A stretch of DNA of 62,393 bases, from assembly GCA_001788015.1 (NCBI GenBank), contig MFZO01000044.1, forward strand, positions 1-62,393, given 5' to 3'. Below the pieces are notes generated by a model, which saw only the letters and a list, made by a program, of their open reading frames with translations, was not told the DNA's origin and ran no database searches. This DNA is from Candidatus Roizmanbacteria bacterium RIFCSPHIGHO2_02_FULL_38_11. GTDB lineage: Bacteria > Patescibacteriota > Microgenomatia > UBA1406 > GWC2-37-13. Shown here one piece after another: positions 1-62,393 of this stretch. Made by a program: the position numbers and the translations under genes. Every line of letters begins with the position of its first letter. Within the stretch, counting starts at the first letter, position 1.

Positions 1-66
1 GATAATTTATCATAGCAAATGTTAGTTGCTAATCTTATCTAGACCCTAATCTATTTTATTCAGAGA

Positions 67-675
67 TTATCTTACTATTGTTCCATCTTTTATCCTGAAT
101 CGAAAAGTTTCGTTGGCAAATATTCCTTGAGCTCCCAATGCAATATAATCTTCAGGCTTCATTTGTCTTCGAGAATAAGATATTACGGGTCTTGCGTCAT
201 ACTCTAGCTGTTCTATAACGTAAGGAATTAACCCATTGTTTGAAGTGATTATTCCATAACTTTCTCCTAGTGCTTGAAAATCACTATAAACATCATCCAT
301 AGCATAATGAGTGCAAGTAAGTACGGGAGCAAATCCTTCAACTCCTTCTGGCGTTTGAGTAAAAACTAAATTTTCTTCGGGTAATATTGCCATTACTACC
401 CGATGTGGATTGGCCTTTACAGCTGCTGCTAATTCTTCAAATAGTCTTGGATATTTTTTTAGAGTTTTATCTAAATTCTGAATTGCTTGAAGGGCTCTAA
501 AATATGTAGTTTGTGTTACAAACTGCCTAAGTTCTGGTCGAGCCTCAATAATTTTTTCTAAATCTTCAATGCCTTCTGCCACTAAATAACTTAAAATCAT
601 TTCAATATGTTGGTCAACAGCCTGTCTTCTCATTGAAAATTGTTCTCCCCTAGAACTATCACCCATCGATTCCAT
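67..675 (-). CDS. hypothetical protein (202 aa)
   Basis: Uninterrupted ORF with no competing frame; I recognise no motif. Confidence 0.5.
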   Translation of the reverse strand: MESMGDSSRGEQFSMRRQAVDQHIEMILSYLVAEGIEDLEKIIEARPELRQFVTQTTYFRALQAIQNLDKTLKKYPRLFEELAAAVKANPHRVVMAILPEENLVFTQTPEGVEGFAPVLTCTHYAMDDVYSDFQALGESYGIITSNNGLIPYVIEQLEYDARPVISYSRRQMKPEDYIALGAQGIFANETFRFRIKDGTIVR

Positions 676-777
676 AGAAATTATTATAGCAAATATATTG
701 TCTTAACAATCTAAATAGTTGAAGCTAGAATCATTATGTCACAAAACATTAGCATTAAGTTAGAGGTTCTAAGTGTC

Positions 778-786
778 TGATATAAT
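778..786 (+). promoter_or_regulatory. extended -10 promoter element (TGaTATAAT), 6 nt upstream of the ATG at 793
   Basis: tgatataat at 778-786, then caggta, then ATG; no Shine-Dalgarno fits in the 6-nt gap. Confidence 0.45.
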
Positions 787-792
787 CAGGTA

Positions 793-1416
793 ATGTTTGA
801 TGTAAAAAAATATAAGTCTTTCATCGTCTCGGTAATAGGAATTACAGTTCTTGGTTTAAGTATTAGTTTGATTTCTTGGAAATACAGATTAGTTACAAGC
901 GGTTTGCCGGGTTATGCTTTAATCATAAATTATCTTACTAATTTGTCGGTGGGCACAGTTCTCTTAATCAGTAATACTTTCATTCTGATATTGGCTTTAC
1001 TTATTGCCGGAAAATCTGCCGGAATAAAAGGGATATTCGGCTATGTTTATTTATCGTTAGTAATCGACGGCTCTAAAAAGTTATTGAACTTATCACAAGT
1101 TTCAACTCCTGTTTTTCCTAAAAACATATTATTTTATATTTTTCAGGGATCAATAGCCGCTTGCGCAATCGCTTTCGTCATTCATAACAATTATAGCTTT
1201 GGAAGTTATAGTTCAATGTTGCCCGTTGTTGATAAATTTGTAAAAATATCTCCGGCTAAATTTATGTTTATTTTGGATTTTATACTTATATTGATTACGA
1301 TTTATTTTTTTGGTTTAGAAAAAGGAGTTTTTCTACTAATAAATGCGACAGCGTTTTTCGTTTCTCTTAGTTACACTCTTAAAATCATTAATAACAAAAA
1401 GAAAAGTTATATTTAA
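793..1416 (+). CDS. YitT-family-like integral membrane protein
   Basis: 207 aa with about 5-6 hydrophobic helices; SGLPGYALIINYL resembles the YitT/DUF161 N-terminal membrane domain. Confidence 0.5.
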   Translation: MFDVKKYKSFIVSVIGITVLGLSISLISWKYRLVTSGLPGYALIINYLTNLSVGTVLLISNTFILILALLIAGKSAGIKGIFGYVYLSLVIDGSKKLLNLSQVSTPVFPKNILFYIFQGSIAACAIAFVIHNNYSFGSYSSMLPVVDKFVKISPAKFMFILDFILILITIYFFGLEKGVFLLINATAFFVSLSYTLKIINNKKKSYI

Positions 1417-1622
1417 TTTTATATCTCTATTTTAAGTAGGTTTTGGAAGTGAAAATTTATTCGATCTTCGGTTATGAAGTTGAGATCGATTGAGACATGT
1501 TTCCTGATTAATTCTTCAAGTAATTTTGCTTTTTTTTAATTTTTCTACCGTAACCTCAACCCGCAACATATGCTTCTGGAGATTTTCCGGAACCGTCTAA
1601 TATTCATAGACTTGTCTTATAT

Positions 1623-2732
1623 TCATATAACTTTTTCCCAAGGGAATTCATTACGGCCAAAGTGGCCGTATACAGCGGTAGGTAGATAGATTGGTCTGCG
1701 AAGATTCAGACCTTCAAGAATTCCCTCAACCGAGGTATCGATAAGTTTTGCGGCAAAGTCTTGGAGAGTTTTTTTTGAGGCGCGTCCTGTTCCAAAAGTT
1801 TCTATTTCTTGCATCACGGGTTTTTTTGCTCCGATGAAATAAGCAAGGTTGACTTCGGCTTTATCTGCAAGTTTATGGGCAACAATATTTTTAGCAATAT
1901 ATCTAGCAGCATATGCTCCAGAGCGATCAACTTTTGTCGGATCTTTACCGCTGAAACATCCGCCACCAACTTTTGCATAACCGCCATATGTGTCAACAAT
2001 AATTTTTCTCCCGGTCACTCCGGTATCCGAAGCCGGTCCGCTTATGTGCCAGACTCCCGTTCCGTTTACAACAAAATCTTTTTCGTTTATTCTGAATCCA
2101 AACTTTTTTAAGACTGGCATCACGACTTTTTTGTACAGGTCGTGTTTAACTTGGGTTAATGGTACTGATTCCTGATGTGGTGCAGCCAGAATGACCGAAG
2201 TTACACGGTACGGTTTGCCGTTTTTGTATTCAATTGTTACTTGTGACTTTCCGTCGGGACGAAGATAGGGAAGCAGCTTTTCTTCGCGGACTTCATCGAG
2301 TCTCATTGTCAATCGATGGGCAAGAACGATTGGAAGGGGCATGAGTTCTTTAGACTCATTGCAAGCATATCCAAACATCATACCTTGGTCTCCGGCGCCT
2401 TTCATATTTACTCCACGGGCAATATCGGGCGATTGTGTATGGATATATATTTCAACCGGTGAGTTAAAGGAGAAATTGAGTATGCCATCGACGTAGCCCA
2501 AACGTTTGATTTGATTTCTTGCCACTTTTCCATAGTCTGCATTAGCTTTTGCAGAGACTTCGCCGGCGATCACAACCCGATTGCGTGTTACAAGTGTTTC
2601 AACCGCAACTCTGCCATATTTATCTTGTTTTAAGACTTCGTCAACGATAGCATCGCTGATCTGGTCGCAAATTTTATCGGGATGTCCTGCGCAGACTGAT
2701 TCCGAGGTAAAAGAATACGAGTTGTTTACCAT
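1623..2732 (-). CDS. metK: S-adenosylmethionine synthetase
   Basis: GHPDKICDQISDAIVD, GAGDQGMMFGYA and DTYGGY motifs; full-length 369 aa. Confidence 0.95.
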   Translation of the reverse strand: MVNNSYSFTSESVCAGHPDKICDQISDAIVDEVLKQDKYGRVAVETLVTRNRVVIAGEVSAKANADYGKVARNQIKRLGYVDGILNFSFNSPVEIYIHTQSPDIARGVNMKGAGDQGMMFGYACNESKELMPLPIVLAHRLTMRLDEVREEKLLPYLRPDGKSQVTIEYKNGKPYRVTSVILAAPHQESVPLTQVKHDLYKKVVMPVLKKFGFRINEKDFVVNGTGVWHISGPASDTGVTGRKIIVDTYGGYAKVGGGCFSGKDPTKVDRSGAYAARYIAKNIVAHKLADKAEVNLAYFIGAKKPVMQEIETFGTGRASKKTLQDFAAKLIDTSVEGILEGLNLRRPIYLPTAVYGHFGRNEFPWEKVI

Positions 2733-2768
2733 AGTCTAAGGTTATATATTCTCAACTGACGATTCTGA

Positions 2769-3266
2769 TTATACCTGTTTTTCCAGAGATTTTTCTATTT
2801 TGCTTTCGTTAATAGGCTTAAGCATCTCCTCTAACTCTTTATCTTGAGACAAGTCTACACCATTTTTTTGCAAATATAGTGTGACTAATTTCATAAGTTT
2901 TGTAACTTCCGATTCGGTAATAATGTCGATTTGAAGATCAATTTCTTCCCGAAGGTCATCAATTTTTGAGGCTCTATTTTGTGAGATCAGTACGAAAATA
3001 GACAGAACGATTGCCTCAAGAGAAACGATTGTTGTCAATAGCCCGAACGGATAAGGGTCAAATGGTTGAATAAAAGGAAAATTGCCGGTATTAATAAATA
3101 GCCAAAAAATAAAAAATACAACATTAAAAAATAAGAATGTCGTACTGCCAAAATGAAATGTCAACCAGTCGGCTATTTTTTCAGCAGGACGGCGTCGAGC
3201 TTTATATTTAGCTTTTAGGCTTCTTATTACATGCCGACTTGTAAAGTCTGAAGTAGTCATAGCCAT
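2769..3266 (-). CDS. DUF1003-like membrane protein
   Basis: 165 aa; two TM helices followed by a coiled C-terminus; PFDPYPFGLLTTIVSLEAI...SQNR pattern typical of DUF1003. Confidence 0.55.
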   Translation of the reverse strand: MAMTTSDFTSRHVIRSLKAKYKARRRPAEKIADWLTFHFGSTTFLFFNVVFFIFWLFINTGNFPFIQPFDPYPFGLLTTIVSLEAIVLSIFVLISQNRASKIDDLREEIDLQIDIITESEVTKLMKLVTLYLQKNGVDLSQDKELEEMLKPINESKIEKSLEKQV

Positions 3267-3328
3267 TGCATAGATTATAACTAATTTATCCAGTATATCC
3301 TTTTCTTTTTAAGCCTTGTATGAAGTAG

Positions 3329-5155
3329 TTAATTTCTGTTTGCCACTCGTCTTTGTACAGTGGAAAGTATTTTTTTTCTTATCCGCAGTGACTGTGGAGT
3401 AACTTCGAGAAGTTCATCTTCATTGATAAAATCGAGAGACTGTTCAAGGCTTAAAACGGTGGGAGGAGTCAGTTGTATCTTTACACCTTCACCAACAGAT
3501 CGGTTATTTGTCAATTTTTTTGCTTTGCAGACATTTACTTCGATATCAAGATTACGACTAGCTACCCCTACAACCATTCCTTCATAAACATCTATACCAG
3601 GACCAACAAATAAGTCTCCCCGTTCTTGCGCGTTGGCTAAGCCGTATGATAAAGAAAGTCCAGGTTTAACAGCCACAAGAGCCCCATTTCTTACCGAATC
3701 TATCTTGTCGCCTTTAGGAAAATAGCCTAGGAAAAACGTATTAAGAGTTGTTGTTCCCCTTGTTTGGGTGACTAAAATACTTCTTACTCCCAGAAGATTA
3801 TTATCAGAGATTTTATATTTTAATTTGACTTCGTTTTTTCTATCATCTGTAACCATATCGAGTAGTTCAGCTTTTCTTCTACCAAATTCTTCAGTAACTT
3901 TTCCCAAATACTCTTTTTGAGTATGGATAACCACTTCTTCATAGGGTTCGTGTACCACTCCGTTTATGGTTTTATAGATTACCTCTGGTTTTGAAACCTG
4001 TAATTCAAATCCCTCTCGGCGCATAGTTTCGACCAGTACTGCAAGATGTAGCTCTCCCCGGCCATGGACTGTGAATTGAGTCGCTTCGGCATCCTGTTGT
4101 ATTTTTAAACCTACGTTGGTTTCTTTTTCTTTAAGTAAGCGTTCTTTAATTTGTCTGGAAGTACCGAATTCACCCTGTTTGCCTGCAAAGGGGCTAGTAT
4201 TTGGCCCGATAGATATTTTAATCGTAGGTTCTTCGACTAATATTTTTGGAAGGCTTACGGGATGGTCTGGGTCGGTAACTGTTTGACCGATAGTAAGGTC
4301 GGGAATTCCAGCTATAGCTACTATATCACCGGAGCTAATCTGATCGACTTCCTTTTTCTGCAAACCCTCGAATGTGTATAGTTTTTGAGCGTTATATGTT
4401 CCAAGTATCTTTCCATCTTCTACCAAGGCAATTTTGTCGTTTTTGTTGAGTTTGCCTTGGGAAATTTTTCCAATACAAAGTTTGCCGACATAATTATCAT
4501 AGTCTAAAGTAGAAATAAGCATTTGAAAAGGTTTATCCTGATTGACGGCAGAATCGGGTACGTCTGCAAGAATGGCATCAAATAAAGGCGTAAGATCGCC
4601 TTTTGTTTGAGGAGAATAATGAGCGGGTAATTCTCGAAAGGCTTTTCCATCTCTTCCCACTGAAAATAGTGTGCGAAAGTGAAGCGAATGTTCATCAGCG
4701 GCTAACTCTAAGAAAAGATTTTCGACTTCGTGAAGTACTTCCTGCGGGCGGGCGTCTTTTTTATCGATTTTGTTGACGATAAGAATAATTTTGAGTTTGG
4801 CTTCGAGCGCTTCTTTGAGGACAAATTTAGTCTGGGGCAGAGGGCCTTCGGCGGCGTCAACTAAAAGAATTGCCCCGCTTGCCATATTGATAGTTCGTTC
4901 TACTTCACCGCCGAAATCCGCATGTCCGGGCGTGTCGATAATGTTGATTTTAGTGTCTTTATAGAATACAGCCGTGTTTTTGGCAAGTATCGTAATGCCT
5001 TTTTCTTTTTCCAGATCGTTAGAATCCATGATCAAAGTTTCACCCATTTCTTTCTGATTCTCCCGAAAAGTGTGGGTTTGTTTTAAGATGGCGTCGACGA
5101 GCGTCGTTTTGCCGTGATCGACATGAGCTATGATGGCAATATTTTTTATTGGCAT
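3329..5155 (-). CDS. typA: translational GTPase TypA/BipA
   Basis: IAIIAHVDHGKTTLVD (G1), DTPGHADFGGEV (G3), NKIDK (G4); 608 aa is typical BipA length. Confidence 0.93.
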   Translation of the reverse strand: MPIKNIAIIAHVDHGKTTLVDAILKQTHTFRENQKEMGETLIMDSNDLEKEKGITILAKNTAVFYKDTKINIIDTPGHADFGGEVERTINMASGAILLVDAAEGPLPQTKFVLKEALEAKLKIILIVNKIDKKDARPQEVLHEVENLFLELAADEHSLHFRTLFSVGRDGKAFRELPAHYSPQTKGDLTPLFDAILADVPDSAVNQDKPFQMLISTLDYDNYVGKLCIGKISQGKLNKNDKIALVEDGKILGTYNAQKLYTFEGLQKKEVDQISSGDIVAIAGIPDLTIGQTVTDPDHPVSLPKILVEEPTIKISIGPNTSPFAGKQGEFGTSRQIKERLLKEKETNVGLKIQQDAEATQFTVHGRGELHLAVLVETMRREGFELQVSKPEVIYKTINGVVHEPYEEVVIHTQKEYLGKVTEEFGRRKAELLDMVTDDRKNEVKLKYKISDNNLLGVRSILVTQTRGTTTLNTFFLGYFPKGDKIDSVRNGALVAVKPGLSLSYGLANAQERGDLFVGPGIDVYEGMVVGVASRNLDIEVNVCKAKKLTNNRSVGEGVKIQLTPPTVLSLEQSLDFINEDELLEVTPQSLRIRKKILSTVQRRVANRN

Positions 5156-5334
5156 ATAAGTAATTTAAATGAAACTAAAGTAAATTAATACCCAACGAAG
5201 CTCAAGTTTAAGTAGAGCGAAGTGGTATTCTTAAGTAGTTAATTATACAACAAATTTGACTGGATTTATCATGAAACTTATTTGAAAGCGAATGCATACT
5301 TATAGATAAGATTAAAAGTTTTTTTAATACCAGA

Positions 5335-5556
5335 ATGCCCAAAATGCTTAGAAAAATAAAGCGTGAATTCAGAAAGAGGTTGAAACTAGTGAAGAAATTT
5401 TCAGACAGAATTGAAGCGGATTTAGCTAGAGAAATACTCGAGGCATATCATATCAACGCCTATCTGTTCCAAAATTATTTTGGACAAGTTACGGCAATAT
5501 TTGTAAATGCTTACGATTATCCAAGAGCCGCCCAAGTCCTCAATCTTGTGAGGTAA
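5335..5556 (+). CDS. hypothetical small protein (73 aa)
   Basis: ORF only; basic N-terminus; no motif. Confidence 0.3.
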   Translation: MPKMLRKIKREFRKRLKLVKKFSDRIEADLAREILEAYHINAYLFQNYFGQVTAIFVNAYDYPRAAQVLNLVR

Positions 5557-5563
5557 AATGTAT

Positions 5564-5863
5564 TTAACCAACAAAACGAATTTCTAGTTTTGTGCTTAAG
5601 GCAGCCGCTAATTTTTTAAGAAATGATACAGTAGGATTAGCCTTACCGGCTTCAAGTCTTGATATAACTGATTGTTTGGTCCCAATTTTTTTAGCAAGTA
5701 TTTCTTGAGTTATACCTTTTTTCATTCTTGCTTCTAACACAGCTTCAATAAGAGCAAATTCTGGTTGTAATTTATCATATTCAGCTTTAAATTTAGGGTC
5801 TTTTAAAGCTTTTCTGTACCAAACTTCAAAATCTAAATGTTTTCTGTCTTCAGGTTTAATCAT
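5564..5863 (-). CDS. XRE-family HTH antitoxin (HigA-like)
   Basis: HTH core ITQEILAKKIGTKQSVISRLEAG; lies 12 nt downstream of the toxin-like ORF on the same strand. Confidence 0.75.
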   Translation of the reverse strand: MIKPEDRKHLDFEVWYRKALKDPKFKAEYDKLQPEFALIEAVLEARMKKGITQEILAKKIGTKQSVISRLEAGKANPTVSFLKKLAAALSTKLEIRFVG

Positions 5864-5875
5864 ATAGCATATATG

Positions 5876-6205
5876 CTATATTATATCTTTAATTCTGTCA
5901 AGTGCAGTTTTTAGTTCTTTATTAGGAGTTTTCTGGGTTTTCTTTTTAAAAGCATGGAGTAAATAATATTTATTATTAAACACGGTATAGAAAATTCTAA
6001 CCGCAACTTTTCCAGAAATTCTTAATTCATAAAGTTTCACTCCCATTTTTTTAGTGTATGGTGGTTTAAGATAAGGTCCATAATCAACTAAAAGTCTAAT
6101 ATAATGTGCAACTTTGGATTGAGTAGGTTTGTCTTGCTCTTCAATAAAATCTTCAACAGGATGATCACCTCTTGGAGTCTGAAAGAATTTTACTTTCCAT
6201 GTCAT
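5876..6205 (-). CDS. RelE/HigB-superfamily toxin (phage Gp49-like, DUF891)
   Basis: 109 aa; RIFYTVFNNKYYLLHAFKKKTQKTP matches the Gp49-like toxin signature; toxin-first order as in higBA. Confidence 0.7.
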   Translation of the reverse strand: MTWKVKFFQTPRGDHPVEDFIEEQDKPTQSKVAHYIRLLVDYGPYLKPPYTKKMGVKLYELRISGKVAVRIFYTVFNNKYYLLHAFKKKTQKTPNKELKTALDRIKDII

Positions 6206-6257
6206 TTACTCACTGTAGCAAGAAAATATTAATGGATATCTGCTAAAATAATTCGAA

Positions 6258-7034
6258 ATGCAAAAAATATTTTTCAAATCAAAAGACGGGCTAAAACTTT
6301 GTGGGGTTTGGCATTTTCTAGATAAACCAACAACTAAAGCAGTCGTATTAGCTCATGGAATGACTGTAGACAAAAACGAAGAAGGAATTATTATAGAGCT
6401 GGCAGAACTGCTTAAAGATAATGGTTTTGCTGTTTTCAGATTTGATTTTAGAGGACATGGTGAGAGTGAAGGAAAATCAGTTGACACAACAATTACAGGC
6501 GAAATAACAGATGTTGAAGGAGCAATAAAGGAAGTTAAACGGCGAGAATACAAAGATATCGGTCTTTTAGGAGCCAGCGTAGGCGGTGGGATTGCCGCAT
6601 TATATACCGAAAAAAATCAAAAGGAACTAAAGTGTCTCTGTTTATGGAATCCTGCTTTAAATTATGACCATACGTTTCTAAATCCAATAACTCCTTGGTT
6701 AAAAGATAGGCACAAAAGTATGATGCACGATTTGAAAACTAAAGGATGGACTACGGTAGGAAGTAGTAAAAAAGTTTATGGGAAAAAAATGTTTGACGAG
6801 ATGGCTGAATTTAAACCTTATAAAGCACTTAAAAATATTTCAATCCCAACAGTCATCATTCACGGAACAAATGACAGATATGTTTCTTATGAAGATTCAA
6901 AAAATTATGCTCAAAATTTAAACAACGGGAAGTTGATGACAATTGAAGGCGCAGAACACGGATTTCACGAGCCGAAACAATATTCGGATAAAGCTAAACA
7001 AGAAACTCTCAAATTCTTTCTTAAGTATTTATGA
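6258..7034 (+). CDS. alpha/beta hydrolase
   Basis: HG oxyanion motif (LAHGMT), nucleophile elbow GASVGG, C-terminal IHGTND and GAEHGF. Confidence 0.8.
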   Translation: MQKIFFKSKDGLKLCGVWHFLDKPTTKAVVLAHGMTVDKNEEGIIIELAELLKDNGFAVFRFDFRGHGESEGKSVDTTITGEITDVEGAIKEVKRREYKDIGLLGASVGGGIAALYTEKNQKELKCLCLWNPALNYDHTFLNPITPWLKDRHKSMMHDLKTKGWTTVGSSKKVYGKKMFDEMAEFKPYKALKNISIPTVIIHGTNDRYVSYEDSKNYAQNLNNGKLMTIEGAEHGFHEPKQYSDKAKQETLKFFLKYL

Positions 7035-7072
7035 ATAAAAACTGACATCTGGGAGTTGATATACTTCTTTTC

Positions 7073-8230
7073 ATGGATAGGAACATAAAGATCGCGTATG
7101 TTTTAACTGTTTTAAAAAACTCCTGGTTTTGGTTAGGGATTTGGGTTTTTTACTACCTGTTATTTACCAATTATGCCGGTATCGGAATAGTAGAAACAGG
7201 GTTAATTGTAGGTATGACCTTAGGTGAAATACCAACCGGAGCAATTGGCGATCTTTTAGGAAAGAAAAAAACGCTAATGATTGCATTCGTATTAATGGCT
7301 ACAGGGTTGTTAGGAGTCGGATTAACAAATAATTTTTTATTTCTTGCAGCTTGGGTTTTTATTGCCGGGATAGGTAATTCCTTTTATTCAGGAACTTTTG
7401 AAGCTCTGGTATATGATTCTTTAAAAGAAATAAAAAAAGAAAAAAATTATGCTAGAGTGATTGCTAACGTAGGGAGTTTACAGTTAATTGCTCCTGCGGT
7501 CGCCGGTTTTCTTGGAGCTTATTTATACTATCTATCACCAAGACTGCCTTTTTTGCTACACGGATTATTTTATTTAATTGGTTTTTTATTTTGTTTATTT
7601 TTGCTTGAACCACAGATAGACAGCGAAAAATTTTCCTGGCAGAGTTTTTTTATTCAAATGAAATACGGATTTAAAGAATTAACGAAGACAGTTGACATTC
7701 GTAACCAAACTCTACTTCTGGTTTCGATCGGAGGCATTGTGGTAATCGCAGATGAGATGCTTAATGCTTTTCTCGGGGTAGAATTCGGTTTTAACGAACA
7801 ACTGGCAGGAATTTTTTGGTCTTCAATCTATATAATTTCTTCATTGAGTTCACAGATGACTCCGAGATTTTTAAAATATTTTGCTGAAAATAAATCGTTA
7901 ATAATAGTAGGTGGATTACTCGCAATATCTTTTATGGTTTCACCATATTTAGGTTTACTGTTAGGGGGAATTTCATTACTGGCTCGTTCGTCACTGCAGG
8001 CGATTTTCATTAACCTGGCATCGGTTTTTATTAACAAAAACACAGAATCAAAATTTAGAGCAACGACTCTTTCTACCTTTAACATGCTAAAAAATATACC
8101 CTATGTTTTGTTTGCCTTTTTCATCGGGTCTCTGGCAGACAAATACTCGGCTAGGTGGATAGCATTTTGGTTAGGAATAATTTTGTTTGGATTATTGTTT
8201 TTTCAAATAAGGAGAAGAGAAAAGCTTTGA
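7073..8230 (+). CDS. MFS transporter
   Basis: 385 aa with about 12 TM helices; GAIGDLLGKKKT loop resembles MFS motif A. Confidence 0.8.
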   Translation: MDRNIKIAYVLTVLKNSWFWLGIWVFYYLLFTNYAGIGIVETGLIVGMTLGEIPTGAIGDLLGKKKTLMIAFVLMATGLLGVGLTNNFLFLAAWVFIAGIGNSFYSGTFEALVYDSLKEIKKEKNYARVIANVGSLQLIAPAVAGFLGAYLYYLSPRLPFLLHGLFYLIGFLFCLFLLEPQIDSEKFSWQSFFIQMKYGFKELTKTVDIRNQTLLLVSIGGIVVIADEMLNAFLGVEFGFNEQLAGIFWSSIYIISSLSSQMTPRFLKYFAENKSLIIVGGLLAISFMVSPYLGLLLGGISLLARSSLQAIFINLASVFINKNTESKFRATTLSTFNMLKNIPYVLFAFFIGSLADKYSARWIAFWLGIILFGLLFFQIRRREKL

Positions 8231-8811
8231 TGCTACTCTCTTGTTATAATAATGAAATGGAATTAGGAAAAATTGTCTATAAGGGAAAAACAAAAAAAGG
8301 CAGGGATATGCTAATTCGTTATCCAAAAAAAAGCGATACTCCAATTCTTTTGGATTATATGAATACGTTATCCAAAGAACGCACTTTTATCCACTTTCAA
8401 GGCGAGCAGTTGAAACTTAAAGAGGAAGAAAAATACATGAATGATTTTTTGAAAAAGATTAAAAAGAATCAAGGGGTAAAGCTTTTGGCATTTATCGGAG
8501 ATAAATTAGTCGGAGTTTCAGACACATATTTGCAGGAAAAAACTGAGAAGCATGTTGGCGTATTCGGAATTACGGTGGCGAAAGAATACCGGGGTGAGGG
8601 AATAGGGAGATTATTAATGAATTTAGTAATAGAAGAAGCAAAAAAATATATAAAAGAACTGAAGATTGTAAGACTTGGATGTTTTGCTAACAATAAAACT
8701 GCATGTGTAATGTATAAAAACTCCGGCTTTAAGGAATACGGTAGATTGCCTGCCGGAATCAGACACAGAGGAGAATTTGTAGATCATGTGTATTTTTATA
8801 AAAATATTTAG
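8230..8811 (+). CDS. GNAT family N-acetyltransferase
   Basis: RGEGIGRLLMNLVIEEA acetyl-CoA motif. I chose the in-frame ATG at 8230, which overlaps the MFS stop as TGATG, over the 8155 start that lies inside the MFS gene. Confidence 0.78.
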   Translation: MLLSCYNNEMELGKIVYKGKTKKGRDMLIRYPKKSDTPILLDYMNTLSKERTFIHFQGEQLKLKEEEKYMNDFLKKIKKNQGVKLLAFIGDKLVGVSDTYLQEKTEKHVGVFGITVAKEYRGEGIGRLLMNLVIEEAKKYIKELKIVRLGCFANNKTACVMYKNSGFKEYGRLPAGIRHRGEFVDHVYFYKNI

Positions 8812-8827
8812 TTGTTAATTGGTAACG

Positions 8828-9523
8828 ATGTTAGAGCAACTTCAAAAAGATCTGCGTAAACTTGCCAACCCGCAAAAAGCTAAAATTCTGCAGAGGTTTT
8901 TTAAGACGGGGAAGGGTGAATATGGAGAAGGTGATGTATTTCTTGGAATAACTGTTCCCGAACAGAGAAAAATAGCAATAAGATTTAAGACTTTAGATTT
9001 AAGAGACATTCAGAAATTGTTAAATAGTAAAATTCATGAAGAACGACTAATCGCTCTTCTTATTCTTTTTGAGAAATATAGAAAAGCAAATGATCTGGAT
9101 AAGAAAAAGGTCTTCGATTTTTATCTAAAAAATTCAAAAAGAATTAATAACTGGGACTTAGTTGATTTATCGGCGCATTTGATTTTAGGGGATTATTTAC
9201 TATATAGAGATAAGTCAGTAGTTTATAGACTCGCCGAATCAAAAAACTTATGGGAGAGAAGAATTGCTGTGCTGACAACGTTCAGGTTTATTAAATATAA
9301 TCAATTCGAGGATTCGTTAAAAATCGGACAGATGCTATTAAAAGACAAACACGACCTGATCCAAAAAGCAGTCGGCTGGATGTTAAGGGAGATTGGGAAA
9401 AGGGATCAGGAAGTTGAGGAAGAGTTTTTGAAAAAATATTATAAAATTATGCCACGTACAATGCTCCGCTATGCCATTGAAAGATTCGATGGAAAGAAAA
9501 AAAAGTTTTATTTAAAAAAATAA
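8828..9523 (+). CDS. DNA alkylation repair protein (AlkD-like HEAT repeat)
   Basis: LANPQKAKILQRFFKTGKGEYGEGDVFLGITVPEQRKIA and WMLREIGKRD are typical of this family; first ATG is at 8828 (a TTG at 8819 is also possible). Confidence 0.75.
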   Translation: MLEQLQKDLRKLANPQKAKILQRFFKTGKGEYGEGDVFLGITVPEQRKIAIRFKTLDLRDIQKLLNSKIHEERLIALLILFEKYRKANDLDKKKVFDFYLKNSKRINNWDLVDLSAHLILGDYLLYRDKSVVYRLAESKNLWERRIAVLTTFRFIKYNQFEDSLKIGQMLLKDKHDLIQKAVGWMLREIGKRDQEVEEEFLKKYYKIMPRTMLRYAIERFDGKKKKFYLKK

Positions 9524-9534
9524 ATTGCAGCTTT

Positions 9535-9615
9535 GTCATTCCGCACTTGATGCGGAATCCAGATTAAATAGATTCCCGCTTTCGCCACGTCAGACGTGGC
9601 TTTCGCGGGAATGAC
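9535..9615. repeat. GTCAT...ATGAC hairpin element (2 modules)
   Basis: GTCATTCCGCActtgaTGCGGAATcc plus ATTCCCGC..GCCACGTCAGACGTGGC..GCGGGAATGAC; the 17-mer GCCACGTCAGACGTGGC recurs at 25670-25686. Confidence 0.75.
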
Positions 9616-9627
9616 AAATAAACAAAT

Positions 9628-10368
9628 ATGGACCCACTGGATACCAAAAAAAGAATTTTTGCCGCGCATAAACTTTTAACCGAGAAAACAACCTCAAAGC
9701 AAAAACTTGAATCGGTTAAAGCTCTAATTAAAGGTATTAATCCTAGAATTGATACATTCCTGGAAAATTCTTCAAAAGCGTTAACTGATCTTGAAAAGTT
9801 TCAAAAAGGCGACGTGATAGAACTGGGAGCAGAACACCTGCCGGAAAATACCGAAGAAGAAAAGAAAAGAAAAAAGGCGCTTTTATGGTTTATACGGAAT
9901 TGGAAAAGTCTGCATAGCGAAATAGACAGGGTAAAAAAAGAGTTTGAACAAGGAAGTCAAGGAACAGAACAAAAAATACAAAGCGGGGGAAGAATTGCAG
10001 CATTTGCCAAAGGTCCTTTCGGCTTAATGACTGCTTTGGCAATTGTCATAGTTATTAGTCTCTCTGTAATCGGTGGAAAGAAAACAGCCCTGAACCAGAG
10101 CGAGCTCGATTCAGGGTTGCCTAGTACCGATCTTCGATCTGGTACTGGGGCAAAAACAAAAGTAATTGTTGTTGATGGTAAACAGATTCCATTAATCGAG
10201 TTAACTACGGGTCAAGGGTCAGAATGCCTTGATGGCAGTAGTGAAGCTCCTCACTATCACGCCAAAGATCATATCGCAGCCAAAGCCCTCGACGGATCTT
10301 CTGTGACAGATCCAGGCGGCTGCGGATTCGGTAAAGTTAAAGAAGTTAATATAATTGAAGTGGAGTGA
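9628..10368 (+). CDS. hypothetical membrane-anchored protein (246 aa)
   Basis: Central TM helix GLMTALAIVIVISLSVIGG; no recognisable domain. Confidence 0.5.
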   Translation: MDPLDTKKRIFAAHKLLTEKTTSKQKLESVKALIKGINPRIDTFLENSSKALTDLEKFQKGDVIELGAEHLPENTEEEKKRKKALLWFIRNWKSLHSEIDRVKKEFEQGSQGTEQKIQSGGRIAAFAKGPFGLMTALAIVIVISLSVIGGKKTALNQSELDSGLPSTDLRSGTGAKTKVIVVDGKQIPLIELTTGQGSECLDGSSEAPHYHAKDHIAAKALDGSSVTDPGGCGFGKVKEVNIIEVE

Positions 10369-10399
10369 TTTATCTCAATTTTTAAAGTATTTATTTACT

Positions 10400-11242
10400 A
10401 TGAATATAACGGTTATTGGACATGTTTGTATTGATAATAATATTTCTGAAAATACTACTTATACTTCGGCCGGGAGTCCGGCTATGTTCATGACAAAAGT
10501 TTATAAAAATTTTCCTGAAGTAAAAATTAATATCATTGCTCCATATGGGAAAGATTTTCTACCATATTGTAAAGATATAAATATATATCCTAAAAAACCA
10601 ATCGGGGACTGGACTTTAATTTACGAGAATAAATCTAAAGGTAATATCAGGACTCAAAAAGCTTTGAATCGACAATCTGCAAAATCTATCCCAATCGATA
10701 AAGAATTTAAAACAATTATCGCAAGTAGCGACGTGATTTTTTTTGCTCCCATAACCCCTGATTTTTCGATAGATTATGTAGAGAATTTTATAACTCTAGC
10801 AAAAAAAGATTCAGTAAAAATTCTTATTCCGCAAGGTTATTATCGGAATTTTGATAAAGATGATAATGTGATTCAAAGAGACTTTATAGAAGCAGAAAAG
10901 TTGATTCCACTATTTGATTTTGTTATTGTTTCTGACCAAGATCATAAAGATATCAATAATATTGCCAAAAGTTGGGCGGGAAAAACTAATGTAATAATTA
11001 CTATGGGTGATAAAGGAGCGATGCATCTTTATAGAAGTAATTCCATTTTTGCTCCTGTTGATCCAGTTAAACCTGAGGATGTTGTAGACTCTGTAGGATC
11101 TGGGGACATTTTCAGCGCAGCTTTTGGATATAAATTTTTTTTAACAAAAAACATAAAGCAGTCATTGGAATTTGCAAACAATATTGCACGTCAATGTTTA
11201 TTTTATCCTTCAAATAATCTTCAATTTACACTCCCCAACTAA
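10400..11242 (+). CDS. PfkB-family carbohydrate kinase
   Basis: MNITVIGHVCIDN N-terminus and C-terminal DSVGSGDIFSAAF (DxxGxGD); I chose the ATG at 10400. Confidence 0.75.
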   Translation: MNITVIGHVCIDNNISENTTYTSAGSPAMFMTKVYKNFPEVKINIIAPYGKDFLPYCKDINIYPKKPIGDWTLIYENKSKGNIRTQKALNRQSAKSIPIDKEFKTIIASSDVIFFAPITPDFSIDYVENFITLAKKDSVKILIPQGYYRNFDKDDNVIQRDFIEAEKLIPLFDFVIVSDQDHKDINNIAKSWAGKTNVIITMGDKGAMHLYRSNSIFAPVDPVKPEDVVDSVGSGDIFSAAFGYKFFLTKNIKQSLEFANNIARQCLFYPSNNLQFTLPN

Positions 11243-11283
11243 AAAACTGTAAATAACATTGTATAATCTAAATTAACAAAATT

Positions 11284-11619
11284 ATGAAGCTTATTTTAAA
11301 TCTTCTGGTAAATGGGTTTGCTGTTTTTGTGGCTGATTATTTTTTGTCCGGTGTGAAGGTTGACAGTTTTCTTACAGCGGTACTTGTCTCAATTGGTTTG
11401 GGAATTGTAAATACATTTATAAAGCCGATTGTGCTTCTTATGACTTTGCCTTTCAATATAGTAACACTTGGATTATTTACCTTTGTTATCAATGGGATGA
11501 TGGTTATTTTAGTAAGTACATTTATCCCGGGATTTGTTGTAGAGAACTTCGGCTGGGCGATGCTCTTCAGTCTTGTGCTGTGGGCGGTAAATTTTTTCCT
11601 TCACTCTTTAACAAAGTAA
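11284..11619 (+). CDS. phage-holin-family-IV-like / YvlD (DUF360) membrane protein
   Basis: 111 aa, 4 TM; NTFIKPIVLLMTLPFNIVTLGLF pattern. Confidence 0.55.
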   Translation: MKLILNLLVNGFAVFVADYFLSGVKVDSFLTAVLVSIGLGIVNTFIKPIVLLMTLPFNIVTLGLFTFVINGMMVILVSTFIPGFVVENFGWAMLFSLVLWAVNFFLHSLTK

Positions 11620-11624
11620 AGAGT

Positions 11625-13418
11625 TCATTTCTCTCTAAAATATCTTTCGGCTTGAAGAGTGTAGAGAGTTGCGTATTTTGCTTTATTTTTCATCAAGGTT
11701 TCGTGATTTCCATCTTCAATTATTTTTCCCTTATCGATTACCACTATTCGACTAGCGTCTTTTATGGTTGAAAAGCGGTGTGAAATAAATATAACAGTCC
11801 TGTTTCTTGTTTCTTTATTTAATCGGTCGAAAATCTCCGTTTCCGCTTTTGCATCGACGGAGGAGGTTGGTTCATCCAGAATCAAAATCGGAGTTTTTCT
11901 AACCAAAGCTTTTCCAATAGCCAGCTGTTGCCACTGACCTCCTGAAAGATCAACCCCATCCGTATAATTTGATCCAAGTTGTTGGTCTAATTTTTTGGGA
12001 AAATTATTTACGTATTTCCAGGCGTTAGAAAGTTTTAGCCCTTTAATATATTCCTCATCGGTTAGTTTAGCACCTGCTCCAAGTTCCATATTCTCTCTAA
12101 CTGTTAAATAAAATTTTCCAAATGTTTGGAAGAGCGCTGAATAAGTTTTAAATAAAATATTTTCAGGGATATTTTTAAGGTCTATTCCATTTAAAAGAAT
12201 TCTTCCTTCGGTTGGATCATAAACTCGAAGAAATAGTTTGACAAGCGTTGTCTTTCCCGCTCCATTTTCACCGATGATGGCAATGTTTTGACCGGGAGGA
12301 ATTGTGAAGTTAATATTTTTCAAAACAATCTTGGCCGCATTTGGATAATGAAAGGAAACGTTTTCGACGGTAATTGTTGGGTTTTTTATTTTTTCTAATA
12401 TATTTTTTTCTAGAGAAATGCTTAATTTCGGAAAATTAATATTTCTTTTTATGTTGTAATAATCAATCGCATCGTGGATAAAGTGACTGTCAGAAATTAG
12501 CGCTTCTAGAAAATAGGCCAAGTTCCAAAGCGCGCCGTTAAAAACTATAATATTGCTGAAAAGAAAAATAAAAGTACCTGTTGAGATAATATGATTATTT
12601 AATTGGATAACGATCGTAACTAAAAATAGAAAAGAGGCAAAAACTGGTATCATTTCTACGAAAGTTAAATTCAACCAAGCCTGCTTAAATAGGTTTTTCT
12701 GTTTTTGGGAGAAAATGTCATAGATAGACAGGAGCTTATCCTTTATGAAGTTGAACCCTTGAAACTGTTTGATCTCGATCAAAGTATCTCTTTGAGTAAC
12801 CAATGATGAGGTATATTCAAATCGGCGCCTTGTTTCTGAATCCGCCTTGTAAATATTGAATGTTTGTTCTCCAAATTTAGACTTTACAAGAATTGGGATT
12901 ATATTAGCGATGATGATCAAAATTGCACTTACCGGAGATGCGATAAAAAAAATTAAAACAGATATAGAAAGCTCTACTGATTTTTCTAGCAGTTTTATTG
13001 CAGAATTAAGATAGTATTTTAATTGCCAGGGGATTCGATTAAAAGATCTCCAGATTTTATCGTAAGTTTGAGGATTTTCAAAATTAGAAAGATCGAGAGT
13101 TGATAATTTATTGATAAAATCATTTGTATTATAAACTGTTTGCTTGAGATCGATTATATTCCATAAATATTCGGCAAATTTAACAAGAACTTTATTAATG
13201 ATCGAATATATAGTCCAGAGTACAATTAAAGAAAAAATATTTAAACCGAGAATTGTTTTTTGTCCATTGGCCGTATCTATAACTTCTTTAAAAACAAGGA
13301 TATTGAATATCGAAAAAAGTGAGACAAAAGCAATCAGCATTACATAGATTATTAGCAGCACTCCAGAAGCTTTAAAGGTTCTTACAAATACAAATTTAAC
13401 CGCTTGAATTACTTTCAT
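11625..13418 (-). CDS. ABC exporter, fused permease/ATPase
   Basis: Walker A GENGAGKTT, signature LSGGQWQ, Walker B ILILDEPTS; N-terminal 6-TM domain. Confidence 0.9.
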   Translation of the reverse strand: MKVIQAVKFVFVRTFKASGVLLIIYVMLIAFVSLFSIFNILVFKEVIDTANGQKTILGLNIFSLIVLWTIYSIINKVLVKFAEYLWNIIDLKQTVYNTNDFINKLSTLDLSNFENPQTYDKIWRSFNRIPWQLKYYLNSAIKLLEKSVELSISVLIFFIASPVSAILIIIANIIPILVKSKFGEQTFNIYKADSETRRRFEYTSSLVTQRDTLIEIKQFQGFNFIKDKLLSIYDIFSQKQKNLFKQAWLNLTFVEMIPVFASFLFLVTIVIQLNNHIISTGTFIFLFSNIIVFNGALWNLAYFLEALISDSHFIHDAIDYYNIKRNINFPKLSISLEKNILEKIKNPTITVENVSFHYPNAAKIVLKNINFTIPPGQNIAIIGENGAGKTTLVKLFLRVYDPTEGRILLNGIDLKNIPENILFKTYSALFQTFGKFYLTVRENMELGAGAKLTDEEYIKGLKLSNAWKYVNNFPKKLDQQLGSNYTDGVDLSGGQWQQLAIGKALVRKTPILILDEPTSSVDAKAETEIFDRLNKETRNRTVIFISHRFSTIKDASRIVVIDKGKIIEDGNHETLMKNKAKYATLYTLQAERYFREK

Positions 13419-13455
13419 AAAAATCAGTATACTACGATATTAAATTATTGAACTC

Positions 13456-14217
13456 ATGCAATTTAATTTAGTATTAAAAAGCAAGTCAGGAAAACAAATT
13501 TCTATCTTGGTGTTTGAATCATCTACTTCACCAAAGCTGACCTTAATAGAGTCGCATGGGGGCTATTTAGGCTCTAAGGAAAAAGTTGCCGAGGATAATA
13601 AAACACTTGTTGATTGGGCGCTAAAAAATAATATTAATTACATCTCTATCGATCTTTCAAATAACGGAACTCAAAAGGATCAGCCCGTAACAGAACTTAG
13701 ATATAGTCATCGAGTAAAGGACGTTGAAACGGTAGTTGATTTTGTTAAGGAAAAATATAATTCGCCCATCATTTTAATTGGTTCAAGTCTTGGAGGATTG
13801 ATTACCTTAAATGCTGCTGTTTATTCAGACAACATTAAAGGATTAATTTTAAATTGCTCAGCTGTGAAAGCCCATATTTGTATTGAACAGACAATGGATC
13901 AGTCAGAATTTAAAAATTGGAAAACAAAAGACATCGCTATAGTGTGGGGTGTGCCGATGAAGTATGACTTTTATCAAGACGTAGTAGATTTAAACGCGAT
14001 GAAAGTAATTCCTAAATTAAAGATGCCAATTCTTTGGTTTCACGGAACAGATGATATGACAGTACCTATTACTCAAGCGTTTGAAGCTAAACATAATAAC
14101 TCCAATATTGAGTTAGTTGATATAACAGGCGGAGGTCACCGGTTTGGAGATAAAATGAAACCAGGAGAATGGGAAGAAAAAGTAGAAAATTTTATTCTTA
14201 AAACTCTTAATAACTAA
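13456..14217 (+). CDS. alpha/beta hydrolase
   Basis: Nucleophile elbow GSSLGG, FHGTDD, GGGHRF. Confidence 0.7.
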   Translation: MQFNLVLKSKSGKQISILVFESSTSPKLTLIESHGGYLGSKEKVAEDNKTLVDWALKNNINYISIDLSNNGTQKDQPVTELRYSHRVKDVETVVDFVKEKYNSPIILIGSSLGGLITLNAAVYSDNIKGLILNCSAVKAHICIEQTMDQSEFKNWKTKDIAIVWGVPMKYDFYQDVVDLNAMKVIPKLKMPILWFHGTDDMTVPITQAFEAKHNNSNIELVDITGGGHRFGDKMKPGEWEEKVENFILKTLNN

Positions 14218-14237
14218 AACCGCATTTTTTTAATCTC

Positions 14238-14266
14238 TTGACAGAACATACATTATGATGTATAAA
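14238..14266 (+). promoter_or_regulatory. sigma-70 consensus promoter: TTGACA, 17-nt spacer, TATAAA, then 6 nt to the ATG
   Basis: TTGACA at 14238-14243, 17-nt spacer, TATAAA at 14261-14266, ATG at 14273; no room for an SD. Confidence 0.6.
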
Positions 14267-14272
14267 TAAGTT

Positions 14273-14554
14273 ATGATCAGAACTCAAATATATTTACCAG
14301 AGAATCAGACAGAAAAACTAAAAGAACTAGCTTATAAGCAACATATTTCTGTGTCTGAGGTAGTAAGGAGAACTATTGACGAGAAAATTATAAAAACAAA
14401 GCCAAGTGTTAAGCAAAAAAAAACAATAAAAAAATATAAGAATGCCGGCGAGTGGCTACTGTCTATGGCTAGAGATGCTGAGAGAAGAGGATTTAAAGGA
14501 CCTAAAGATCTTGCAAGCAATGTAGACAAATATTTATATGGAGGAAAACAATAA
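14273..14554 (+). CDS. ribbon-helix-helix antitoxin (VapB/CopG-like)
   Basis: N-terminal RHH pattern IRTQIYLPENQTEKLKELAYKQHISVSEVVRR; overlaps the downstream PIN gene by 17 nt. Confidence 0.7.
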   Translation: MIRTQIYLPENQTEKLKELAYKQHISVSEVVRRTIDEKIIKTKPSVKQKKTIKKYKNAGEWLLSMARDAERRGFKGPKDLASNVDKYLYGGKQ

Positions 14555-14972
14555 ACTTTTTATTGATTCAAACTTTTTTATCGCTCTACATAATCCTCTG
14601 GATGCTCTTTATATTAGGGCAAAGCAAATAGCAAATAAAATAGAAAGAAGCAAACTTAAAATCTATTCTTCAAATTTTATTTATCTTGAGACAGTAACGG
14701 TTTTGTCTCAAAGATCAGGAAAAGAGGTTGCAATTACTGCAGGTAAAAAACTGCTTCTGGGCGATTATTATACTGTCGTAAATATTAATGAAGATCTGCA
14801 GTTTAAAAGTTGGTTAATATTTCAAGAGATTAAAAGAAAAAATATGAGTTTTGTTGACTGTAGTATTTTGGCAGTTATGCGCAATATGGGAATTAAGAAA
14901 TTACTGACTTTTGACACGGCTGATTTTGCCGGTTTAAGAAGAAAATATTCATTCAGTTTTTTTAAAGCTTAA
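14538..14972 (+). CDS. vapC: PIN-domain toxin VapC
   Basis: LFIDSNFFIAL (first acidic residue), SFVDCSILAVM and LTFD motifs; 144 aa. Confidence 0.8.
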   Translation: MEENNKLFIDSNFFIALHNPLDALYIRAKQIANKIERSKLKIYSSNFIYLETVTVLSQRSGKEVAITAGKKLLLGDYYTVVNINEDLQFKSWLIFQEIKRKNMSFVDCSILAVMRNMGIKKLLTFDTADFAGLRRKYSFSFFKA

Positions 14973-14976
14973 CAGC

Positions 14977-15831
14977 TTGGATCAATTTTCAATTAATATG
15001 ACTTTGTTACCGAATTTGGAAGAAAGAGTAAGTACAGAAGTTAGGAGCAATTATGAAAAGATAAAAAAAGCTTTAGATCTTTTTTATACGCCCTTATTTT
15101 TTACTTATGTTGGAGTCTTTCCCGAATACTTAAATTATCTCACCGATCAGCTCGTTGCCAATCTGCAAAATCCCAAATTCAATACCTTAATAAAAGAGAC
15201 AAAAGAAAAAATTTATTCGCTGATAAAATCAATTCTTTTCAAATCCGAAGAGATACAAGATTGGCTTAATCGATATGAAAATTCCCCATCTTTTTATAAT
15301 TTCCAGAAAGATTTAGAAAAGATTTTTACTGTTAATCTAAAATTAGTTTTTATTTTTATTGCACTTCGTGAAGCATTGAAGGGTTGGGCAGTAGCTGCTA
15401 AAAAATTGCCGGCTTCCAATATATCTTCGGGCCGGTTGGAGACTCCTTCAACAAAAGATAAAGATTTTATATTTGAAGATGCTTTGGTTTTGCTTCCATC
15501 TACTCGTTTCCAAGGTAGTCCAGATTTAGCCCAAAGCGAGAAAAGGGCAATCGAAAAAGATCTTTTGCCTAGATATATTTTTTTGTGCCAACAGGAATTT
15601 AATCAATTGATGAAAAAAGAAGAGTTTCTGATTTTACGAGGGGGAATAGAAAAGATTATCCTTTCAACGCTTCCTCTAATGCCTGAGAAAATTGTCTCTC
15701 CAATAAATATTTTTTATAAACTAAACGAGAAATATAGAGACTTTCCAGACTTATTGTATTTAATGTCTGAACATTTTCCTACCCTAGCCGTGCAAAAGAT
15801 GATGTTTTCAGGGTTCATGAAAAATTCGTAA
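14977..15831 (+). CDS. hypothetical protein (284 aa), weak DehI-like resemblance
   Basis: Non-ATG (TTG) start in the track; EVRSNYEKIKKALDLFYTPLFFTYVGVFPEYLNYL loosely resembles the DehI-type repeat. Family assignment is weak. Confidence 0.4.
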   Translation: MDQFSINMTLLPNLEERVSTEVRSNYEKIKKALDLFYTPLFFTYVGVFPEYLNYLTDQLVANLQNPKFNTLIKETKEKIYSLIKSILFKSEEIQDWLNRYENSPSFYNFQKDLEKIFTVNLKLVFIFIALREALKGWAVAAKKLPASNISSGRLETPSTKDKDFIFEDALVLLPSTRFQGSPDLAQSEKRAIEKDLLPRYIFLCQQEFNQLMKKEEFLILRGGIEKIILSTLPLMPEKIVSPINIFYKLNEKYRDFPDLLYLMSEHFPTLAVQKMMFSGFMKNS

Positions 15832-15852
15832 ATTATCTTGTACAATTCAGCT

Positions 15853-17013
15853 ATGAATGATCAGATTATCTGCCCGAATTGTAAAAAGCCGATTCCCCTA
15901 ACAGAAGCGCTTTCGCATCAGATACAGGAGAAATATCAGAAGGCTTATCGTCAGAGGTTTGAAGATGAAAAAATAAAATTAGAAACAAATTTGCGAACCC
16001 AACTCTCAAAAAAAATCAAAGAAGAGATGGAATTCCAGATGAAAGATAAAAGTGAAGAGATAGGAGAGTTGAGAAAACAAAATAGGACGTTACAGGATCA
16101 GTTGTTGGAGTTAAATCGATTAATGCGACAATTAAAGACAGAGAATGAACAAAGGAATATAGAGTTTGAGAAAAAGCTTTCCAACGAACAGGAAAAAATC
16201 CGGTTGGCAGAGCAAAAAAGAATCGATCAAGAATACAAATTTAAAATTTTAGAATATCAAAAGAAAGAAGAAGCGGCATTAAAATTAGCCGAAGACTATA
16301 AAAGAAAATTAGAGCAAGGTTCTCAACAGTTGCAGGGTGATGTGTTAGAAATAGAGCTAAAAAACAATTTAAAAAGAGAGTTTCCCTATGATGAGATTAA
16401 AGATGTGTCGACGGGGGTAAGAGGAGCTGACGTATTACAGATCGTCAAAAACAATTTTGGGAAATCTTGCGGCACAATTATTTGGGAGTTAAAACGAACC
16501 AAAGCCTGGAGTGACGGTTGGATAAATAAATTAAAAGAAGACCAAAGACGAATTAAGGCAGAAATAGCAGTCATTATTTCACAGACTCTTCCTGACGGAG
16601 TGAAACATTTTACTCAAAAAGATGGGGTATGGATTGGTGATTATGAAAGTATAACAGGATTGGGACTTCTATTGAGAAACACTCTGCTTGAGTTGTCGAA
16701 AGTCAAGTCATCTGTTGTTGGGAAACAAGAGAAAAAGGAGATTCTGTGGAATTATCTAACGAGTACGGAATTCCGTCACCGGTTAGAGGCAATATATGAT
16801 ACTTATCAGCAAGAGAAAGTTTATCTTGATAAAGAAAAAGAATTTTTCCGAAGAAAATGGGCGAGAGAAGAAAAAAATATCCAGCTTCTGATGGAAAATC
16901 TTTTAGGTATGCATGGTGACCTGCAGGCGATAATAGGAAGATCACTACCGGAGATGAAGGGTTTGGAGATGCTTCCGTCTGGTAAGGAGGAAAAAAATGA
17001 CACGTTATTTTAA
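15853..17013 (+). CDS. DUF2130-like protein (Zn-knuckle, coiled coil, C-terminal globular domain)
   Basis: IICPNCKKPIPLTEAL N-terminus followed by about 150 aa of E/K/Q-rich coiled coil. Family recalled from memory, not searched. Confidence 0.6.
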   Translation: MNDQIICPNCKKPIPLTEALSHQIQEKYQKAYRQRFEDEKIKLETNLRTQLSKKIKEEMEFQMKDKSEEIGELRKQNRTLQDQLLELNRLMRQLKTENEQRNIEFEKKLSNEQEKIRLAEQKRIDQEYKFKILEYQKKEEAALKLAEDYKRKLEQGSQQLQGDVLEIELKNNLKREFPYDEIKDVSTGVRGADVLQIVKNNFGKSCGTIIWELKRTKAWSDGWINKLKEDQRRIKAEIAVIISQTLPDGVKHFTQKDGVWIGDYESITGLGLLLRNTLLELSKVKSSVVGKQEKKEILWNYLTSTEFRHRLEAIYDTYQQEKVYLDKEKEFFRRKWAREEKNIQLLMENLLGMHGDLQAIIGRSLPEMKGLEMLPSGKEEKNDTLF

Positions 17014-17019
17014 TGTGGT

Positions 17020-17664
17020 ATGAAATCTCAGAATAAGCAATTTGATGATGCATTTCATATTGTTTCTCGACTTACAATCATCTTACCAATCGTTATTATT
17101 ATATTTGGTATAGCATTGAAGTTGAGCGGTGGAAGTTCCCAACAAAAAAGTTTCCTAGAATACAGCTTAACACCCACACCAACCAGACCTCAAAATTTTT
17201 TAGACAATTTAAGTATTTCAAAAAAATCTACTGCCTCGGCAAAATTCAGTCTAACAGGACCGCTTAATTGTTTTTTTGAAACCGATGCGGCAACAATAAG
17301 CGCGTATATTAAAGATAAAAAAATATATATCGAGACAAATGGAGAAAAGGAAGTTCAAAACTATCTTTTAAGCGGTGACTGTATCTATATATGGAGTAAG
17401 GGAAACTATTCGGGAGAGAAAATCTGTGGAATCTCACAACAGGTTGGAATTATAGAGGGTTTACTGACATCGAATCTTCTTGACTCAAGCTTTCTTGATG
17501 GAACCTTAAATCAAATATTACCAAATTTTCCAATTGGAAAATCTAAAGACATTTTAAGCTCTGTCCTGAATTCATGTAAAAAAGAATCCGCCAACTGGCG
17601 GACAAATTCTATATTATTTGATATCCCGAAAAATGTGTTATTTAAGAATAGAGCTATAAAATAG
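17020..17664 (+). CDS. hypothetical secreted/membrane-anchored protein (214 aa)
   Basis: N-terminal TM or signal anchor LTIILPIVIIIFGIAL. Confidence 0.45.
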   Translation: MKSQNKQFDDAFHIVSRLTIILPIVIIIFGIALKLSGGSSQQKSFLEYSLTPTPTRPQNFLDNLSISKKSTASAKFSLTGPLNCFFETDAATISAYIKDKKIYIETNGEKEVQNYLLSGDCIYIWSKGNYSGEKICGISQQVGIIEGLLTSNLLDSSFLDGTLNQILPNFPIGKSKDILSSVLNSCKKESANWRTNSILFDIPKNVLFKNRAIK

Positions 17665-17692
17665 AATATTTTATTTCTTAATAAGAAACTCT

Positions 17693-17846
17693 AAATCCTA
17701 ATATCTAAATTCAAATGTTTGAAACAACCACACCTTAAATCCTCTCCTTAGTAAGTAGGGGACAGAGGGGAGGTTGAATGTTTTGAATTTTGGTAATTTG
17801 AATTTTGAACATTGTTTCGAATTTCGGGTTTAGGATTTAGGATTTT
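17693..17846. repeat. AT-rich composite repeat (AAATCCTAA / TTTGAATTTTG class)
   Basis: aaatcctaa at the left end against ttaggattt at the right end; two copies of tttgaatttt; central cctctcc..ggggagg. Confidence 0.6.
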
Positions 17847-17847
17847 G

Positions 17848-17856
17848 TGTTATAAT
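17848..17856 (+). promoter_or_regulatory. extended -10 element (TGtTATAAT), 5-6 nt upstream of the 5S rRNA 5' end
   Basis: tgttataat at 17848-17856; 5S helix I starts at 17862/17863. Confidence 0.5.
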
Positions 17857-17861
17857 TATTT

Positions 17862-17983
17862 TGCTCTGGTTACTGGAGCGACTCGGTCCCACCCTTTCTC
17901 ATCCCGAACAAGGAAGTGAAACGAGTCAGCGCCGATGATACTGCCCGCTTCGGCGGGAGGGAAAGTAGGTCGTAGCCAGGGCA
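17862..17983 (+). rRNA. rrf: 5S ribosomal RNA
   Basis: CCCACC..UCAUCCCGAACAAGGAAGUGAAAC..CAGCGCCGAUGAUACUG..GAAAGUAGGUCG conserved core; a 12-bp helix I closes 17862-17873 with 17972-17983; followed by TTTTT. Confidence 0.9.
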
Positions 17984-18006
17984 TTTTTGTTATATAATAG
18001 TTTTTG

Positions 18007-18543
18007 ATGAATAATCTTCAAACTTCTCACAGTGTCTTACATGCATTTTGTGTCAAACCAGGATATAGATTCGAAACCCAGCACCAAAACGAACAGGTAC
18101 TTTTAATCCTTAGGGCTCATCCAATCACCCAACTTCCCTGGATTATCAACAGTCTTATTCTCCTCATCATATTAATTTTTCTTAACTTTCTTTTTCTCAA
18201 CTTTCTTACGCCTTCTCAGACGATATTTGCTAATTTTTTTGGTCTAGCTTTTATTTTTGCCTATATTTGGTTTAACTTTTTGAGCTGGTTTTTTAATGTT
18301 GGAATTATTACTAATGAGCGAATTATAGATATTGATTTCCATGCAGTCATTTATAAAGAGGTGACCGAAACCCGACTTTCAAAAGTAGAGGATGTAACGG
18401 CCAAAAGCGCAGGATTTTTTGCTTCGATTTTTAACTACGGTACTGTGTTTGTTCAGACGGCAGGCACAGAGGTGAATATAGAGTTTATAAATGTACCTAA
18501 ACCCTCGGAAGTTACAAAAATTATAAATGACCTTGTTCCTTAA
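18007..18543 (+). CDS. membrane protein with C-terminal bPH-like domain
   Basis: Two TM helices, then the ITNERIIDIDFH..TRLSKVEDV..GTVFVQTAG pattern seen in bacterial PH (YdbT-like) domains. Confidence 0.45.
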   Translation: MNNLQTSHSVLHAFCVKPGYRFETQHQNEQVLLILRAHPITQLPWIINSLILLIILIFLNFLFLNFLTPSQTIFANFFGLAFIFAYIWFNFLSWFFNVGIITNERIIDIDFHAVIYKEVTETRLSKVEDVTAKSAGFFASIFNYGTVFVQTAGTEVNIEFINVPKPSEVTKIINDLVP

Positions 18544-18546
18544 TAT

Positions 18547-18786
18547 ATGGATTTTAATCAATTTATCATCTCAATCTCGGGACAAGATATTTTCAGTTTC
18601 TTTTTTAAAACATTCGCCGTTGTGTTTTCGCTTTTATACATAATTTATGCGCTGGTAATTTTTAAACAAACGCAGGTTATGACTAGAACGCTTGAAACCG
18701 AAGCGACTACTTTAATTCTTCTTATATCTTTGATACAAATAGTTGTAGGGATTGGTCTATTATTTATTTCACTTCTTTTGCTTTAA
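18547..18786 (+). CDS. small 2-TM membrane protein (79 aa)
   Basis: ORF 4 nt after the previous stop; two hydrophobic helices. Confidence 0.4.
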   Translation: MDFNQFIISISGQDIFSFFFKTFAVVFSLLYIIYALVIFKQTQVMTRTLETEATTLILLISLIQIVVGIGLLFISLLLL

Positions 18787-18795
18787 TTATTCCAT

Positions 18796-20559
18796 ATGCT
18801 ACAACCGAATTTTGCAGTTTATCTTGGTAAGGAAAAAGAAGGAGGATTTTTTGGTTTTATAGCTGAACGTAATTTATTTCTTATTATTGAGGTTGAGGAC
18901 GGAATTAATGCAGAACAAGGTCGGGAGATAGTCCAAAAGATAAAGGATGAAGCGGCAGCTTTCTCAATCGATAATTTAGCATCGTTTGACCAATTTATTT
19001 CTCAGATTGTCACTAAGTATAACTTTCCGTCTTCGTTTTCATTGGTAGCGAGTTATTACAATGAGAAGATCCTGTACTTGAAAACGGTGGGACAGGGTAT
19101 GATATTCCTGCACCGAGGAAGCGATTTCGCCCAAATTATAGAAAAAGATAACAGCGCGTCAGGATATTTAGAAAACAGGGATTTTTTTATTCTTACCACT
19201 AAGAGACTGATTGATGTTTTAGGTTCAGATATAGAATTGAAGACGATTTTTGATCATAAAAGTCCCGATGAGATAGTTGCAGATTTAACGCCTTCATTAA
19301 AGGAAAAAGATGATCAAGGAGCCATAGCTTTATTGATCCGGTTTAATGAGGAAGAAACAAGACAGGTTGAAACCATTGACATGAAGGAGCAACAAAAGGT
19401 TAATCCGCTTGATCAGATTAAAAATACCGGTAAGACTTTTTTTGGGATGTTTAAAGCATACTCTCAAAGATCAGGGAAGAGAAAGGTTTTCACCGTTGTT
19501 GCCATTGTCGTCATTTTTTTTGTCCTTATTTGGAGTGTGGTGTTAGGTTATCAAAGAAGAAATCAGGCAGAAGCGAATAAAATAATAAAGTCAACTAAAG
19601 AATTGGTAAACCTAAAGCTGGATCAAGCAGAAGAGGTGGCTTTTTTAAATCTTCCCAGATCTCTTGCGCTAATTTCAGAAGCAAAAGAAGAAGTAGGAAA
19701 ACTCAAAAAGCAACTTGGTAAACAAAAAGAGAAAGAAGTGGAAGAGCTTGAGCAATTAATTAAAGAAAAAGAAGGCAAGATAGTCAAGAAAGAAGAAAAA
19801 AAATATGAAGAGTTTTATAACCTAACTCTGGATCGCAAAGATGCTAAAGGCAATAAATTTTATTTAGAAAAGGACAACTTAAGCATTATAGATAAAGGAA
19901 AAGGAACGATCTATATTTTGTCTCTGAGTAAAAAATCGCTAGATAAAAAGAACGCTTCAGAAATAAAAAAGGCTAGCTTAGTTTCCACATATCAGGATTA
20001 TGTATTGTTTTACATTGAAGGCGAGGGCATATATAAAACATCAGCCGACGGAAAAACTAAAAAAGCGATAGAAAATGATAAAGACTGGGAAAGCATTTCC
20101 GATATTTGGATTTATAACGGCAACGTTTATCTTTTAGATTCTGGAAAAGGAGATATCTATAAATATCTTGTGGCCGAAAACGGTTATTCGGCAAAAAGTT
20201 CATATCTTAAGGATGAGGCGGGTAGCATTAAAGGAGCGAATTCTTTAGCGATAGATTCTTCTGTCTACATTGGATTGGATGACCGTATTATCAAATATAC
20301 AGCCGGAGCACGTGATGAATTTTCCACCTCTTGGCCGGAAAATAACGTTAAATTGACTAAAATTTTCACCAGCGCTGACGTTGAAAAAGTGTATGGTTGG
20401 GATAAAAGCAATGGAGCAATCTATATCTTAGGAAAAAATGGTACATATGAAAAGCAAATTAACTCGAGTATTTTGTCAAAAGCTTCGGACTTTGTAGTTT
20501 TCAACAACACCGCATATATTTTAGTCGGTGAGAAGATTTATAAGATTGAATTAGAATAG
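18796..20559 (+). CDS. bitopic membrane protein (587 aa): cytoplasmic N-domain, TM, coiled coil, beta-rich C-domain
   Basis: TM at VFTVVAIVVIFFVLIWSVVLGY; K/E-rich coiled coil; C-terminal repeats of hydrophobic-Y-(I/L)-L-D/G type. Confidence 0.5.
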   Translation: MLQPNFAVYLGKEKEGGFFGFIAERNLFLIIEVEDGINAEQGREIVQKIKDEAAAFSIDNLASFDQFISQIVTKYNFPSSFSLVASYYNEKILYLKTVGQGMIFLHRGSDFAQIIEKDNSASGYLENRDFFILTTKRLIDVLGSDIELKTIFDHKSPDEIVADLTPSLKEKDDQGAIALLIRFNEEETRQVETIDMKEQQKVNPLDQIKNTGKTFFGMFKAYSQRSGKRKVFTVVAIVVIFFVLIWSVVLGYQRRNQAEANKIIKSTKELVNLKLDQAEEVAFLNLPRSLALISEAKEEVGKLKKQLGKQKEKEVEELEQLIKEKEGKIVKKEEKKYEEFYNLTLDRKDAKGNKFYLEKDNLSIIDKGKGTIYILSLSKKSLDKKNASEIKKASLVSTYQDYVLFYIEGEGIYKTSADGKTKKAIENDKDWESISDIWIYNGNVYLLDSGKGDIYKYLVAENGYSAKSSYLKDEAGSIKGANSLAIDSSVYIGLDDRIIKYTAGARDEFSTSWPENNVKLTKIFTSADVEKVYGWDKSNGAIYILGKNGTYEKQINSSILSKASDFVVFNNTAYILVGEKIYKIELE

Positions 20560-20581
20560 CTATATTCAAGTATTAAATCAT

Positions 20582-21580
20582 ATGATTGATTTAAATCCTC
20601 CTGAGGGTTGGACAAAAGACGGTAGTGATTTGCCAGGCGATCAATATTTAGAATTACGTCGAGAAGTACAATTAATAAAGAAACCTTCAGATTGTGAAGT
20701 CGTTAAATATCAGCCTCCACAACCTTTTATTGTGTTACCAGACTATGATCCGGAAAATAAGACGCGTAGATTTATCAGATTAACAGAAACAGGATTAGTA
20801 GTTACTTACAATCAAGAATTAGATTATTATCATTATCTTAAAGGAAAAGACTCAAGCGTTAATTTTGATATGTATCTTTCAGCTGAAGCGAGGAAACTTA
20901 TGACGCAGTTGGGTTGGAAAAGAATAAGAGATTTATTTCAGATAGATATAGAATATATTAATAATAAGCCTTTCGGTGCAAGATCGCTAGATCCAACAAG
21001 AGAACTAAATGAAGCCCAGATAAGAAGGAGTATTAATAAAGTTTCTGATGAATTACAAAAAGTCATAGGAATTCCAATAGCGATAAAAGGGACAGGGAAG
21101 ATAGTTAATCCAGTTTATGAGTGGGAGTTTAATAGAGTCAGAGAAGATTTAATTGGGCAGTATTTAAGAATGAGGCAACTACAAGTTGAAGCAAGAACCG
21201 TATTAACAGATGAGCAAAAACGGATAATCGAACTTTTACCAGTTTACGGCGTAATAAAATATCCTATTGAAACTAAAGAAAAATATCAGGAATGGTTAAT
21301 TATGAAGAAGGTTGTAGATGGAAAAATGGTTAAGGATGTTCCATATGTAATGGCGATGCCAGGTGCGCGTCCAGAAGATAGTATTAAATATGGTTTTGAT
21401 GATGATAAATATTCGGAGTTGGCTGGGGCTTTAGGATTAAGAAGACATCCTTTATGGAGTGATGCTCTACGTAGTTTAAGATCGCAAGGTTTAAGTATTA
21501 GTGACCTTGCGGGAAGAAATATCTTAGAGCAAATGACTCCAAGTGGAGGAAAACGTTATACTATTATCGATCAAAAATAG
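20582..21580 (+). CDS. hypothetical protein (332 aa)
   Basis: Clean ORF; no motif recognised. Confidence 0.5.
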   Translation: MIDLNPPEGWTKDGSDLPGDQYLELRREVQLIKKPSDCEVVKYQPPQPFIVLPDYDPENKTRRFIRLTETGLVVTYNQELDYYHYLKGKDSSVNFDMYLSAEARKLMTQLGWKRIRDLFQIDIEYINNKPFGARSLDPTRELNEAQIRRSINKVSDELQKVIGIPIAIKGTGKIVNPVYEWEFNRVREDLIGQYLRMRQLQVEARTVLTDEQKRIIELLPVYGVIKYPIETKEKYQEWLIMKKVVDGKMVKDVPYVMAMPGARPEDSIKYGFDDDKYSELAGALGLRRHPLWSDALRSLRSQGLSISDLAGRNILEQMTPSGGKRYTIIDQK

Positions 21581-21708
21581 AGATGGTGAATAAGCAAATT
21601 ACACAAAGATCACCAATGAATTTTCTTTTACTTAAAGGAACTGTAAAAGGAAATAAAAAATTTAATGATAAAAAAGCTGATAGAAAAGTAAAAGAGTTTA
21701 TTAAAAAG

Positions 21709-23139
21709 TCATATAAGTAAAAAATAAGAAAGTGGAACGGTTACCGCATTTTTTTCTTCATTGAGTTTTAATGGAGCCGTGGAAATAACTAATCCATATT
21801 TTGATTTAACTCTTTTATTTGTATTACTAATCTGCAAGAAACCTTTTTCCCCATAACCTGATTCCAAAATAATATTATCTTGACCAACTCTGATGATAAA
21901 ATCAGCGCCTCCCTGAGAACTATCGTATGTAAGCGAATAAGCTGAAGCCCACAAATTTCTGGTAAGATAAAGACCAATGGTATCTTCAAGTAGTTTACCC
22001 ATATAACTAGTTTCACCAATTGTATTGCTTATGAAGTTGTAATACATTGACCTGAAGGCGGGAGAGGCAAATAAATATTTTGATGGTTTTCTCACCTGCG
22101 TCATATGAGAACCATACGGATAAATTCTGATTAAGGTTTCTGTTTTTTCTAGAATTGATAAAATTTCGGTTAGGGTTATTTTACTGATATCTAAATCTTT
22201 TGCTAGGTTTGTAACGCTCAACATATCAGATGCAGCTACTGTATATAGAACCTCCGGAATTTTTGAGATGATGTCGCTTTTAAATTGACTTTGCTCGACT
22301 ATATCTATACTAACAATACGGTCGATAATTTTTTTTATTTGATCATATACAAGGCCTTCGTTTTTCAGTTTTACCGCAAATGGTAAAGTGCCATATTTCA
22401 TGTATCTGTCAATTTCCATTCTTTCAATATCTAACCAATATTTTCTAACTTTTGGTTCTAGGAATTTAACTGATGTATAAACCCGCTCTGCGTTATTAGA
22501 TTTAAAAATTGCTGTTCTTAAGTCATTGGCTAATCCTGAAATTTCGAATTTGGTGTTTTTAATTTTTATATACTCAGTAAAGCTCATCGGAAATAATTTT
22601 TCCGATATTGTTCTTCTGGCAACGTCTGGATTGTTTTGTAATGATAAAGCCGATGATCCAGTTGCAAAAATAAATATTTTATTAGTTCTATCATAGATAG
22701 ATTTAAGTGTTATGGCCCATTTCTTGTCGTATTGCACTTCATCCAAAAAGAGGATAAGAGGTTTTTCTAATCTCTCAAATGCAGTTCCAATGATTTCTTC
22801 GTAAACTGTTAAAACTTCAATTAAAGATACACCAATAAGTTGGGTTATTTGATCTACGGATAAATACAATTTATCTACTCGTTGAGTATCAGTTTCAAAA
22901 TAGAGTTGAGATAAGAGAGTCGTTTTTCCTACTCCTCTAAACCCAGTGATGACTAACCAGCGAATCGCAATTTGACCAGATATAAAGTTTCTAAGAAACA
23001 TCCGCAATCTTACAAAGCAATTACGGGTAGGGTTCTTATTATTATTTTCATCAAACACATACGCTCTTGCTCTAAAATCCGCTTGAGCAATCTGATCCTG
23101 CAAATATTTAAATATTTTCTCCTTTTTTTCAGTTGTCAT
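21709..23139 (-). CDS. AAA ATPase with DUF4143-type C-terminal domain
   Basis: Walker A GFRGVGKTTLL, Walker B ILFLDEVQY; 476 aa, the usual AAA_14 plus DUF4143 architecture. Confidence 0.75.
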   Translation of the reverse strand: MTTEKKEKIFKYLQDQIAQADFRARAYVFDENNNKNPTRNCFVRLRMFLRNFISGQIAIRWLVITGFRGVGKTTLLSQLYFETDTQRVDKLYLSVDQITQLIGVSLIEVLTVYEEIIGTAFERLEKPLILFLDEVQYDKKWAITLKSIYDRTNKIFIFATGSSALSLQNNPDVARRTISEKLFPMSFTEYIKIKNTKFEISGLANDLRTAIFKSNNAERVYTSVKFLEPKVRKYWLDIERMEIDRYMKYGTLPFAVKLKNEGLVYDQIKKIIDRIVSIDIVEQSQFKSDIISKIPEVLYTVAASDMLSVTNLAKDLDISKITLTEILSILEKTETLIRIYPYGSHMTQVRKPSKYLFASPAFRSMYYNFISNTIGETSYMGKLLEDTIGLYLTRNLWASAYSLTYDSSQGGADFIIRVGQDNIILESGYGEKGFLQISNTNKRVKSKYGLVISTAPLKLNEEKNAVTVPLSYFLLI

Positions 23140-23235
23140 AAGACTAGTATATTGTAGTATACTAGAAATGTCAAGTACTAGTATATTCTAGTAGACTAGA
23201 CGCGATTTCCTTATATATTAGATTTATTTAGTAGG

Positions 23236-24114
23236 TTATTCAATAAAATCTTTTTCCTCTTTTTTTAATGAAGCAACGTAGGCGGCGGGAATTTGAAATA
23301 TAAATTCAGATGTTGATGCCTTTGCAAAATAATTATTTTCATCCTGTTGATAAAATTCGACAGATTTTTCTTGACTGCCTTCCTTAATTTTTATACTGTC
23401 TGGCACTACTGCTGGAAGATTTGTTTCTTTTGGAAGAATATCGGTTGCCTTTAGTGTTTTAAGGTCGTTTATAAAAAAATCAACGCGATCTTTTTTGGCT
23501 GTTTTGTTTCCAATTTTCCAATCGCTCTTTTGTTTTAAAAGAGTTGTCAGTATATCGTTATAGCCAATATCAATCAACGTGACTTTTGTTTCATCGTTTA
23601 TAAGACGGACTAGAAGATCCCGATAGTCATCCGAAGTAAACGCTTCATCAAATCCTTCTGCTGTAAAAACTTCATTTTCGTCACCGATCCGTATATAGTT
23701 TTTTGCTATTCCCGATGAGTTGCCTATGTAAAATACATAAGATTTACCTTTTGTTTTGACTTCTATTTTTTGTCTGTCTATACCCAGTTCTTTATGTTTA
23801 TTCTTGTTATTTGAGACGACGTCACCTTTAATCAAGTTGACAATACCGTTTACTATTTTATTTATTCTCTCCTCATCGGCTCTGAACTCATTGTTGTCTT
23901 TTTTGAAATACCAAAGTTTATCCTTTTTATAAAGTTGGATAATCTTGTCATTAGTTAAAAGCATCTCTCTAATTTGTTCTTTTTTAAGCGATGAAAATAG
24001 TTGATTCGGTTTTTGGATTAAGAATTGTGGAAGCTGATTTTTTAAAATAAATATAACTGCAGCGATTAGAAGAATTATCATCAGCTGTATAAGTCTTGTT
24101 CGGTTACGTTTCAT
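23236..24114 (-). CDS. membrane-anchored hypothetical protein (DUF4340-like?)
   Basis: N-terminal anchor LIQLMIILLIAAVIFIL; family guess only. Confidence 0.4.
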   Translation of the reverse strand: MKRNRTRLIQLMIILLIAAVIFILKNQLPQFLIQKPNQLFSSLKKEQIREMLLTNDKIIQLYKKDKLWYFKKDNNEFRADEERINKIVNGIVNLIKGDVVSNNKNKHKELGIDRQKIEVKTKGKSYVFYIGNSSGIAKNYIRIGDENEVFTAEGFDEAFTSDDYRDLLVRLINDETKVTLIDIGYNDILTTLLKQKSDWKIGNKTAKKDRVDFFINDLKTLKATDILPKETNLPAVVPDSIKIKEGSQEKSVEFYQQDENNYFAKASTSEFIFQIPAAYVASLKKEEKDFIE

Positions 24115-24158
24115 ACTATGATAGAATATTATAGCAAGTCAAACTTGCCTATGCCAAC

Positions 24159-24713
24159 ATGTTAAATGGAGAAGAAGAAAAAACTTTAGTTCAAAAGATT
24201 ATACACAAGGATGAAAAAGCCTTACTTACTATATATCGTTTATACAAAAAATCCATTCATAATTTTATTTATCGAAAACTGAAAGACTATCATACCGCAG
24301 AAGAAATCACGCAAGACGTTTTTTTAGATTTCATAGAGGCTCTACGTGATTTCCGCTTTCAAAGTTCGATAAAAACCTTTCTCTATTCTATCGCCCGAAA
24401 TAAGACGATTGACTTTATCAGGAAAAAAAAGCTCAAAAAAATTCTTTTTTCTGCTCTTCCGCCGTATTTTATTGAAGGTCTAAAAACTATATTTATTGAC
24501 GAAGAGCTTGAGAAAAAAGAGCTTTCCAAAAAGATAAAGGAAACCTTAGAGATGTTGCCAAATGATTATCAATTTGTTTTGAGACTCAAATACATGGAAG
24601 GCGAAAAAGTAAATAATATTGCAAAAAAGTTAGCATTAGGTTTTAAGGCAACCGAAAGTTTATTATTTAGGGCGCGCAAGGCATTTATTAAAGTTTTCGA
24701 AACTTTACCATAG
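24159..24713 (+). CDS. ECF-type RNA polymerase sigma-70 factor
   Basis: Region 2 (AEEITQDVFLDF..ARNKTIDFIRKK) and region 4 HTH (NIAKKLALGFKATESLLFRARKAF). Confidence 0.85.
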   Translation: MLNGEEEKTLVQKIIHKDEKALLTIYRLYKKSIHNFIYRKLKDYHTAEEITQDVFLDFIEALRDFRFQSSIKTFLYSIARNKTIDFIRKKKLKKILFSALPPYFIEGLKTIFIDEELEKKELSKKIKETLEMLPNDYQFVLRLKYMEGEKVNNIAKKLALGFKATESLLFRARKAFIKVFETLP

Positions 24714-24721
24714 TCATTTAT

Positions 24722-24786
24722 GTCATGCTGAACTAGTTTCAGCATCTGATTTTAGATAGCAGATCCTGAAATAAATTCAGGATGAC
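24722..24786. repeat. GTCAT...ATGAC hairpin element (2 modules)
   Basis: GTCATGCTGAActagtTTCAGCATC plus GATCCTGAAataaaTTCAGGATGAC. Confidence 0.75.
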
Positions 24787-24797
24787 ACAAAGAGCGA

Positions 24798-25031
24798 ATG
24801 AAAACATTTCAATATAAGCTTCAAAGAAAATTAGATGAAGTTTATTCGGTTGAGTCAAACGATCTTGGCGTTGATCTTTTGACTTTTATTTATAAGAAAA
24901 GTACTTCATACCTTAAGAGTTTGCCCTTTGTGATTATAATTCCTTTGTCTTTATTTGTTGCGGTTTTGGTTTATCTTTTAATCGGGCGTATAGCTATTAA
25001 AGTGACATCCTTACTGCAATATGGATTTTAG
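24798..25031 (+). CDS. small single-TM protein (77 aa), candidate anti-sigma partner
   Basis: One TM helix; positioned downstream of the ECF sigma gene. The anti-sigma function is conjecture. Confidence 0.35.
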   Translation: MKTFQYKLQRKLDEVYSVESNDLGVDLLTFIYKKSTSYLKSLPFVIIIPLSLFVAVLVYLLIGRIAIKVTSLLQYGF

Positions 25032-25638
25032 TAAACACGGTTTTACAGTTGACTTATTATCTTCTTTTGTTTTAGTTGTCAGGAATTTTTTTCTTCTAAC
25101 ATTCTTCCCTTATAAAGCCATGCGGAAGATTGCAGAAGGAAAAGATTATTGGCAGATCGGGATAATATTTAGTCTAGTTTTTATCTATTTTAAGTTTGCC
25201 TATTTTTTGCGTGATAAACCGTATCCAGCGACCTTTATTTTTTTTGTATTTTTATTGCATTTTTTTTTGAGTGTATTTTTTTTCTATTTTCTGTCTTCGA
25301 TTGCAAAAAAAAATCTGAAGATTTCAAGTTTTATTTTTACTTTTTCATACGCTCTTTTACCAACACTCATTTGGTTTTCAACGACCTCAGTTTTATTTAT
25401 TGTTCTTCCGCCCCCACGTACTTTTTCTTTAACGGGTGGGGCTTTTACTATCTTTTTTACAGCTTATTCGTTGAGTCTTTTGGCTTGGAAAGTTATTTTG
25501 GTTTATCTGGCAATCCGTTTTTCAACAAAACTTAATTTTTATCGGGTTGTTTACCTTATGATTTTGTATTTTGCCTGGTTTATACCTTATTCAGTACTTC
25601 TTTACTACAACAGAATCTTCAGAATTCCATTTATTTGA
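25021..25638 (+). CDS. polytopic membrane protein (205 aa, Yip1-like topology)
   Basis: 5 hydrophobic helices; overlaps the upstream ORF by 11 nt. Confidence 0.5.
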   Translation: MDFSKHGFTVDLLSSFVLVVRNFFLLTFFPYKAMRKIAEGKDYWQIGIIFSLVFIYFKFAYFLRDKPYPATFIFFVFLLHFFLSVFFFYFLSSIAKKNLKISSFIFTFSYALLPTLIWFSTTSVLFIVLPPPRTFSLTGGAFTIFFTAYSLSLLAWKVILVYLAIRFSTKLNFYRVVYLMILYFAWFIPYSVLLYYNRIFRIPFI

Positions 25639-25813
25639 AGGTGGGTCATTAATTCACCTTCATCCCGAAGCCACGTCAGACGTGGCGAATGCTATAGGCG
25701 AGGGATCTAATAACCTATGAGATCCTTCGACTCCCCTTCGACTTTGCTCAGGGTCCCTCAGAGCTTGTCCTGAACTTGATTCAGGAATAAACGTGGGAAT
25801 TACGCCCCACGTT
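25637..25813. repeat. composite array of at least 5 hairpin modules
   Basis: GAAGGTG..CACCTTC; GCCACGTCAGACGTGGC; GGATCT..GATCC; TCCTGAActtgaTTCAGGA; AACGTGGG..CCCACGTT. Confidence 0.7.
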
Positions 25814-25829
25814 CATTTATTTAGAAGGA

Positions 25830-27008
25830 ATGATTTTATCTTCACCTTCGACTTTAATAGATGTGAACACCTCTAACTTGTTTAAAAGATTATCGGAATT
25901 TAAAAGCCCAAAAGAACGTCGTGATTTTTTGAAAAATAAACTCAAAATAAAATTAGACTTAATAGAAAAGGCTCTAGTTGAAAAAGAAAAAGATTTACAT
26001 TGCGAGAATTTGGTCGGAGCAACAATATTGCCGTTGGGAGTTGCAGGACCGTTAAAAATTGAAAGTGAAAAGTTAAAAGTTAAAAGTTATTATATCCCTT
26101 TGGCTACCACAGAGGGCGCTTTGGTGGCCTCGGTAAATCGAGGCTGTAAGGCTATTACACTATCGGGCGGTGCTTATGTGAATACTCATAGAATTGGAGC
26201 AACAAGAGGGCCGGTTTTTTACACTGGTTCTATTAGAAAGGGTGAATATTTTTATCGATGGCTAAAGAAAAATAGCGATCAAATTGCTAAAGTTGCAGAA
26301 AGTACATCTTCTCATCTTAAATTCAAAAAATACGACATCAAAACAGTAGCAGATTATGCCTATGTTCGGTTTTATTACGATACACAGGACGCTATGGGAA
26401 TGAATATGGCTACAATCGCTACTCAAAAGATAATTGAGATGATTGAAAAAGAAACAAAAATAAAATGTCTATCTATAGCAGGAAATTTTGACAATGATAA
26501 AAAACCTGCCTGGATTAACTTTATCAATAATCGTGGGTTTAAGGCATGGGGAGAGGTAATTCTTTCAAAAAAAGTTATCAGAGAAGTTTTGAAATCAAGA
26601 GCCGAAGATATTTTTGAAGTCTGGTTGGCAAAATGTATGGTTGGTTCCGCAATGAGTGGATCTTCGGGATTTAACTCTCATTTCGCTAATGTTATTGCAG
26701 CCTTTTTTGCAGCAACTGGCCAAGATCTGGCTCATGTAGTTGAGGGAAGTTTGGGAATAACCATTGTTAAAGTTTTAGACAATGGAAGTCTATATTTTTC
26801 TGTTTATTTACCGGCACTAATGCTTGGAACAGTTGGAGGTGGAACGCAATTAAAAACAAAACAAGAAGCGCTTTCTATTGTTGGAGCAAAAACATCTCTA
26901 GAATTGGCAGAAGTTTTGGCTGGTGTAGTGCTGGCAGGAGAGATATCACTTTTGGCATCCTTAGCTGAAGGAACTTTGGCTAAGGTGCATGAGAGACTAG
27001 GACGTTAA
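25830..27008 (+). CDS. hmgA: HMG-CoA reductase, class I, soluble
   Basis: ENLVGATILPLGVAGPL, DAMGMNM and GTVGGGT motifs; 392 aa. Confidence 0.9.
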   Translation: MILSSPSTLIDVNTSNLFKRLSEFKSPKERRDFLKNKLKIKLDLIEKALVEKEKDLHCENLVGATILPLGVAGPLKIESEKLKVKSYYIPLATTEGALVASVNRGCKAITLSGGAYVNTHRIGATRGPVFYTGSIRKGEYFYRWLKKNSDQIAKVAESTSSHLKFKKYDIKTVADYAYVRFYYDTQDAMGMNMATIATQKIIEMIEKETKIKCLSIAGNFDNDKKPAWINFINNRGFKAWGEVILSKKVIREVLKSRAEDIFEVWLAKCMVGSAMSGSSGFNSHFANVIAAFFAATGQDLAHVVEGSLGITIVKVLDNGSLYFSVYLPALMLGTVGGGTQLKTKQEALSIVGAKTSLELAEVLAGVVLAGEISLLASLAEGTLAKVHERLGR

Positions 27009-27027
27009 AAATTAATAATTAATCAAT

Positions 27028-27085
27028 GTCATGCTGAACTTGTTTCAGCATCTGTTTTGAGATCCCGAAACAAGTTCGGGATGAC
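27028..27085. repeat. GTCAT...ATGAC hairpin element (2 modules)
   Basis: GTCATGCTGAActtgtTTCAGCATC plus GATCCCGAAacaagTTCGGGATGAC. Confidence 0.75.
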
Positions 27086-27095
27086 GTAATGAATT

Positions 27096-28118
27096 ATGGT
27101 TGGTATAGTTTCCTACGGTTTTTATATTCCAAAGTATCGTATAAAAGTCGAAGAGATAGCAAAAGTTTGGGGTAAGAATCCGGAAGATGTAAAAAAATCC
27201 CTGCAGATAAATGAGAAAGCCGTTTCTAGCAACGACGAGGACTCTTTAACTATGGCTTACGAATCTGCCTCCATGGCCTTAGACGATTTGCCATTGAAAA
27301 AAGATGATATTAAAGTAATTTTTTTTGGATCAGAAACCTCTCCTTATGTAGTCAACCCTGCCTCGACTATTCTAGGTGAGTTTTTAGGAATAGATCATAA
27401 CTATCTTGCCTATGATACGCAGTTTGCCTGTAAAGCGACAACAGGCGCATTGATATCAGGAGTATCTCTAATTAAGTCAAATTTTACGAAATATGCCTTG
27501 ATTGTTGCTTCTGATAAAGCCAATGCTAAACCGCATGATGCACTTGAATATACTACCTCGTCAGGGTCGACTGCCTTTTTATTAGGAAAAGAAAATGTAG
27601 CCTTAGAAATTATTGCTGCAAATTCTTATTCTTCTGATACGCCAGATTTCTGGAGAAGAGAAGGAATCCGTTACCCTTCGCATGGAGGAAGATTTACCGG
27701 CAAACCATCTTATTTTTTTCATATAAATCAGGCTGTAAAAAAATTGCTTGATAAAACCAATTTAAAACCTTCGGACTTTACTTATGCTGTTTTTCACATG
27801 CCAAACGGCAAATTTCCCCGGGAAGTTGCCAGATCCTTAGGATTTTCGAGTGACCAGATTGAACCTTCTTTGATAGTTGATTATTTAGGTAATTCTTATA
27901 CTGCTACAGCCTTAATGGGTTTAGTTTCGGTCTTGGAAAAAGCAAAAAGTGGAGAGATGATTCTGCTCGCTTCTTATGGATCCGGTGCAGGTTCAGATAC
28001 ATTTGTTTTTAAAGTAACAAGTCATTTGGAAAAAAGAAGAAAAACTTTTAGAAAATTGATTGAAGATAAAAAATATATCGATTACCCAACCTATTTGAAG
28101 TTTATGAACACGATTTAA
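27096..28118 (+). CDS. HMG-CoA synthase, archaeal-type short form
   Basis: VGIVSYGFYIPKYRIKVEEIAKVWG N-terminus; 340 aa; condensing-enzyme fold motifs (FACKATTGAL, HMPNGKF, GNSYTA). Confidence 0.85.
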   Translation: MVGIVSYGFYIPKYRIKVEEIAKVWGKNPEDVKKSLQINEKAVSSNDEDSLTMAYESASMALDDLPLKKDDIKVIFFGSETSPYVVNPASTILGEFLGIDHNYLAYDTQFACKATTGALISGVSLIKSNFTKYALIVASDKANAKPHDALEYTTSSGSTAFLLGKENVALEIIAANSYSSDTPDFWRREGIRYPSHGGRFTGKPSYFFHINQAVKKLLDKTNLKPSDFTYAVFHMPNGKFPREVARSLGFSSDQIEPSLIVDYLGNSYTATALMGLVSVLEKAKSGEMILLASYGSGAGSDTFVFKVTSHLEKRRKTFRKLIEDKKYIDYPTYLKFMNTI

Positions 28119-28199
28119 GAAAGTCAATTAGTTAGTTTGTTAGTTAATTGCTTAGTTTTAAATCTAATTTACTAATAACTAAGTAACCAAAAAACTACT
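28119..28199. repeat. AT-rich TTAGTT/AACTAA inverted-repeat spacer
   Basis: ttagttagtttgttagttaattgcttagtt ... actaataactaagtaac; cttagtt pairs with aactaag. Confidence 0.5.
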
Positions 28200-29351
28200 A
28201 TGGTTTCACTTATAGGCTATTACACCACACAGTTTGGAGAACTTTGGGAAAAATCATTATCAGATTTGATCGAAGAAGCTATAAACGGAGTTTTAAAAAA
28301 TACTAGATTGGATAAAAAGCAGATTGGTGCGATTTTTTTTTCTAATATGTTAGCGGGAGTTTTGGAAAATAATTTACATACGGTCTCAAAAATAGCCGAA
28401 ATATTAGGGGTAAATATTCCAATATTCAGAGTCGAAGCAGCCTGTGCTTCAGGCGGTGTAGCTTTTCATCTGGCAAAAAATTACTTGGATGCTAATCCAG
28501 GCAAAAATGTTTTAGTTATTGGGGCGGAAAAAATGACCGATTATTCTCCGGAAGAGACAACATCTGCCTTAGCTTCGGCTGCGTCAGGAGAAGAGCAAGA
28601 GGCTGGCCTGACTTTCCCGGGACTCTATGCTATGATGGCTCAATATTATTTAGGTAAATATAAATATACGGAGGAAAATTTGGCTTACGTCAGCCTTAAG
28701 AATCATTATCATGGGACATTGAATGACAAAGCTCATTTTAGAAAACAAATCACAATAGAACAGGTAATGAGCAGTCCTTATATTGCCTATCCACTAAAAG
28801 TTTTGGATTCGTGTACTGTTTCGGATGGTGCTTCGGCTCTTGTTTTATCCAGTGATCGGAATGTCGGAAGAAAAGAAAAAAGTGAAATCAAAGTTTTAGC
28901 CAGTGAAACAGCAAACGACAAAATTTCTTTGAAAGAGAGAAATAGTATAGATGAAATTTTAGCAACAGAAATTTCTGCAGATAAAGCCTTTACAAAGGCT
29001 AAAGTTAATCGAAAAGATATAAAAGTAGCAGAAGTGCACGACTGTTTTTCGATAGCTGAGCTTTTAGCTATGGAGGATCTTGGATTTTGGAAAAAAGGAA
29101 AAGGAGGAAAAAGAATAAAAGAGCTGTCGACAATGTATGGTTCAGATGGCGATTTAATTGTAAACACATCTGGAGGACTCAAAGCGTCGGGTCATCCGGT
29201 AGGCGCAACCGGCATAAAACAAATTGGTGAGATTTTTTTACAGCTTACTGGTCAGGCAACAAACAGACAGGTAAATGGTGCTAAATTTGGATTGGCTCAT
29301 AATGTTGGAGGCAGCGGCGGAACAGCAGTTGTGACAATACTTGGAGTTTAA
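28200..29351 (+). CDS. thiolase (acetyl-CoA acetyltransferase), archaeal/SCP-x type
   Basis: Active-site VEAACASGG; C-terminal GHPVGATG and HNVGGSGG. Confidence 0.87.
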   Translation: MVSLIGYYTTQFGELWEKSLSDLIEEAINGVLKNTRLDKKQIGAIFFSNMLAGVLENNLHTVSKIAEILGVNIPIFRVEAACASGGVAFHLAKNYLDANPGKNVLVIGAEKMTDYSPEETTSALASAASGEEQEAGLTFPGLYAMMAQYYLGKYKYTEENLAYVSLKNHYHGTLNDKAHFRKQITIEQVMSSPYIAYPLKVLDSCTVSDGASALVLSSDRNVGRKEKSEIKVLASETANDKISLKERNSIDEILATEISADKAFTKAKVNRKDIKVAEVHDCFSIAELLAMEDLGFWKKGKGGKRIKELSTMYGSDGDLIVNTSGGLKASGHPVGATGIKQIGEIFLQLTGQATNRQVNGAKFGLAHNVGGSGGTAVVTILGV

Positions 29352-29362
29352 TTTTATTATTT

Positions 29363-29478
29363 GTCATCCTGAACTCGTTTCAGGATCTGGATTGTCATTC
29401 CAGCCCCGTATCTAAGTACGGGGTAAACTCCAGCGGGAATCCATAATTATATAGATTCCGGATCAAGTCCGGAATGAC
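29363..29478. repeat. GTCAT...ATGAC hairpin element (about 4 modules)
   Basis: GTCATCCTGAActcgtTTCAGGATC; GTCATTCCAGCCCCGTAtctaaGTACGGGG; GGGAATCC; ATTCCGGAtcaagTCCGGAATGAC. Confidence 0.75.
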
Positions 29479-29489
29479 GAGGAGGTAAT

Positions 29490-29792
29490 ATGATTTCACC
29501 CGTCAAAATTTGGCGAAGACAAAAACAGGTCAGAAGACTCCTTCATAGGAAGGGAAAAATATTGACGTGGACGGTAATTTATGTTACCGGGGACGAATTT
29601 AAAAAATTTGCCCCATATCCTGTTGTAATTGTAAAGTTAGAGAATGGTGAAAATGTGACCGCGCCAATGGTGGATTATGAGAAAGAAGATTTGCGAATCG
29701 GAAAAAGGGTTAAAGTTGTCTTAAGAAAAGTTAGAGAGGGATCAGCAGAGGATGTTTTAGTTTATGGTATTAAACTAAAACCCCTGAAGTAG
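29490..29792 (+). CDS. DUF35-type OB-fold protein, no zinc ribbon
   Basis: 100 aa; GKILTWTVIY..PYPVVIVKLENGENVTAPMVD..IGKRVKVV OB-fold pattern; no Cys in the whole protein; GAGGAGG SD 5 nt upstream. Confidence 0.6.
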   Translation: MISPVKIWRRQKQVRRLLHRKGKILTWTVIYVTGDEFKKFAPYPVVIVKLENGENVTAPMVDYEKEDLRIGKRVKVVLRKVREGSAEDVLVYGIKLKPLK

Positions 29793-29830
29793 AACAAAGT
29801 TCACTTCAGGCCAAACAATAAATTTATAAT

Positions 29831-30787
29831 ATGAAGAGTGAAACATCAAAAAAAATAATAAGTTACAGCGCTCCGGCAAAAGTTATTCTTTCAGGCGAGC
29901 ATGCTGTGGTGTACGGAAAACCTGCTTTAGTTTCGGCTTTGGATTTAAGATTGAAATTCGGTATTTGGGAAAATAAGAAAAATCTCAAAGATAAAAATAT
30001 ATTAATGATTATGCAGAAAGTTAAGGATAACCTTAAAAAACAAAAAATAAGTTTTAAAGAGAAGAAATTTGATTATAAAATTGATTCGAATATTCCGATT
30101 AAACAGAGACTTGGATCGTCAGCGGCTTTTTGCGTCGCTGTTGTAGCGGCTTTATTGGAATATTATGGAGGTAGAGAGTTTGATAAAGAAACAATAAACA
30201 ATATTGCTTATCAATGTGAGAAATACTTTCATATTAATGCTTCCGGTGTTGATGTGACGGCATCATGTTTTGGAGGACTTATCTTTTATCGAAAAGAATT
30301 TGAATTTTTGAAAAATATTTCTGCCTTAAATATTAAAATTCCAAAAAAAATAGAAGAGGGATTATTTTTGATTGATAGCGGTAATCCAGTAGAACCAACT
30401 GGAGAAATGGTTGACTTAGTTGGTAAAGCATACAACAATAAACCTGAATTTATTGAAGAAGTTCTGAATGATATTGAAAAAACAACAAAACGGTTAGTAG
30501 TATCGATTATTAAGGAAGATATTAATTTTTTTATTAAATCATTAGTCGACAATCAGGTATTGTTAGATATGTTGGGCGTTGTTTCTAAAAAGGCAAAAAA
30601 TTTGTTAAAAGATTTAGAACCATATGGATACGGAAAGGTTACGGGCGGCGGAGGAAAGAAAAGAGGATCAGGATACATGCTTTTTTATACAGGTAAGATA
30701 AAAGAGTTTGAAAATTATTGCAGTCAGAAAAATATTACTTATTTCAAATTTATACAGTCCTACGAAGGAGTAAAAAAAGAAACATGA
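29831..30787 (+). CDS. GHMP kinase, divergent mevalonate-kinase paralogue (candidate phosphomevalonate kinase)
   Basis: Motif I PAKVILSGEHAVVYG, motif II RLGSSAAF, atypical motif III KVTGGGGKKRGSGYM. Confidence 0.7.
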   Translation: MKSETSKKIISYSAPAKVILSGEHAVVYGKPALVSALDLRLKFGIWENKKNLKDKNILMIMQKVKDNLKKQKISFKEKKFDYKIDSNIPIKQRLGSSAAFCVAVVAALLEYYGGREFDKETINNIAYQCEKYFHINASGVDVTASCFGGLIFYRKEFEFLKNISALNIKIPKKIEEGLFLIDSGNPVEPTGEMVDLVGKAYNNKPEFIEEVLNDIEKTTKRLVVSIIKEDINFFIKSLVDNQVLLDMLGVVSKKAKNLLKDLEPYGYGKVTGGGGKKRGSGYMLFYTGKIKEFENYCSQKNITYFKFIQSYEGVKKET

Positions 30788-31698
30788 AGGTAAAAACGTC
30801 AGCTCCGGGAAAACTAATGCTTTTGGGAGAGCATGCAGTCGTTTATGGTTATCCATGCATTGTAACAGCGGTTGATAAAAGATTGTATGTTGAAGCAGAA
30901 GTTATTAATAAAAAAGAAGATGAAATAGTTACTCCGCAGGTTAAGGAAAGCCGTTTTGTCTTAGAAACACTTGCCCACTTCAGGGATAAATTCAGGGTTA
31001 ACAAACACATTAAGATAACTACCCAAGGAGATTTTTCCCACAATGTAGGATTAGGTTCTTCGTCGGCTGTAACTGTTGCAACATTTTCTGCTTTAAGCTT
31101 GTTATTTAATTTTCCATTATCCAAAAAGGAAATATTTGATTTAAGCTATAAAGTTACGTTGAAAATTCAAGGTGTTGGTTCGGGATTCGATATTGCGGCG
31201 GCAACTTTTGGCGGGACTTTGTATTTTGTAAAAGGAGGAAAAACTATAGAACCATTGGAGATTGATTCTCTACCGATAGTTGTTGGTTATTCAGGAATTA
31301 AGGCAGACACTCCTTATTATGTAAGAAAAGTGGCTGAAGCATTCAAGGATAGACAAAGTGAGATGAAAGAAATATTTAATAAAATTACCGAGTTAGTTAA
31401 TAAGGCAAAAAAGAGTCTCCTTGAAAAAGATTATCCCACGCTTGGAAGACTTATGACCAAAGATCACAAGCTTTTGCAAAATCTTGGAGTAAGTATTCCT
31501 CAACTTGATGAGATGGTAGAAGCTGCTTTGGATGCCGGGGCTTATGGAGCAAAGTTGTCAGGCGCAGGTGGAGGAGATTGTATGATTGCACTGGTTTCGG
31601 AAGATAAAAGAAAAGCAGTTGAAAAAGCTATACAAAAGGCAGGAGGGGAAATTATAAATGTTAAAAACAATGAAGAAGGAGTGAGGATAGAAAAGTGA
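30784..31698 (+). CDS. mvk: mevalonate kinase
   Basis: APGKLMLLGEHAVVYG, GLGSSSAV, KLSGAGGGDC. I chose the ATG at 30784, which overlaps the upstream stop as ATGA, over the 30718 start. Confidence 0.8.
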   Translation: MKVKTSAPGKLMLLGEHAVVYGYPCIVTAVDKRLYVEAEVINKKEDEIVTPQVKESRFVLETLAHFRDKFRVNKHIKITTQGDFSHNVGLGSSSAVTVATFSALSLLFNFPLSKKEIFDLSYKVTLKIQGVGSGFDIAAATFGGTLYFVKGGKTIEPLEIDSLPIVVGYSGIKADTPYYVRKVAEAFKDRQSEMKEIFNKITELVNKAKKSLLEKDYPTLGRLMTKDHKLLQNLGVSIPQLDEMVEAALDAGAYGAKLSGAGGGDCMIALVSEDKRKAVEKAIQKAGGEIINVKNNEEGVRIEK

Positions 31699-31699
31699 T

Positions 31700-32677
31700 A
31701 TGAAAGCCACCGCCATTGGTCCGTCGAATATTGCTTTTATTAAGTATTGGGGCAAAAAGGATGAGAATTTAAGATTGCCAGAGAATGGCAGTATTTCGAT
31801 GAATTTGAGTGATTTAACTACAACTACTACAGTTGAGTTTTTACAAAACCTTAGAGAAGATAGCGTAATAATTGATGGAAAAGCCGAGAAGAAAAAAATA
31901 GAAAGAGTCAGTAAACAGCTTGATAGAGTAAGAAAGATTGCTAAATTTCCATATAAAGCAAAAGTTGTTTCTCAAAATAATTTTCCAAGTGGAACTGGTT
32001 TATCTTCTTCGGCTTCAGGCCTTGCAGCTTTGACATTGGCGGCTTCAAAATCAGCAGGTTTAAATCTTTCAGAAAAAGAATTATCCATTTTAGCGCGTCA
32101 GGGATCAGGATCAGCCTGTCGTTCAGTACCCGATGGATTTGTTGAGTGGCTAGAGGGCAATACAAGCGAAACTTCGTACGCCTATTCTCTGTACCCAGAA
32201 AATTATTGGGATATTCTCGATATAGTCGTGGTTGTATCTCACGATAAAAAGGATATATCTTCGACAGGAGGACAAAAAATAGTTGCAACCAGTTCATTCT
32301 ACAAAGTTAGACTTTCAAATATTAATAAAAAAATAGAATTATGTAAAAAACTTCTAAGCGAGAAAAATTTTCCTGAATTTGGAAAATTGATTGAAGCTGA
32401 AGCGCTGGAGCTACATGCGATTATGCTAACTTCTTCACCATCACTGATTTATTGGTTGCCTGGGACGATTAAAATTATGAAGTTAGTTAAAAAATGGAGA
32501 AGCGAAGGATTGGCGGTCTATTTTACGGTTAATACAGGACAAGATGTTCATCTTATTATTGAAGGAAAAAATAAGGAAATTCTATTAGAAAAGTTGCAAA
32601 AAGTAAAAGAAATAAAGAAAGTAATCGTGAATACCCCAGCATTAGGAGCAAGATTAATCAATAAGCACTTGTTTTAA
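31700..32677 (+). CDS. mvaD: (di)phosphomevalonate decarboxylase
   Basis: NIAFIKYWGKKD, GTGLSSSASG, GSGSACRS; starts 2 nt after the mvk stop. Confidence 0.87.
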   Translation: MKATAIGPSNIAFIKYWGKKDENLRLPENGSISMNLSDLTTTTTVEFLQNLREDSVIIDGKAEKKKIERVSKQLDRVRKIAKFPYKAKVVSQNNFPSGTGLSSSASGLAALTLAASKSAGLNLSEKELSILARQGSGSACRSVPDGFVEWLEGNTSETSYAYSLYPENYWDILDIVVVVSHDKKDISSTGGQKIVATSSFYKVRLSNINKKIELCKKLLSEKNFPEFGKLIEAEALELHAIMLTSSPSLIYWLPGTIKIMKLVKKWRSEGLAVYFTVNTGQDVHLIIEGKNKEILLEKLQKVKEIKKVIVNTPALGARLINKHLF

Positions 32678-32678
32678 A

Positions 32679-33020
32679 TTATGGTCCGATTTTTGGCAGA
32701 TTGATCTGCCACCCGCCGCCTGTATCTGTAAAAATATGAAGGACTTGAGTAGCGATGACGTTAAAAAGAGCTAATGCGAAAATAACAATAAAAATACCGA
32801 TGACAGCGTTGGTTATTTTTTGCTGGGCTTTTACTATTCTTTCCTTTTCACCGCCGGAAATTATCCAATCAAAGGCCCCGGATAGCATGTAGATCAGTAC
32901 AGCTATGCCGGCAATGATTATGAAAATATTTATAGCTCCTCCGATAAAAGCTCCGGCGTCTGTCGGAACTCCGGTAGGGGGCGCAATTGTACCGAATATA
33001 TCGGCTTGAGCTAGGTTCAT
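32679..33020 (-). CDS. small two-helix pilin-like protein (TrbC/VirB2-like T4SS-pilin pattern)
   Basis: TM1, then SGGEKERIVKAQQKITNAV, then TM2; 113 aa. Confidence 0.5.
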   Translation of the reverse strand: MNLAQADIFGTIAPPTGVPTDAGAFIGGAINIFIIIAGIAVLIYMLSGAFDWIISGGEKERIVKAQQKITNAVIGIFIVIFALALFNVIATQVLHIFTDTGGGWQINLPKIGP

Positions 33021-33023
33021 AAT

Positions 33024-33323
33024 TTAAAACGGTGAGGAAATACCAAATATAACTGTAATTAATTTTACAATAACAAAAGCGATAATAACAACAATCAAAC
33101 CCAATATAGCAAAGGTCATTGTTTTTTGGGCTTTTGCCACATTTTCTGGACTGTCGCCTGCGATAATCCGAAGATAACCTCCGTATAAAAGCATAACCAG
33201 AAGAATAAAGGCTGCTCCAATTATAAGCAAAGGCAAGAATATATTCATAAGATCAGCAACTTTTGCAAATTTTGCTAAAGGATTAACGGTCGGATCACTA
33301 AAATCAATAGCGTAGACGTTCAT
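33024..33323 (-). CDS. small two-helix pilin-like protein (TrbC/VirB2-like T4SS-pilin pattern)
   Basis: TM1, then AGDSPENVAKAQKTMTFAI, then TM2; 99 aa; 3 nt from its paralogue. Confidence 0.5.
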   Translation of the reverse strand: MNVYAIDFSDPTVNPLAKFAKVADLMNIFLPLLIIGAAFILLVMLLYGGYLRIIAGDSPENVAKAQKTMTFAILGLIVVIIAFVIVKLITVIFGISSPF

Positions 33324-33386
33324 TAAATTTAGTCTATATAAAATGATTTTTTAAGTCAAGGAGAGTATAATCATGAAACATATAAC

Positions 33387-34097
33387 ATGAAACATGAAAC
33401 ATTAAAAAGAAATATTCCAAAACATGTTGCAATAATTTTGGACGGAAATAGAAGGTGGGCAAGAGAAAGACGATTACCTACTTTAGAAGGACACAGAAGA
33501 GGATTAAATGCTGTTATCGAGATTAGTAAAAAAGCAAGACAGATGGGGATAAAAATTTTAACGGTTTGGGTTTTTTCCACGGAAAATTGGGACCGAAGCA
33601 AAGCAGAAGTAAGTTATATAATGAAGCTTGGCGAAAGAGCAGTTGCTAATTATTTAAAAGAGGCTTTAAAAGAACAGGTTAGAATTATACACATTGGAAG
33701 AAAAGACAGAATTCCAAATAATCTTCGAGATAAGCTTAGAGAAGCAGAAGAAAAAACAAAAAAATTTAGCAAATATTTTTTTGTAATAGCATTAGACTTC
33801 GGCGGGCGTGACGATATAATCCGAGCAATCAAAAAAATCCGTAATCCGCAATCCGTAATAAAAAATTTGGATGAAATTAGTTTTAGTCAGTTCTTAGATA
33901 CGAAAAAACTACCTCAATCAGACATAGACTTAGTTATTAGAACCGGAGGAGAAATACGCACTTCGGGTTTTATGATCTGGCAAGCCGCGTACGCCGAATA
34001 TATTTTCGTCAAAAAATATATGCCCGATTTTACACCTGAAGATTTTGAGGAGTGTATTAAAGAATATTCACAAAGACAGAGAAGATTTGGCAGATAA
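33387..34097 (+). CDS. uppS: isoprenyl transferase / undecaprenyl diphosphate synthase
   Basis: HVAIILDGNRRWA and IRTGGEIRTSGFMIWQAAYAEYIF motifs. Confidence 0.93.
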   Translation: MKHETLKRNIPKHVAIILDGNRRWARERRLPTLEGHRRGLNAVIEISKKARQMGIKILTVWVFSTENWDRSKAEVSYIMKLGERAVANYLKEALKEQVRIIHIGRKDRIPNNLRDKLREAEEKTKKFSKYFFVIALDFGGRDDIIRAIKKIRNPQSVIKNLDEISFSQFLDTKKLPQSDIDLVIRTGGEIRTSGFMIWQAAYAEYIFVKKYMPDFTPEDFEECIKEYSQRQRRFGR

Positions 34098-34118
34098 CTT
34101 CATTGTATAATATTTCTT

Positions 34119-35162
34119 ATGTTTACTCCTATCTTTACAATAACCAACAAAATCCTCAATAACATTGCAAAGATTGAGGCTGTTGAAGAGGTTATACGTC
34201 TTTCGCCGCTTCTGCCTTTATGGGAAAAACAGTTTAAGGAAGACGCTATTATCCGATCAGTTTATCACGGTACTCACATCGAGGGTAATCCTTTGCATAA
34301 GGAAGATGCAAAAGACATTCTTTTGGGAAAAGATGTGATAGGCCGACCTAGAGACGTGCAAGAGATCATCAATTATCGAAAAGTCATAGAGTTTATCGAT
34401 GAAGAGGCAAAAAAAAAGATTGATCGTATAACAGAGCTTCTCCTAAAAAAATTGCACCGAATCATTGGAGATAAAATTTTGTCTGTTGATCAGGCAGGAG
34501 AGTATCGGACGAAACAGGTAGTGGTTCGAAATTCAGAGACGGGAGAAGTAACCTTTAGGCCGCCAGCACCGTTAGAAATACCTTATCTAATCAGGGAATT
34601 TCTTTACTGGCTTAATCGTGAGGACAAGGACAATATTCATCCGGTATTAAAAGCTGGCATCGCACATCATGAACTAGTTCGCATCCATCCTTTTATTGAC
34701 GGGAACGGTCGTGTTGCACGCGTTGTAGCCACGTTGATATTATTTCTGGGAGGTTACGATATCCGAAGGTTTTTTTCATTGGAGGAATATTATGATAAAG
34801 ACGCGGTATCTTATTACCAGAATTTACAAAAAGCGTCATCCGGAGATCTGGTTTCTTGGTTAGAGTATTTTACCTTTGGCGCTGCGGTGGAATTTGAAAA
34901 AATTAAGGAGAAAGTCTTAAAGCTCTCACAGGACGTTAAACTAAAGGAGAAGTTCGGGGGAAAACAAATCTATCTGACTGAGAGACAGGTTAAAATTATC
35001 GAATATATTCGGGAGGTAGGCTATCTGCAGAATCAAATCTTCCCCACCCTTTTCCCCAGCATCTCAGAAGACTCGGTGCTTCGTGACGTACAAGATCTAA
35101 TAAAAAAAGGGCTTTTAAAAAAAATAGGCAGCACCAAAGGAGCAAGATATATAGTGGTATAA
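34119..35162 (+). CDS. Fic family protein with C-terminal winged-helix domain
   Basis: Fic motif HPFIDGNGRVARV; 347 aa. Confidence 0.88.
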   Translation: MFTPIFTITNKILNNIAKIEAVEEVIRLSPLLPLWEKQFKEDAIIRSVYHGTHIEGNPLHKEDAKDILLGKDVIGRPRDVQEIINYRKVIEFIDEEAKKKIDRITELLLKKLHRIIGDKILSVDQAGEYRTKQVVVRNSETGEVTFRPPAPLEIPYLIREFLYWLNREDKDNIHPVLKAGIAHHELVRIHPFIDGNGRVARVVATLILFLGGYDIRRFFSLEEYYDKDAVSYYQNLQKASSGDLVSWLEYFTFGAAVEFEKIKEKVLKLSQDVKLKEKFGGKQIYLTERQVKIIEYIREVGYLQNQIFPTLFPSISEDSVLRDVQDLIKKGLLKKIGSTKGARYIVV

Positions 35163-35168
35163 TATTAT

Positions 35169-35357
35169 TTGATGGAGGAGAAACTTTTACAGCTAACTTA
35201 TTTAGGATTTCTGTTGCCTGGTCTTTTTGCCATGACACTTGTTGCCGAAGGAATCTATAAAGTCTCTCGGCATGAGGAAGGTTTTTTCACGTTTACCCTA
35301 GGCGTTTTATTTTTAGTTGGTGTGACAATCGCCTTTCTATTTTTATTTAATATATGA
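35169..35357 (+). CDS. small 2-TM protein (62 aa)
   Basis: ORF only; two hydrophobic helices. Confidence 0.3.
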   Translation: MMEEKLLQLTYLGFLLPGLFAMTLVAEGIYKVSRHEEGFFTFTLGVLFLVGVTIAFLFLFNI

Positions 35358-35375
35358 CCGCTCGATAATTGAAGT

Positions 35376-37241
35376 ATGAAATTTAGTCAACTGGCCCACT
35401 TTATCGAACAGATCGAAGAAACTTCCTCTCGCTTAACTATAACCAACCTTCTAGCGGAACTTTTCAAAAAATTAAATCGGGAAGAAATTGGAAAAACCGT
35501 CTATCTGCTTCAAGGAAGACTGGCACCACTTTATAATGCGATTGAATTCGGAATGGCGGAGAAAATGATTGGTAGAGCTGTAGCAACAGCTTTACATCTG
35601 GATAAAAAAAAATTTGTACAGCAATTCAAGAAGATTGGTGATCTAGGCGGAGCCACTGAATATTTTAAAAAACAGATGAGATCATTAGAATTAGAAGACC
35701 TGCCTGCCGGCAGGCAGGGTTTGTCTATATTGGAAGTATACGACATTCTTCATGAACTGGCTACAGCTGCAAAAGTTGGATCACAGGATATTAAAGTACA
35801 GATTCTGGCTAAACTCATCAGGCAATTGGATCCGTTATCTTGCCGATATTTGGTTCGCATTCCAATAGGGGTCTTACGCTTGGGATTTTCTGATATGACT
35901 GTTTTAGACGCCTATTCTTGGATGCTCAAGGGCGATAAAAGTCATAGATCCCAAATTGAAAAAGCTTACCACGTAAGGCCGGATCTCGGACAGCTAGGAT
36001 ACATAATAAAAAAAGAAGGAATTTCGGGATTAAAAAAGATTAAGCCAGCAATTTTCACCCCTATTCTGATGATGAAAGCTGAACGATTGTCATCAGGACA
36101 AGAAATTATAGAAAAGATCGGTCGTTGTGCCGTCGAATATAAATACGATGGATTTAGGTTGCAAGTTCATTTCAAGAAATCCGAAATCCGAAATCCGAAA
36201 TCCGAAACAAATTTTAAATCCAAAATTATAAATCCAAAACATAAAATACAGGTGAGACTTTATTCTAGAAATTTAGAGGATGTTTCGTTTATGTATCCGG
36301 ATGTCATTGAAGGGGTAAAAAAGGAAGTGAGAGCAAACGAGATTATTTTTGAAGGCGAGGCAATAGGATTTGATCCGCACTCGGGTAACTTTTTACCTTT
36401 TCAACAGACTGTTCAGAGAAAGAGAAAATACGGCATTGAAGAAAAGGCTAAAGAAATTCCACTGAAGCTGTTTGCTTTCGAGCTTTTGTATCTCGATGGA
36501 AAGAGCTTTCTTGATGTGCCGTATATTGAGCGTCGAAGAGCCTTGGAAAAGTCGATCCAGCTTACAGGTGACATCTTCAAAGACGCGCTGCTTTTAGCAT
36601 CAGAAAATATTCTCGACGACCCGAAGAAACTGGAACTTTTGTTTGATGACGCAGTTTCGAAAGGACTCGAAGGAATCGTTGCTAAAAAATTGAGTGGAGT
36701 CTATAAACCGGGAGCAAGGGAATGGAATTGGATTAAGTTTAAGCGAAGCTACAGCTCTAGAATTGAAGACTCCATCGATTGTTTGGTGATGGGATATGAT
36801 TATGGAAAGGGGAAAAGGGCCGGATTTGGGATTGGCGCTTTTCTGGTTGGAATTTATGACGAAAAACAGGACAAGTTTTTGACCGTTTGCAAAATCGGCA
36901 CGGGACTCTCTGATGAGGAATGGAGAGAGTTAAAAGTTAGATGTAAAAAGTTAGAAGTTAGAAGTAAACCGGCGTTATATGAAGTTGATAAGATGATGGA
37001 GTGCGACGTATGGATTTCGCCATCAATAGTTGTTGAGATTAAAGCAGACGAAATTACCAAGTCACCGGTACACACGGCTGGCAGAAAGCTGAAATCCTCC
37101 AAATCAGGCAAGGCTTTTGAAGTTGATATACCCGGATTTGCTTTACGTTTCCCCCGCCTGGAGCATTTTCGAGATGATAAGCGGCCTGAAGATGTAACGA
37201 CCTTAAAAGAAGTTGATAAAATATATTCACATGGAAAATAA
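35376..37241 (+). CDS. lig: ATP-dependent DNA ligase (archaeal/eukaryotic Lig1-like, three-domain)
   Basis: Motif I EYKYDGFR, EGEAIG, LEGIVAKK, WIKFK; N-terminal DNA-binding domain and C-terminal OB domain lengths fit. Confidence 0.9.
   Translation: MKFSQLAHFIEQIEETSSRLTITNLLAELFKKLNREEIGKTVYLLQGRLAPLYNAIEFGMAEKMIGRAVATALHLDKKKFVQQFKKIGDLGGATEYFKKQMRSLELEDLPAGRQGLSILEVYDILHELATAAKVGSQDIKVQILAKLIRQLDPLSCRYLVRIPIGVLRLGFSDMTVLDAYSWMLKGDKSHRSQIEKAYHVRPDLGQLGYIIKKEGISGLKKIKPAIFTPILMMKAERLSSGQEIIEKIGRCAVEYKYDGFRLQVHFKKSEIRNPKSETNFKSKIINPKHKIQVRLYSRNLEDVSFMYPDVIEGVKKEVRANEIIFEGEAIGFDPHSGNFLPFQQTVQRKRKYGIEEKAKEIPLKLFAFELLYLDGKSFLDVPYIERRRALEKSIQLTGDIFKDALLLASENILDDPKKLELLFDDAVSKGLEGIVAKKLSGVYKPGAREWNWIKFKRSYSSRIEDSIDCLVMGYDYGKGKRAGFGIGAFLVGIYDEKQDKFLTVCKIGTGLSDEEWRELKVRCKKLEVRSKPALYEVDKMMECDVWISPSIVVEIKADEITKSPVHTAGRKLKSSKSGKAFEVDIPGFALRFPRLEHFRDDKRPEDVTTLKEVDKIYSHGK
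36177..36204. repeat. tandem heptamer (AAATCCG) x4 inside the ligase CDS
   Basis: aaatccg aaatccg aaatccg aaatccg read directly; followed by aaatcca-type degenerate copies to about 36240. Confidence 0.85.
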
Positions 37242-37479
37242 TCGATTTTTAAGAGCCTTTTTAATATCTATTTTATTTTTTGCCACTACTCATCTTGTCA
37301 TTTTATATTCTTACGCATTATACAGTAGAGATTTTGAAAGGGCGAATGCTTTTAGGATATTAGACCTCAATCTGTTTTTTCCAGATATTTCTAAGGGCGG
37401 TTTGAGTTTCTTTCTTTCTTACTTTTTCGTTTTGCTAGTGTTTTTAATCGTTTACGTTTTTTTTACTCGACCAAAATAG
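37231..37479 (+). CDS. small membrane protein (82 aa)
   Basis: Two TM helices; the ATG at 37231 overlaps the ligase end by 11 nt. Confidence 0.35.
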   Translation: MENNRFLRAFLISILFFATTHLVILYSYALYSRDFERANAFRILDLNLFFPDISKGGLSFFLSYFFVLLVFLIVYVFFTRPK

Positions 37480-37493
37480 TATAATATTTTTCA

Positions 37494-38309
37494 ATGCAGC
37501 CATTTTTTTCAATTATCATCCCCACTCTAAATGAAGAGCTTTTCGTAAACAAAATTTTAGGCGATCTAGCAAAACAAAAAGTAAAGAATTTTGAACTCAT
37601 TGTCGTTGACGGTAACTCTCAAGATAAAACTCAACAGATGATCCTAAGCTACAAGAAAGAAATGCCGATCACGTTATTAAAGATGAATCCGCCAAATTTA
37701 CCTCTACAGAAAAATCTAGGCGCAAAGCAGGCAAAAAGTCCATATCTTTTGTTTCTTGACGCAGACATGTCTGTTTCCCCTTCATTCACAGGTGTAGCTG
37801 AAAGACTCATAAAAAAAAAGCAGGGGTTAGTGTTTCAACCGTATGTTTTCCCTTTAGAAAAGGGCGATTATCAAGAATTCAATGCTATTTATCCTTTCAT
37901 CAATAAACTGATCGAATTCTCACAAAATTTCAATAAGCCTTTTTCAGCCGGTCCTGCCATGTTTTGGGAAAGGAAGGCGTTTTTAACAATAGGCGGTTTT
38001 GACAATATTTTTGGCGAAGACCATCAGATCATCCGTAAAGCTCATAATTGGGGTATACGCCCAAAATTCCTCTCTCGCCTAAAAGTTCTGTTTTCCTTAA
38101 GGAGGATGAAGAAGGAGGGAAGGTTGCTATCTCTTTATAAATTATTATACTCGCACCTATACTTGCTTTTTAATGAAAAGATGAAAAAGAAAATCATTAC
38201 CTATGAGATGGGGGGACATTTATACAAGCATTTAGACGAACAAAGGAGCAAAGAAGATTTCATTCCCAGAATAAAAAAAATCTTTCGATCGATCCTTCTT
38301 GAACAGTGA
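37494..38309 (+). CDS. family 2 glycosyltransferase
   Basis: FSIIIPTLNEE, VVDGNSQDKT, LFLDADM (DxD). Confidence 0.8.
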   Translation: MQPFFSIIIPTLNEELFVNKILGDLAKQKVKNFELIVVDGNSQDKTQQMILSYKKEMPITLLKMNPPNLPLQKNLGAKQAKSPYLLFLDADMSVSPSFTGVAERLIKKKQGLVFQPYVFPLEKGDYQEFNAIYPFINKLIEFSQNFNKPFSAGPAMFWERKAFLTIGGFDNIFGEDHQIIRKAHNWGIRPKFLSRLKVLFSLRRMKKEGRLLSLYKLLYSHLYLLFNEKMKKKIITYEMGGHLYKHLDEQRSKEDFIPRIKKIFRSILLEQ

Positions 38310-38328
38310 AAAAAATTGCTTACCTGAT

Positions 38329-40032
38329 TTACTCATCGGATTTCACATCGTATACAGTGTAGCCTTCGTTTTCGAATACTTTGGGAAGTTCATAGCGATG
38401 AGGTTTTTCTATTACCAAGTAAGATGCTTTATAGGTTTTGGCAATTCGTTTAAAATCTTCGGCAGATAGTGAGTAGTAAGCCTTAAGCGTTTGCCTAATG
38501 CTGGCGAACGGGTCTCCATTAAATTTTTGGATGACACCAGGAGCAAGTTTTTCAAAACGTTCTTTCCAGGGAGATAATCCTTGAGGAACCACAGCGATTT
38601 CGGCGATGTCGAAAAGAGAAGCGATGGAAGATCGATCTGATCCTACCCGCCACTCAATATAGTAAAACCAGCTTTTGTTAGGTGGCGTGATGAAAACATC
38701 TGTTTTATCGGTTTGACTACGTGCCCACAGTTGGACATCAACATAGGCAGACTTTTGTGGATAGATGTGGATACCCGGTTGCCATACGTTCAACGCGTAT
38801 CCCAGAATTGCTAAAGTTACAAAAGCGATTGGGACTATAAAAGAAGTCAGCACAACCCAATATTGTGAAGAGATAACTTTTCGGATCAATAAAACTACCA
38901 GGAGTACCGCAGGAATTACCGAAAAGATAATCGTAGTAATAAGTAAAACAAAATGGAGATTGTTTATTTTTTTAGTCCCGTAAAGTTTCACAACGTAATG
39001 AGTGAAATAAAGTAGAGCAAAAACGTTGATGAATAATCCTGCTCTGAAGATTTGAGACTGTATAATGATCGTAGAAGGATATATATAAGATGCAAAGGCT
39101 TGAACGACTATAATTATAAAAAGCGCAATCATGAATAAACTGATAGTGGTAGTATGTTTTAATCCAGCCAGGGCTTTTCTTGCAATGAGAAATAATATGA
39201 TGCTGCTTACTCCACCCAGGGTGAGAAGTGGTGCATAGAAGTTTGAGCCAAAAAGGAAAAAAAGATGGTATAGAACTCCACGGCTTACAACCCAAAACCA
39301 TTCAGGATTTGACTCAAGCTGTACAGGTGATCCGCCAAACTTCCAGATTAACACCGGGAGCGCCCCAATTATAAAAGCAATGAATCCAGCTATAATATTT
39401 TGATAGCGTATTTCTCGTATTTTTATCAATGAAGCAAAAAGAAACATGAACAGGACAAAATTTACAGAGACAATATGCAGGTTGTATAAAATCCCAAGCA
39501 AAAAGAAAGCAGATATATAACGTTTATCAAGATATAAATTGATTGCCATAAGAAGAAAAGGTAAAACAAAGATTCTATTGACAAGAGTCCACTCCACTAC
39601 AGGAAAACCAGAAAATCCAATATGGGGCAACATAAACACAAAAATCGTTAAAAAAGAGGTGAGTGGATTGTTAAACAGTTTTTTGCTGATATTCCAGAGT
39701 CCCCAAAACGTCAGATAGAGCACGCCGATGTATGTAACAAACATACTTATTTCAAGAATTCCGAGCTTATAAAAAGGGATGAACAAAAACCAAAAAAAGG
39801 AATAGTGGTGCAGACGCAGATCAATGAAATAATCGTTTGGATAAAGCGAAGGATCTGCGAACTTTTTTAAAAAGGGAATATGAGAAGCTTGATCAAGTGT
39901 GCCGAAGTAATAACCCATCGTAAGAAGACTGACAAGAGTCGCCACTGCAAATAAAATATGCTTTAACAAAGAATATCGCCAAACTGACAGACTGATTGAT
40001 TGTAATCTTAACGTAATATTTTTCACAAACAT
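38329..40032 (-). CDS. polytopic membrane protein with C-terminal soluble domain (GT-C-like topology)
   Basis: 567 aa with about 12 TM helices followed by about 130 aa hydrophilic; neighbours are GT2 and YYY-type proteins. Confidence 0.5.
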   Translation of the reverse strand: MFVKNITLRLQSISLSVWRYSLLKHILFAVATLVSLLTMGYYFGTLDQASHIPFLKKFADPSLYPNDYFIDLRLHHYSFFWFLFIPFYKLGILEISMFVTYIGVLYLTFWGLWNISKKLFNNPLTSFLTIFVFMLPHIGFSGFPVVEWTLVNRIFVLPFLLMAINLYLDKRYISAFFLLGILYNLHIVSVNFVLFMFLFASLIKIREIRYQNIIAGFIAFIIGALPVLIWKFGGSPVQLESNPEWFWVVSRGVLYHLFFLFGSNFYAPLLTLGGVSSIILFLIARKALAGLKHTTTISLFMIALFIIIVVQAFASYIYPSTIIIQSQIFRAGLFINVFALLYFTHYVVKLYGTKKINNLHFVLLITTIIFSVIPAVLLVVLLIRKVISSQYWVVLTSFIVPIAFVTLAILGYALNVWQPGIHIYPQKSAYVDVQLWARSQTDKTDVFITPPNKSWFYYIEWRVGSDRSSIASLFDIAEIAVVPQGLSPWKERFEKLAPGVIQKFNGDPFASIRQTLKAYYSLSAEDFKRIAKTYKASYLVIEKPHRYELPKVFENEGYTVYDVKSDE

Positions 40033-40051
40033 AAGTTTACAGCATACAATC

Positions 40052-40837
40052 TTAAGTAATTTTAAATGTGGAGATTATCGGGTAATGGTCAGAAAATTTC
40101 ACCTCTATTCTTTCGGTTTTTAGCATTTTTAGATTTTTGAAGAATGTGTAGTCTGTTTTTACTCTACCGTTAAAATATTTTCTGAGGATTTTTGCAGCTA
40201 ACTCCTCAATCAAACCATACTGTGCAAACTTTTTATTTGGATATCTAATTGTGTAACTTATGTCACTAGTTGCTTCTATGAATCGATATTGCGTCATCAG
40301 GTTTTCTAATTTTTTTCTTCTGTAAGGAAAGTAATTAAAATCTCCTGTTATGATGATCGGTAGTTTTGTGTCTTTGACTGCATGATTTAATACTGTTTGG
40401 AGTTGTCTTGTCCGCGTACGATTTATTCCAACTACGGATAAATGGGCGTTATAGATCGCCACTGTTTTTTTATTTTCCGCTAATAAAAAATCCGTTCTTA
40501 GAATTGTTCGGGGTTTACTCACTTCCTTGAGTATTTTTACGATTGTGGTAATCATTTCATATACGCTTTTTGGAAGATTAAAAGAATCGCTTTTGACGAA
40601 CTCTATTTTTTTTGCCTTAAAATATGTAGCTACTCCATAAACTTTGCCAAACTTTATGAAAGAATTTGAGTAGTCAGCTAATTTATATCCAAACTTACCG
40701 AGTTTCCCCAAATTTTCTTCATTCGTGTCGACTTCCTGTAAACAAAGAACGTCGGGTTTATATTTGGATAGAATTTTCTCAAGCTGTATAAAAGCCTTGC
40801 CGAACAAGACGTTGTAAGTAAGGAGTGAAAAGATCAT
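40052..40837 (-). CDS. endonuclease/exonuclease/phosphatase (EEP) family protein
   Basis: LLTYNVLFG, VLCLQEV, ITGDFN, SDHYPI. Confidence 0.8.
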   Translation of the reverse strand: MIFSLLTYNVLFGKAFIQLEKILSKYKPDVLCLQEVDTNEENLGKLGKFGYKLADYSNSFIKFGKVYGVATYFKAKKIEFVKSDSFNLPKSVYEMITTIVKILKEVSKPRTILRTDFLLAENKKTVAIYNAHLSVVGINRTRTRQLQTVLNHAVKDTKLPIIITGDFNYFPYRRKKLENLMTQYRFIEATSDISYTIRYPNKKFAQYGLIEELAAKILRKYFNGRVKTDYTFFKNLKMLKTERIEVKFSDHYPIISTFKIT

Positions 40838-41000
40838 ATCGTGGTTATATTATACAAAAAGATTAAAATAATACTAAAATCAGGTATGCACAAATTGTCC
40901 ACAATATTAGAGACAAAATATATAAGGCTCCAGGAAGCCACCTTTTCTCTATAATTTTCTATAGGATTATCTTATAGAAAATATTTTATTTCTATAGGTC

Positions 41001-41029
41001 TTGACAATTATTTAACAATAGTTTATAGT
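41001..41029 (+). promoter_or_regulatory. sigma-70 consensus promoter: TTGACA, 17-nt spacer, TATAGT, then 6 nt to the ATG
   Basis: TTGACA at 41001-41006, 17-nt spacer, TATAGT at 41024-41029, ATG at 41036. Confidence 0.6.
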
Positions 41030-41035
41030 TTAGTT

Positions 41036-41188
41036 ATGAATAAAAATATCCTTTTGCAAGAATCTAAAAAGTACAAAAATAATCCTGAATATCCAGATAG
41101 AAAAGAACTAATGAGATTTGTTCGGCAGCAATTTCAATTATTAATGAAGAAAAATCTGCGAGTACCTGTAAAGCTATATCATTTATAA
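41036..41188 (+). CDS. small basic protein (50 aa), orphan
   Basis: MNKNILLQESKKYKNNPEYPDRKELMRFVRQQFQLLMKKNLRVPVKLYHL; below the ORF-track size cut-off; bracketed by a consensus promoter and a terminator. Confidence 0.45.
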   Translation: MNKNILLQESKKYKNNPEYPDRKELMRFVRQQFQLLMKKNLRVPVKLYHL

Positions 41189-41205
41189 AATACAGAAAAG
41201 TACTA

Positions 41206-41265
41206 AAAAAAGAGCATCACTACCGCTCGTATTAGGGGACGACGAGTAGTAATGCTCTTTTTATC
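41206..41265. terminator. bidirectional rho-independent terminator
   Basis: A-run, then AGAGCAT(C)ACTAC..TCGT stem, loop, ACGA GTAGT(A)ATGCTCT, then TTTTT; serves the small ORF (+) and the YYY gene (-). Confidence 0.65.
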
Positions 41266-41357
41266 CCGAATATAGTGTGGACATCAGACATCCTTTCGGG
41301 ATTCAACAAGAACAATAGCAAAAAGATTTTATTTTGTCAATAATGAGATGAGTCTTT

Positions 41358-43676
41358 TTAAAAAAATACTTTATACAGAGCCCCAAAACCATTTGAAGAC
41401 TTAAAGATTAGTTCTCCTAATTTAGAAAATTTTCTTTCGTTTAATTTTTGATATTTCTTTTTCTCGATTGTTGAAATAACTATATAATTTACTTTATATT
41501 TTTTAATAAGCGACAAAGTAAGGTCAATATCAGGCGATTCGTAAATATTTACAACGTCATTAATTCTATTACCTACAGTATCGGACGATCCTCTCCAAAG
41601 CCATTCGTGTACCCACCATCCAGCAACAGTTGGTAATCCCGTATAGGCAGAAACTCTTTCATAATCAGTATAGGAATCTCCTTGAGCTTCAAGGATGTTT
41701 GGTTGTCCCTTGATGTTTGAGTTTATGAAATCAATAATTTCTTTATCTTCAGAAAAAATTTCTTCTTTCTCGTCAAAAAAGTAATGCTCTAACCACTTGG
41801 AACCGTCTAACTTTATAGGACGATCAAGTTGGCCATAATATGACGGAATGGAATAGAATGGATAGATAGCAATGAAAAAAAAGAAAAAAACAAAAATAAA
41901 AGCTAACAAACGGCTTTTTATCTTGTCAAGAAGCTTTATTTTAGAAAAAGTATAAGTTGAGGCTATGCCCATCATAATAAAGGCCTGATAACCCAATTTA
42001 AACATCGTGTTGGCACGGAAGTGGGTTGGGTAAATGTCTTTGATATAAAAAAATTCGGGGATGATAATTAAGAATGTTCCGAAAGCAAAAAGAATGAAAG
42101 TGAATTGATCAATTGCTTCATTATCCCATTGTTTCATTGATTCTTTTCGGTTTTTAAGAAATTTTATTGACATAAATATAATAAAATTTATCCAGAAGAA
42201 GCCCCAAAGGACAGGAAGCATCCAGATTGGAGAGACTTGACAGTTGCCTTTCTCGAAAAGGAAAGGACCTAATTTTTTGACATTTACTAAAAATTCCGGA
42301 CTACAATTGACACCGATGCCTGTTACAAACGGCTTAAAGTTAATTGAAAAAGGTAAAGAAAATAAAACAAATGAAACAATCAGGAGACCAATATGGATGA
42401 GCAAGGCCTTCGTCAGTCGATAGAGAAAGAATAAGACGATTATCGTCAACAAAATGTAAATTGGCCCGTCAAAAGCGTTGGTCATATAGTGAACAGCGGT
42501 AAGAAAACCTAGGAAAATAGTAGTTAGTAGTGAGTAATTGATAGTTAGCAATTTAGGGAGATTAAGAGATAGTGAGATTGAGAAAATAGAATTACTTTTA
42601 GTTTTAAGATTTAAATTGTAATTTTGAGCGTTGTCCCGCCGTTGGTGGAATGAGTTTTGAGTTTCTGCTGGGTCGAGTTTAGATCTTACTAATAAAATGA
42701 ATAATATAGCTAACGTAAGTAAGACAAACGGTATAGCAAACACGTGTCCATGCAGGTCGGCTACTACCCAGGAATAAGATGGGAATTCGTGAATAGTCTC
42801 GGGAATGAACCGTGTTGCGTTGGGATACCAATATTTCGTTGGATTGTACCAAGATAAAATTTTCCAAAAAGGAATGGGGCTTTCGTTGGGATAGCCTTTT
42901 GTGAAAACATAGATCGTATGTAGGTTGCCGCCTAAATTGACGATAAAACTTCCAAGTAATCCAAAAAAGATCAATTTTCCAAAATGTAGAGAGCTTTGAA
43001 CTTTTGCTTTAACTTGAGAATAAAAACTATAAATAATGCCAGTTATAAATGAAAAAGTCTGTGTTACCGATAGGGCAAAAATTGTAGCTAAAATTAAATT
43101 ATAGCCAACAGCCGACTTCACTCCAGTTAATTTAATCAAGAACGCCGCTGTTAAATGCCCAAAATAATAATAATTTATGAAGTAACCATTGGGGTTTGAT
43201 TGATCGGCGGAAAGCCACATATCTAAAGGTGGGAAATATCTGGATCGTAAAATAGAATTCATAAAACCAAAGTCCATAAATTTCTCGAGTCCTCGAATCG
43301 ACGGTTCTTGCCCACGAATAAATGTCCAAAAGAATAAAGCAATTAAAAACAGAAGTTCTTCAAAAACAATAAGAAAGATAGATTGTCGATTGTTAACCGT
43401 TGATTGTTTATCTCTGTTTTTTTTGAATAAATATATGTTTAACAGGACAAATAAAAAAATTAAAAATAGAAGGTTCGTCCGAGAAAACTCCACAATTTTT
43501 AAAATTCCCAACACAAAAGCGGCATAGCTTAAAAAAAGAATTGCCAATATTTTTGCAAAGGCATACCCGAGATCGGGAAAAAATCTTCCAAAAATTTTCT
43601 GCGCTAAAGGAAAGAAGATGATACCCAAGATAAGAAGTATTACGTACCACTGCAATGTTGTGTATATCCAGTCCAT
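41358..43676 (-). CDS. DUF2298 / YYY-motif membrane protein (putative glycosyltransferase-like)
   Basis: NGYFINYYYFGH signature; 772 aa with about 15 TM helices and a C-terminal soluble domain. Confidence 0.72.
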   Translation of the reverse strand: MDWIYTTLQWYVILLILGIIFFPLAQKIFGRFFPDLGYAFAKILAILFLSYAAFVLGILKIVEFSRTNLLFLIFLFVLLNIYLFKKNRDKQSTVNNRQSIFLIVFEELLFLIALFFWTFIRGQEPSIRGLEKFMDFGFMNSILRSRYFPPLDMWLSADQSNPNGYFINYYYFGHLTAAFLIKLTGVKSAVGYNLILATIFALSVTQTFSFITGIIYSFYSQVKAKVQSSLHFGKLIFFGLLGSFIVNLGGNLHTIYVFTKGYPNESPIPFWKILSWYNPTKYWYPNATRFIPETIHEFPSYSWVVADLHGHVFAIPFVLLTLAILFILLVRSKLDPAETQNSFHQRRDNAQNYNLNLKTKSNSIFSISLSLNLPKLLTINYSLLTTIFLGFLTAVHYMTNAFDGPIYILLTIIVLFFLYRLTKALLIHIGLLIVSFVLFSLPFSINFKPFVTGIGVNCSPEFLVNVKKLGPFLFEKGNCQVSPIWMLPVLWGFFWINFIIFMSIKFLKNRKESMKQWDNEAIDQFTFILFAFGTFLIIIPEFFYIKDIYPTHFRANTMFKLGYQAFIMMGIASTYTFSKIKLLDKIKSRLLAFIFVFFFFFIAIYPFYSIPSYYGQLDRPIKLDGSKWLEHYFFDEKEEIFSEDKEIIDFINSNIKGQPNILEAQGDSYTDYERVSAYTGLPTVAGWWVHEWLWRGSSDTVGNRINDVVNIYESPDIDLTLSLIKKYKVNYIVISTIEKKKYQKLNERKFSKLGELIFKSSNGFGALYKVFF

Positions 43677-43694
43677 TATAAAAAAATAAAAAGA

Positions 43695-43747
43695 TCCCTC
43701 ACCTATAGCTTAGCCAGGTGCAGTCTTGCGCCTGGCTTCGGGATGAC
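43695..43747. repeat. partial hairpin element (right half ends in GGGATGAC)
   Basis: ATCCC..AGCCAGGtgcagtcttgcgCCTGGCT..GGGATGAC. Confidence 0.55.
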
Positions 43748-43816
43748 GGTTGATTAATGATTGCCGTCAATTTTTTATTATATAATACAACACAACCTAA
43801 AAGTAAATATGGATAT

Positions 43817-46135
43817 ATGGATAAAAAGTTTATACCTTCACAAGTTGAGGAGAGGATTTATGAGTTTTGGGAAGAGAATAGTTTATTGAAAGCAAAGAAC
43901 GGCAAACCTTTTACAATATTGATGCCTCCTCCCAATGCAAACGCTTCGCTTCATGCTGGACATGGGATGTACACAGTTGAAGATATTTTAATTCGATATA
44001 AAAGGCTAAGGGGCTTTTCCAGTCTTTGGATACCAGGAACAGACCACGCCGGTTTTGAAACTCAATACGTATACGAAAAACACCTTGCTAAACAGGGTAA
44101 ATCAAGATTCGATTTCAACAGACAGACTTTATATGACAACATTTCAAAGTTTGTAAAAGACAATTCAGGATTGATCTACAGCCAATTTAGAAAACTAGGG
44201 TTTTTGGCTGACTGGAAAAGAAGTGTTTTCACTCTCGACAAAAATGTTTTGGAGACGGTATTGGGAACTTTTACAAAAATGGAGAAAGAGGGATATATTT
44301 ATAAAGATGAATATATTGTTAATTATTGTACCCATTGTGGAACATCATTGTCAGAACTTGAGACAGTACATGTGGAACGCAAAGATCCCCTTTATTATCT
44401 TAAATACGGACCGTTTGTTTTAGCAACAGTCAGGCCGGAAACAAAATTCGGGGATACGGCTGTCGCGGTCCACCCTAAAGATAGACGATACAAAAAATGG
44501 GTAGGAAAAGAAATAGAGGTTAAGGGGTTGTTAGGTAGATTCAAGATCAAAGTAATAGAGGATGAAATGGTGGATATGAAATTTGGGACGGGAGTAGTTA
44601 AAATAACTCCAGCGCATGATCCCAATGATTTTGAAGCAGGAAAGCGACACGGTTTGGAAGTAAAGAGAATCATCAATATCGATGGAAGGTTGAATGAATT
44701 GACCGGCCCTTATGTGGGTCTAAAGGTAAAACAAGCAAGAATGAAAGTAGTGGAAGATTTAAAAATTAAAGGTTTAATCGAAAAAATTGATGAAAATTAT
44801 GCGCATTCGGTAACAGTCTGTTATAAGTGTGGACGAGACCTTGAGCCAACAATTATTCCTAACTGGTTTATCAAAGTGAAAGAACTTAAAAAACCAGTGA
44901 TTGGTGTTATAGAAAAAGAGAAAATAAAATTCTTCCCCAAAAGGTATAAAAAACAGATCTTGCAGTGGTTGAAAGTGATGCATGATTGGCCGATCAGCCG
45001 ACAGATTGCCTGGGGTATAAGAATTCCTGTCTGGTATCTTGTCAAGGATAACGAGAATAAAATTTGGATAAGTTTCATTGATAAAAATAGAGAATTTAAG
45101 AAAGGAACAATTGGACAGTATCTTGACAAAAGTCATAGTTTAAGTGAAATTAAACAAGGCTTGCAGCAAGTCACCGTACCCATTTATAAACGGGAAAAAG
45201 TAAAATACGTTGTTTCCGTCAAAGAACCACAAGACGGACAAGACTGGATTCAGGAGACAGATACTTTTGATACCTGGTTTTCCTCTGGTCAGTGGCCTTT
45301 GGTTACATTAAGTAAGGAAGAATATAAGACTAGATTTCCAACCGATGTGATGGGAACGTTAGCTGACATTTTGCCCTTTTGGGTTTCTCGTATGGTCATG
45401 TTCTCTTTATATGTTAAAAAGGAGATTCCCTTCAAAAATGTCTACCTTTGGTCAAAAGTAGTTGACAGTAAAGGTCAGAAAATGAGTAAAAGTAAAGGAA
45501 ATGTAATTAATCCGATTGATTTAGTCAATAGATACGGTGCCGATGCTTTTAGAGCTTCTTTGATTTTCGGTACGGGTTCAGGCGGTAATGTTCCATTGGC
45601 TGAAGAGAAAGTAATCGGTATGAGAAATTTTGCTAATAAGATATGGAATATAGGGCGATTCATCTGGATGAATCGTTCTGTCATCCTGAGTGAAACGAAG
45701 GATCTCTTGCGAATGCGAGACTCAAATAAATTGAGAGATTCTTCGGCTAAACCTCAGAATGACATAGAAAAAGCACTAAAAAACTTACAGAAAGAATTTG
45801 CTGAAGAAAAAAAGAAATACTTGAGGTTTATGGACTCTTATAAATTCTCCCAAGCTTTAGGGTTGGTTTATGAGTTTCTTTGGCGCAGATTTGCGGATTA
45901 CTATATTGAAGAATTGAAATCCCGACTAAATACCTTGGGATTAACTCCGAGGATTGGGTCGGAGTTGAAAGAAGAGTTAAGAACTGGTAAAATTAGAGTT
46001 CTTGATGAGTTGCAAAATGTATATTTTGAGAATTTAAAAATGCTTCATCCTTTTATACCTTTTGTGACAGAGGCGGTGTGGAAAGTGTTTAAGGGAGAAA
46101 ATAGTTCAATATTGTTAGAAAGGTTAAAGAGTTAA
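43817..46135 (+). CDS. valS: valyl-tRNA synthetase (short form)
   Basis: PPPNANASLHAGHG, PGTDHAGFETQ, KMSKSKGNVI; I chose the ATG at 43817 (MDKKFIPSQVEERIYEFW). Confidence 0.9.
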   Translation: MDKKFIPSQVEERIYEFWEENSLLKAKNGKPFTILMPPPNANASLHAGHGMYTVEDILIRYKRLRGFSSLWIPGTDHAGFETQYVYEKHLAKQGKSRFDFNRQTLYDNISKFVKDNSGLIYSQFRKLGFLADWKRSVFTLDKNVLETVLGTFTKMEKEGYIYKDEYIVNYCTHCGTSLSELETVHVERKDPLYYLKYGPFVLATVRPETKFGDTAVAVHPKDRRYKKWVGKEIEVKGLLGRFKIKVIEDEMVDMKFGTGVVKITPAHDPNDFEAGKRHGLEVKRIINIDGRLNELTGPYVGLKVKQARMKVVEDLKIKGLIEKIDENYAHSVTVCYKCGRDLEPTIIPNWFIKVKELKKPVIGVIEKEKIKFFPKRYKKQILQWLKVMHDWPISRQIAWGIRIPVWYLVKDNENKIWISFIDKNREFKKGTIGQYLDKSHSLSEIKQGLQQVTVPIYKREKVKYVVSVKEPQDGQDWIQETDTFDTWFSSGQWPLVTLSKEEYKTRFPTDVMGTLADILPFWVSRMVMFSLYVKKEIPFKNVYLWSKVVDSKGQKMSKSKGNVINPIDLVNRYGADAFRASLIFGTGSGGNVPLAEEKVIGMRNFANKIWNIGRFIWMNRSVILSETKDLLRMRDSNKLRDSSAKPQNDIEKALKNLQKEFAEEKKKYLRFMDSYKFSQALGLVYEFLWRRFADYYIEELKSRLNTLGLTPRIGSELKEELRTGKIRVLDELQNVYFENLKMLHPFIPFVTEAVWKVFKGENSSILLERLKS
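45680..45763. repeat. 84-nt GTCATCCTGAG...CTCAGAATGAC element in frame inside valS
   Basis: 11-nt terminal inverted repeats with 1 mismatch; same termini as the intergenic element at 47184-47322; encodes VILSETKDLLRMRDSNKLRDSSAKPQND. Confidence 0.7.
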
Positions 46136-46207
46136 CGCGTTAACGAGTTAAGAAATAACACGTTAACCCATAAACACGTTAACACAATAACAGTTAAACA
46201 AACATCT

Positions 46208-46342
46208 ATGAAGAGAACCTGGCAGCCAAAAAAGAAAAAAAGACTACGAAAACATGGCTTTTTAAAAAGGATGGCCACGCATGATGGAAGAAGAGTACTA
46301 AAAAGGAGAAGAATAAAACGAAGAAAACGTTTAACAGTATAA
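46208..46342 (+). CDS. rpmH: 50S ribosomal protein L34
   Basis: [44 protein letters not shown] (44 aa), translated by hand; below the ORF-track cut-off. Confidence 0.9.
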
Positions 46343-46343
46343 T

Positions 46344-47162
46344 ATGTTAACTCCCAATTTTTTCAGCACAACTTTTGTATTTCCTATACTCAATTTGCTA
46401 GTGTTTTTTTATAAAATCTTTCTTTTTATTAAAATTCCAGGAGCATTTGGTTTGGCAATTGTTGCTTTGACTGTTGTCATTCGCTTAATTCTTCACCCCT
46501 TTTTCAAACAACAAATTGAGACGAGCAAAAAAATGCAGGATTTGAAACCCCATCTTGACAGATTGTCACAGAAACACAAAAATGATAAGAAAAGAATACA
46601 GGAGGAACAGATGAAACTTTATCAACAGGCAGGGATAAATCCTGCCTCAGGTTGTCTTTTTATGATTATTCAGATACCTGTTTTTATAGCTCTGTATAAT
46701 ACGCTTTCTTTATTTTTACTTAATGGTAATGCGACAAAAATAATTTCTCAAATAAATAAAGTACTTTATCATCCTATGCTAAAAATCCAGACGATAGATC
46801 CCTGGTTTTTCGGATTTAATCTGGCAGTGTCTCCCGCAAAATCAGGTCAATGGTATTATTATGCATTGCCGATATTAACTGCTTTTCTGCAATATCTGCA
46901 GACACAAGCAATGACGCCGTCTTCTCCCCAAACCTCCGAGGTTAAAGAGGAGCGAGGCGACGGGAAAACCTCGGAGGTTAATAAGGATGGCAAAAAAAAT
47001 GGCGGAGATGATTTTCAAAAAGCTATGAATACACAGATGAAGTTCATATTTCCGCTTATGATCGGTTGGTTTTCCTATACTTTACCTGTTGGCTTGTCAC
47101 TCTATTGGAACATATTCTCAATTTTTAGTATAATGCAATATAGAAGAACAAATTCCAAATAA
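46344..47162 (+). CDS. yidC: membrane protein insertase YidC (short Oxa1-type)
   Basis: GCLFMIIQIPVFIALY and LPVGLSLYWNIFSIFSIMQ motifs; starts 1 nt after the rpmH stop. Confidence 0.87.
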   Translation: MLTPNFFSTTFVFPILNLLVFFYKIFLFIKIPGAFGLAIVALTVVIRLILHPFFKQQIETSKKMQDLKPHLDRLSQKHKNDKKRIQEEQMKLYQQAGINPASGCLFMIIQIPVFIALYNTLSLFLLNGNATKIISQINKVLYHPMLKIQTIDPWFFGFNLAVSPAKSGQWYYYALPILTAFLQYLQTQAMTPSSPQTSEVKEERGDGKTSEVNKDGKKNGGDDFQKAMNTQMKFIFPLMIGWFSYTLPVGLSLYWNIFSIFSIMQYRRTNSK

Positions 47163-47164
47163 AT

Positions 47165-47340
47165 TACGAGTTTCGCACTTTCTGTCATCCTGAGGAGTTC
47201 CGATTTTCATCGGGATAAATTCCACGACGAAGGATCTCTGAACTTGTTTCAGTCTTGTATTCGCCAAGTCGAACTTGGCTTCGCAAGAGATTCTTCTCCG
47301 CCAGTTGGCGGATCAGAATGACAACTGCGAAACTCGTGTA
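47165..47340. repeat. GTCAT...ATGAC composite hairpin element with an outer flanking inverted repeat
   Basis: tacgagtttcgca (47166 onward) pairs with tgcgaaactcgtgta (47326 onward); inner GTCATCCTGAGG ... CAGAATGAC; internal ccaagtcgaacttgg and ccgccagttggcgg hairpins. Confidence 0.75.
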
Positions 47341-47365
47341 AATTTCAAAACTCAAATTTAAGAAA

Positions 47366-47839
47366 ATGGATAAAATTAAAACAATCAAATCCGAAACAGA
47401 AGAATTGCTAAAAAAAATGATCGATAAGTTTGAAGTAGAACTATCCCAAGAGGAAGAAGTGTTTCATGTTGTTATTAAAACAGATGAAGAAGCTCCAACA
47501 GTGATTGGTCGACACGGAGAAACTATTCGCGCTCTGCAAAAGATTTTAGAGGTTGTCTTGTACAAAAAATTCGGCGAACCGGTCGATCTGTTAGTAAATG
47601 TAAATGACTATAGAGAGAAACAGATAGAGCGGCTAGAAGGAATCGTCAAAGATATAGCGGAGCGAGTCAAAAATGAGAGTCGAGAAGTGCCTTTGCGTTC
47701 ATTTTCCTCATACGAAAGAAAAATAATCCATGAATATATTACGAAAAATTATCCAGACCTAACCTCTTATTCTGTAGGTGAAGGTCGAGACAGACAACTC
47801 ATTGTGGCTCCAAAAAAAGAGGAGAAGACTTCAGAATAA
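47366..47839 (+). CDS. jag: Jag/KhpB-type RNA-binding protein (KH plus R3H)
   Basis: KH-like VIGRHGETIRALQ and R3H-like SYERKIIHEYI; canonical position after yidC. Confidence 0.8.
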   Translation: MDKIKTIKSETEELLKKMIDKFEVELSQEEEVFHVVIKTDEEAPTVIGRHGETIRALQKILEVVLYKKFGEPVDLLVNVNDYREKQIERLEGIVKDIAERVKNESREVPLRSFSSYERKIIHEYITKNYPDLTSYSVGEGRDRQLIVAPKKEEKTSE

Positions 47840-47866
47840 AACTTCTGTACAATAAAATTTAATAAT

Positions 47867-47951
47867 GTCATTTCGAGCGAAGCGAGAAATCCAGCGTCAG
47901 CATAATTGCGTTTCACTAGATTTTTCATCCGCTTCACTCCTTCGAAATGAC
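47867..47951. repeat. GTCAT...ATGAC hairpin element
   Basis: GTCATTTCGAGCGAAGCGAGAAATCC ... CTCCTTCGAAATGAC. Confidence 0.75.
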
Positions 47952-47997
47952 AGGTGATATTATTTGACTTTAGCCTATAGCAATAGTATACTTTATT

Positions 47998-48216
47998 ATG
48001 TATTCCCAAAAATACCGAAATTTACTAAAAAAGGCAGTTTTCTTTCTACCAATTTTACTTATTCTTCCTTTTGTCTTTGCTTTTGATACGCTTATCTACT
48101 TTATCACGCGCCCTGCTTGTCTCAGCTGTGGAAATCTGATAGAGTTTCTGAAGACAGCATCATTAAGCGTAGCTTTAATTGGCGGAGTTTTTGGTTATAA
48201 GTTGAAGAAAAAATGA
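47998..48216 (+). CDS. small 2-TM protein (72 aa)
   Basis: Two hydrophobic helices; stop TGA at 48214-48216 lies 1 nt before the ATG of the 1163-aa gene. Confidence 0.4.
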   Translation: MYSQKYRNLLKKAVFFLPILLILPFVFAFDTLIYFITRPACLSCGNLIEFLKTASLSVALIGGVFGYKLKKK

Positions 48217-48217
48217 T

Positions 48218-51200
48218 ATGGCAGATCCAGTTGAAACATTGGGTCAAAGAACAATCGCAGACACGATTATAGAAGCAAGAGACAGCATTCATAAAGAGTT
48301 GCCGTCTGCTCAAAGGAATCCACTGGAAATGAATATTTTGATAACTCGATTGAGACAGGACTTGAAAGACGCCGAGTCACCCGCTAAAGAATTTATTGCT
48401 AATGAAAAAAAAGTAAGTATTGGCCAAGCTCTGCCGGTTAAGCAGGCAGAAGGTGACATGGCGCTTCATAAAGTTATTAGAGCGGTTGAGGCGGCTAAAC
48501 AGGGGGTGCTGGTTTCCAAAACAACCCAAGGACAGGAACTTTTAGTAAAACTTTCCGAAAAAAGTTATACATCTTATTCTGTTGCCTCTGCGATAGAAGC
48601 AAATCTAGCCGATTACTTGATAGGTAACAAAAATATAACTATTAGCACTCAACCGGGAACTAAATCAGATTTTCAGCGCGCATTTGAAAATCTTAATTCT
48701 GATAATGTTACTGCAGCGACATTGATAGGTCAATCAATAATCGAGATGGCAAGGGAAGGAAAGATTGCGGGTCTCACAGAGGATGCGGCAAGAGAAAAAT
48801 TTGAAGTGAAGGAAGAAGAAAAAAGAAGAGAACCGAGAACCCAGGCTGATAGAGGATTAATAGAAGCTGGTTCAGGGCCTGAGAATGAAATGAGAGATTT
48901 CATAGAGCAGTATCCAAAAAAAGACCACGCATTAATTAATGCCTTATATAATCCCAGAGAATTTGAAAGTTTTGTTCAAAGAGAATATTACGAGAAGATC
49001 AAAAAAGAGTTTGAAAATAAGGGATTCACGGGAGACAAGCTTGAGGAGGAGATAGGTAAAGAACTTTCGGAAAGGCTAAGACATGATATAGCTTTATTGG
49101 TTGGTAGGCTTTATCAAAATGTTGATGAATCACATCCGTCTCAATTTTGGGAAGAAGCAGAAAAAAGAGGCGGATTTTGGAGAAATGCCGAGGTCTTTAG
49201 CGAAAATTTGTTGAGACAGATAAGGAATTTGAGAAATGCTGAATTTTCTGTAGATTTTCAATCTAAAACGATGTTCTTCATTAAAGATCAGGAAACTTAT
49301 TATGAAAGAGTTCCGGCGATACCAAGATTTGACAATGAAGCAGTAAGCGAAGAGACAAGAAAATTTGTCAAGCCATTGAGAAAAGATAGAAGAGTTGATA
49401 TTGGTACTTTTTTGCATTCCGTAGAAACGTTGGCTCATTCACACGAGATTCAAACCAGAAAGTTTCTGCACAACGGCCGGGCTTTAATCTATAACCCTAC
49501 TGATCCAGAGAAAGGTTATTACTCTAGTCTATCAGGATATGCAGATAAATTTCTCCCGGCCACTTCGGTAGACGTCCTTTTCACTCTTCCCGACGCCGAG
49601 GAAATTATGGCCGCATCACAGTTAGAAGATAAATTATTCGAAGCAGACTTTGCCAGAACCAACTGGGTTCATCAGCCGGGGTCTGCCGGTTTGGGGCCGC
49701 TGGGAATGACAGAACTAGATGAAGAATCTTTGGAGCGCTTGATGATGATTAATCCTAAGTTGAAGGACGACGAGTGGAGAGCTAAAAGGGCTCTCATTAT
49801 GGGAATAGGTGATAATTATACGATATCTTTAAGACATTTAGAGACAGGGGCTTATGCCGATCCTTCTATGAATCCGGAAGAAGGAATGGGGCCAACTTAC
49901 GGTTCATACGGTCCAAGAGACTCTATCCCCTACATGGCATTTAATATGCTGGCCCATGATAATATGAGATGGCAAGCGGAGAGGCTCTGGTTGGGCAATC
50001 TTTTATTTTTGCCTGTGAGAGGTAAAGATTTGGCAGGACACTTTGGATTTATGAAGTTCTGGGATCATCGAACGCTTTTGGACGAGATGAAGAAAAGCAT
50101 AGACTCTTACATAAAAGGCAGGCCGCCGGAGGATGTTGAAAAAGGAGTTGTAAGATGGGTTGATATCATTAATCCCGGAAGGGTTGGGAGTATATACACA
50201 CGCGGCGGATGGAGAGAATTTTACGCTTATGAGACTCATTTAGTGAGACCCTCTGAAGTAGAATTAAAACAAGGAATAAGGTTTAATATTACAGAGTCTT
50301 GGAAGGCATTGGAAAATGTAGGGGTAGAGTGCCTAAAAGATTTTGTCGGAAGAATAAGCAAAAAGCCTACGTCTTTAGACAAAACTTTTTTTACAGACGA
50401 TGGCAGGGACAATAGAAGAGGATTAATGGAACATATTTATAAGAAATATTTTTCTTCAAATGCTACCGCTGATGAGATTGAAGCTAAGTTTAAGCAATTG
50501 GAAAAGAATCCAGATCAACTTGAATCAGCTTACAAAACATTTTTTTATCAGGCTTTTGCTCGGGCCATGAAACAAAGAATTCCAACAAAGTTTCTTAGGG
50601 TTGAGCGAAATAGATTTGTTTCAGGTAGAAAAAGAGCCTACGAAGAAGTCAGGAAAAACAGCGGTTTGTCTGATGGGGATTTTGCCAGGGCAGTAAACGA
50701 TGTTATCACGGCCGAAGTTTATCTAAGGGGAGAAACGAGCAAAATTTTAAAAGATCAATATAAAGCTGGCAAGAAGTTAAACGAAATAAAAAATATCGAT
50801 TACACTTTGACAGAAGAAAAACTGCGCTTTTATTTAGGTGAGAAATTTGGTCTAAAAGGAACGGATGCAGAAAGAATAGAGAAAGCAGTTAAAACCTTTA
50901 AAACAATTAGTGCATTTGCCGATGAGAGCTATCTAGACGGATTTGCAAAAAAATACGCAGCAGATATGCACGAACACGGATTCCCTTTTGCTATAGCTGT
51001 TGAGGAATTAGATCGTAGCCTTCTTGCTCATAGAGCAGCCGGCGAAAGAACAATAGCTAGAGCTTTGGGTGACACGTCTATGGTAGAGATGCAGGTTGCC
51101 AAGACGATCTCAGGTTACTTTAAAACCATTCAAGAAGTGGCGGTTAATGGAAAGAAAGATATTAGCGAAATTGTTAACTCTATCAATACAGTCAAGACAA

Positions 51201-51709
51201 CAATAGAGATGCTTATTGGTAAAGATGCTGCCCATAGGATTGCACATCATATGGCCGCATTAACCATTTCTTATTTTAAAAAGGATACGGTTTCGGATAA
51301 TATTTTTACCAGGTGGTTTGTTATGAATAAGCCGCATTCTCTGGCTGCCGAGTTTGCCGGAACCTGGAGAGGAGTGTGGGAATGGCAGCCAGACGAGATA
51401 ATGACTTTTTGCAATGAGCTGGAAAAAAGGAGTATTTTACCTAAAGAGCCATTTGAAAAACAAAAAGCCCCAGAATGGCTGAAGAAACCTTCAGCAGAGT
51501 TTAACTTTTTGGGCCAAAAAATTATAATCGGCGGAAAAAGAAAGCCTGATTATGTATTTCACGGCAAGACGCTACGAGAGGAGTTTGGAGGCACCTGGAA
51601 ACATATGATAAACCATGTTCTCAATAAATATTTGCCGTTATTTGCTCTTTTTATACTTTTTCAATATTTACGAAAGGCATATAGTGAGTCGGCAGGACAG
51701 AAAAAATAA
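48218..51709 (+). CDS. giant orphan protein (1163 aa), soluble with a single C-terminal TM helix (tail-anchored)
   Basis: 3.5-kb uninterrupted ORF; no signal peptide; no Walker or other motif found by eye; LPLFALFILFQYL about 15 aa from the C-terminus. Confidence 0.6.
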   Translation: MADPVETLGQRTIADTIIEARDSIHKELPSAQRNPLEMNILITRLRQDLKDAESPAKEFIANEKKVSIGQALPVKQAEGDMALHKVIRAVEAAKQGVLVSKTTQGQELLVKLSEKSYTSYSVASAIEANLADYLIGNKNITISTQPGTKSDFQRAFENLNSDNVTAATLIGQSIIEMAREGKIAGLTEDAAREKFEVKEEEKRREPRTQADRGLIEAGSGPENEMRDFIEQYPKKDHALINALYNPREFESFVQREYYEKIKKEFENKGFTGDKLEEEIGKELSERLRHDIALLVGRLYQNVDESHPSQFWEEAEKRGGFWRNAEVFSENLLRQIRNLRNAEFSVDFQSKTMFFIKDQETYYERVPAIPRFDNEAVSEETRKFVKPLRKDRRVDIGTFLHSVETLAHSHEIQTRKFLHNGRALIYNPTDPEKGYYSSLSGYADKFLPATSVDVLFTLPDAEEIMAASQLEDKLFEADFARTNWVHQPGSAGLGPLGMTELDEESLERLMMINPKLKDDEWRAKRALIMGIGDNYTISLRHLETGAYADPSMNPEEGMGPTYGSYGPRDSIPYMAFNMLAHDNMRWQAERLWLGNLLFLPVRGKDLAGHFGFMKFWDHRTLLDEMKKSIDSYIKGRPPEDVEKGVVRWVDIINPGRVGSIYTRGGWREFYAYETHLVRPSEVELKQGIRFNITESWKALENVGVECLKDFVGRISKKPTSLDKTFFTDDGRDNRRGLMEHIYKKYFSSNATADEIEAKFKQLEKNPDQLESAYKTFFYQAFARAMKQRIPTKFLRVERNRFVSGRKRAYEEVRKNSGLSDGDFARAVNDVITAEVYLRGETSKILKDQYKAGKKLNEIKNIDYTLTEEKLRFYLGEKFGLKGTDAERIEKAVKTFKTISAFADESYLDGFAKKYAADMHEHGFPFAIAVEELDRSLLAHRAAGERTIARALGDTSMVEMQVAKTISGYFKTIQEVAVNGKKDISEIVNSINTVKTTIEMLIGKDAAHRIAHHMAALTISYFKKDTVSDNIFTRWFVMNKPHSLAAEFAGTWRGVWEWQPDEIMTFCNELEKRSILPKEPFEKQKAPEWLKKPSAEFNFLGQKIIIGGKRKPDYVFHGKTLREEFGGTWKHMINHVLNKYLPLFALFILFQYLRKAYSESAGQKK

Positions 51710-51751
51710 ATCTCGCTTGAGTTTTTCGATTTTTTTAGGTGTAATGAAAAT

Positions 51752-53083
51752 ATGAAGAAAATTTTTATTTCTTGCTTTTTTATATCTTTATTTTTTCTGT
51801 TTCAGCTTAAACCAGTTGTTTTAGCCGGTCCCCAATGTAATGCTTTAGGAGGAACCTGTAAGCTAAATTGTGATACAAACACAGAAGAACCTAAAGCTAC
51901 TCAAGACTCTCAGGATTGTCCGCTCAGCGGGCTAGGTGGAAATACCCGAGAAACATGTTGTGTTCCTCTTGCAGTACCTCGTGATGGAAGACAATGTAGA
52001 GCTTCAGGATGGACTTGTGAAAACTATTGTACGGGAGCCCCCAAAGGTGAACAAGATTGTCCAAGGGTAAGCGGTGGATTGGGGGGACCAATCCAACAAG
52101 TTTGTTGTGATCTTTCTGCCCCCTCTCCTACGCCTCCAACTGGAGCTCAATGTAAAGCTCAAGGATGGACTTGTGAAACCTATTGTTCAGGAGCGCCTAA
52201 AGGGAACCAAGATTGTCCAAAAGTCAACACAGGATATGGACTGGCTCAACAAACTTGTTGTGATCTTGCTGCACCATCTCCCACCCCTCCAACAGGTGCA
52301 CAATGTAGCGCATTAGGAGGGACTTGTGTATTAAATTGCCTAGGAGATCCTAAGGGAACCCAAGACTGTCCACCGACCAACACAGGATATGGGGGAGAGC
52401 AACCACAAACTTGTTGCGTCGCTACTACTCCTGCTAATCCTTTAGACTTTGAAATTCCAGGTGTGGGGTGCGGAGTGCCAAACGATACGACAGGAGCAAA
52501 TAAATGTTGTCAGACTACTAAACCAAACTGCAATTTTGGGGTAATGGAAGTACTTCAGGTTATACCTGGAATTGGTGATTGGATAAGAGGAGCTAAAGCT
52601 CAATGCGAAAGTCTAGGTGAATTTCAAGAAAAATACGGCAAGCTAAAATGTTTATACGGTCAGGAAAAGTATGATGCTGCTGGTAATTGTGGTTGCGTTA
52701 CAGAAGCCACAAGCAGTGCAATTCCTGAAATTAGAGAGATGTGTAAAAAATATCTTGGGACGTCTAACCCCAAAGAGTTTGAGGCATGTGATAAATGTGC
52801 CGCTACTGGTTTTTATACAGGCATAGGCTGTATACCGCTTACGCTAGGGGGTTTTACCAGCTTTGTATTCAGTTTTGGCATTGGTTTAGGCGGAATCATT
52901 GCTCTACTTTGTATTATTTACTCGGCGTTCGTCATGCAGACCTCAGGTGGTAATCCTGAAAGGATCAAAAAAGCCCAAGAGAACTTGACTTCGTGCATCA
53001 TGGGATTAATGCTGATAATCTTTGCCATTTTTATATTGAGGGTAATAGGTGTAAATATTTTAAAGATACATGGGTTTGGATAA
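51752..53083 (+). CDS. secreted Cys-rich repeat protein fused to a pilin-like two-helix C-terminus
   Basis: Signal peptide (..VVLA/GP); 4 six-Cys repeats; a further Cys-rich middle region; C-terminus TM - TSGGNPERIKKAQENL - TM, like the small pilin-like ORFs. Confidence 0.65.
   Translation: MKKIFISCFFISLFFLFQLKPVVLAGPQCNALGGTCKLNCDTNTEEPKATQDSQDCPLSGLGGNTRETCCVPLAVPRDGRQCRASGWTCENYCTGAPKGEQDCPRVSGGLGGPIQQVCCDLSAPSPTPPTGAQCKAQGWTCETYCSGAPKGNQDCPKVNTGYGLAQQTCCDLAAPSPTPPTGAQCSALGGTCVLNCLGDPKGTQDCPPTNTGYGGEQPQTCCVATTPANPLDFEIPGVGCGVPNDTTGANKCCQTTKPNCNFGVMEVLQVIPGIGDWIRGAKAQCESLGEFQEKYGKLKCLYGQEKYDAAGNCGCVTEATSSAIPEIREMCKKYLGTSNPKEFEACDKCAATGFYTGIGCIPLTLGGFTSFVFSFGIGLGGIIALLCIIYSAFVMQTSGGNPERIKKAQENLTSCIMGLMLIIFAIFILRVIGVNILKIHGFG
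51836..52417 (+). repeat. four tandem coding repeats of about 150 nt (six-Cys module)
   Basis: Repeats 2 and 3 are clearly similar at the DNA level (caatgta(g/a)agct..ggatggacttgtgaaa..tattgt..gattgtcc..tgttgtgatct..); spacing C-x6-C-x3-C-x9/15-C-x12-14-CC. Confidence 0.85.
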
Positions 53084-53085
53084 AG

Positions 53086-54762
53086 TTATTGTGTTGATTT
53101 TTTCCCTCCTGGCAATGTTAATCCTATTTTTTCTCCAGCCGCTTGCAATGCCCCTAAACCTAATCTCATACTTCCCAGCTGACCAAGTAAACCAAGTCCG
53201 CCGCCTGCGGCAGTTCCAGCCCCGGCAAAGAATGTTCCAAGTCCTGCCGTATCCAATAGTCCAGGTTTAGGTACAAATAGTTGTTTTACGGCTTTTACTA
53301 AATCCGGCGTTAAAAATAAAATAGCCATTGCTACGATTAGACTAAAGTCGCTAGGATCGATACTTCCCATAAAGGGAAACTGGATAAGAGATTCAGCAGT
53401 TGTAGGCCCAGAGTATATAGCGTTTGTGATAAGATTTACCAACATAAATATTGCAACCATGGTGGGGAAGACTATAAGTTCGGAAATAAGATTTTTTAAC
53501 CAGCTCGAAAAAGCCGACTGGCCCGGGACTGCTTCTAAAAGCAAATAAAGTGGGGAAATGATTATGGTCAAAAGTATTTTTATATAGGCAGATATTATAA
53601 GAAATATCAGCCTAAAAAAGATCAGTAGAATCGTAAAAAAAATTAGCAGACCAAGAAGAAAGGGAACAACAACTGTACCTCCTATGACTATACCAATAAT
53701 TAAACCGACAATATTAAGTGGCGCTTTTATTAGTTCGCCTAAACCTTCCCACTGGAATCCAAATCCGAGAAGGGTTGCTATACCTTCAAGATGGAAGGCG
53801 TCAATGATATTTTTAAAGAAAGTTTTTTGCGTTAGCCAGGGATAAACAAAAACTACTCCGATAATACTTCCAATAATACGTACGACTGCGCCAATTTGAG
53901 GCACTATATTAAGCAAAGCGTTGGGAAGGTCAAATAGTACTCTGAAAATATTGTTACCCGTACCCGCGGTGAAAGTGAAGAATAAATCATGAGGAGCTGC
54001 CCGGAGATAAACGCGCTGTTTATCGGCTATCTGGGCTGGATTTAAGCCTCCTGCTGGACCAATAATCGAAACTATAAGAATTATTGCTATGTACATAAGA
54101 TCGATCAGGAATCCGGCAATCGCAAAGGAAAAAGTAATTAAAATAAGAGAAATCACGATTTTAGGCAGAGAATTTTCCACAGAAATAACAGTTTGAGGAT
54201 TGAGCTTCATACTGAACATGATCATGAAACCGATTGTGATCAATACCAAAACAATCACTAGATAGGCGACGTTTCTGAAAGCATTCCATATTTTGGCAAA
54301 GGGCTTAATAGCGCCAAAACCTATGCCCTCGGCGGCGTAAGTTTTTGGAATAAAACCGGCATCTTGCAGTCCGTTGTAGGCCCACCAGACGCCAGAGGCA
54401 GGAGGATTAGTATAGGGAAGAATAATCAGTTTGCTTAAAAAACCGAAAGTACTTTTATTAAAATTCTTATCCCCGTCTGACGGATTGTTCGTGCAGGCTT
54501 CACCGACCAAGCCGCACATTGTTAATCGATACAAAGCAATGGTTAGTTTTCCCTCTTTAGTTTTTTTGAGTTTTGGATCGTTTAATACTTTATAGATCTC
54601 CACCCGATTTTTTTTGACGGGATCTTGCGTGATTTTCGGTTTATCTTTGTTGATGAAATGAATAAAGAGAGAGATGATAATAAAGTAAACTACAATTACT
54701 AGAAAAATCTTTTTTCCTATATTGATTAGTTTCTTTAACCCGGCAAGGTAAAATGGAAGCAT
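53086..54762 (-). CDS. polytopic membrane protein (558 aa), VirB6/TrbL-like topology, Gly-rich C-tail
   Basis: N-terminal anchor, about 100-aa loop, at least 8 TM helices, C-terminal GLGTFFAGAGTAAGGGLGLLGQLG. The VirB6 analogy rests on topology and context only. Confidence 0.45.
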   Translation of the reverse strand: MLPFYLAGLKKLINIGKKIFLVIVVYFIIISLFIHFINKDKPKITQDPVKKNRVEIYKVLNDPKLKKTKEGKLTIALYRLTMCGLVGEACTNNPSDGDKNFNKSTFGFLSKLIILPYTNPPASGVWWAYNGLQDAGFIPKTYAAEGIGFGAIKPFAKIWNAFRNVAYLVIVLVLITIGFMIMFSMKLNPQTVISVENSLPKIVISLILITFSFAIAGFLIDLMYIAIILIVSIIGPAGGLNPAQIADKQRVYLRAAPHDLFFTFTAGTGNNIFRVLFDLPNALLNIVPQIGAVVRIIGSIIGVVFVYPWLTQKTFFKNIIDAFHLEGIATLLGFGFQWEGLGELIKAPLNIVGLIIGIVIGGTVVVPFLLGLLIFFTILLIFFRLIFLIISAYIKILLTIIISPLYLLLEAVPGQSAFSSWLKNLISELIVFPTMVAIFMLVNLITNAIYSGPTTAESLIQFPFMGSIDPSDFSLIVAMAILFLTPDLVKAVKQLFVPKPGLLDTAGLGTFFAGAGTAAGGGLGLLGQLGSMRLGLGALQAAGEKIGLTLPGGKKSTQ

Positions 54763-54817
54763 AAATTCATTTAAGCAGAAAAATCAAGTAGTGTCAATTA
54801 TTCAGCTTAATCCAAAG

Positions 54818-55243
54818 TTATTTTATTACCCAAACAACTTCATACTGATTGGTATTGATTCCGATATTTTTCAGCTGTGTCAACACCTCGTTTTTAATTG
54901 CATCTTGTTGGCCAGACAGATAAATATCTGCGATAAATTTTCTTTCATAGATGTCATAATAGACAAAATATTTTTGAGTTCTAAGAGGAAGTTTATCGTA
55001 CCAAGGATATGTATCATATATCTCTTTGGTCCACCTGCCAAATTCTTTGTCAGACTCGAGCTGTTCTTTTTCGTCCTGGGTGAGTGTCGGTCCTAAATCT
55101 TGGATCGTAGGGATGATTATAGTTGGTATAGGTGTTATAGGTGGTTCATTAGGTGGTTTTGAGCGGGACAAAAAGTAATAAACGCTTGCTACAACAACCA
55201 AAAACAGGCTAAGAATCAGGATATAGATATATACTTTTTTCAT
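54818..55243 (-). CDS. membrane-anchored hypothetical protein (141 aa)
   Basis: The [18 protein letters not shown] start at 55243 overlaps the upstream stop as ATGA; Pro-rich linker followed by a globular domain. Confidence 0.5.
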   Translation of the reverse strand: MKKVYIYILILSLFLVVVASVYYFLSRSKPPNEPPITPIPTIIIPTIQDLGPTLTQDEKEQLESDKEFGRWTKEIYDTYPWYDKLPLRTQKYFVYYDIYERKFIADIYLSGQQDAIKNEVLTQLKNIGINTNQYEVVWVIK

Positions 55244-56109
55244 AATGATGGACAACCAAATCCCCTTAAAGAATCGTTAGTAAACGGCGTTCCCTGTATA
55301 TTCCCACTGTAAACGGGATATCTGGATATTTTTCTGGTGCTATTGGCATCGTATGTTTCTATATAGCCATTATAGCTTGAATCAAGGTTAACAGTCTTGA
55401 GGACTGCCGTGTGATTTTTATTCGTTACATGAACACCGGGAGTATATTGGAAGAAAGTCGCACAGCCTGGTTTAACCGTATTTAAAGCCTGTTGACGTTC
55501 TCCAGCTGAGGCAAGTTGATAAGTCGGAGGATTGGCGAAGTAATCTATGAATTTTACGCTGTAGGGAATATAGTTGTAGCCAGACGTCGTCATAAAAAAT
55601 TGTTGCATATTTTTGGTGGCCAGATGTGCACGGGTCAATCCGGTAAGCCCGGCAAGGTTATAAGCATTAATTACAAGGTAAGTACACCAATAAAGGTTGG
55701 ACGTACTTGTCGCAGGGCTGTAAAAAGCTGTGTATGATCCGTTGGAAGGCGGGTCAGTCAGTCGATTAAAATACCAGGAAGGCGGCCAGATAATATCTTC
55801 TCCCTCAAGTTTTTCACTGATGGCGATTGTATTCGTGAGGATATCTCCCAATTTGCCCGCAGGAATCGTAGGAAAAGGTTCGGATGTTGTTTGAGGTGGT
55901 GGTCCAGAGGGATTTGGACTGATAGGAAGGGGTGGTTGCGAAGCGGGATTAAAACTAAAGAATATTTTAAGAAGCTCTTGCAGAAAAAAAAGCGGATTTG
56001 AATAAGTTGTTTGAGGCGGGTTTTGGGCTGTAACGGGCGGCGGAAGAATAATAAATGAAAGAATTAAAATTAAAACTGTGGTGTTGACAATCAATAAAAA
56101 TTTCTTCAT
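55240..56109 (-). CDS. secreted protein with possible papain-fold (CHAP/NlpC-P60-like) hydrolase domain
   Basis: Signal peptide, Pro-rich linker, candidate nucleophile in [16 protein letters not shown] and His in NKNHTAVL. The catalytic assignment is unverified. Confidence 0.45.
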
Positions 56110-56122
56110 AATAATATTTATT

Positions 56123-59100
56123 ATGGCTTTATTAGATTTTATTAAAAAACCAAAACAAAAAGCAAGCGCAGTTCCTCAAGGCGCAGTTCAAAACAATACA
56201 ACTACTCAAACCCACGTAGTTGAGACGACCCAGACGACTCAATCCACTGGGCCACAAACGTATTCTGGCATCGGTGCTCCTCCTCAGCATCATGTTGAAA
56301 GTTCGCAAACGACGGTAGCGAAAACTACAGCTGCGACTCCAGGTGCCCCAACTGCTTCGGCAAATTTGTCCAGCGAGGAAAAAAAACGAGAGGAGATTGA
56401 CCTTATGACACACCTGACCCAGAGATCCAACCGAGTATTTCTCTCCGCTCAAAACAAAGCGAGGGAATTGAAATTAGACTTTGTCGACAGTGAGCATTTA
56501 CTACATGGGCTTTTGTCAGATAGCGAAATCTACAATCTTTTCATCGAGTTTAAGATTCACCCCCAACTTATAGAGGAAGAATTAAAAAAGATTTACAAAA
56601 ACGGAGCAAGCCAGAAGATGCCTCAGCTATCACCCCGAGTCAAACGTATTCTAGGTCTGTCCCTCACAGTTGCCAGGAAGCTTCGTTTTGAGTTTATATC
56701 GCCGGAACATATTCTCTTGGCTCTATATGAAGAAGGAGAAGGTGCAGGAGCAAAGATATTGACTAAAATGGGACTTAAAAAACAAGACTTAAACAAGAAA
56801 ATCATCGGCAAAAAAGAAGGGCTTGAAAAACAGGATAAAGAAGCGGATACAAAAAAGAACACAGTTGATCGCTACACAATCGACTTAACGGCAAAAGCCG
56901 CGCAAGGGCTTTTGGATCCCGTTGTTGAGAGATCAGATGTTATTGAACGAGTCATACATATTCTTTCCAGAAGAACAAAAAATAACCCAGCTTTAGTCGG
57001 AGAAGCCGGCGTTGGTAAGACGGCTGTCGTTGAAGGTCTGGCTCAGAAAATTGTTACAAAGGGCGTACCGGAATCACTCCTCGATAAAAGAGTCTTACAG
57101 CTCGACTTGATGAGTATAATAGCCGGAGCTTCTCATAGAGGTGAGTTTGAAGAAAGAATGAAAGAATTGATTGAACAGGTACAGGCGAGTAAAGGACAGA
57201 TAATTCTCTTTATTGACGAGATTCATAATATTGTGGGCGCAGGTGCGTCGGGTGAAAATGCTCTTGACGCTTCCAATTTCCTTAAACCGGCTTTAGCCCG
57301 AGGCGAACTGCAGCTTATTGGTGCGACCACGCTTACAGAATATCGAAAATACATAGAAAGAGATCCGGCTTTAGAGCGAAGATTTCAACCTGTTTTGGTT
57401 CAAGAGCCGACGATCGAACAAGCTATAAAAATGCTTAAAGCGATAAAGGATAAATATGAAGCGTTTCACCGCGTAAAGATTCCTGATGATGTGGTCGAAG
57501 CAGCGGTAAAATTCTCAAAGAGGTACGTAGGAGATCGGTTTTTACCCGATAAGGCAGTTGATCTTATTGACGAAGCAGCCTCGGCGGTTCGCTTACCGCT
57601 CATATCTCTTCCCGAAGTAATCAAATCTATTGAGACGCGGATAGCTGAATTAAATCAAGAGCTTCAGGAAGGGGAGAAACTGGGTGATAGAGTTAAGGTG
57701 CGGATTCTTCGATCTAAAATCGATGAGATAGAATCCACTCTAAAAGAGAAAAGGGGAGAATACGATATGAGAAAAGCTCAAACGACTTCAGCCGTTAGCG
57801 TTGATATTATAAAAGATATCGTTTCACGCTGGACGGGTATCCCAATCTCAAAAATCACCGAGTCAGAGCTTGAGCGTTTGGCACAGCTTGAGAAAATCAT
57901 GCATCAACGACTCATTGACCAGAATATAGCTGTGACTTCGGTAGCCGCAGCTGTAAGGCGAGGAAGAGCAGGATTAAAATCTACGCAAAGACCGATTGGC
58001 AGTTTTGTCTTTTTAGGTCCAACCGGTGTTGGAAAAACAGAGCTTGCAAAAACTTTAGCCGAAGTTTTATTTGGCCAGGAAGAAGCAATGATACGATTTG
58101 ACATGACAGAATATATGGAGAGGCATGAAGTGGCGAAGCTTCTTGGCGCGCCTCCCGGATATGTTGGATATGAAGAGGGAGGAAAACTGACAGAGGTAGT
58201 AAGAAGAAAGCCTTATTCGGTGGTTCTTTTTGACGAAGTAGAAAAAGCCCATCCGGATATTTTCAATATTCTTCTACAGATTCTTGACGATGGAAGGCTG
58301 ACTGATAATAAAGGTCATGTTATTTCGTTTAAAAACACAGTAGTCATCTGCACGTCAAATATTGGTACGCAGATGATTCAAGATGAGCTTTTAAAGAGTG
58401 GGAAAATAGAGATAGAAGAGCCGCCATTTTTGTCCACCTACACATTCTCACCAAGAGGTAGAGAAATATTGACGATTGGCACGAAGTATTTTGAAAGGGA
58501 AAAAGCAGTTGACAGTTGGAAGGAGGGAGTGCTTTTAGATTATTTTGCAGGCCAAGAAATAAAGCAGGATCAGTCAAAGGTTGACCAGCCTCTAACCGTA
58601 GAATCTTCGACCAAAGGTCGATCCACCGCTGGTGGAGACTTTCCCGTTCAGGGTTTTGCTACCCACACAATTTCTTTTAGAGGTGAAGAGCTTATAACAA
58701 AAGGTAATACGGTGTTTGTAAGAACTTCAACAACTGCAAAAATTTGGAAAACCACCACATTAATAGATTATTTTAAGGACGGAATTGTTGTTAATGCTCT
58801 TCCTGATGCACCAGAAGAGCAGCTTCCCACCGCAAGATTAAAGACTCACGCCTTTACGCCGGACGAGAGAGAAGTAGTGACATATAAAGACCGTTATTGG
58901 GTAAGAAAGGAAGGAATGAACGATTGGCAGACTGGTCATTTGAAGGATTATTTTACCGGAGCAGAAATCCAAGAGGCAGATCTTCAGAAAGCAACTAAAC
59001 AGGATCTAACTCCCCCTAAGGGGAGTCAAAAAGCCGCTAAGCAGGAGCAAAATGGTGTAAAAAGCGATGTCAAAAAAACCAATAAATTCTTTCCTACAGC

Positions 59101-60013
59101 CTATTGGGATATCCATACTTTCTCACCCTCAGGTAAAGAAATAATAATCTTAGGAGATACTGCTTGGTTTAGGAATGAAAGAAAAAATATATGGCAAACC
59201 CAATCGCTTAATGAATATTTTGGCAAAGATTTTCCGCTTGAAAAAGAACTTGAGGAGAAAAGAAAGGTTGATGAAGAAATTGATAAAAAGAAATACGATC
59301 TTATAAAAAGTAAAGTCACGGCAGAACTCCGTAAATTCTTTAGACCTGAACTTCTCAATAGATTCGATGAAGTTATCATCTTTGAACCTCTCAAGTTCAC
59401 TCACATGATAAAGATAGTTCAATTGCAGCTTAAGGGCTTGGCAAAGTTGTTAGAAGATCAAGATATAGGATTTATCTATACAGATTCGGCCGTAAAAGAG
59501 ATAGTGAGGGAAGGATTTGATCCTATATATGGGGCGAGACCGTTAAGGAGAGCGATTCAAAAGGTTATTGAAAATCCCATCTCCACGCTTATCATTGAAA
59601 AAAAAGTTAAAGCAGGAAATCAGATACAGGTCGATTTTGACGGGGAGAGCTTTATCTTTAATATAGAAAAAGTGGAGTTAGTGCCAGAAGAGATGCTAAA
59701 AAAGCGGACAATAAAGAACTTCTTATGCGAAGCTTGTGGCAATCATTTTATGACTTCAGTCGTGAAAAATTCTACGGTCATCTGCAGCCGATGTGCCTCA
59801 ACCAAAGTCCAAGAAGTGATAGAGTCACCTAAGGTTATACCTCTGGACGAAAAATCTTCTACAACCGATAAGGATGGAAAGCCCTCCAACGCTTCCGCTT
59901 CGGAAGGTGAAGAAGATAAGAATAAGTTGTCTAACGATGGAAAGTTAAGCGGGGACAAAAACCTTGACGGAAGACAAAAATCGCAGACAAATTTCCCGGC
60001 AACCCATGCATAA
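56123..60013 (+). CDS. ClpC/ClpB-type double AAA+ protein with N-terminal T/Q-rich extension, ~300-aa insertion in NBD2 and C-terminal zinc ribbon
   Basis: Two Clp_N repeats; NBD1 [15 protein letters not shown] / ILFIDEIH; short M-domain; NBD2 [12 protein letters not shown] / [13 protein letters not shown] / ICTSN / [11 protein letters not shown] / GARPLRR. Alternative in-frame start at 56405 (GGAG upstream). Confidence 0.85.
58421..59233 (+). repeat. four degenerate coding repeats of about 45-50 aa inside NBD2 of the AAA+ gene
   Basis: [40 protein letters not shown] / [42 protein letters not shown] / [40 protein letters not shown] / [40 protein letters not shown]. Confidence 0.8.
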
Positions 60014-60016
60014 TAA

Positions 60017-60337
60017 ATGGATAATAGATATTTAGCACAGCAAATCTGTATTGGTGGACAATGCGTGACTGGGGTTCTTGACCCTAAGATTCAAACTTTG
60101 GGAGACTTAGTCAATAGAGTCATACAGTTTCTTATTCCTCTTGCAGCTGTAATCCTTTTGGTGGTTTTCATCTGGGGCGGGTATGATTATATGATGTCTC
60201 AAGGAAGCCCAGAAAAAGTAAAATCTGCTCAGGCAAAGATTACGACTGGAATTATTGGTTTGATTCTTCTTCTTATCTCCTTTGTGTTGGTGAAGCTGAT
60301 CAGTTCAATTTTTGGTTTGGGAGGAGGGATAATTTGA
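60017..60337 (+). CDS. small two-helix pilin-like protein (TrbC/VirB2-like T4SS-pilin pattern)
   Basis: TM1, then SQGSPEKVKSAQAKITTGI, then TM2; ATG lies 3 nt after the AAA+ gene stop. Confidence 0.5.
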   Translation: MDNRYLAQQICIGGQCVTGVLDPKIQTLGDLVNRVIQFLIPLAAVILLVVFIWGGYDYMMSQGSPEKVKSAQAKITTGIIGLILLLISFVLVKLISSIFGLGGGII

Positions 60338-61036
60338 TACTAGAGTGCCAATTCGTTCTCCTTTGATTATTCGCTCCAGATTTTCTTGACGGTCGAAATT
60401 AAAGACTACAATTGGCATTTGTTTACTTTGGCAAAGAGCAAAGGCAGTATTATCCATAATTTTTAGCCCTTTTTCTAAAGCAGTTTGATAATCAACCCGC
60501 TCTAATTTTTTGGCATTAGGGTATTTCTCGGGATCTCTGTCATAGATTGCATCAACATTGGAAGCTTTAAGAAGGACATTGCACTTAAGTTCTATAGCTC
60601 GCAGAGCCGCGGCTGAGTCGGTAGTAAAGTAAGGATTGCCCGTTCCTCCAGCTAAAATTACTGTTCTACCTTTTTCCATGTGTCTCAATGCTCTTCTTCG
60701 GATGAATAGCTCACAGACAGTTGGAATCGATATTGACGACATCACTCTTGTGGTGTCGCCTAGTCTTTCCATTTCTTCTTGAAGAGCCAAAGCGTTCATT
60801 ATTGTTCCCAACATGCCGATCTGATCAGCGACTACGTGATCGACCGCTGTTCCTTCGATGTATCTTCCTCTAAAGAGATTTCCTGCCCCAACTACTATAG
60901 CCATCTCTACTCCGGTGTTTTTATGAACTTTTCTAATGACAGAAGCTACTTTATTTACCGTTTTAAAGTCCAACCCCTGTTTTTCTTTTCCGAAGACCTC
61001 GCCTGAAACCTTAAGTAAAACTCTTTTATATGCCAT
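60305..61036 (-). CDS. pyrH: UMP kinase
   Basis: YKRVLLKVSGE, VVGAGNLFRG, TGNPYFTTDSAAALRA. I preferred the ATG at 61036 (AGGAAAG upstream); 61054 is also possible. Confidence 0.9.
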   Translation of the reverse strand: MAYKRVLLKVSGEVFGKEKQGLDFKTVNKVASVIRKVHKNTGVEMAIVVGAGNLFRGRYIEGTAVDHVVADQIGMLGTIMNALALQEEMERLGDTTRVMSSISIPTVCELFIRRRALRHMEKGRTVILAGGTGNPYFTTDSAAALRAIELKCNVLLKASNVDAIYDRDPEKYPNAKKLERVDYQTALEKGLKIMDNTAFALCQSKQMPIVVFNFDRQENLERIIKGERIGTLVSNYPSSQTKN

Positions 61037-61078
61037 CGATTTGTCTTTCCTCATAAGAAGTATTGTATCATATCTATT

Positions 61079-62122
61079 ATGCTTTTAAAGCAAATTATTT
61101 TGAAAAATTTTCGTAATTTTGGAGACGAAAAGTTTAACTTCAACCCTTTTCTTACCATAATAATTGGTGAAAATGCCAAGGGTAAAACAAACCTGCTTGA
61201 GGGGATATTTTTGATTGTTTACGGCGAAGGATTTAGAGAGAGCAAAGAAGAGGAGCTGATAAGATTTGAACAAGACCAGTCAGATGTGCAGGGAATTTTT
61301 GCAAGCGGAGACGAAGACTTTCTATTCCAGATCGGTATAAAGAAAAGCGGTAGGGGAGTAGACAAAATTTTTTCTCTGAATAAGTCGAGAAGAAAGTATT
61401 TTCAATATCAAAGAGAGACAGCCAAAGCTATTCTATTTTCTCCCGAACAGATAGAGATAATGAACGGGCCTCCAGAAAAAAGAAGAAGATATTTTGACAC
61501 TCTTCTTGGATCCTTTGATCTGGTATATAAAAAGAAACTTAGGAATTATGAAAACGCCTTAAGGAGAAGGAATAAAATACTGCAAACCTATAAAAATGAA
61601 GCAGATCTGCTTGAGGAGTTAAAATTTTGGAATACATATCTTGAGGAGAATGCTGGCTATTTGGTACAGAAGAGACAAGATTATATTGATTTCTTAAATG
61701 AGCATAATAAAATTAACAGTAAAGAATTTTCAATAGAGTATCTAAAAAGTGAACTCAATAAAAAACGCCTGGAGGAAAATTTCGAACTCGAGAAAAGGTA
61801 TAGAAGGACCGTAATTGGTCCGCAGAAAGACGACTTTCAGCTCAGCCAAAAAGATGAATCTTTAAAAAATCTTCATCATTTCGGTTCAAGAAGCGAGCAG
61901 CGACTGGGAGTTTTTTGGTTGAAGCTTAATGAGATCAAATTTCTTGAGGAGGCGTTTAAAACTAAGCCGCTTCTTCTGCTTGATGATATATTTTCAGAGT
62001 TGGATGTGAAAAATAAAAAATTAGTTATTGATTTGGTGAAGAAATATCAAACTGTAGTCACCACGACCGAAATAGAGCTATTAGAATTAGCCGATGTGCC
62101 AAAAAGTATAATAAAGTTATAG
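61079..62122 (+). CDS. recF: DNA replication/repair protein RecF
   Basis: LKNFRNF, Walker A GENAKGKTNLLEGI, signature-like GSRSEQR, Walker B LLLLDDIFSELD. Confidence 0.85.
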   Translation: MLLKQIILKNFRNFGDEKFNFNPFLTIIIGENAKGKTNLLEGIFLIVYGEGFRESKEEELIRFEQDQSDVQGIFASGDEDFLFQIGIKKSGRGVDKIFSLNKSRRKYFQYQRETAKAILFSPEQIEIMNGPPEKRRRYFDTLLGSFDLVYKKKLRNYENALRRRNKILQTYKNEADLLEELKFWNTYLEENAGYLVQKRQDYIDFLNEHNKINSKEFSIEYLKSELNKKRLEENFELEKRYRRTVIGPQKDDFQLSQKDESLKNLHHFGSRSEQRLGVFWLKLNEIKFLEEAFKTKPLLLLDDIFSELDVKNKKLVIDLVKKYQTVVTTTEIELLELADVPKSIIKL

Positions 62123-62231
62123 ATTTATATTATTGCCAAGCTTTATTTCTAACCTCGTAGGTTAGAGTTAGATTGTGGAGAGAAGCCAATAATAGATAAT
62201 TTTTGCTAAAATTAGTAAATCTTTAGAGTCT

Positions 62232-62316
62232 GGAGGGTTGGCCGAGCGGTTTAAGGCGCGAGTCTCGAAAACTCGTGGGCTTTTTGTCCTCACAGGTTCG
62301 AATCCTGTACCCTCCG
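62232..62316 (+). tRNA. tRNA-Ser (anticodon CGA), type II with long variable arm, no encoded CCA
   Basis: Acceptor GGAGGGT/ACCCTCC, anticodon stem CGAGT/ACTCG with loop CTCGAAA, variable arm TGGGCTTTTTGTCCTCAC, T-arm ACAGGTTCGAATCCTGT. Confidence 0.9.
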
Positions 62317-62360
62317 CTCTGGTAGAAGCGTAACAAAAACGGCTGGTATTTAATCAAATA

Positions 62361-62389
62361 AGAGCGGTAAATCAATCCGCTCTTTTTTT
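62361..62389 (+). terminator. rho-independent terminator after tRNA-Ser
   Basis: AGAGCGG taaatcaat CCGCTCT followed by TTTTTT. Confidence 0.7.
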
Positions 62390-62393
62390 GTTT

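Follow-up and report, generated by a model that had tools for sequence, protein, structure and literature searches.

Tandem six-cysteine modules on a VirB2-like pilin hairpin in a Roizmanbacteria-type bacterium

The modular pilin gene and its surroundings

The window that we analysed, a 62,393-nt stretch of DNA from a groundwater ultra-small bacterium of the Roizmanbacteria type, contains a gene for a 443-aa protein in which a signal peptide is followed by four six-cysteine modules, a further cysteine-rich region and a pilin-type two-helix module, in the order that the initial annotation had claimed. The features of the locus are given below, with the basis of each assignment in brackets.

48218 to 51709, + strand: upstream 1163-aa protein, separated from the pilin gene by 42 nt (conserved synteny partner)
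51737 to 51741, + strand: Shine-Dalgarno-like AGGTG, with the ATG 10 nt further on (read from the sequence)
51752 to 53083, + strand: whole gene of a VirB2-like, Cys-rich pilin whose N-terminal part bears four six-Cys modules, 443 aa (ORF list)
51752 to 51826, + strand: putative Sec-type signal peptide, aa 1-25, with MKK, a hydrophobic core and VLA before G (sequence features)
51827 to 51988, + strand: module R1, aa 26-79, followed by the linker VPLAVPRDG (profile match, E 6e-16)
51989 to 52144, + strand: module R2, aa 80-131, with an APSPTPPTG linker (profile match, E 5e-19)
52145 to 52297, + strand: module R3, aa 132-182, with an APSPTPPTG linker (profile match, comparison with R2)
52298 to 52450, + strand: module R4, aa 183-233, with the linker to the core (profile match; the copy used for AlphaFold2)
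52451 to 52843, + strand: family-conserved 12-Cys core domain, aa 234-364, predicted extracytoplasmic and alpha/beta (homologues, AlphaFold2)
52844 to 53080, + strand: VirB2-like two-helix membrane hairpin, aa 365-443 (Pfam match at aa 377-432, AlphaFold2 helices)
53086 to 54762, - strand: convergent 558-aa polytopic membrane protein (conserved synteny partner)
60017 to 60337, + strand: a further short T4SS_pilin gene of the ordinary kind, 106 aa (PF18895, 32.7 bits; NF045849, 41.8 bits, above the cut-off of 40)

The 443-aa protein contains 39 cysteines, of which the modules account for 24, the core for 12, the hairpin for two and the signal peptide for one, and no comparably Cys-rich ORF was found elsewhere in the window. 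The 36 cysteines outside the membrane segments, together with the Pro/Thr linkers, are typical of extracellular stalks. Judging from sequence features, the signal peptide is probably cleaved between VLA and G; AlphaFold2 (AF2) predicted a helix at residues 2-18 of this region.

The hairpin passed the profile test named for the pilin-like C-terminus, scoring 31.5 bits against PF18895 (T4SS_pilin; gathering score 26.6) over aa 377-432, corresponding to profile positions 17-71 of 71. Its two helices were predicted by AF2 at residues 365-397 and 402-431 (pLDDT ~90), and the loop between them, NPERIKKAQEN, contains a basic RIKK stretch, so that the protein shows the layout of PF18895 members, a signal peptide and a pair of hydrophobic helices with a short positive loop between them. 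The hairpin region also aligns with the Mycoplasma ICE pilin-like family NF045849 (Mbov_0395 family), although at 24.4 bits (E 1.7e-5) it stays below the cut-off of 40 that the short pilin 7 kb downstream passes; members of that family are ~80 aa long and lack an ectodomain. Patescibacterial VirB2-like pilins and their multi-gene arrays have already been described by Quinonero-Coronel et al. 2025 (PMC12102498) and, according to the summary in PMC12857230, by Wang et al. 2023. The 443-aa protein shares with these pilins the signal peptide, a C-terminal two-helix hairpin above the Pfam threshold and a monoderm CPR host, here with an origin-proximal-type neighbourhood (YidC/Jag), but typical members are only ~100-130 aa long and almost devoid of an ectodomain, whereas our protein would expose ~340 extracytoplasmic residues with 36 Cys.

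Between the modules and the hairpin lies the 12-Cys core, which is kept in the ~245-aa Roizmanbacteria homologues and was modelled with a pLDDT of ~90. No Pfam relative and no solved relative of this core was found, searches of the PDB by fold and by sequence being empty. A Foldseek search of the PDB with the full-length model returned generic helical hairpins only (E >= 2), and the profile of the whole family matched none of the PDB sequences.

Neither the 1163-aa protein, which has a hydrophobic segment at its C-terminal end and no N-terminal signal peptide, nor the 558-aa protein gave a usable match in Pfam, NCBIfam or PDB sequences. The latter may possibly be a divergent VirB6 analogue; VirB6 is undetectable in most Microgenomatia, and patescibacterial T4SS genes are typically located close to rpmH, rnpA and dnaA (PMC12102498). 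The scanned ORFs of the 62-kb window included neither VirB4 nor another recognisable T4SS gene, so the link to a working T4SS is only putative for this genome. The same window also held no thiol-disulfide oxidoreductase (thioredoxin- or Dsb-like CxxC protein), a weak negative since it covers only 62 kb. An intein that we considered in the long ClpB-like ORF was rejected, as the insert consists of four copies of a 40-aa repeat.

Rarity and variation of the module

The pattern C-x6-C-x3-C-x9(15)-C-x12-14-CC matched the protein exactly four times, at aa 29-70, 82-119, 134-170 and 185-222, in agreement, by count and by coordinates, with the four tandem modules first annotated at nt 51836-52417. 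The modules are ~45 residues long, and R1 is the most divergent copy (C-x6-C-x3-C-x15-C-x12-CC). Tandem Repeats Finder reported a period of 153 nt with 2.8 copies at 51991-52416 (74% matches, score 403). A profile built from 14 modules, the window's own four among them, recovered the four copies at E 6e-16 to 5e-19 and found no fifth copy in the window. The PSPTPPTGA linkers attributed to all junctions occur between R2 and R3 and between R3 and R4, but R1 and R2 are joined by VPLAVPRDGR. R2 and R3 are indeed similar at the nucleotide level, with 75.8% identity (72.5% for the protein; dN 0.21), as had been noted, but the duplication is not recent as supposed, because their dS of 0.63 exceeds the dS of 0.3-0.37 that separates the strain from its closest relative.

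All six cysteines are invariant across the 14 modules, and there is therefore no covariation signal among them. Other positions are also kept, namely a Gly two residues ahead of the second cysteine (C2) in 11 of 14 modules and a D-C-P motif in 13 of 14. Neither Pfam nor NCBIfam contains a family for the module, and no known bacterial Cys-rich domain matched the repeat in the profile searches that we ran, which supports the initial annotation. When we searched 1.84 billion representative proteins with the module profile, only seven matches were obtained at E<=1e-3, six of them true carriers; the remaining one, P0124, was rejected as a low-complexity, out-of-frame-looking repeat. The module is thus a lineage-specific invention and no widespread system, since only six true carriers exist among the 1.84 billion representatives. 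A word-indexed homology search with an alignment of seven modules, a short query, gave no candidates; with the 208-aa module region as query it did not return even the parent protein, probably through bias filtering. A pattern search for the module region in genome and metagenome contigs gave pattern matches, but confirmed relatives were not among them.

The complete carriers are P0002, P0066, P0123, P0126 and P0127, together with P0039 and P0122 from other searches. Every one of them ends in a hairpin, seen either as a recorded PF18895 match or as an alignment to the pilin hairpin of the family, and no complete stand-alone module protein was found among the representatives. P0126 and P0127 are each the first gene of an eight-gene array of small pilin genes. 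The number of modules varies widely: the window has four and L006, a close relative in the same 90% cluster that lacks R3, has two, while P0002, P0039 and P0066 as well as P0126 and P0127 are single-copy carriers, and P0003 (65% identical) and ~95 other relatives have none. In P0031, P0044 and P0077, unrelated Cys-rich inserts occupy the N-terminal site of the modules. Between the window and L006, dS is ~0.3-0.37 throughout, and dN/dS is lowest in the core (0.07), intermediate in the hairpin (0.13) and highest in the modules (0.33), showing that all three are under purifying selection and that the modules are functional and evolve faster than the core and the hairpin.

Resemblance of the module to beta-defensins

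The initial annotation called the modules defensin-like and matched their first three spacings and the CC doublet, though not the longer fourth gap, to the beta-defensin / big-defensin cysteine framework, C-x4-8-C-x3-5-C-x9-13-C-x4-7-CC. The modules of the window do not conform to this framework as a whole. The first three gaps of R2-R4 (6, 3, 9) and the terminal CC doublet agree with it, but the third gap of R1 (15) lies outside the range, and the fourth gap is 12-14 in the window and 8-14 over all 14 modules, against 4-7 in beta-defensins. Like beta-defensins and the C-terminal domain of big defensins (PF00711, PF13841, PF14862), the modules have six cysteines with the CC doublet last; their gaps are identical up to C4 to those of human DEFB106, and they share the Gly two residues before C2.

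Several searches point in the same direction, each below its threshold. The only match to the module among PDB sequences was beta-defensin 106. When all 14 modules were compared with Pfam, the best result was that of the P0127 module, which scored 19.4 bits against PF13841 (Defensin_beta_2; gathering score 22.2; E 0.0015) and E 0.08 against PF14862, and the four modules of the window had no Pfam match at E<=10. The AF2 model of R4 (pLDDT 79.7, pTM 0.53), a single prediction from a 14-sequence alignment in which the Cys pattern may bias AF2, has a short N-terminal helix (residues 3-7) and three strands (10-13, 19-22 and 40-43), and as in beta-defensins the first strand would contain C2 and the third C5/C6. 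Foldseek with this model returned four matches in the PDB, all beta-defensins and none significant (E 3.9-6.9, TM 0.37-0.54), and nothing meaningful from a library of viral structures; in the full-length AF2 run the modules were left unmodelled (pLDDT < 50). Aligned by hhalign with 15 beta-defensins, the modules gave P 0.0033 over 26 columns, whereas the control alignments with alpha-defensins and CS-alpha-beta defensins gave P ~0.3. In a within-interval null that preserves the Cys spacing, 8 of 150 permutations reached the real score; this supersedes an earlier column-permutation null (0 of 200), which altered the spacing. Bacterial cis-defensins gave P 0.31 with no aligned core, and their CxxxC...CxC signature is absent from the modules.

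The defensin-like label has weak but consistent support from the predicted fold, Foldseek, Defensin_beta_2 and hhalign. Since no profile threshold was reached, the fourth gap is too long and the modules are neutral or acidic (net charges of R1-R4: -3, 0, 0 and -2), membership of a defensin family is not demonstrable. Unlike beta-defensins, which are small, secreted and cationic, the modules are bacterial and lie in tandem, covalently within a membrane protein. Several beta-defensin-type domains on one polypeptide are known in animals, as in the avian double beta-defensin AvBD11 and the lizard helofensin with its four tandem domains, but these proteins are secreted, soluble and cationic and have no membrane anchor. 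It is possible, though we hold it to be rather doubtful, that the module has a genuine beta-defensin (trans-defensin) fold, paired C1-C5, C2-C4 and C3-C6, and serves as a shuffled, copy-number-variable building block on VirB2-like pilins. Shared ancestry with animal defensins is very unlikely, and the resemblance may be convergent, in which case the convergence would be striking. Trans-defensins are known only from animals, and from bacteria only cis-defensins (PMC11561630). A trans-defensin fold in the module would be the first in a prokaryote, put to a use other than that of a free antimicrobial peptide, and would help to tell which of the arrayed pilins touches the host; its structural confirmation, even as convergence, would bear on defensin evolution and would provide a compact, non-cationic disulfide scaffold.

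Possible roles of the ectodomain

The explanation that we favour, giving it about an even chance, is that the modules form a disulfide-stabilised stalk or adhesin ectodomain of variable copy number on a patescibacterial VirB2-like (T4SS_pilin) hairpin, likely for contact with a host cell. After Sec export and cleavage of the signal peptide, the ~340 N-terminal residues would lie outside the cell, and the hairpin would sit in the membrane with its basic RIKK loop toward the cytoplasm or, alternatively, would be extracted and polymerised by a T4SS. Outward-facing termini are known from VirB2/TraA pili. The conserved 12-Cys core would form the membrane-proximal segment, and the distal segment would consist of four small modules, each with three putative disulfides and a predicted beta-defensin-like helix-plus-three-strand fold, joined by Pro/Thr-rich linkers. 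Such a chain may act as a rigid, protease-resistant stalk or as an adhesive head reaching through the envelope to a host cell or substrate, and fast changes of module number and type from strain to strain could tune its reach, avidity or specificity. Its proposed role in target-cell contact for type IV secretion resembles that of VirB5-type tip proteins and of Gram-positive PrgB as a functional analogy only; there is no sequence or fold relationship to them, and here the putative adhesive part belongs to the same polypeptide as the VirB2-like subunit. Neither a binding partner nor a domain of adhesin type could be recognised.

Arrays of VirB2-like pilins occur commonly in Microgenomatia and have been proposed to diversify host interaction (PMC12102498, PMC12857230, PMC11665869); in Southlakia epibionticum, the one species tested, they are essential for epibiotic growth (PMC12857230, PMC11665869). 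A large, variable, disulfide-rich ectodomain on such a pilin suggests that at least some of these pilins present host-contact structures, and the modular pilin is a concrete protein for testing this role. The combination had been presented as not described before, which stands for the module and its fusion to a pilin in the literature that we searched, but not for the class of anchor, which is known (PMC12102498, PMC12857230).

Other explanations have to be weighed against a host-contact ectodomain. The modules could be membrane-active or antimicrobial, displayed or released, with the array as a polyprotein precursor directed against a host or competitor. The Cys framework and the predicted fold point to beta-defensins alone, tandem copies with short linkers resemble polyprotein precursors, and Patescibacteria have to draw their nutrients from host cells (PMC11665869), but the charges given above come with no cationic or amphipathic surface on the modules, the linkers have no dibasic or other obvious processing sites, and a precursor model is ill-suited to the five single-copy carriers. 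Since the complete carriers are all pilin fusions and no free module protein was found, the toxin or antimicrobial role offered in the initial annotation is unlikely, and we give such an effector little credence. Passive, ligand-free modules might instead lengthen and stiffen the ectodomain so that the core stands clear of the wall or S-layer, or serve as a decoy coat of variable antigenicity against phages or predators, and the Pro/Thr linkers, the range from zero to four copies beside a conserved core and hairpin, and the fact that most family members work without modules are all compatible with this. However, N-terminal modules are distal to the core and would not raise it off the membrane, and the kept Gly and D-C-P positions recur across very different pilin backbones, suggesting a specific surface, so that we consider a spacer or shield unlikely.

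The hairpin might also have nothing to do with type IV secretion and be the mere anchor of a lineage-specific surface protein working with its 1163-aa and 558-aa neighbours. L001, L003 and L006 share the order of these three genes and have no recognisable T4SS gene near them, and housekeeping genes, YidC, Jag and ClpB among them, surround the pilin gene. To our knowledge, pili have not been observed in any Roizmanbacteria, and an extension of 340 aa on every subunit could impede polymerisation, so that the hairpin may serve as an anchor only. On the other hand, it exceeds the T4SS_pilin gathering score, other module carriers are found in classic VirB2-like arrays, the neighbourhood is of the origin-proximal type known for patescibacterial T4SS genes, and VirB6 is usually too divergent to be detected in Microgenomatia (PMC12102498), and we regard a role unrelated to secretion as decidedly unlikely. 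Although assembly errors are frequent in tandem repeats, a mis-assembled repeat or a decaying pseudogene has a practically negligible chance and was ruled out: the repeats, with pairwise DNA identities of only 62-76%, are too divergent for assembly collapse or expansion, 11 contigs of varied public origin carry the identical protein (P0121), which is therefore no one-off assembly artefact, and the ORF is intact with a ribosome-binding site and a dN/dS below 1 throughout.

Architecture and anchor of the Cys-rich pilin

The open reading frame of the Cys-rich pilin contains the whole finding, and its parts follow one another as the initial annotation had described them: a signal peptide, four six-Cys modules (R1 to R4) at exactly the positions it had given, a further Cys-rich region (the core) and C-terminal hydrophobic helices.

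Features of the Cys-rich pilin gene and its product
51752-53083, + strand: open reading frame of the Cys-rich pilin, 443 aa
10 nt 5' of the ATG, + strand: AGGTG ribosome-binding site
N-terminus: typical signal peptide (MKK, hydrophobic core, VLA|G)
aa 29-70, 82-119, 134-170 and 185-222: six-Cys modules, C-x6-C-x3-C-x9(15)-C-x12-14-CC
aa 234-364: additional Cys-rich region (12-Cys core)
C-terminus: two long hydrophobic helices

The modules are confirmed by this pattern, by a profile of 14 modules (including the window's own four) with which each copy scored E 6e-16 to 5e-19, and by P0121, an identical protein that several public sources together record on 11 contigs; we consider an artefact barely conceivable. 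The same profile detected no further module copy in the window. Tandem Repeats Finder reported a 153-nt period in the gene (2.8 copies, 74% matches, score 403). The linker PSPTPPTGA, thought to join all the repeats, is present but occurs twice, not three times.

The pilin-type C-terminus, for which the initial annotation had named a profile test as decisive, came out in its favor: Pfam T4SS_pilin (PF18895) matches aa 377-432 with 31.5 bits (gathering score 26.6), and for the same region the Mycoplasma ICE pilin-like family NF045849 gives a sub-threshold match. AlphaFold2 with an 82-sequence family alignment modelled aa 230-435 at pLDDT ~90, placing the hairpin helices at 365-397 and 402-431 with the loop NPERIKKAQEN, which carries a basic RIKK stretch, between them. 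Judged by sequence, the anchor is a VirB2-like T4SS pilin, a class already known. Neither sequence profile nor fold searches found a PDB relative of the core. P0001 (from SRR3989344), the representative of the cluster, carries G314C relative to the window protein (window 52691-52693), which creates a CCC triplet in the core.

Carriers, copy number and selection

None of the four window modules matched Pfam even at E<=10, and NCBIfam matched the pilin part of the protein only. An exhaustive HMMER search of 1.84 billion representative proteins with a 7-module profile gave 7 matches at E<=1e-3. The true carriers were P0002 and P0066 (one module each), P0123 (three in tandem on a different pilin backbone), P0125 (an N-terminal fragment), P0126 (one on a short pilin) and P0127 (one plus another Cys-rich stretch); P0124 was rejected as a low-complexity artefact. 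Other searches added P0039 (one module) and P0122 (two). T4SS_pilin is the top Pfam match of P0123, P0126 and P0127 (17.6, 27.5 and 25.0 bits), while P0002, P0066, P0039 and P0122 have precomputed PF18895 matches and align with the window protein's hairpin. The module is fused exclusively to pilin hairpins. It is, as far as sequence comparison can tell, a new and very rare domain whose known carriers are all such pilins, and neither the module nor its tandem arrangement nor its attachment to VirB2-like pilins appears to have been described.

P0126 and P0127 are each the first gene of an 8-gene small-pilin array (the arrays are L008 10001-13133 and L007 638-4201), and P0123 lies within a few kb of yidC, jag, rnpA and dnaA. 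Patescibacterial genes for VirB2-like pilins are frequently arranged in arrays, above all in Microgenomatia, and the T4SS genes of these bacteria are often located close to the replication origin, beside dnaA, rnpA and rpmH (PMC12102498). Most of the eight consecutive genes in both arrays match T4SS_pilin; that of L008 is followed by 774-aa and 536-aa proteins, neither with a Pfam match.

Homologues, mostly ~245 aa and from Candidatus Roizmanbacteria and other Patescibacteria, align to the C-terminal 47% of the window protein only, that is, they consist of signal peptide, core and hairpin. Where the start of the core could be located, it directly follows the signal peptide in ~95 family members, and only a handful carry an insert there. 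Several unrelated Cys-rich types are represented: besides the six-Cys module, P0031 has a 4-Cys repeat, and P0044 and P0077 have yet others, which makes the junction a hot spot for small disulfide-rich modules and, as the sequences suggest, a general cassette site for them. The P0031 insert is a 16-Cys region of such 4-Cys repeats.

The module number also varies between close relatives. P0122 (locus L006), which shares the 90% cluster and the synteny of the window protein, has only an R2-like and an R4-like module, R1 and R3 being absent, and dS between the two genes is ~0.3-0.37, similar along the gene. Modules are thus, by sequence comparison, gained or lost on short time scales. In the same pair the aligned module region had a dN/dS of 0.33, compared with 0.13 for the hairpin and 0.07 for the core; the modules are under purifying selection, weaker than that on the core and hairpin. 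R2 and R3 share 75.8% DNA identity, with dS 0.63 and dN 0.21. Since this dS exceeds that to the nearest sequenced strain, their duplication, initially taken as recent, predates the split from that strain; it is an old one maintained by purifying selection.

Likeness to beta-defensins

The Cys spacing had been likened to that of beta-defensins. The first three gaps agree, although the third is 15 in R1, but the fourth spans 12-14 residues in the window and 8-14 across the family, where beta-defensins have 4-7. The module profile searched against all PDB sequences gave one match at E<=10: human beta-defensin 106, with E 4.3 and an alignment covering C1-C3. The 14 modules searched singly against Pfam gave few matches overall; that of P0127 matched Defensin_beta_2 at 19.4 bits (E 0.0015, gathering score 22.2) and Defensin_big at E 0.08, and no module reached a curated beta-defensin threshold. 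AlphaFold2 with the 14-module alignment gave a model (pLDDT 79.7, pTM 0.53) with a short N-terminal helix carrying C1, a strand with C2, another strand and a final one with C5/C6, a model that may merely echo a fold memorised from the Cys pattern. Foldseek against 350,542 PDB chains returned four matches to it at E<=10, all beta-defensins (human BD-1 twice, crocodile CpoBD13, mouse BD-7; E 3.9-6.9, TM-scores 0.37-0.54). In the full-length run, which had the P0001 variant as first sequence, the modules were not modelled, the alignment over them being shallow. Finally, hhalign of the module alignment with 15 manually entered beta-defensin sequences aligned 26 columns (C1 to C4) at a pairwise P of 0.0033, compared with ~0.3 for the alpha-defensin and CS-alpha-beta controls. 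Because 8 of 150 shuffles that kept the Cys spacing reached the real score, most of this signal comes from the Cys framework and a few residues, namely a Gly two before C2 (11 of the 14 modules) and another Gly just ahead of C4.

All four independent approaches favor beta-defensins, yet none is significant by itself. A beta-defensin-like fold is plausible, at somewhat less than even chance, while homology is unproven and unlikely, and family membership is not established, the neutral or acidic character of the window modules also speaking against it. The defensins reported from bacteria are all of the cis type, and those of the trans type (alpha, beta, big, theta) come from animals only (PMC11561630). 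We found no paper describing a beta-defensin-like domain in a bacterium, Patescibacteria included. A true trans-defensin fold in a prokaryote, shuffled in as a pilin decoration, is a possibility we hold to be rather doubtful.

Genomic setting and possible role

The surroundings of the gene are kept in L001 (a Roizmanbacteria genome), L003 and L006, including both flanks: a 1163-aa protein (48218-51709, +) that lacks a signal peptide and has a hydrophobic tail at its C-terminus, and on the other side a polytopic membrane protein of 558 aa (53086-54762, -). Neither has a relative in Pfam, NCBIfam or PDB sequences. As in L003, the order is class-I tRNA synthetase, L34, YidC, Jag, the ~1200-aa protein, the Cys-rich pilin, the convergent ~560-aa membrane protein, ClpB, a short pilin, a PF00696 amino-acid-kinase-family gene and a RecF/SMC_N-type gene; the part from ClpB onward was observed in the window and in L003, as L001 and L006 span only the pilin surroundings. 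The short pilin (60017-60337, +), 7 kb downstream of the Cys-rich pilin, is an ordinary T4SS_pilin of 106 aa (PF18895 32.7 bits) that passes the NCBIfam cut-off for NF045849.

After Sec export, an ectodomain of ~340 residues with up to 18 disulfides would lie outside the cell, with the hairpin in the membrane and its basic loop inside. Alternatively, a T4SS may polymerise the hairpin into a filament that exposes the N-terminus on its exterior, as solved VirB2/TraA pili do. The four modules and Pro/Thr linkers would make up a distal stalk or head that is stiff and resists proteases, roughly estimated at 15-20 nm in length and contacting host cells, and module gain or loss would tune reach, avidity or specificity. 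Divergent pilin paralogues have been proposed to fit Patescibacteria to different hosts (PMC12102498), and such tuning agrees with that idea. We give about even chances to this surface-displayed, module-variable stalk or head for host contact. The array might instead be a passive spacer or a variable shield, which we think distinctly less probable.

Patescibacteria have a monoderm-type T4SS (PMC12102498), which together with its pilin array is essential in Southlakia epibionticum (PMC12857230, PMC11665869). No VirB4-type ATPase was found among the scanned window ORFs, and the 558-aa membrane protein could be a divergent form of VirB6, a component that escapes detection in most Microgenomatia (PMC12102498). 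A surface protein unrelated to the T4SS, its hairpin merely an anchor, acting with the two conserved neighbors, seems to us slightly less probable still than a spacer or shield. A defensin-like antimicrobial effector or polyprotein is improbable: the window modules are neutral or acidic (net charge -3, 0, 0 and -2), obvious processing sites are lacking, single-copy carriers exist and no complete free-standing form was found among the 1.84 billion representative proteins.

Elsewhere in the window, the ClpB/ClpC-like ORF (56078-60013) has 1311 aa versus 982 aa in L003, its second AAA domain (Pfam AAA_2) being split by a ~290-aa insert (~58430-59270) of four ~40-aa repeats, H(T/A)FSP.G.E...W...W....L.(D/E)YF, with neither Pfam match nor intein motifs. 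Two ORFs of ~570-590 aa, 18796-20559 (+) and 38329-40032 (-), have no Pfam match at E<=1e-4. The regions 25830-29351 and 35376-37241 encode HMG-CoA reductase and thiolase of the mevalonate-pathway type and an ATP-dependent DNA ligase of archaeal/eukaryotic type.

What the first reader, a model, noticed from the sequence alone, without database searches (positions are those of the whole stretch)
58400..59290. ~300-aa four-repeat insertion inside NBD2 of a ClpC/ClpB-type AAA+ protein
In Clp/Hsp100 proteins, sensor-1 (TSN) is separated from the Arg-finger region (RPEFLNRxDE) by roughly 30 residues. Here the two are about 325 residues apart (58358 to about 59340). The extra sequence consists of four degenerate ~45-aa repeats. 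Their pattern is H-(T/A)-(F/I)-(S/T)-(P/F)-x-(G/E)-x-E-(I/V/L)-(I/L/V)-T-x-G-x3-(F/W)-x-R-x5-7-W-x4-L-x-(D/E)-Y-F-x-G, and they are joined by polar linkers. All other ATPase motifs of both rings are intact, so the protein is probably active. Four small beta-rich modules would project from the NBD2 ring, potentially as a substrate, adaptor or membrane-docking platform. I know of no Hsp100 with such an insertion.
Basis: partly seen in the sequence, partly recalled or inferred. Interest (0 to 1): 0.8.

Follow-up and report, generated by a model that had tools for sequence, protein, structure and literature searches.

The report
ClpC unfoldase with propeller replacing ClpP-docking tip
A protein-unfolding motor (ClpC type) from the uncultivated Roizmanbacteria carries a folded four-bladed propeller domain at the tip of the loop that normally plugs the motor into its protease partner ClpP, so it probably docks to something else.

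Summary
One intact ORF (56123-60013, +) encodes a 1296-aa two-ring Hsp100. Sensor-1 (TSN, 58352-58360) and the Arg-finger motif (RPELLNR, from 59342) lie 330 residues apart. Between them are four significant ~47-aa repeats.

- The repeats are the blades of one compact hemopexin-like four-bladed beta-propeller (AF2 pLDDT 81, pTM 0.76; Foldseek top hits are all hemopexin folds). They are not four separate modules.
- The host is ClpC-type, with a short M-domain that aligns without a break to B. subtilis and S. aureus ClpC.
- The insertion replaces S. aureus ClpC residues 670-677, the tip of the ClpP-docking P-loop that holds the AGF motif. No PhiGF remains there.
- It is not a one-off. All 119 best full-length homologues and at least 104 species genomes carry it, mostly Candidatus Roizmanbacteria. 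Sixteen of the homologues carry a second propeller nested in blade 1.

Chimera, intein and mobile-element readings are rejected.

Most likely the protein is an active unfoldase that no longer docks to ClpP in the canonical way. It would instead present six propellers on its exit face as docking modules for another partner. The partner is unknown, and whether these genomes encode ClpP could not be tested. I found no description in the searched literature. It is a new variant of a known kind.

The parts
56123..60013 (+). Whole gene: 1296-aa ClpC-type Hsp100 with propeller insertion. The ATG at 56123 is the likely start. The ORF is open from a GTG at 56078.
   Evidence: ORF. (Pfam: Clp_N x2, AAA, AAA_lid_9, AAA_2 in two stretches, ClpB_D2-small). 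(P0022 is 100% identical over 1296 aa, and relatives start MAGFFDFIKK).
56123..56389 (+). Conserved N-terminal peptide (MALLDFIKK) followed by a ~80-aa low-complexity Q/T/P-rich region.
   Evidence: MAGFFDFIKK-type start in most relatives. No Pfam match.
56390..56990 (+). Clp N-domain (two Clp_N repeats) and the linker to NBD1.
   Evidence: PF02861, 2 stretches. (aligns to the S. aureus ClpC chain from residue 4).
56999..57388 (+). NBD1 core: Walker A GEAGVGKT (56999-57022), Walker B ILFIDEIH (57203-57226), sensor-1 IGATT (57317-57331), Arg fingers ALERRFQ (57368-57388).
57122..57151 (+). NBD1 pore loop [10 protein letters not shown], where ClpC/ClpB have KYRG. The aromatic Tyr is replaced by His.
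   Evidence: aligned to AGTKYRGEFE of ClpC. (AGASHRG in 117/119 relatives).
57602..57793 (+). Short ClpC-type M-domain coiled coil.
   Evidence: query 72-513 aligns as one uninterrupted stretch to B. subtilis ClpC 61-505 (nearly equal lengths) and 17-511 to S. aureus ClpC 4-503, across the M-domain. Alignments to ClpB stop at about query 470.
57989..58360 (+). NBD2 large subdomain up to sensor-1: Walker A GPTGVGKT (58016-58039), pore loop GAPPGYVG (58145-58168), Walker [11 protein letters not shown] (58220-58249), sensor-1 CTSN (58349-58360).
58361..58414 (+). N-terminal arm of the P-loop ([18 protein letters not shown]). It corresponds to S. aureus ClpC ~659-669.
   Evidence: query 1-177 aligns to SaClpC 493-669. 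(helix 175-184 of the model).
58415..59248 (+). The 278-aa insertion: a hemopexin-like four-bladed beta-propeller (EEPPFLS...DFPLEKE).
   Evidence: AF2: pLDDT 81/80, pTM 0.76/0.74, four blades each of 4 strands plus a short helix. (Foldseek top 18 hits are all hemopexin-fold proteins, E 1e-7 to 1e-5, target TM 0.6-0.72). (conservation across 103 relatives).
58421..58561 (+). Blade 1. In relatives its strand 3/4 loop holds a variable spacer or a whole second propeller.
58562..58639 (+). Variable, low-confidence polar linker between blades 1 and 2.
   Evidence: pLDDT <50 at residues 80-87 of the insert. (unconserved columns).
58640..58786 (+). Blade 2.
58793..58831 (+). Loop [13 protein letters not shown] between blades 2 and 3, among the most conserved segments of the insert and a candidate partner-binding surface.
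   Evidence: N, A, P, D, P, Q, P, T invariant in 25 diverse sequences. It also served as a diagnostic pattern.
58823..58966 (+). Blade 3.
58967..59089 (+). Low-complexity linker between blades 3 and 4. About 36 aa of it are absent from nearly all relatives.
   Evidence: (pLDDT <50 at residues 210-231).
59090..59236 (+). Blade 4, ending in the conserved EYFGxDFPLEKE junction.
59237..59371 (+). Long return helix (34 residues in the model). It continues into the helix that is called allo-R in ClpC, then the Arg-finger motif [10 protein letters not shown] (59342-59371).
   Evidence: helix 465-498. (query 475-603 aligns to SaClpC 678-806). PMC12521514 for allo-R.
59393..59632 (+). D2-small domain with sensor-2 GARPLRR (59531-59551).
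   Evidence: PF10431, E 1e-23..
59726..59794 (+). C-terminal CxxC...CxxC zinc ribbon, followed by a polar tail to 60010.
   Evidence: Zn_ribbon_8, 19 bits, below the 34.4 cut-off. (CxxC..CxxC in 118/119 relatives).
60017..60337 (+). Downstream 106-aa two-TM protein (T4SS_pilin family) starting 3 nt after the Clp stop. It is a conserved neighbour, but a functional link is not shown.
   Evidence: PF18895, 32.7 bits, above the 26.6 cut-off. (a homologue downstream of the Clp gene on the same strand, at most ~1.6 kb away, in about 72 of the 83 loci then held, L001-L083). (the same in L084-L086).

Best explanation
The gene encodes a ClpC-type, two-ring AAA+ protein unfoldase. It has an N-domain, NBD1, a short M-domain, NBD2 and the D2-small domain.

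In this protein the tip of the ClpP-docking 'P-loop' of NBD2 has been replaced by a 278-residue hemopexin-like four-bladed beta-propeller. The propeller is carried between the two retained arms of the loop: a short helix going out and a long 34-residue helix coming back into the Arg-finger strand.

Shown here: the fold prediction, the exact insertion site, the loss of the PhiGF tripeptide at that site, intact ATPase motifs and NBD2 pore loop, and strong purifying selection on the propeller across a whole lineage.

Inferred: in the hexamer, six propellers hang from the distal (substrate-exit, normally ClpP-facing) face of the AAA-2 ring. The motor still threads polypeptides using ATP. Because the tripeptide that anchors Clp ATPases in ClpP's hydrophobic pockets is gone and a bulky domain sits in its place, the enzyme does not dock to ClpP in the canonical way. 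The propellers act as protein-binding modules that couple the exit face to another, still unidentified partner or scaffold. The machine would then work as a ClpP-independent unfoldase or remodeller.

My confidence in the anatomy (what it is) is about 0.9. My confidence in the mechanism (a partner-docking module replacing ClpP docking) is about 0.4. The single figure given (0.5) is for the statement as a whole.
For: Anatomy:
- Pfam shows AAA_2 split into two stretches and nothing for the insert.
- AF2 of the insert alone and within NBD2 gives the same four-blade fold (pLDDT 81 and 80, pTM 0.76 and 0.74).
- Foldseek ranks hemopexin-fold proteins first (3oyo, 1qjs, MMP PEX domains, vitronectin; probability 1.0).
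- The rest of the second model matches ClpC/ClpB AAA-2 (target TM 0.79-0.87 to ClpB NBD2 crystals).
- There is a sequence link to hemopexin repeats. The propeller profile finds secreted proteins (at least one from another candidate-phyla-radiation lineage, Candidatus Dojkabacteria) with 'IDAAYFD..GGYTVIKGDRYWYR' repeats (E 1e-16 to 1e-5 in 1.84 billion proteins). One of these, P0172, passes Pfam Hemopexin (24.0 bits against a 21.3 cut-off).

ClpC type:
- The alignment to ClpC runs through the M-domain as one uninterrupted stretch.

Insertion site:
- Query 1-177 aligns to SaClpC 493-669 and query 475-603 to SaClpC 678-806.
- The SaClpC P-loop is residues 660-680, with AGF at 671-673. The G672D/F673D mutant loses ClpP binding (PMC12521514).
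- The ClpE alignment stops at residue 599, just before VGF 602-604 (PMC13125188).

Selection and spread:
- All 119 full-length best hits carry the insert.
- 49 columns of the propeller are invariant in 25 sequences that are under 72% identical to each other.
- At least 104 species-representative genomes carry it.

The propeller matters on its own:
- Reduced derivatives keep it after losing NBD1, Walker B and the pore loop. These are P0146 and the 352-aa P0155/P0189, which sits at the same syntenic position.
Against: - No experiment and no hexamer model was available. The tools return no coordinates, so the position on the exit face rests on homology to the P-loops of solved ClpC-ClpP and ClpE-ClpP complexes.
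- Whether Roizmanbacteria encode ClpP could not be tested. Its absence from the window and from +-8 kb around 83 loci says little.
- The P-loop arms and the allo-R helix, which also touch ClpP in ClpC, are retained. A modified ClpP interaction is therefore not excluded.
- A conserved xGF precedes blade 2 (FPVQGFATH). It is variable at the first position and lies in an ordered region at the start of a blade, but it was not tested as a ClpP ligand.
- No partner was identified. The conserved neighbours belong to a larger syntenic block (pyrH, recF) and so are weak evidence.
Confidence: 0.5

Rival explanations
1. It is still the ATPase of a ClpCP protease. The propeller is an elaborated P-loop that contacts ClpP through a new surface, or it gates or regulates the ClpC-ClpP interface.
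For: ClpC-type architecture is intact throughout. The P-loop arms and allo-R helix, which contact ClpP beta-hairpins in S. aureus ClpC, are retained. ClpP presence in these genomes is untested.
Against: The PhiGF tip, whose mutation abolishes ClpP binding in ClpC and ClpE, is replaced. A ~25-kDa folded domain at the tip would have to be accommodated where a flexible tripeptide normally enters a pocket. Derivatives with dead or missing motors keep the propeller, which a pure ClpP-docking role does not predict. No clpP lies near any of 83 loci, though this is weak evidence.
Confidence: 0.2
2. The propeller is a substrate- or adaptor-recruitment platform. It captures clients or adaptors and hands them to the pore.
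For: Hemopexin-like propellers are general protein- and ligand-binding modules (hit descriptions). Surface loops are strongly conserved. The same repeat serves as an accessory module in secreted enzymes, at least one from a candidate-phyla-radiation lineage.
Against: The site is the P-loop on the exit face of AAA-2, opposite the N-domain and M-domain side where Hsp100 substrates and adaptors engage (established knowledge of ClpC/MecA and ClpB/DnaK; PMC12521514). The connecting arms are short. The protein keeps a complete N-domain for recruitment.
Confidence: 0.2
3. The propellers mediate self-association, for example tail-to-tail stacking of rings or a storage state, or they stabilise the hexamer. 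They would replace adaptor-dependent assembly control.
For: ClpC is known to cycle between resting oligomers and active hexamers (PDB entries 9qqr, 9qcl and 9qrw appear among the hits). Six propellers around a ring could touch each other (geometric inference). Some lineages double the propeller.
Against: There is no direct evidence. The M-domain that controls the resting state in ClpC is retained. Monomeric derivatives with dead ATPase keep the propeller.
Confidence: 0.1
4. Artefact or selfish element: an assembly chimera, an intein, or a mobile insertion.
For: Many database relatives appear as C-terminal fragments starting inside the insert.
Against: The fragments are explained by contig ends, an N-run and a 1-nt deletion elsewhere in the gene. 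119 full-length proteins, several on contigs of 0.5-1.2 Mb, carry the insert in frame. There is no DNA-level repeat and no G+C step. Pfam, NCBIfam, PHROGs and PADLOC give no hit for the insert. The junctions lack intein residues, and the fold is a propeller.
Confidence: 0.01

Closest known systems
ClpC (B. subtilis ClpC/MecB, S. aureus ClpC, M. tuberculosis ClpC1): the Hsp100 partner of ClpP
   Same: Two Clp_N repeats, NBD1, a short M-domain that aligns to ClpC as one uninterrupted stretch, NBD2, the D2-small domain, all ATPase motifs, the NBD2 pore loop, the P-loop arms and the allo-R helix.
   Different: The PhiGF tip of the P-loop (AGF 671-673 in S. aureus) is replaced by a 278-aa propeller. 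The NBD1 pore loop is SHRG rather than KYRG. There is an extra N-terminal FFDFIKK peptide with a disordered region, and a C-terminal zinc ribbon with a tail.
ClpB/Hsp104 disaggregases, and the engineered BAP chimera (ClpB carrying the ClpA P-loop)
   Same: There is no PhiGF at the equivalent position, so ClpP-independent action is plausible. The BAP chimera's alignment to the query breaks at the same point as the insertion begins (5ofo ends at residue 728). TIGR03346 ClpB is the top NCBIfam hit.
   Different: The score is below the ClpB cut-off (924 against 1232 bits). The M-domain is short and ClpC-like, not the long ClpB coiled coil that binds DnaK. ClpB has only ~3 residues where this protein has a propeller.
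Hemopexin-like (PEX) four-bladed beta-propellers: hemopexin, MMP C-terminal domains, vitronectin, legume PA2/CP4 albumins
   Same: The predicted fold and blade topology match. The blade signature is of the same type (acidic or His residue at the blade start, G-D-x-x-W-x-R, an aromatic at the blade end). There is a transitive sequence link through bacterial repeats to PF00045.
   Different: There is no direct Pfam hit. It is cytoplasmic and inserted inside an AAA+ domain rather than being a terminal extracellular module. Long disordered spacers lie between blades.
Hsp100s that couple to non-ClpP partners at specialised machines (ClpV/TssH of type VI secretion; Plasmodium HSP101 on the PTEX translocon)
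   Same: They are Hsp100 motors without ClpP docking whose output is tied to another assembly. This is an analogy only.
   Different: There is no sequence or architectural similarity beyond the Hsp100 core. ClpV scores below its cut-off (691 against 885 bits). Neither is known to me to carry a domain in the P-loop position (my own knowledge, not tested).

Membership tests
Class I Hsp100/Clp (two AAA+ rings) | Two AAA+ modules, each with Walker A, Walker B, sensor-1 and Arg finger, plus sensor-2 in the D2-small domain | tested here: met
   [28 protein letters not shown]; [36 protein letters not shown]. Pfam AAA, AAA_lid_9, AAA_2 and ClpB_D2-small.
Class I Hsp100/Clp (two AAA+ rings) | An aromatic pore-loop residue in each ring (KYRG in NBD1, GYVG in NBD2) | tested here: inconclusive
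   GYVG is present in NBD2. NBD1 has SHRG (Tyr to His) in 117/119 relatives. The functional consequence is unknown.
ClpC subfamily | Double Clp_N N-domain and a short (two-helix) M-domain | tested here: met
   PF02861 in 2 stretches. One uninterrupted alignment to ClpC 61-505 and 4-503, across the M-domain.
ClpC subfamily | P-loop with a PhiGF tripeptide that docks into ClpP H-sites | tested here: not met
   SaClpC residues 670-677 (AGF 671-673) have no counterpart. About 297 residues, including the propeller, occupy the position (PMC12521514). No hydrophobic-G-F/L is conserved in the retained arms.
ClpC subfamily | Forms a protease with ClpP | not testable with these tools
   No clpP in the window or in +-8 kb around 83 loci. 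Whole genomes could not be read.
ClpB disaggregase | Long M-domain coiled coil, and a score above the TIGR03346/NF008118 cut-offs | tested here: not met
   924 bits against a 1232 cut-off, and 767 against 1417. ClpB alignments end at about query 470, before the M-domain.
ClpA, ClpV1/TssH, ClpG, ClpK (NCBIfam models) | Score above the curated cut-off | tested here: not met
   All below cut-off: ClpA 706/993, ClpV1 691/885, ClpG 745/1900, ClpK 745/1900.
Hemopexin-like four-bladed beta-propeller | Four blades of four antiparallel strands closed into one propeller | tested here: met
   This is a prediction only. AF2 gives pLDDT 81 and pTM 0.76 with four units of 4 strands plus a helix. Foldseek's best 18 hits are all hemopexin-fold proteins, target TM up to 0.72.
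Hemopexin-like four-bladed beta-propeller | Match to the Pfam Hemopexin repeat (PF00045) | tested here: inconclusive
   No direct hit at E<=1. The link is indirect: propeller profile to P0172 (E 3e-8), and P0172 to PF00045 at 24.0 bits against a 21.3 cut-off.
Intein / mobile insertion | Hint or homing-endonuclease domains, Cys/Ser/Thr and His-Asn at the junctions, sporadic distribution | tested here: not met
   No such Pfam or PHROGs hits. The junctions read ...KIEI|EEPP and ...LEKE|LEEK. The insert is present in every one of 119 close relatives.

The most novel reading that the evidence does not exclude
The six exit-face propellers dock the ClpC motor onto a non-ClpP receiver at the cell envelope. 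That receiver could be the small T4SS-pilin-like or single-TM proteins encoded immediately downstream across the family. The ATP-driven threading would then feed unfolded polypeptides into a membrane or secretion apparatus. This would be a bacterial counterpart of the Plasmodium HSP101-PTEX arrangement, in episymbiotic ultra-small bacteria that depend on surface appendages.
Probability: 0.08. Interest if true: 0.9.

Novelty: new variant of a known kind. Interest (0 to 1): 0.7.

Why it matters
The PhiGF P-loop is the defining, near-universal coupling element between Clp unfoldases and ClpP. Here an entire bacterial lineage has replaced its tip with a folded protein-binding propeller while keeping the motor intact. 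The family includes variants with a second nested propeller and motor-dead derivatives that still keep the propeller.

This is a natural experiment on how an AAA+ motor's output face can be rewired. It points to an unknown partner in organisms (Microgenomates, candidate phyla radiation) whose proteostasis is essentially unstudied. It also gives a concrete, clonable target.

Three questions become directly testable: whether it binds ClpP, what the propeller binds, and where the translocated chain goes. The answers could also guide engineering of Hsp100 motors with new docking specificities, in the way the BAP chimera did.

Tried and rejected
1. **Split gene.** The first homologue search returned only fragments of 496 aa or less that start inside the insert. 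That suggested a split gene or a recoding site. Reading three contigs showed a contig end (L001), a run of N (L002) and a 1-nt deletion in Walker B (L003). The full-length search then found 119 intact proteins. The split-gene idea was dropped.

2. **Direct profile and sequence searches of the insert.** Pfam, NCBIfam, PDB sequences, PADLOC and PHROGs gave nothing.

3. **Another copy of the repeat in the window.** None was found.

4. **ClpP.** This is not informative about whole genomes. I found no way to read whole Roizmanbacteria genomes with these tools, so one homologue search was left unused.

5. **Literature.** Seven searches covered ClpC with Microgenomates, Hsp100 with propeller and insertion, candidate phyla radiation or Patescibacteria or Roizmanbacteria with Clp, and hemopexin with AAA+. 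None found a description.

6. **The xGF before blade 2 as a cryptic ClpP tripeptide.** I judged this unlikely. Its first position varies (Q, L, Y, F, H, N...), and it sits at the ordered start of a blade, equivalent to 'YWDIH' and 'LKTH' in the other blades.

7. **A T4SS cluster nearby.** Pfam on 20 other large ORFs of the window showed housekeeping genes and no VirB4 or VirD4.

8. **Synteny with the T4SS_pilin gene.** It extends to pyrH and recF as well, so it is not specific evidence for a functional link.


Full report

The window holds one uninterrupted ORF on the + strand. It runs from 56078 (GTG), or more likely the ATG at 56123, to 60013. Pfam finds two Clp_N repeats, AAA, AAA_lid_9, AAA_2 in two separated stretches, and ClpB_D2-small. 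It finds nothing in the stretch between the two AAA_2 pieces.

Sensor-1 (TSN) is at 58352-58360 and RPELLNR begins at 59342, which is 330 residues later. Solved ClpB and ClpC chains have only 3-13 unaligned residues at this point.

The four repeats are at 58421-58561, 58640-58786, 58823-58966 and 59090-59236. They are 27-40% identical pairwise. Local-alignment scores are 5-19 standard deviations above 2000 shuffles. There is virtually no repeat at the DNA level and no compositional step.

One correction applies. The ATPase motifs are intact, but the NBD1 pore loop reads AGASHRG where ClpC has AGTKYRG.

**2. Artefact, intein or mobile element?**

A first search with the insert returned only fragments that start inside it. 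Inspection showed trivial causes: a contig end (L001), a run of N (L002), and a one-base deletion in Walker B far from the insert (L003).

A search with the whole protein returned an identical 1296-aa protein (P0022) and more than 100 full-length relatives. In all 119 with recognisable motifs, TSN and RPE are 264-358 residues apart (103 proteins) or 540-582 residues apart (16 proteins). Several lie on contigs of 0.5-1.2 Mb.

The insert is as conserved as the AAA+ core. It has 49 invariant columns among 25 sequences that are under 72% identical to each other. Pfam, NCBIfam, PHROGs, PADLOC and PDB sequence searches give no intein, transposase or other match. Chimera, intein and mobile-element readings are rejected.

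**3. What the insert is**

AlphaFold2 with a 21-sequence alignment gives pLDDT 81 and pTM 0.76. Each repeat forms four strands and a short helix, and the polar linkers are disordered. A pTM that high despite ~80 disordered residues means the four repeats pack into one body.

Foldseek against the PDB ranks hemopexin-fold four-bladed propellers first. These include cow-pea CP4, hemopexin, MMP-1/2/9/12/13/14 PEX domains and vitronectin (E 1e-7 to 1e-5, target TM 0.6-0.72).

The same fold appears when NBD2, insert and D2-small are modelled together with 86 sequences (pLDDT 80, pTM 0.74). The non-insert part of that model superposes on ClpB and ClpC AAA-2. In that model the propeller is carried between a short helix ([10 protein letters not shown]) and a 34-residue helix that runs into the Arg-finger strand.

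A profile of the propeller, searched against 1.84 billion representatives, finds only 48 proteins. They fall into three groups:
- Divergent Clp proteins.
- Reduced Clp derivatives.
- Secreted non-Clp proteins with 3-16 copies of a repeat 'IDAAYFD..GGYTVIKGDRYWYR....WYTNTL.SAY'. These carry GH39-like, DUF2961, Peptidase_C39_2 or dockerin domains. One close relative is annotated Candidatus Dojkabacteria.

One of the secreted proteins, P0172, passes the Pfam Hemopexin model. Fold and transitive sequence evidence therefore agree: the insert is a divergent hemopexin-like propeller. A plausible inference, not tested, is that it was recruited from modules of this kind in secreted proteins of candidate-phyla-radiation bacteria.

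**4. What the host protein is, and where exactly the insert sits**

The N-terminal 513 residues after the disordered leader align to B. subtilis ClpC 61-505 and S. aureus ClpC 4-503 as one uninterrupted stretch across the M-domain. Alignments to ClpB stop before the M-domain. No NCBIfam Clp model reaches its cut-off. The architecture is ClpC-type.

For NBD2, query 1-177 aligns to S. aureus ClpC 493-669 and query 475-603 to 678-806. According to the MecA/ClpC/ClpP structure paper, the ClpC P-loop is residues 660-680, with the AGF motif at 671-673. That motif docks into ClpP H-sites, and G672D/F673D abolishes the interaction (PMC12521514).

The E. faecalis ClpE alignment likewise stops at residue 599, just before VGF 602-604 (PMC13125188). 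The alignment to the ClpB-ClpA P-loop chimera BAP (5ofo) breaks at the same point.

The ~297 extra residues therefore replace precisely the tip of the ClpP-docking loop. The loop arms and the following 'allo-R' helix remain. No hydrophobic-Gly-Phe/Leu is conserved in the arms. The xGF before blade 2 is variable at its first position and belongs to the ordered start of the blade.

**5. Distribution and variation**

A scan of one genome per species found at least 104 genomes encoding the propeller in a Clp context. Most are Candidatus Roizmanbacteria. Others are Woesebacteria and unclassified Microgenomates or Patescibacteria. Many third-party MAG records are titled 'uncultured Gammaproteobacteria', which is evidently a mislabel. 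The closest is Roizmanbacteria RIFCSPLOWO2_01_FULL_37_16, at 70% identity over the propeller.

Family-wide features:

| Feature | Relatives with it |
|---|---|
| NBD1 pore loop SHRG | 117/119 |
| NBD2 pore loop GYVG | 117/119 |
| C-terminal CxxC...CxxC zinc ribbon | 118/119 |
| N-terminal MAGFFDFIKK-type peptide | most |

The 16 long variants contain a second complete four-blade propeller. It is inserted in the strand 3/4 loop of blade 1 of the first propeller (also L002). This is exactly where the short variants have a variable spacer.

Two reduced forms exist:
- P0146 (834 aa) has an N-domain, one AAA module without the catalytic Glu or pore loop, the propeller, D2-small and the zinc ribbon.
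- P0155/P0189 (352 aa, Roizmanbacteria) has a dead AAA-2 large subdomain plus the propeller. It sits at the same syntenic position as the full gene.

**6. Genomic context**

The gene lies in a conserved block. A secreted 289-aa protein is upstream on the opposite strand. Downstream come small TM proteins that include a T4SS_pilin-family protein (60017-60337, starting 3 nt after the stop), then pyrH and recF.

A homologue of the pilin-like gene lies downstream of the Clp gene on the same strand, at most ~1.6 kb away, in about 72 of the 83 loci L001-L083. The whole block is syntenic, however, so the adjacency is weak evidence of a functional link. No VirB4 or VirD4 genes, and no clpP, are in the window or within 8 kb of the gene in 83 loci.

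**7. How it most likely works**

Shown:
- A ClpC-type motor with complete ATPase sites and an intact main (NBD2) pore loop.
- A conserved folded propeller at the P-loop tip.
- No PhiGF at that site.

Inferred from solved ClpC-ClpP and ClpE-ClpP complexes:
- The six propellers hang below the AAA-2 ring, on the face where ClpP would bind and where the threaded chain emerges.

Inferred:
- Canonical ClpP docking is lost.
- The propeller, a typical protein-binding fold under strong purifying selection, couples the exit face to another partner or scaffold.
- Motor-dead derivatives retain the propeller, which supports a binding role that does not depend on threading.

I put the anatomy at ~0.9 and this mechanism at ~0.4. 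The rivals are a modified ClpP interface (0.2), a substrate or adaptor platform (0.2; disfavoured by the exit-face position and the retained N-domain), and self-association control (0.1).

**8. Comparison with known systems, and novelty**

It works like, and is built like, ClpC. It fails the ClpC-defining PhiGF test, so I do not file it as a ClpP-coupled ClpC. It is not ClpB either, because it has a short M-domain and scores below the cut-off.

The insert is hemopexin-like by predicted fold and by transitive homology, but not by a direct Pfam match. Seven full-text searches found no description of a propeller or hemopexin insertion in any Hsp100, nor any work on Clp proteins of Microgenomates. 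Databases call these proteins 'AAA family ATPase' or 'ClpC'.

I rate it a new variant of a known kind, with interest 0.7. A specialist would be surprised to see the ClpP-coupling tripeptide replaced by a folded domain across a whole lineage, and the questions it raises are directly testable.

The main gap is that ClpP presence in these genomes, the hexamer geometry and the partner could not be determined with the tools at hand.

Noticed in passing
window 57122-57151: The NBD1 pore loop reads [10 protein letters not shown] instead of the near-universal AG(T/A)KYRGEFE. The substrate-gripping Tyr is His in 117 of 119 family members. The effect on threading is unknown.
   Followed up: partly
window 56123-56389: There is a conserved N-terminal peptide (MALLDFIKK here, MAGFFDFIKK in most relatives). 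It is followed by ~80 residues of Q/T/P-rich low-complexity sequence before the Clp N-domain. No family match was found.
   Followed up: partly
window 59726-60010: A C-terminal CxxC...CxxC zinc ribbon follows the D2-small domain, then a polar or acidic tail. The four Cys are present in 118/119 relatives. Like the propeller, it would sit on the exit side of the ring.
   Followed up: partly
P0025, P0026, P0053, P0085 and 12 others; L002 5400-7000: Long family members have a second complete four-blade propeller nested in the strand 3/4 loop of blade 1 of the first propeller. This gives 8 blades in total, with blade 1 split in two.
   Followed up: yes
L084 8001-9059 (P0189/P0155); P0146: Reduced derivatives exist. 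One is a 352-aa Roizmanbacteria protein with a dead AAA-2 remnant plus the propeller, at the same syntenic position as the full gene. The other is an 834-aa form lacking NBD1, the Walker B Glu and the pore loop. The propeller is kept while the motor decays.
   Followed up: partly
window 60017-60337; also 51752-53083: A 106-aa two-TM T4SS_pilin-family gene starts 3 nt after the Clp stop. A homologue lies downstream of the Clp gene on the same strand, at most ~1.6 kb away, in about 72 of the 83 loci L001-L083. Many loci also have a small single-TM ORF with an N-terminal 'NYTPLD' motif in between. A 443-aa protein upstream also ends in a T4SS_pilin domain.
   Followed up: partly
P0158, P0160, P0161, P0167, P0174, P0180-P0183, P0157, P0176: The same hemopexin-like repeat ('IDAAYFD..GGYTVIKGDRYWYR') occurs in 3-16 copies in secreted proteins with GH39-like, DUF2961, Peptidase_C39_2 or dockerin domains. 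One is annotated Candidatus Dojkabacteria.
   Followed up: partly
window 55240-56109 (-): A secreted 289-aa protein is transcribed divergently from the Clp gene and is conserved at the same place in L002. It has no Pfam or PHROGs match. By eye, a 'YWCT...' Cys and a later 'NHTAV' His resemble a CHAP/NlpC-P60-type hydrolase, but this was not tested.
   Followed up: no
L003/L015 ~2368: A relative has a 1-nt deletion inside the NBD2 Walker B codons (VVLF|DEVEKA), which splits the gene into two ORFs. It could be a sequencing error or a pseudogene. This explains one of the 'fragment' hits.
   Followed up: partly
L004-L083 record titles: Many third-party MAG records that carry this Roizmanbacteria-type gene are titled 'uncultured Gammaproteobacteria'. 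One is titled Weeksellaceae and one Limisphaerales. These are probably taxonomic mislabels or bin contamination.
   Followed up: no
window 25830-29351 and 35376-37241: The window holds mevalonate-pathway genes (HMG-CoA reductase, an HMG-CoA synthase-like protein, a thiolase) and an ATP-dependent (archaeal/eukaryotic-type) DNA ligase. There are also several large ORFs with no Pfam match (18796-20559, 38329-40032, 48218-51709, 53086-54762).
   Followed up: no
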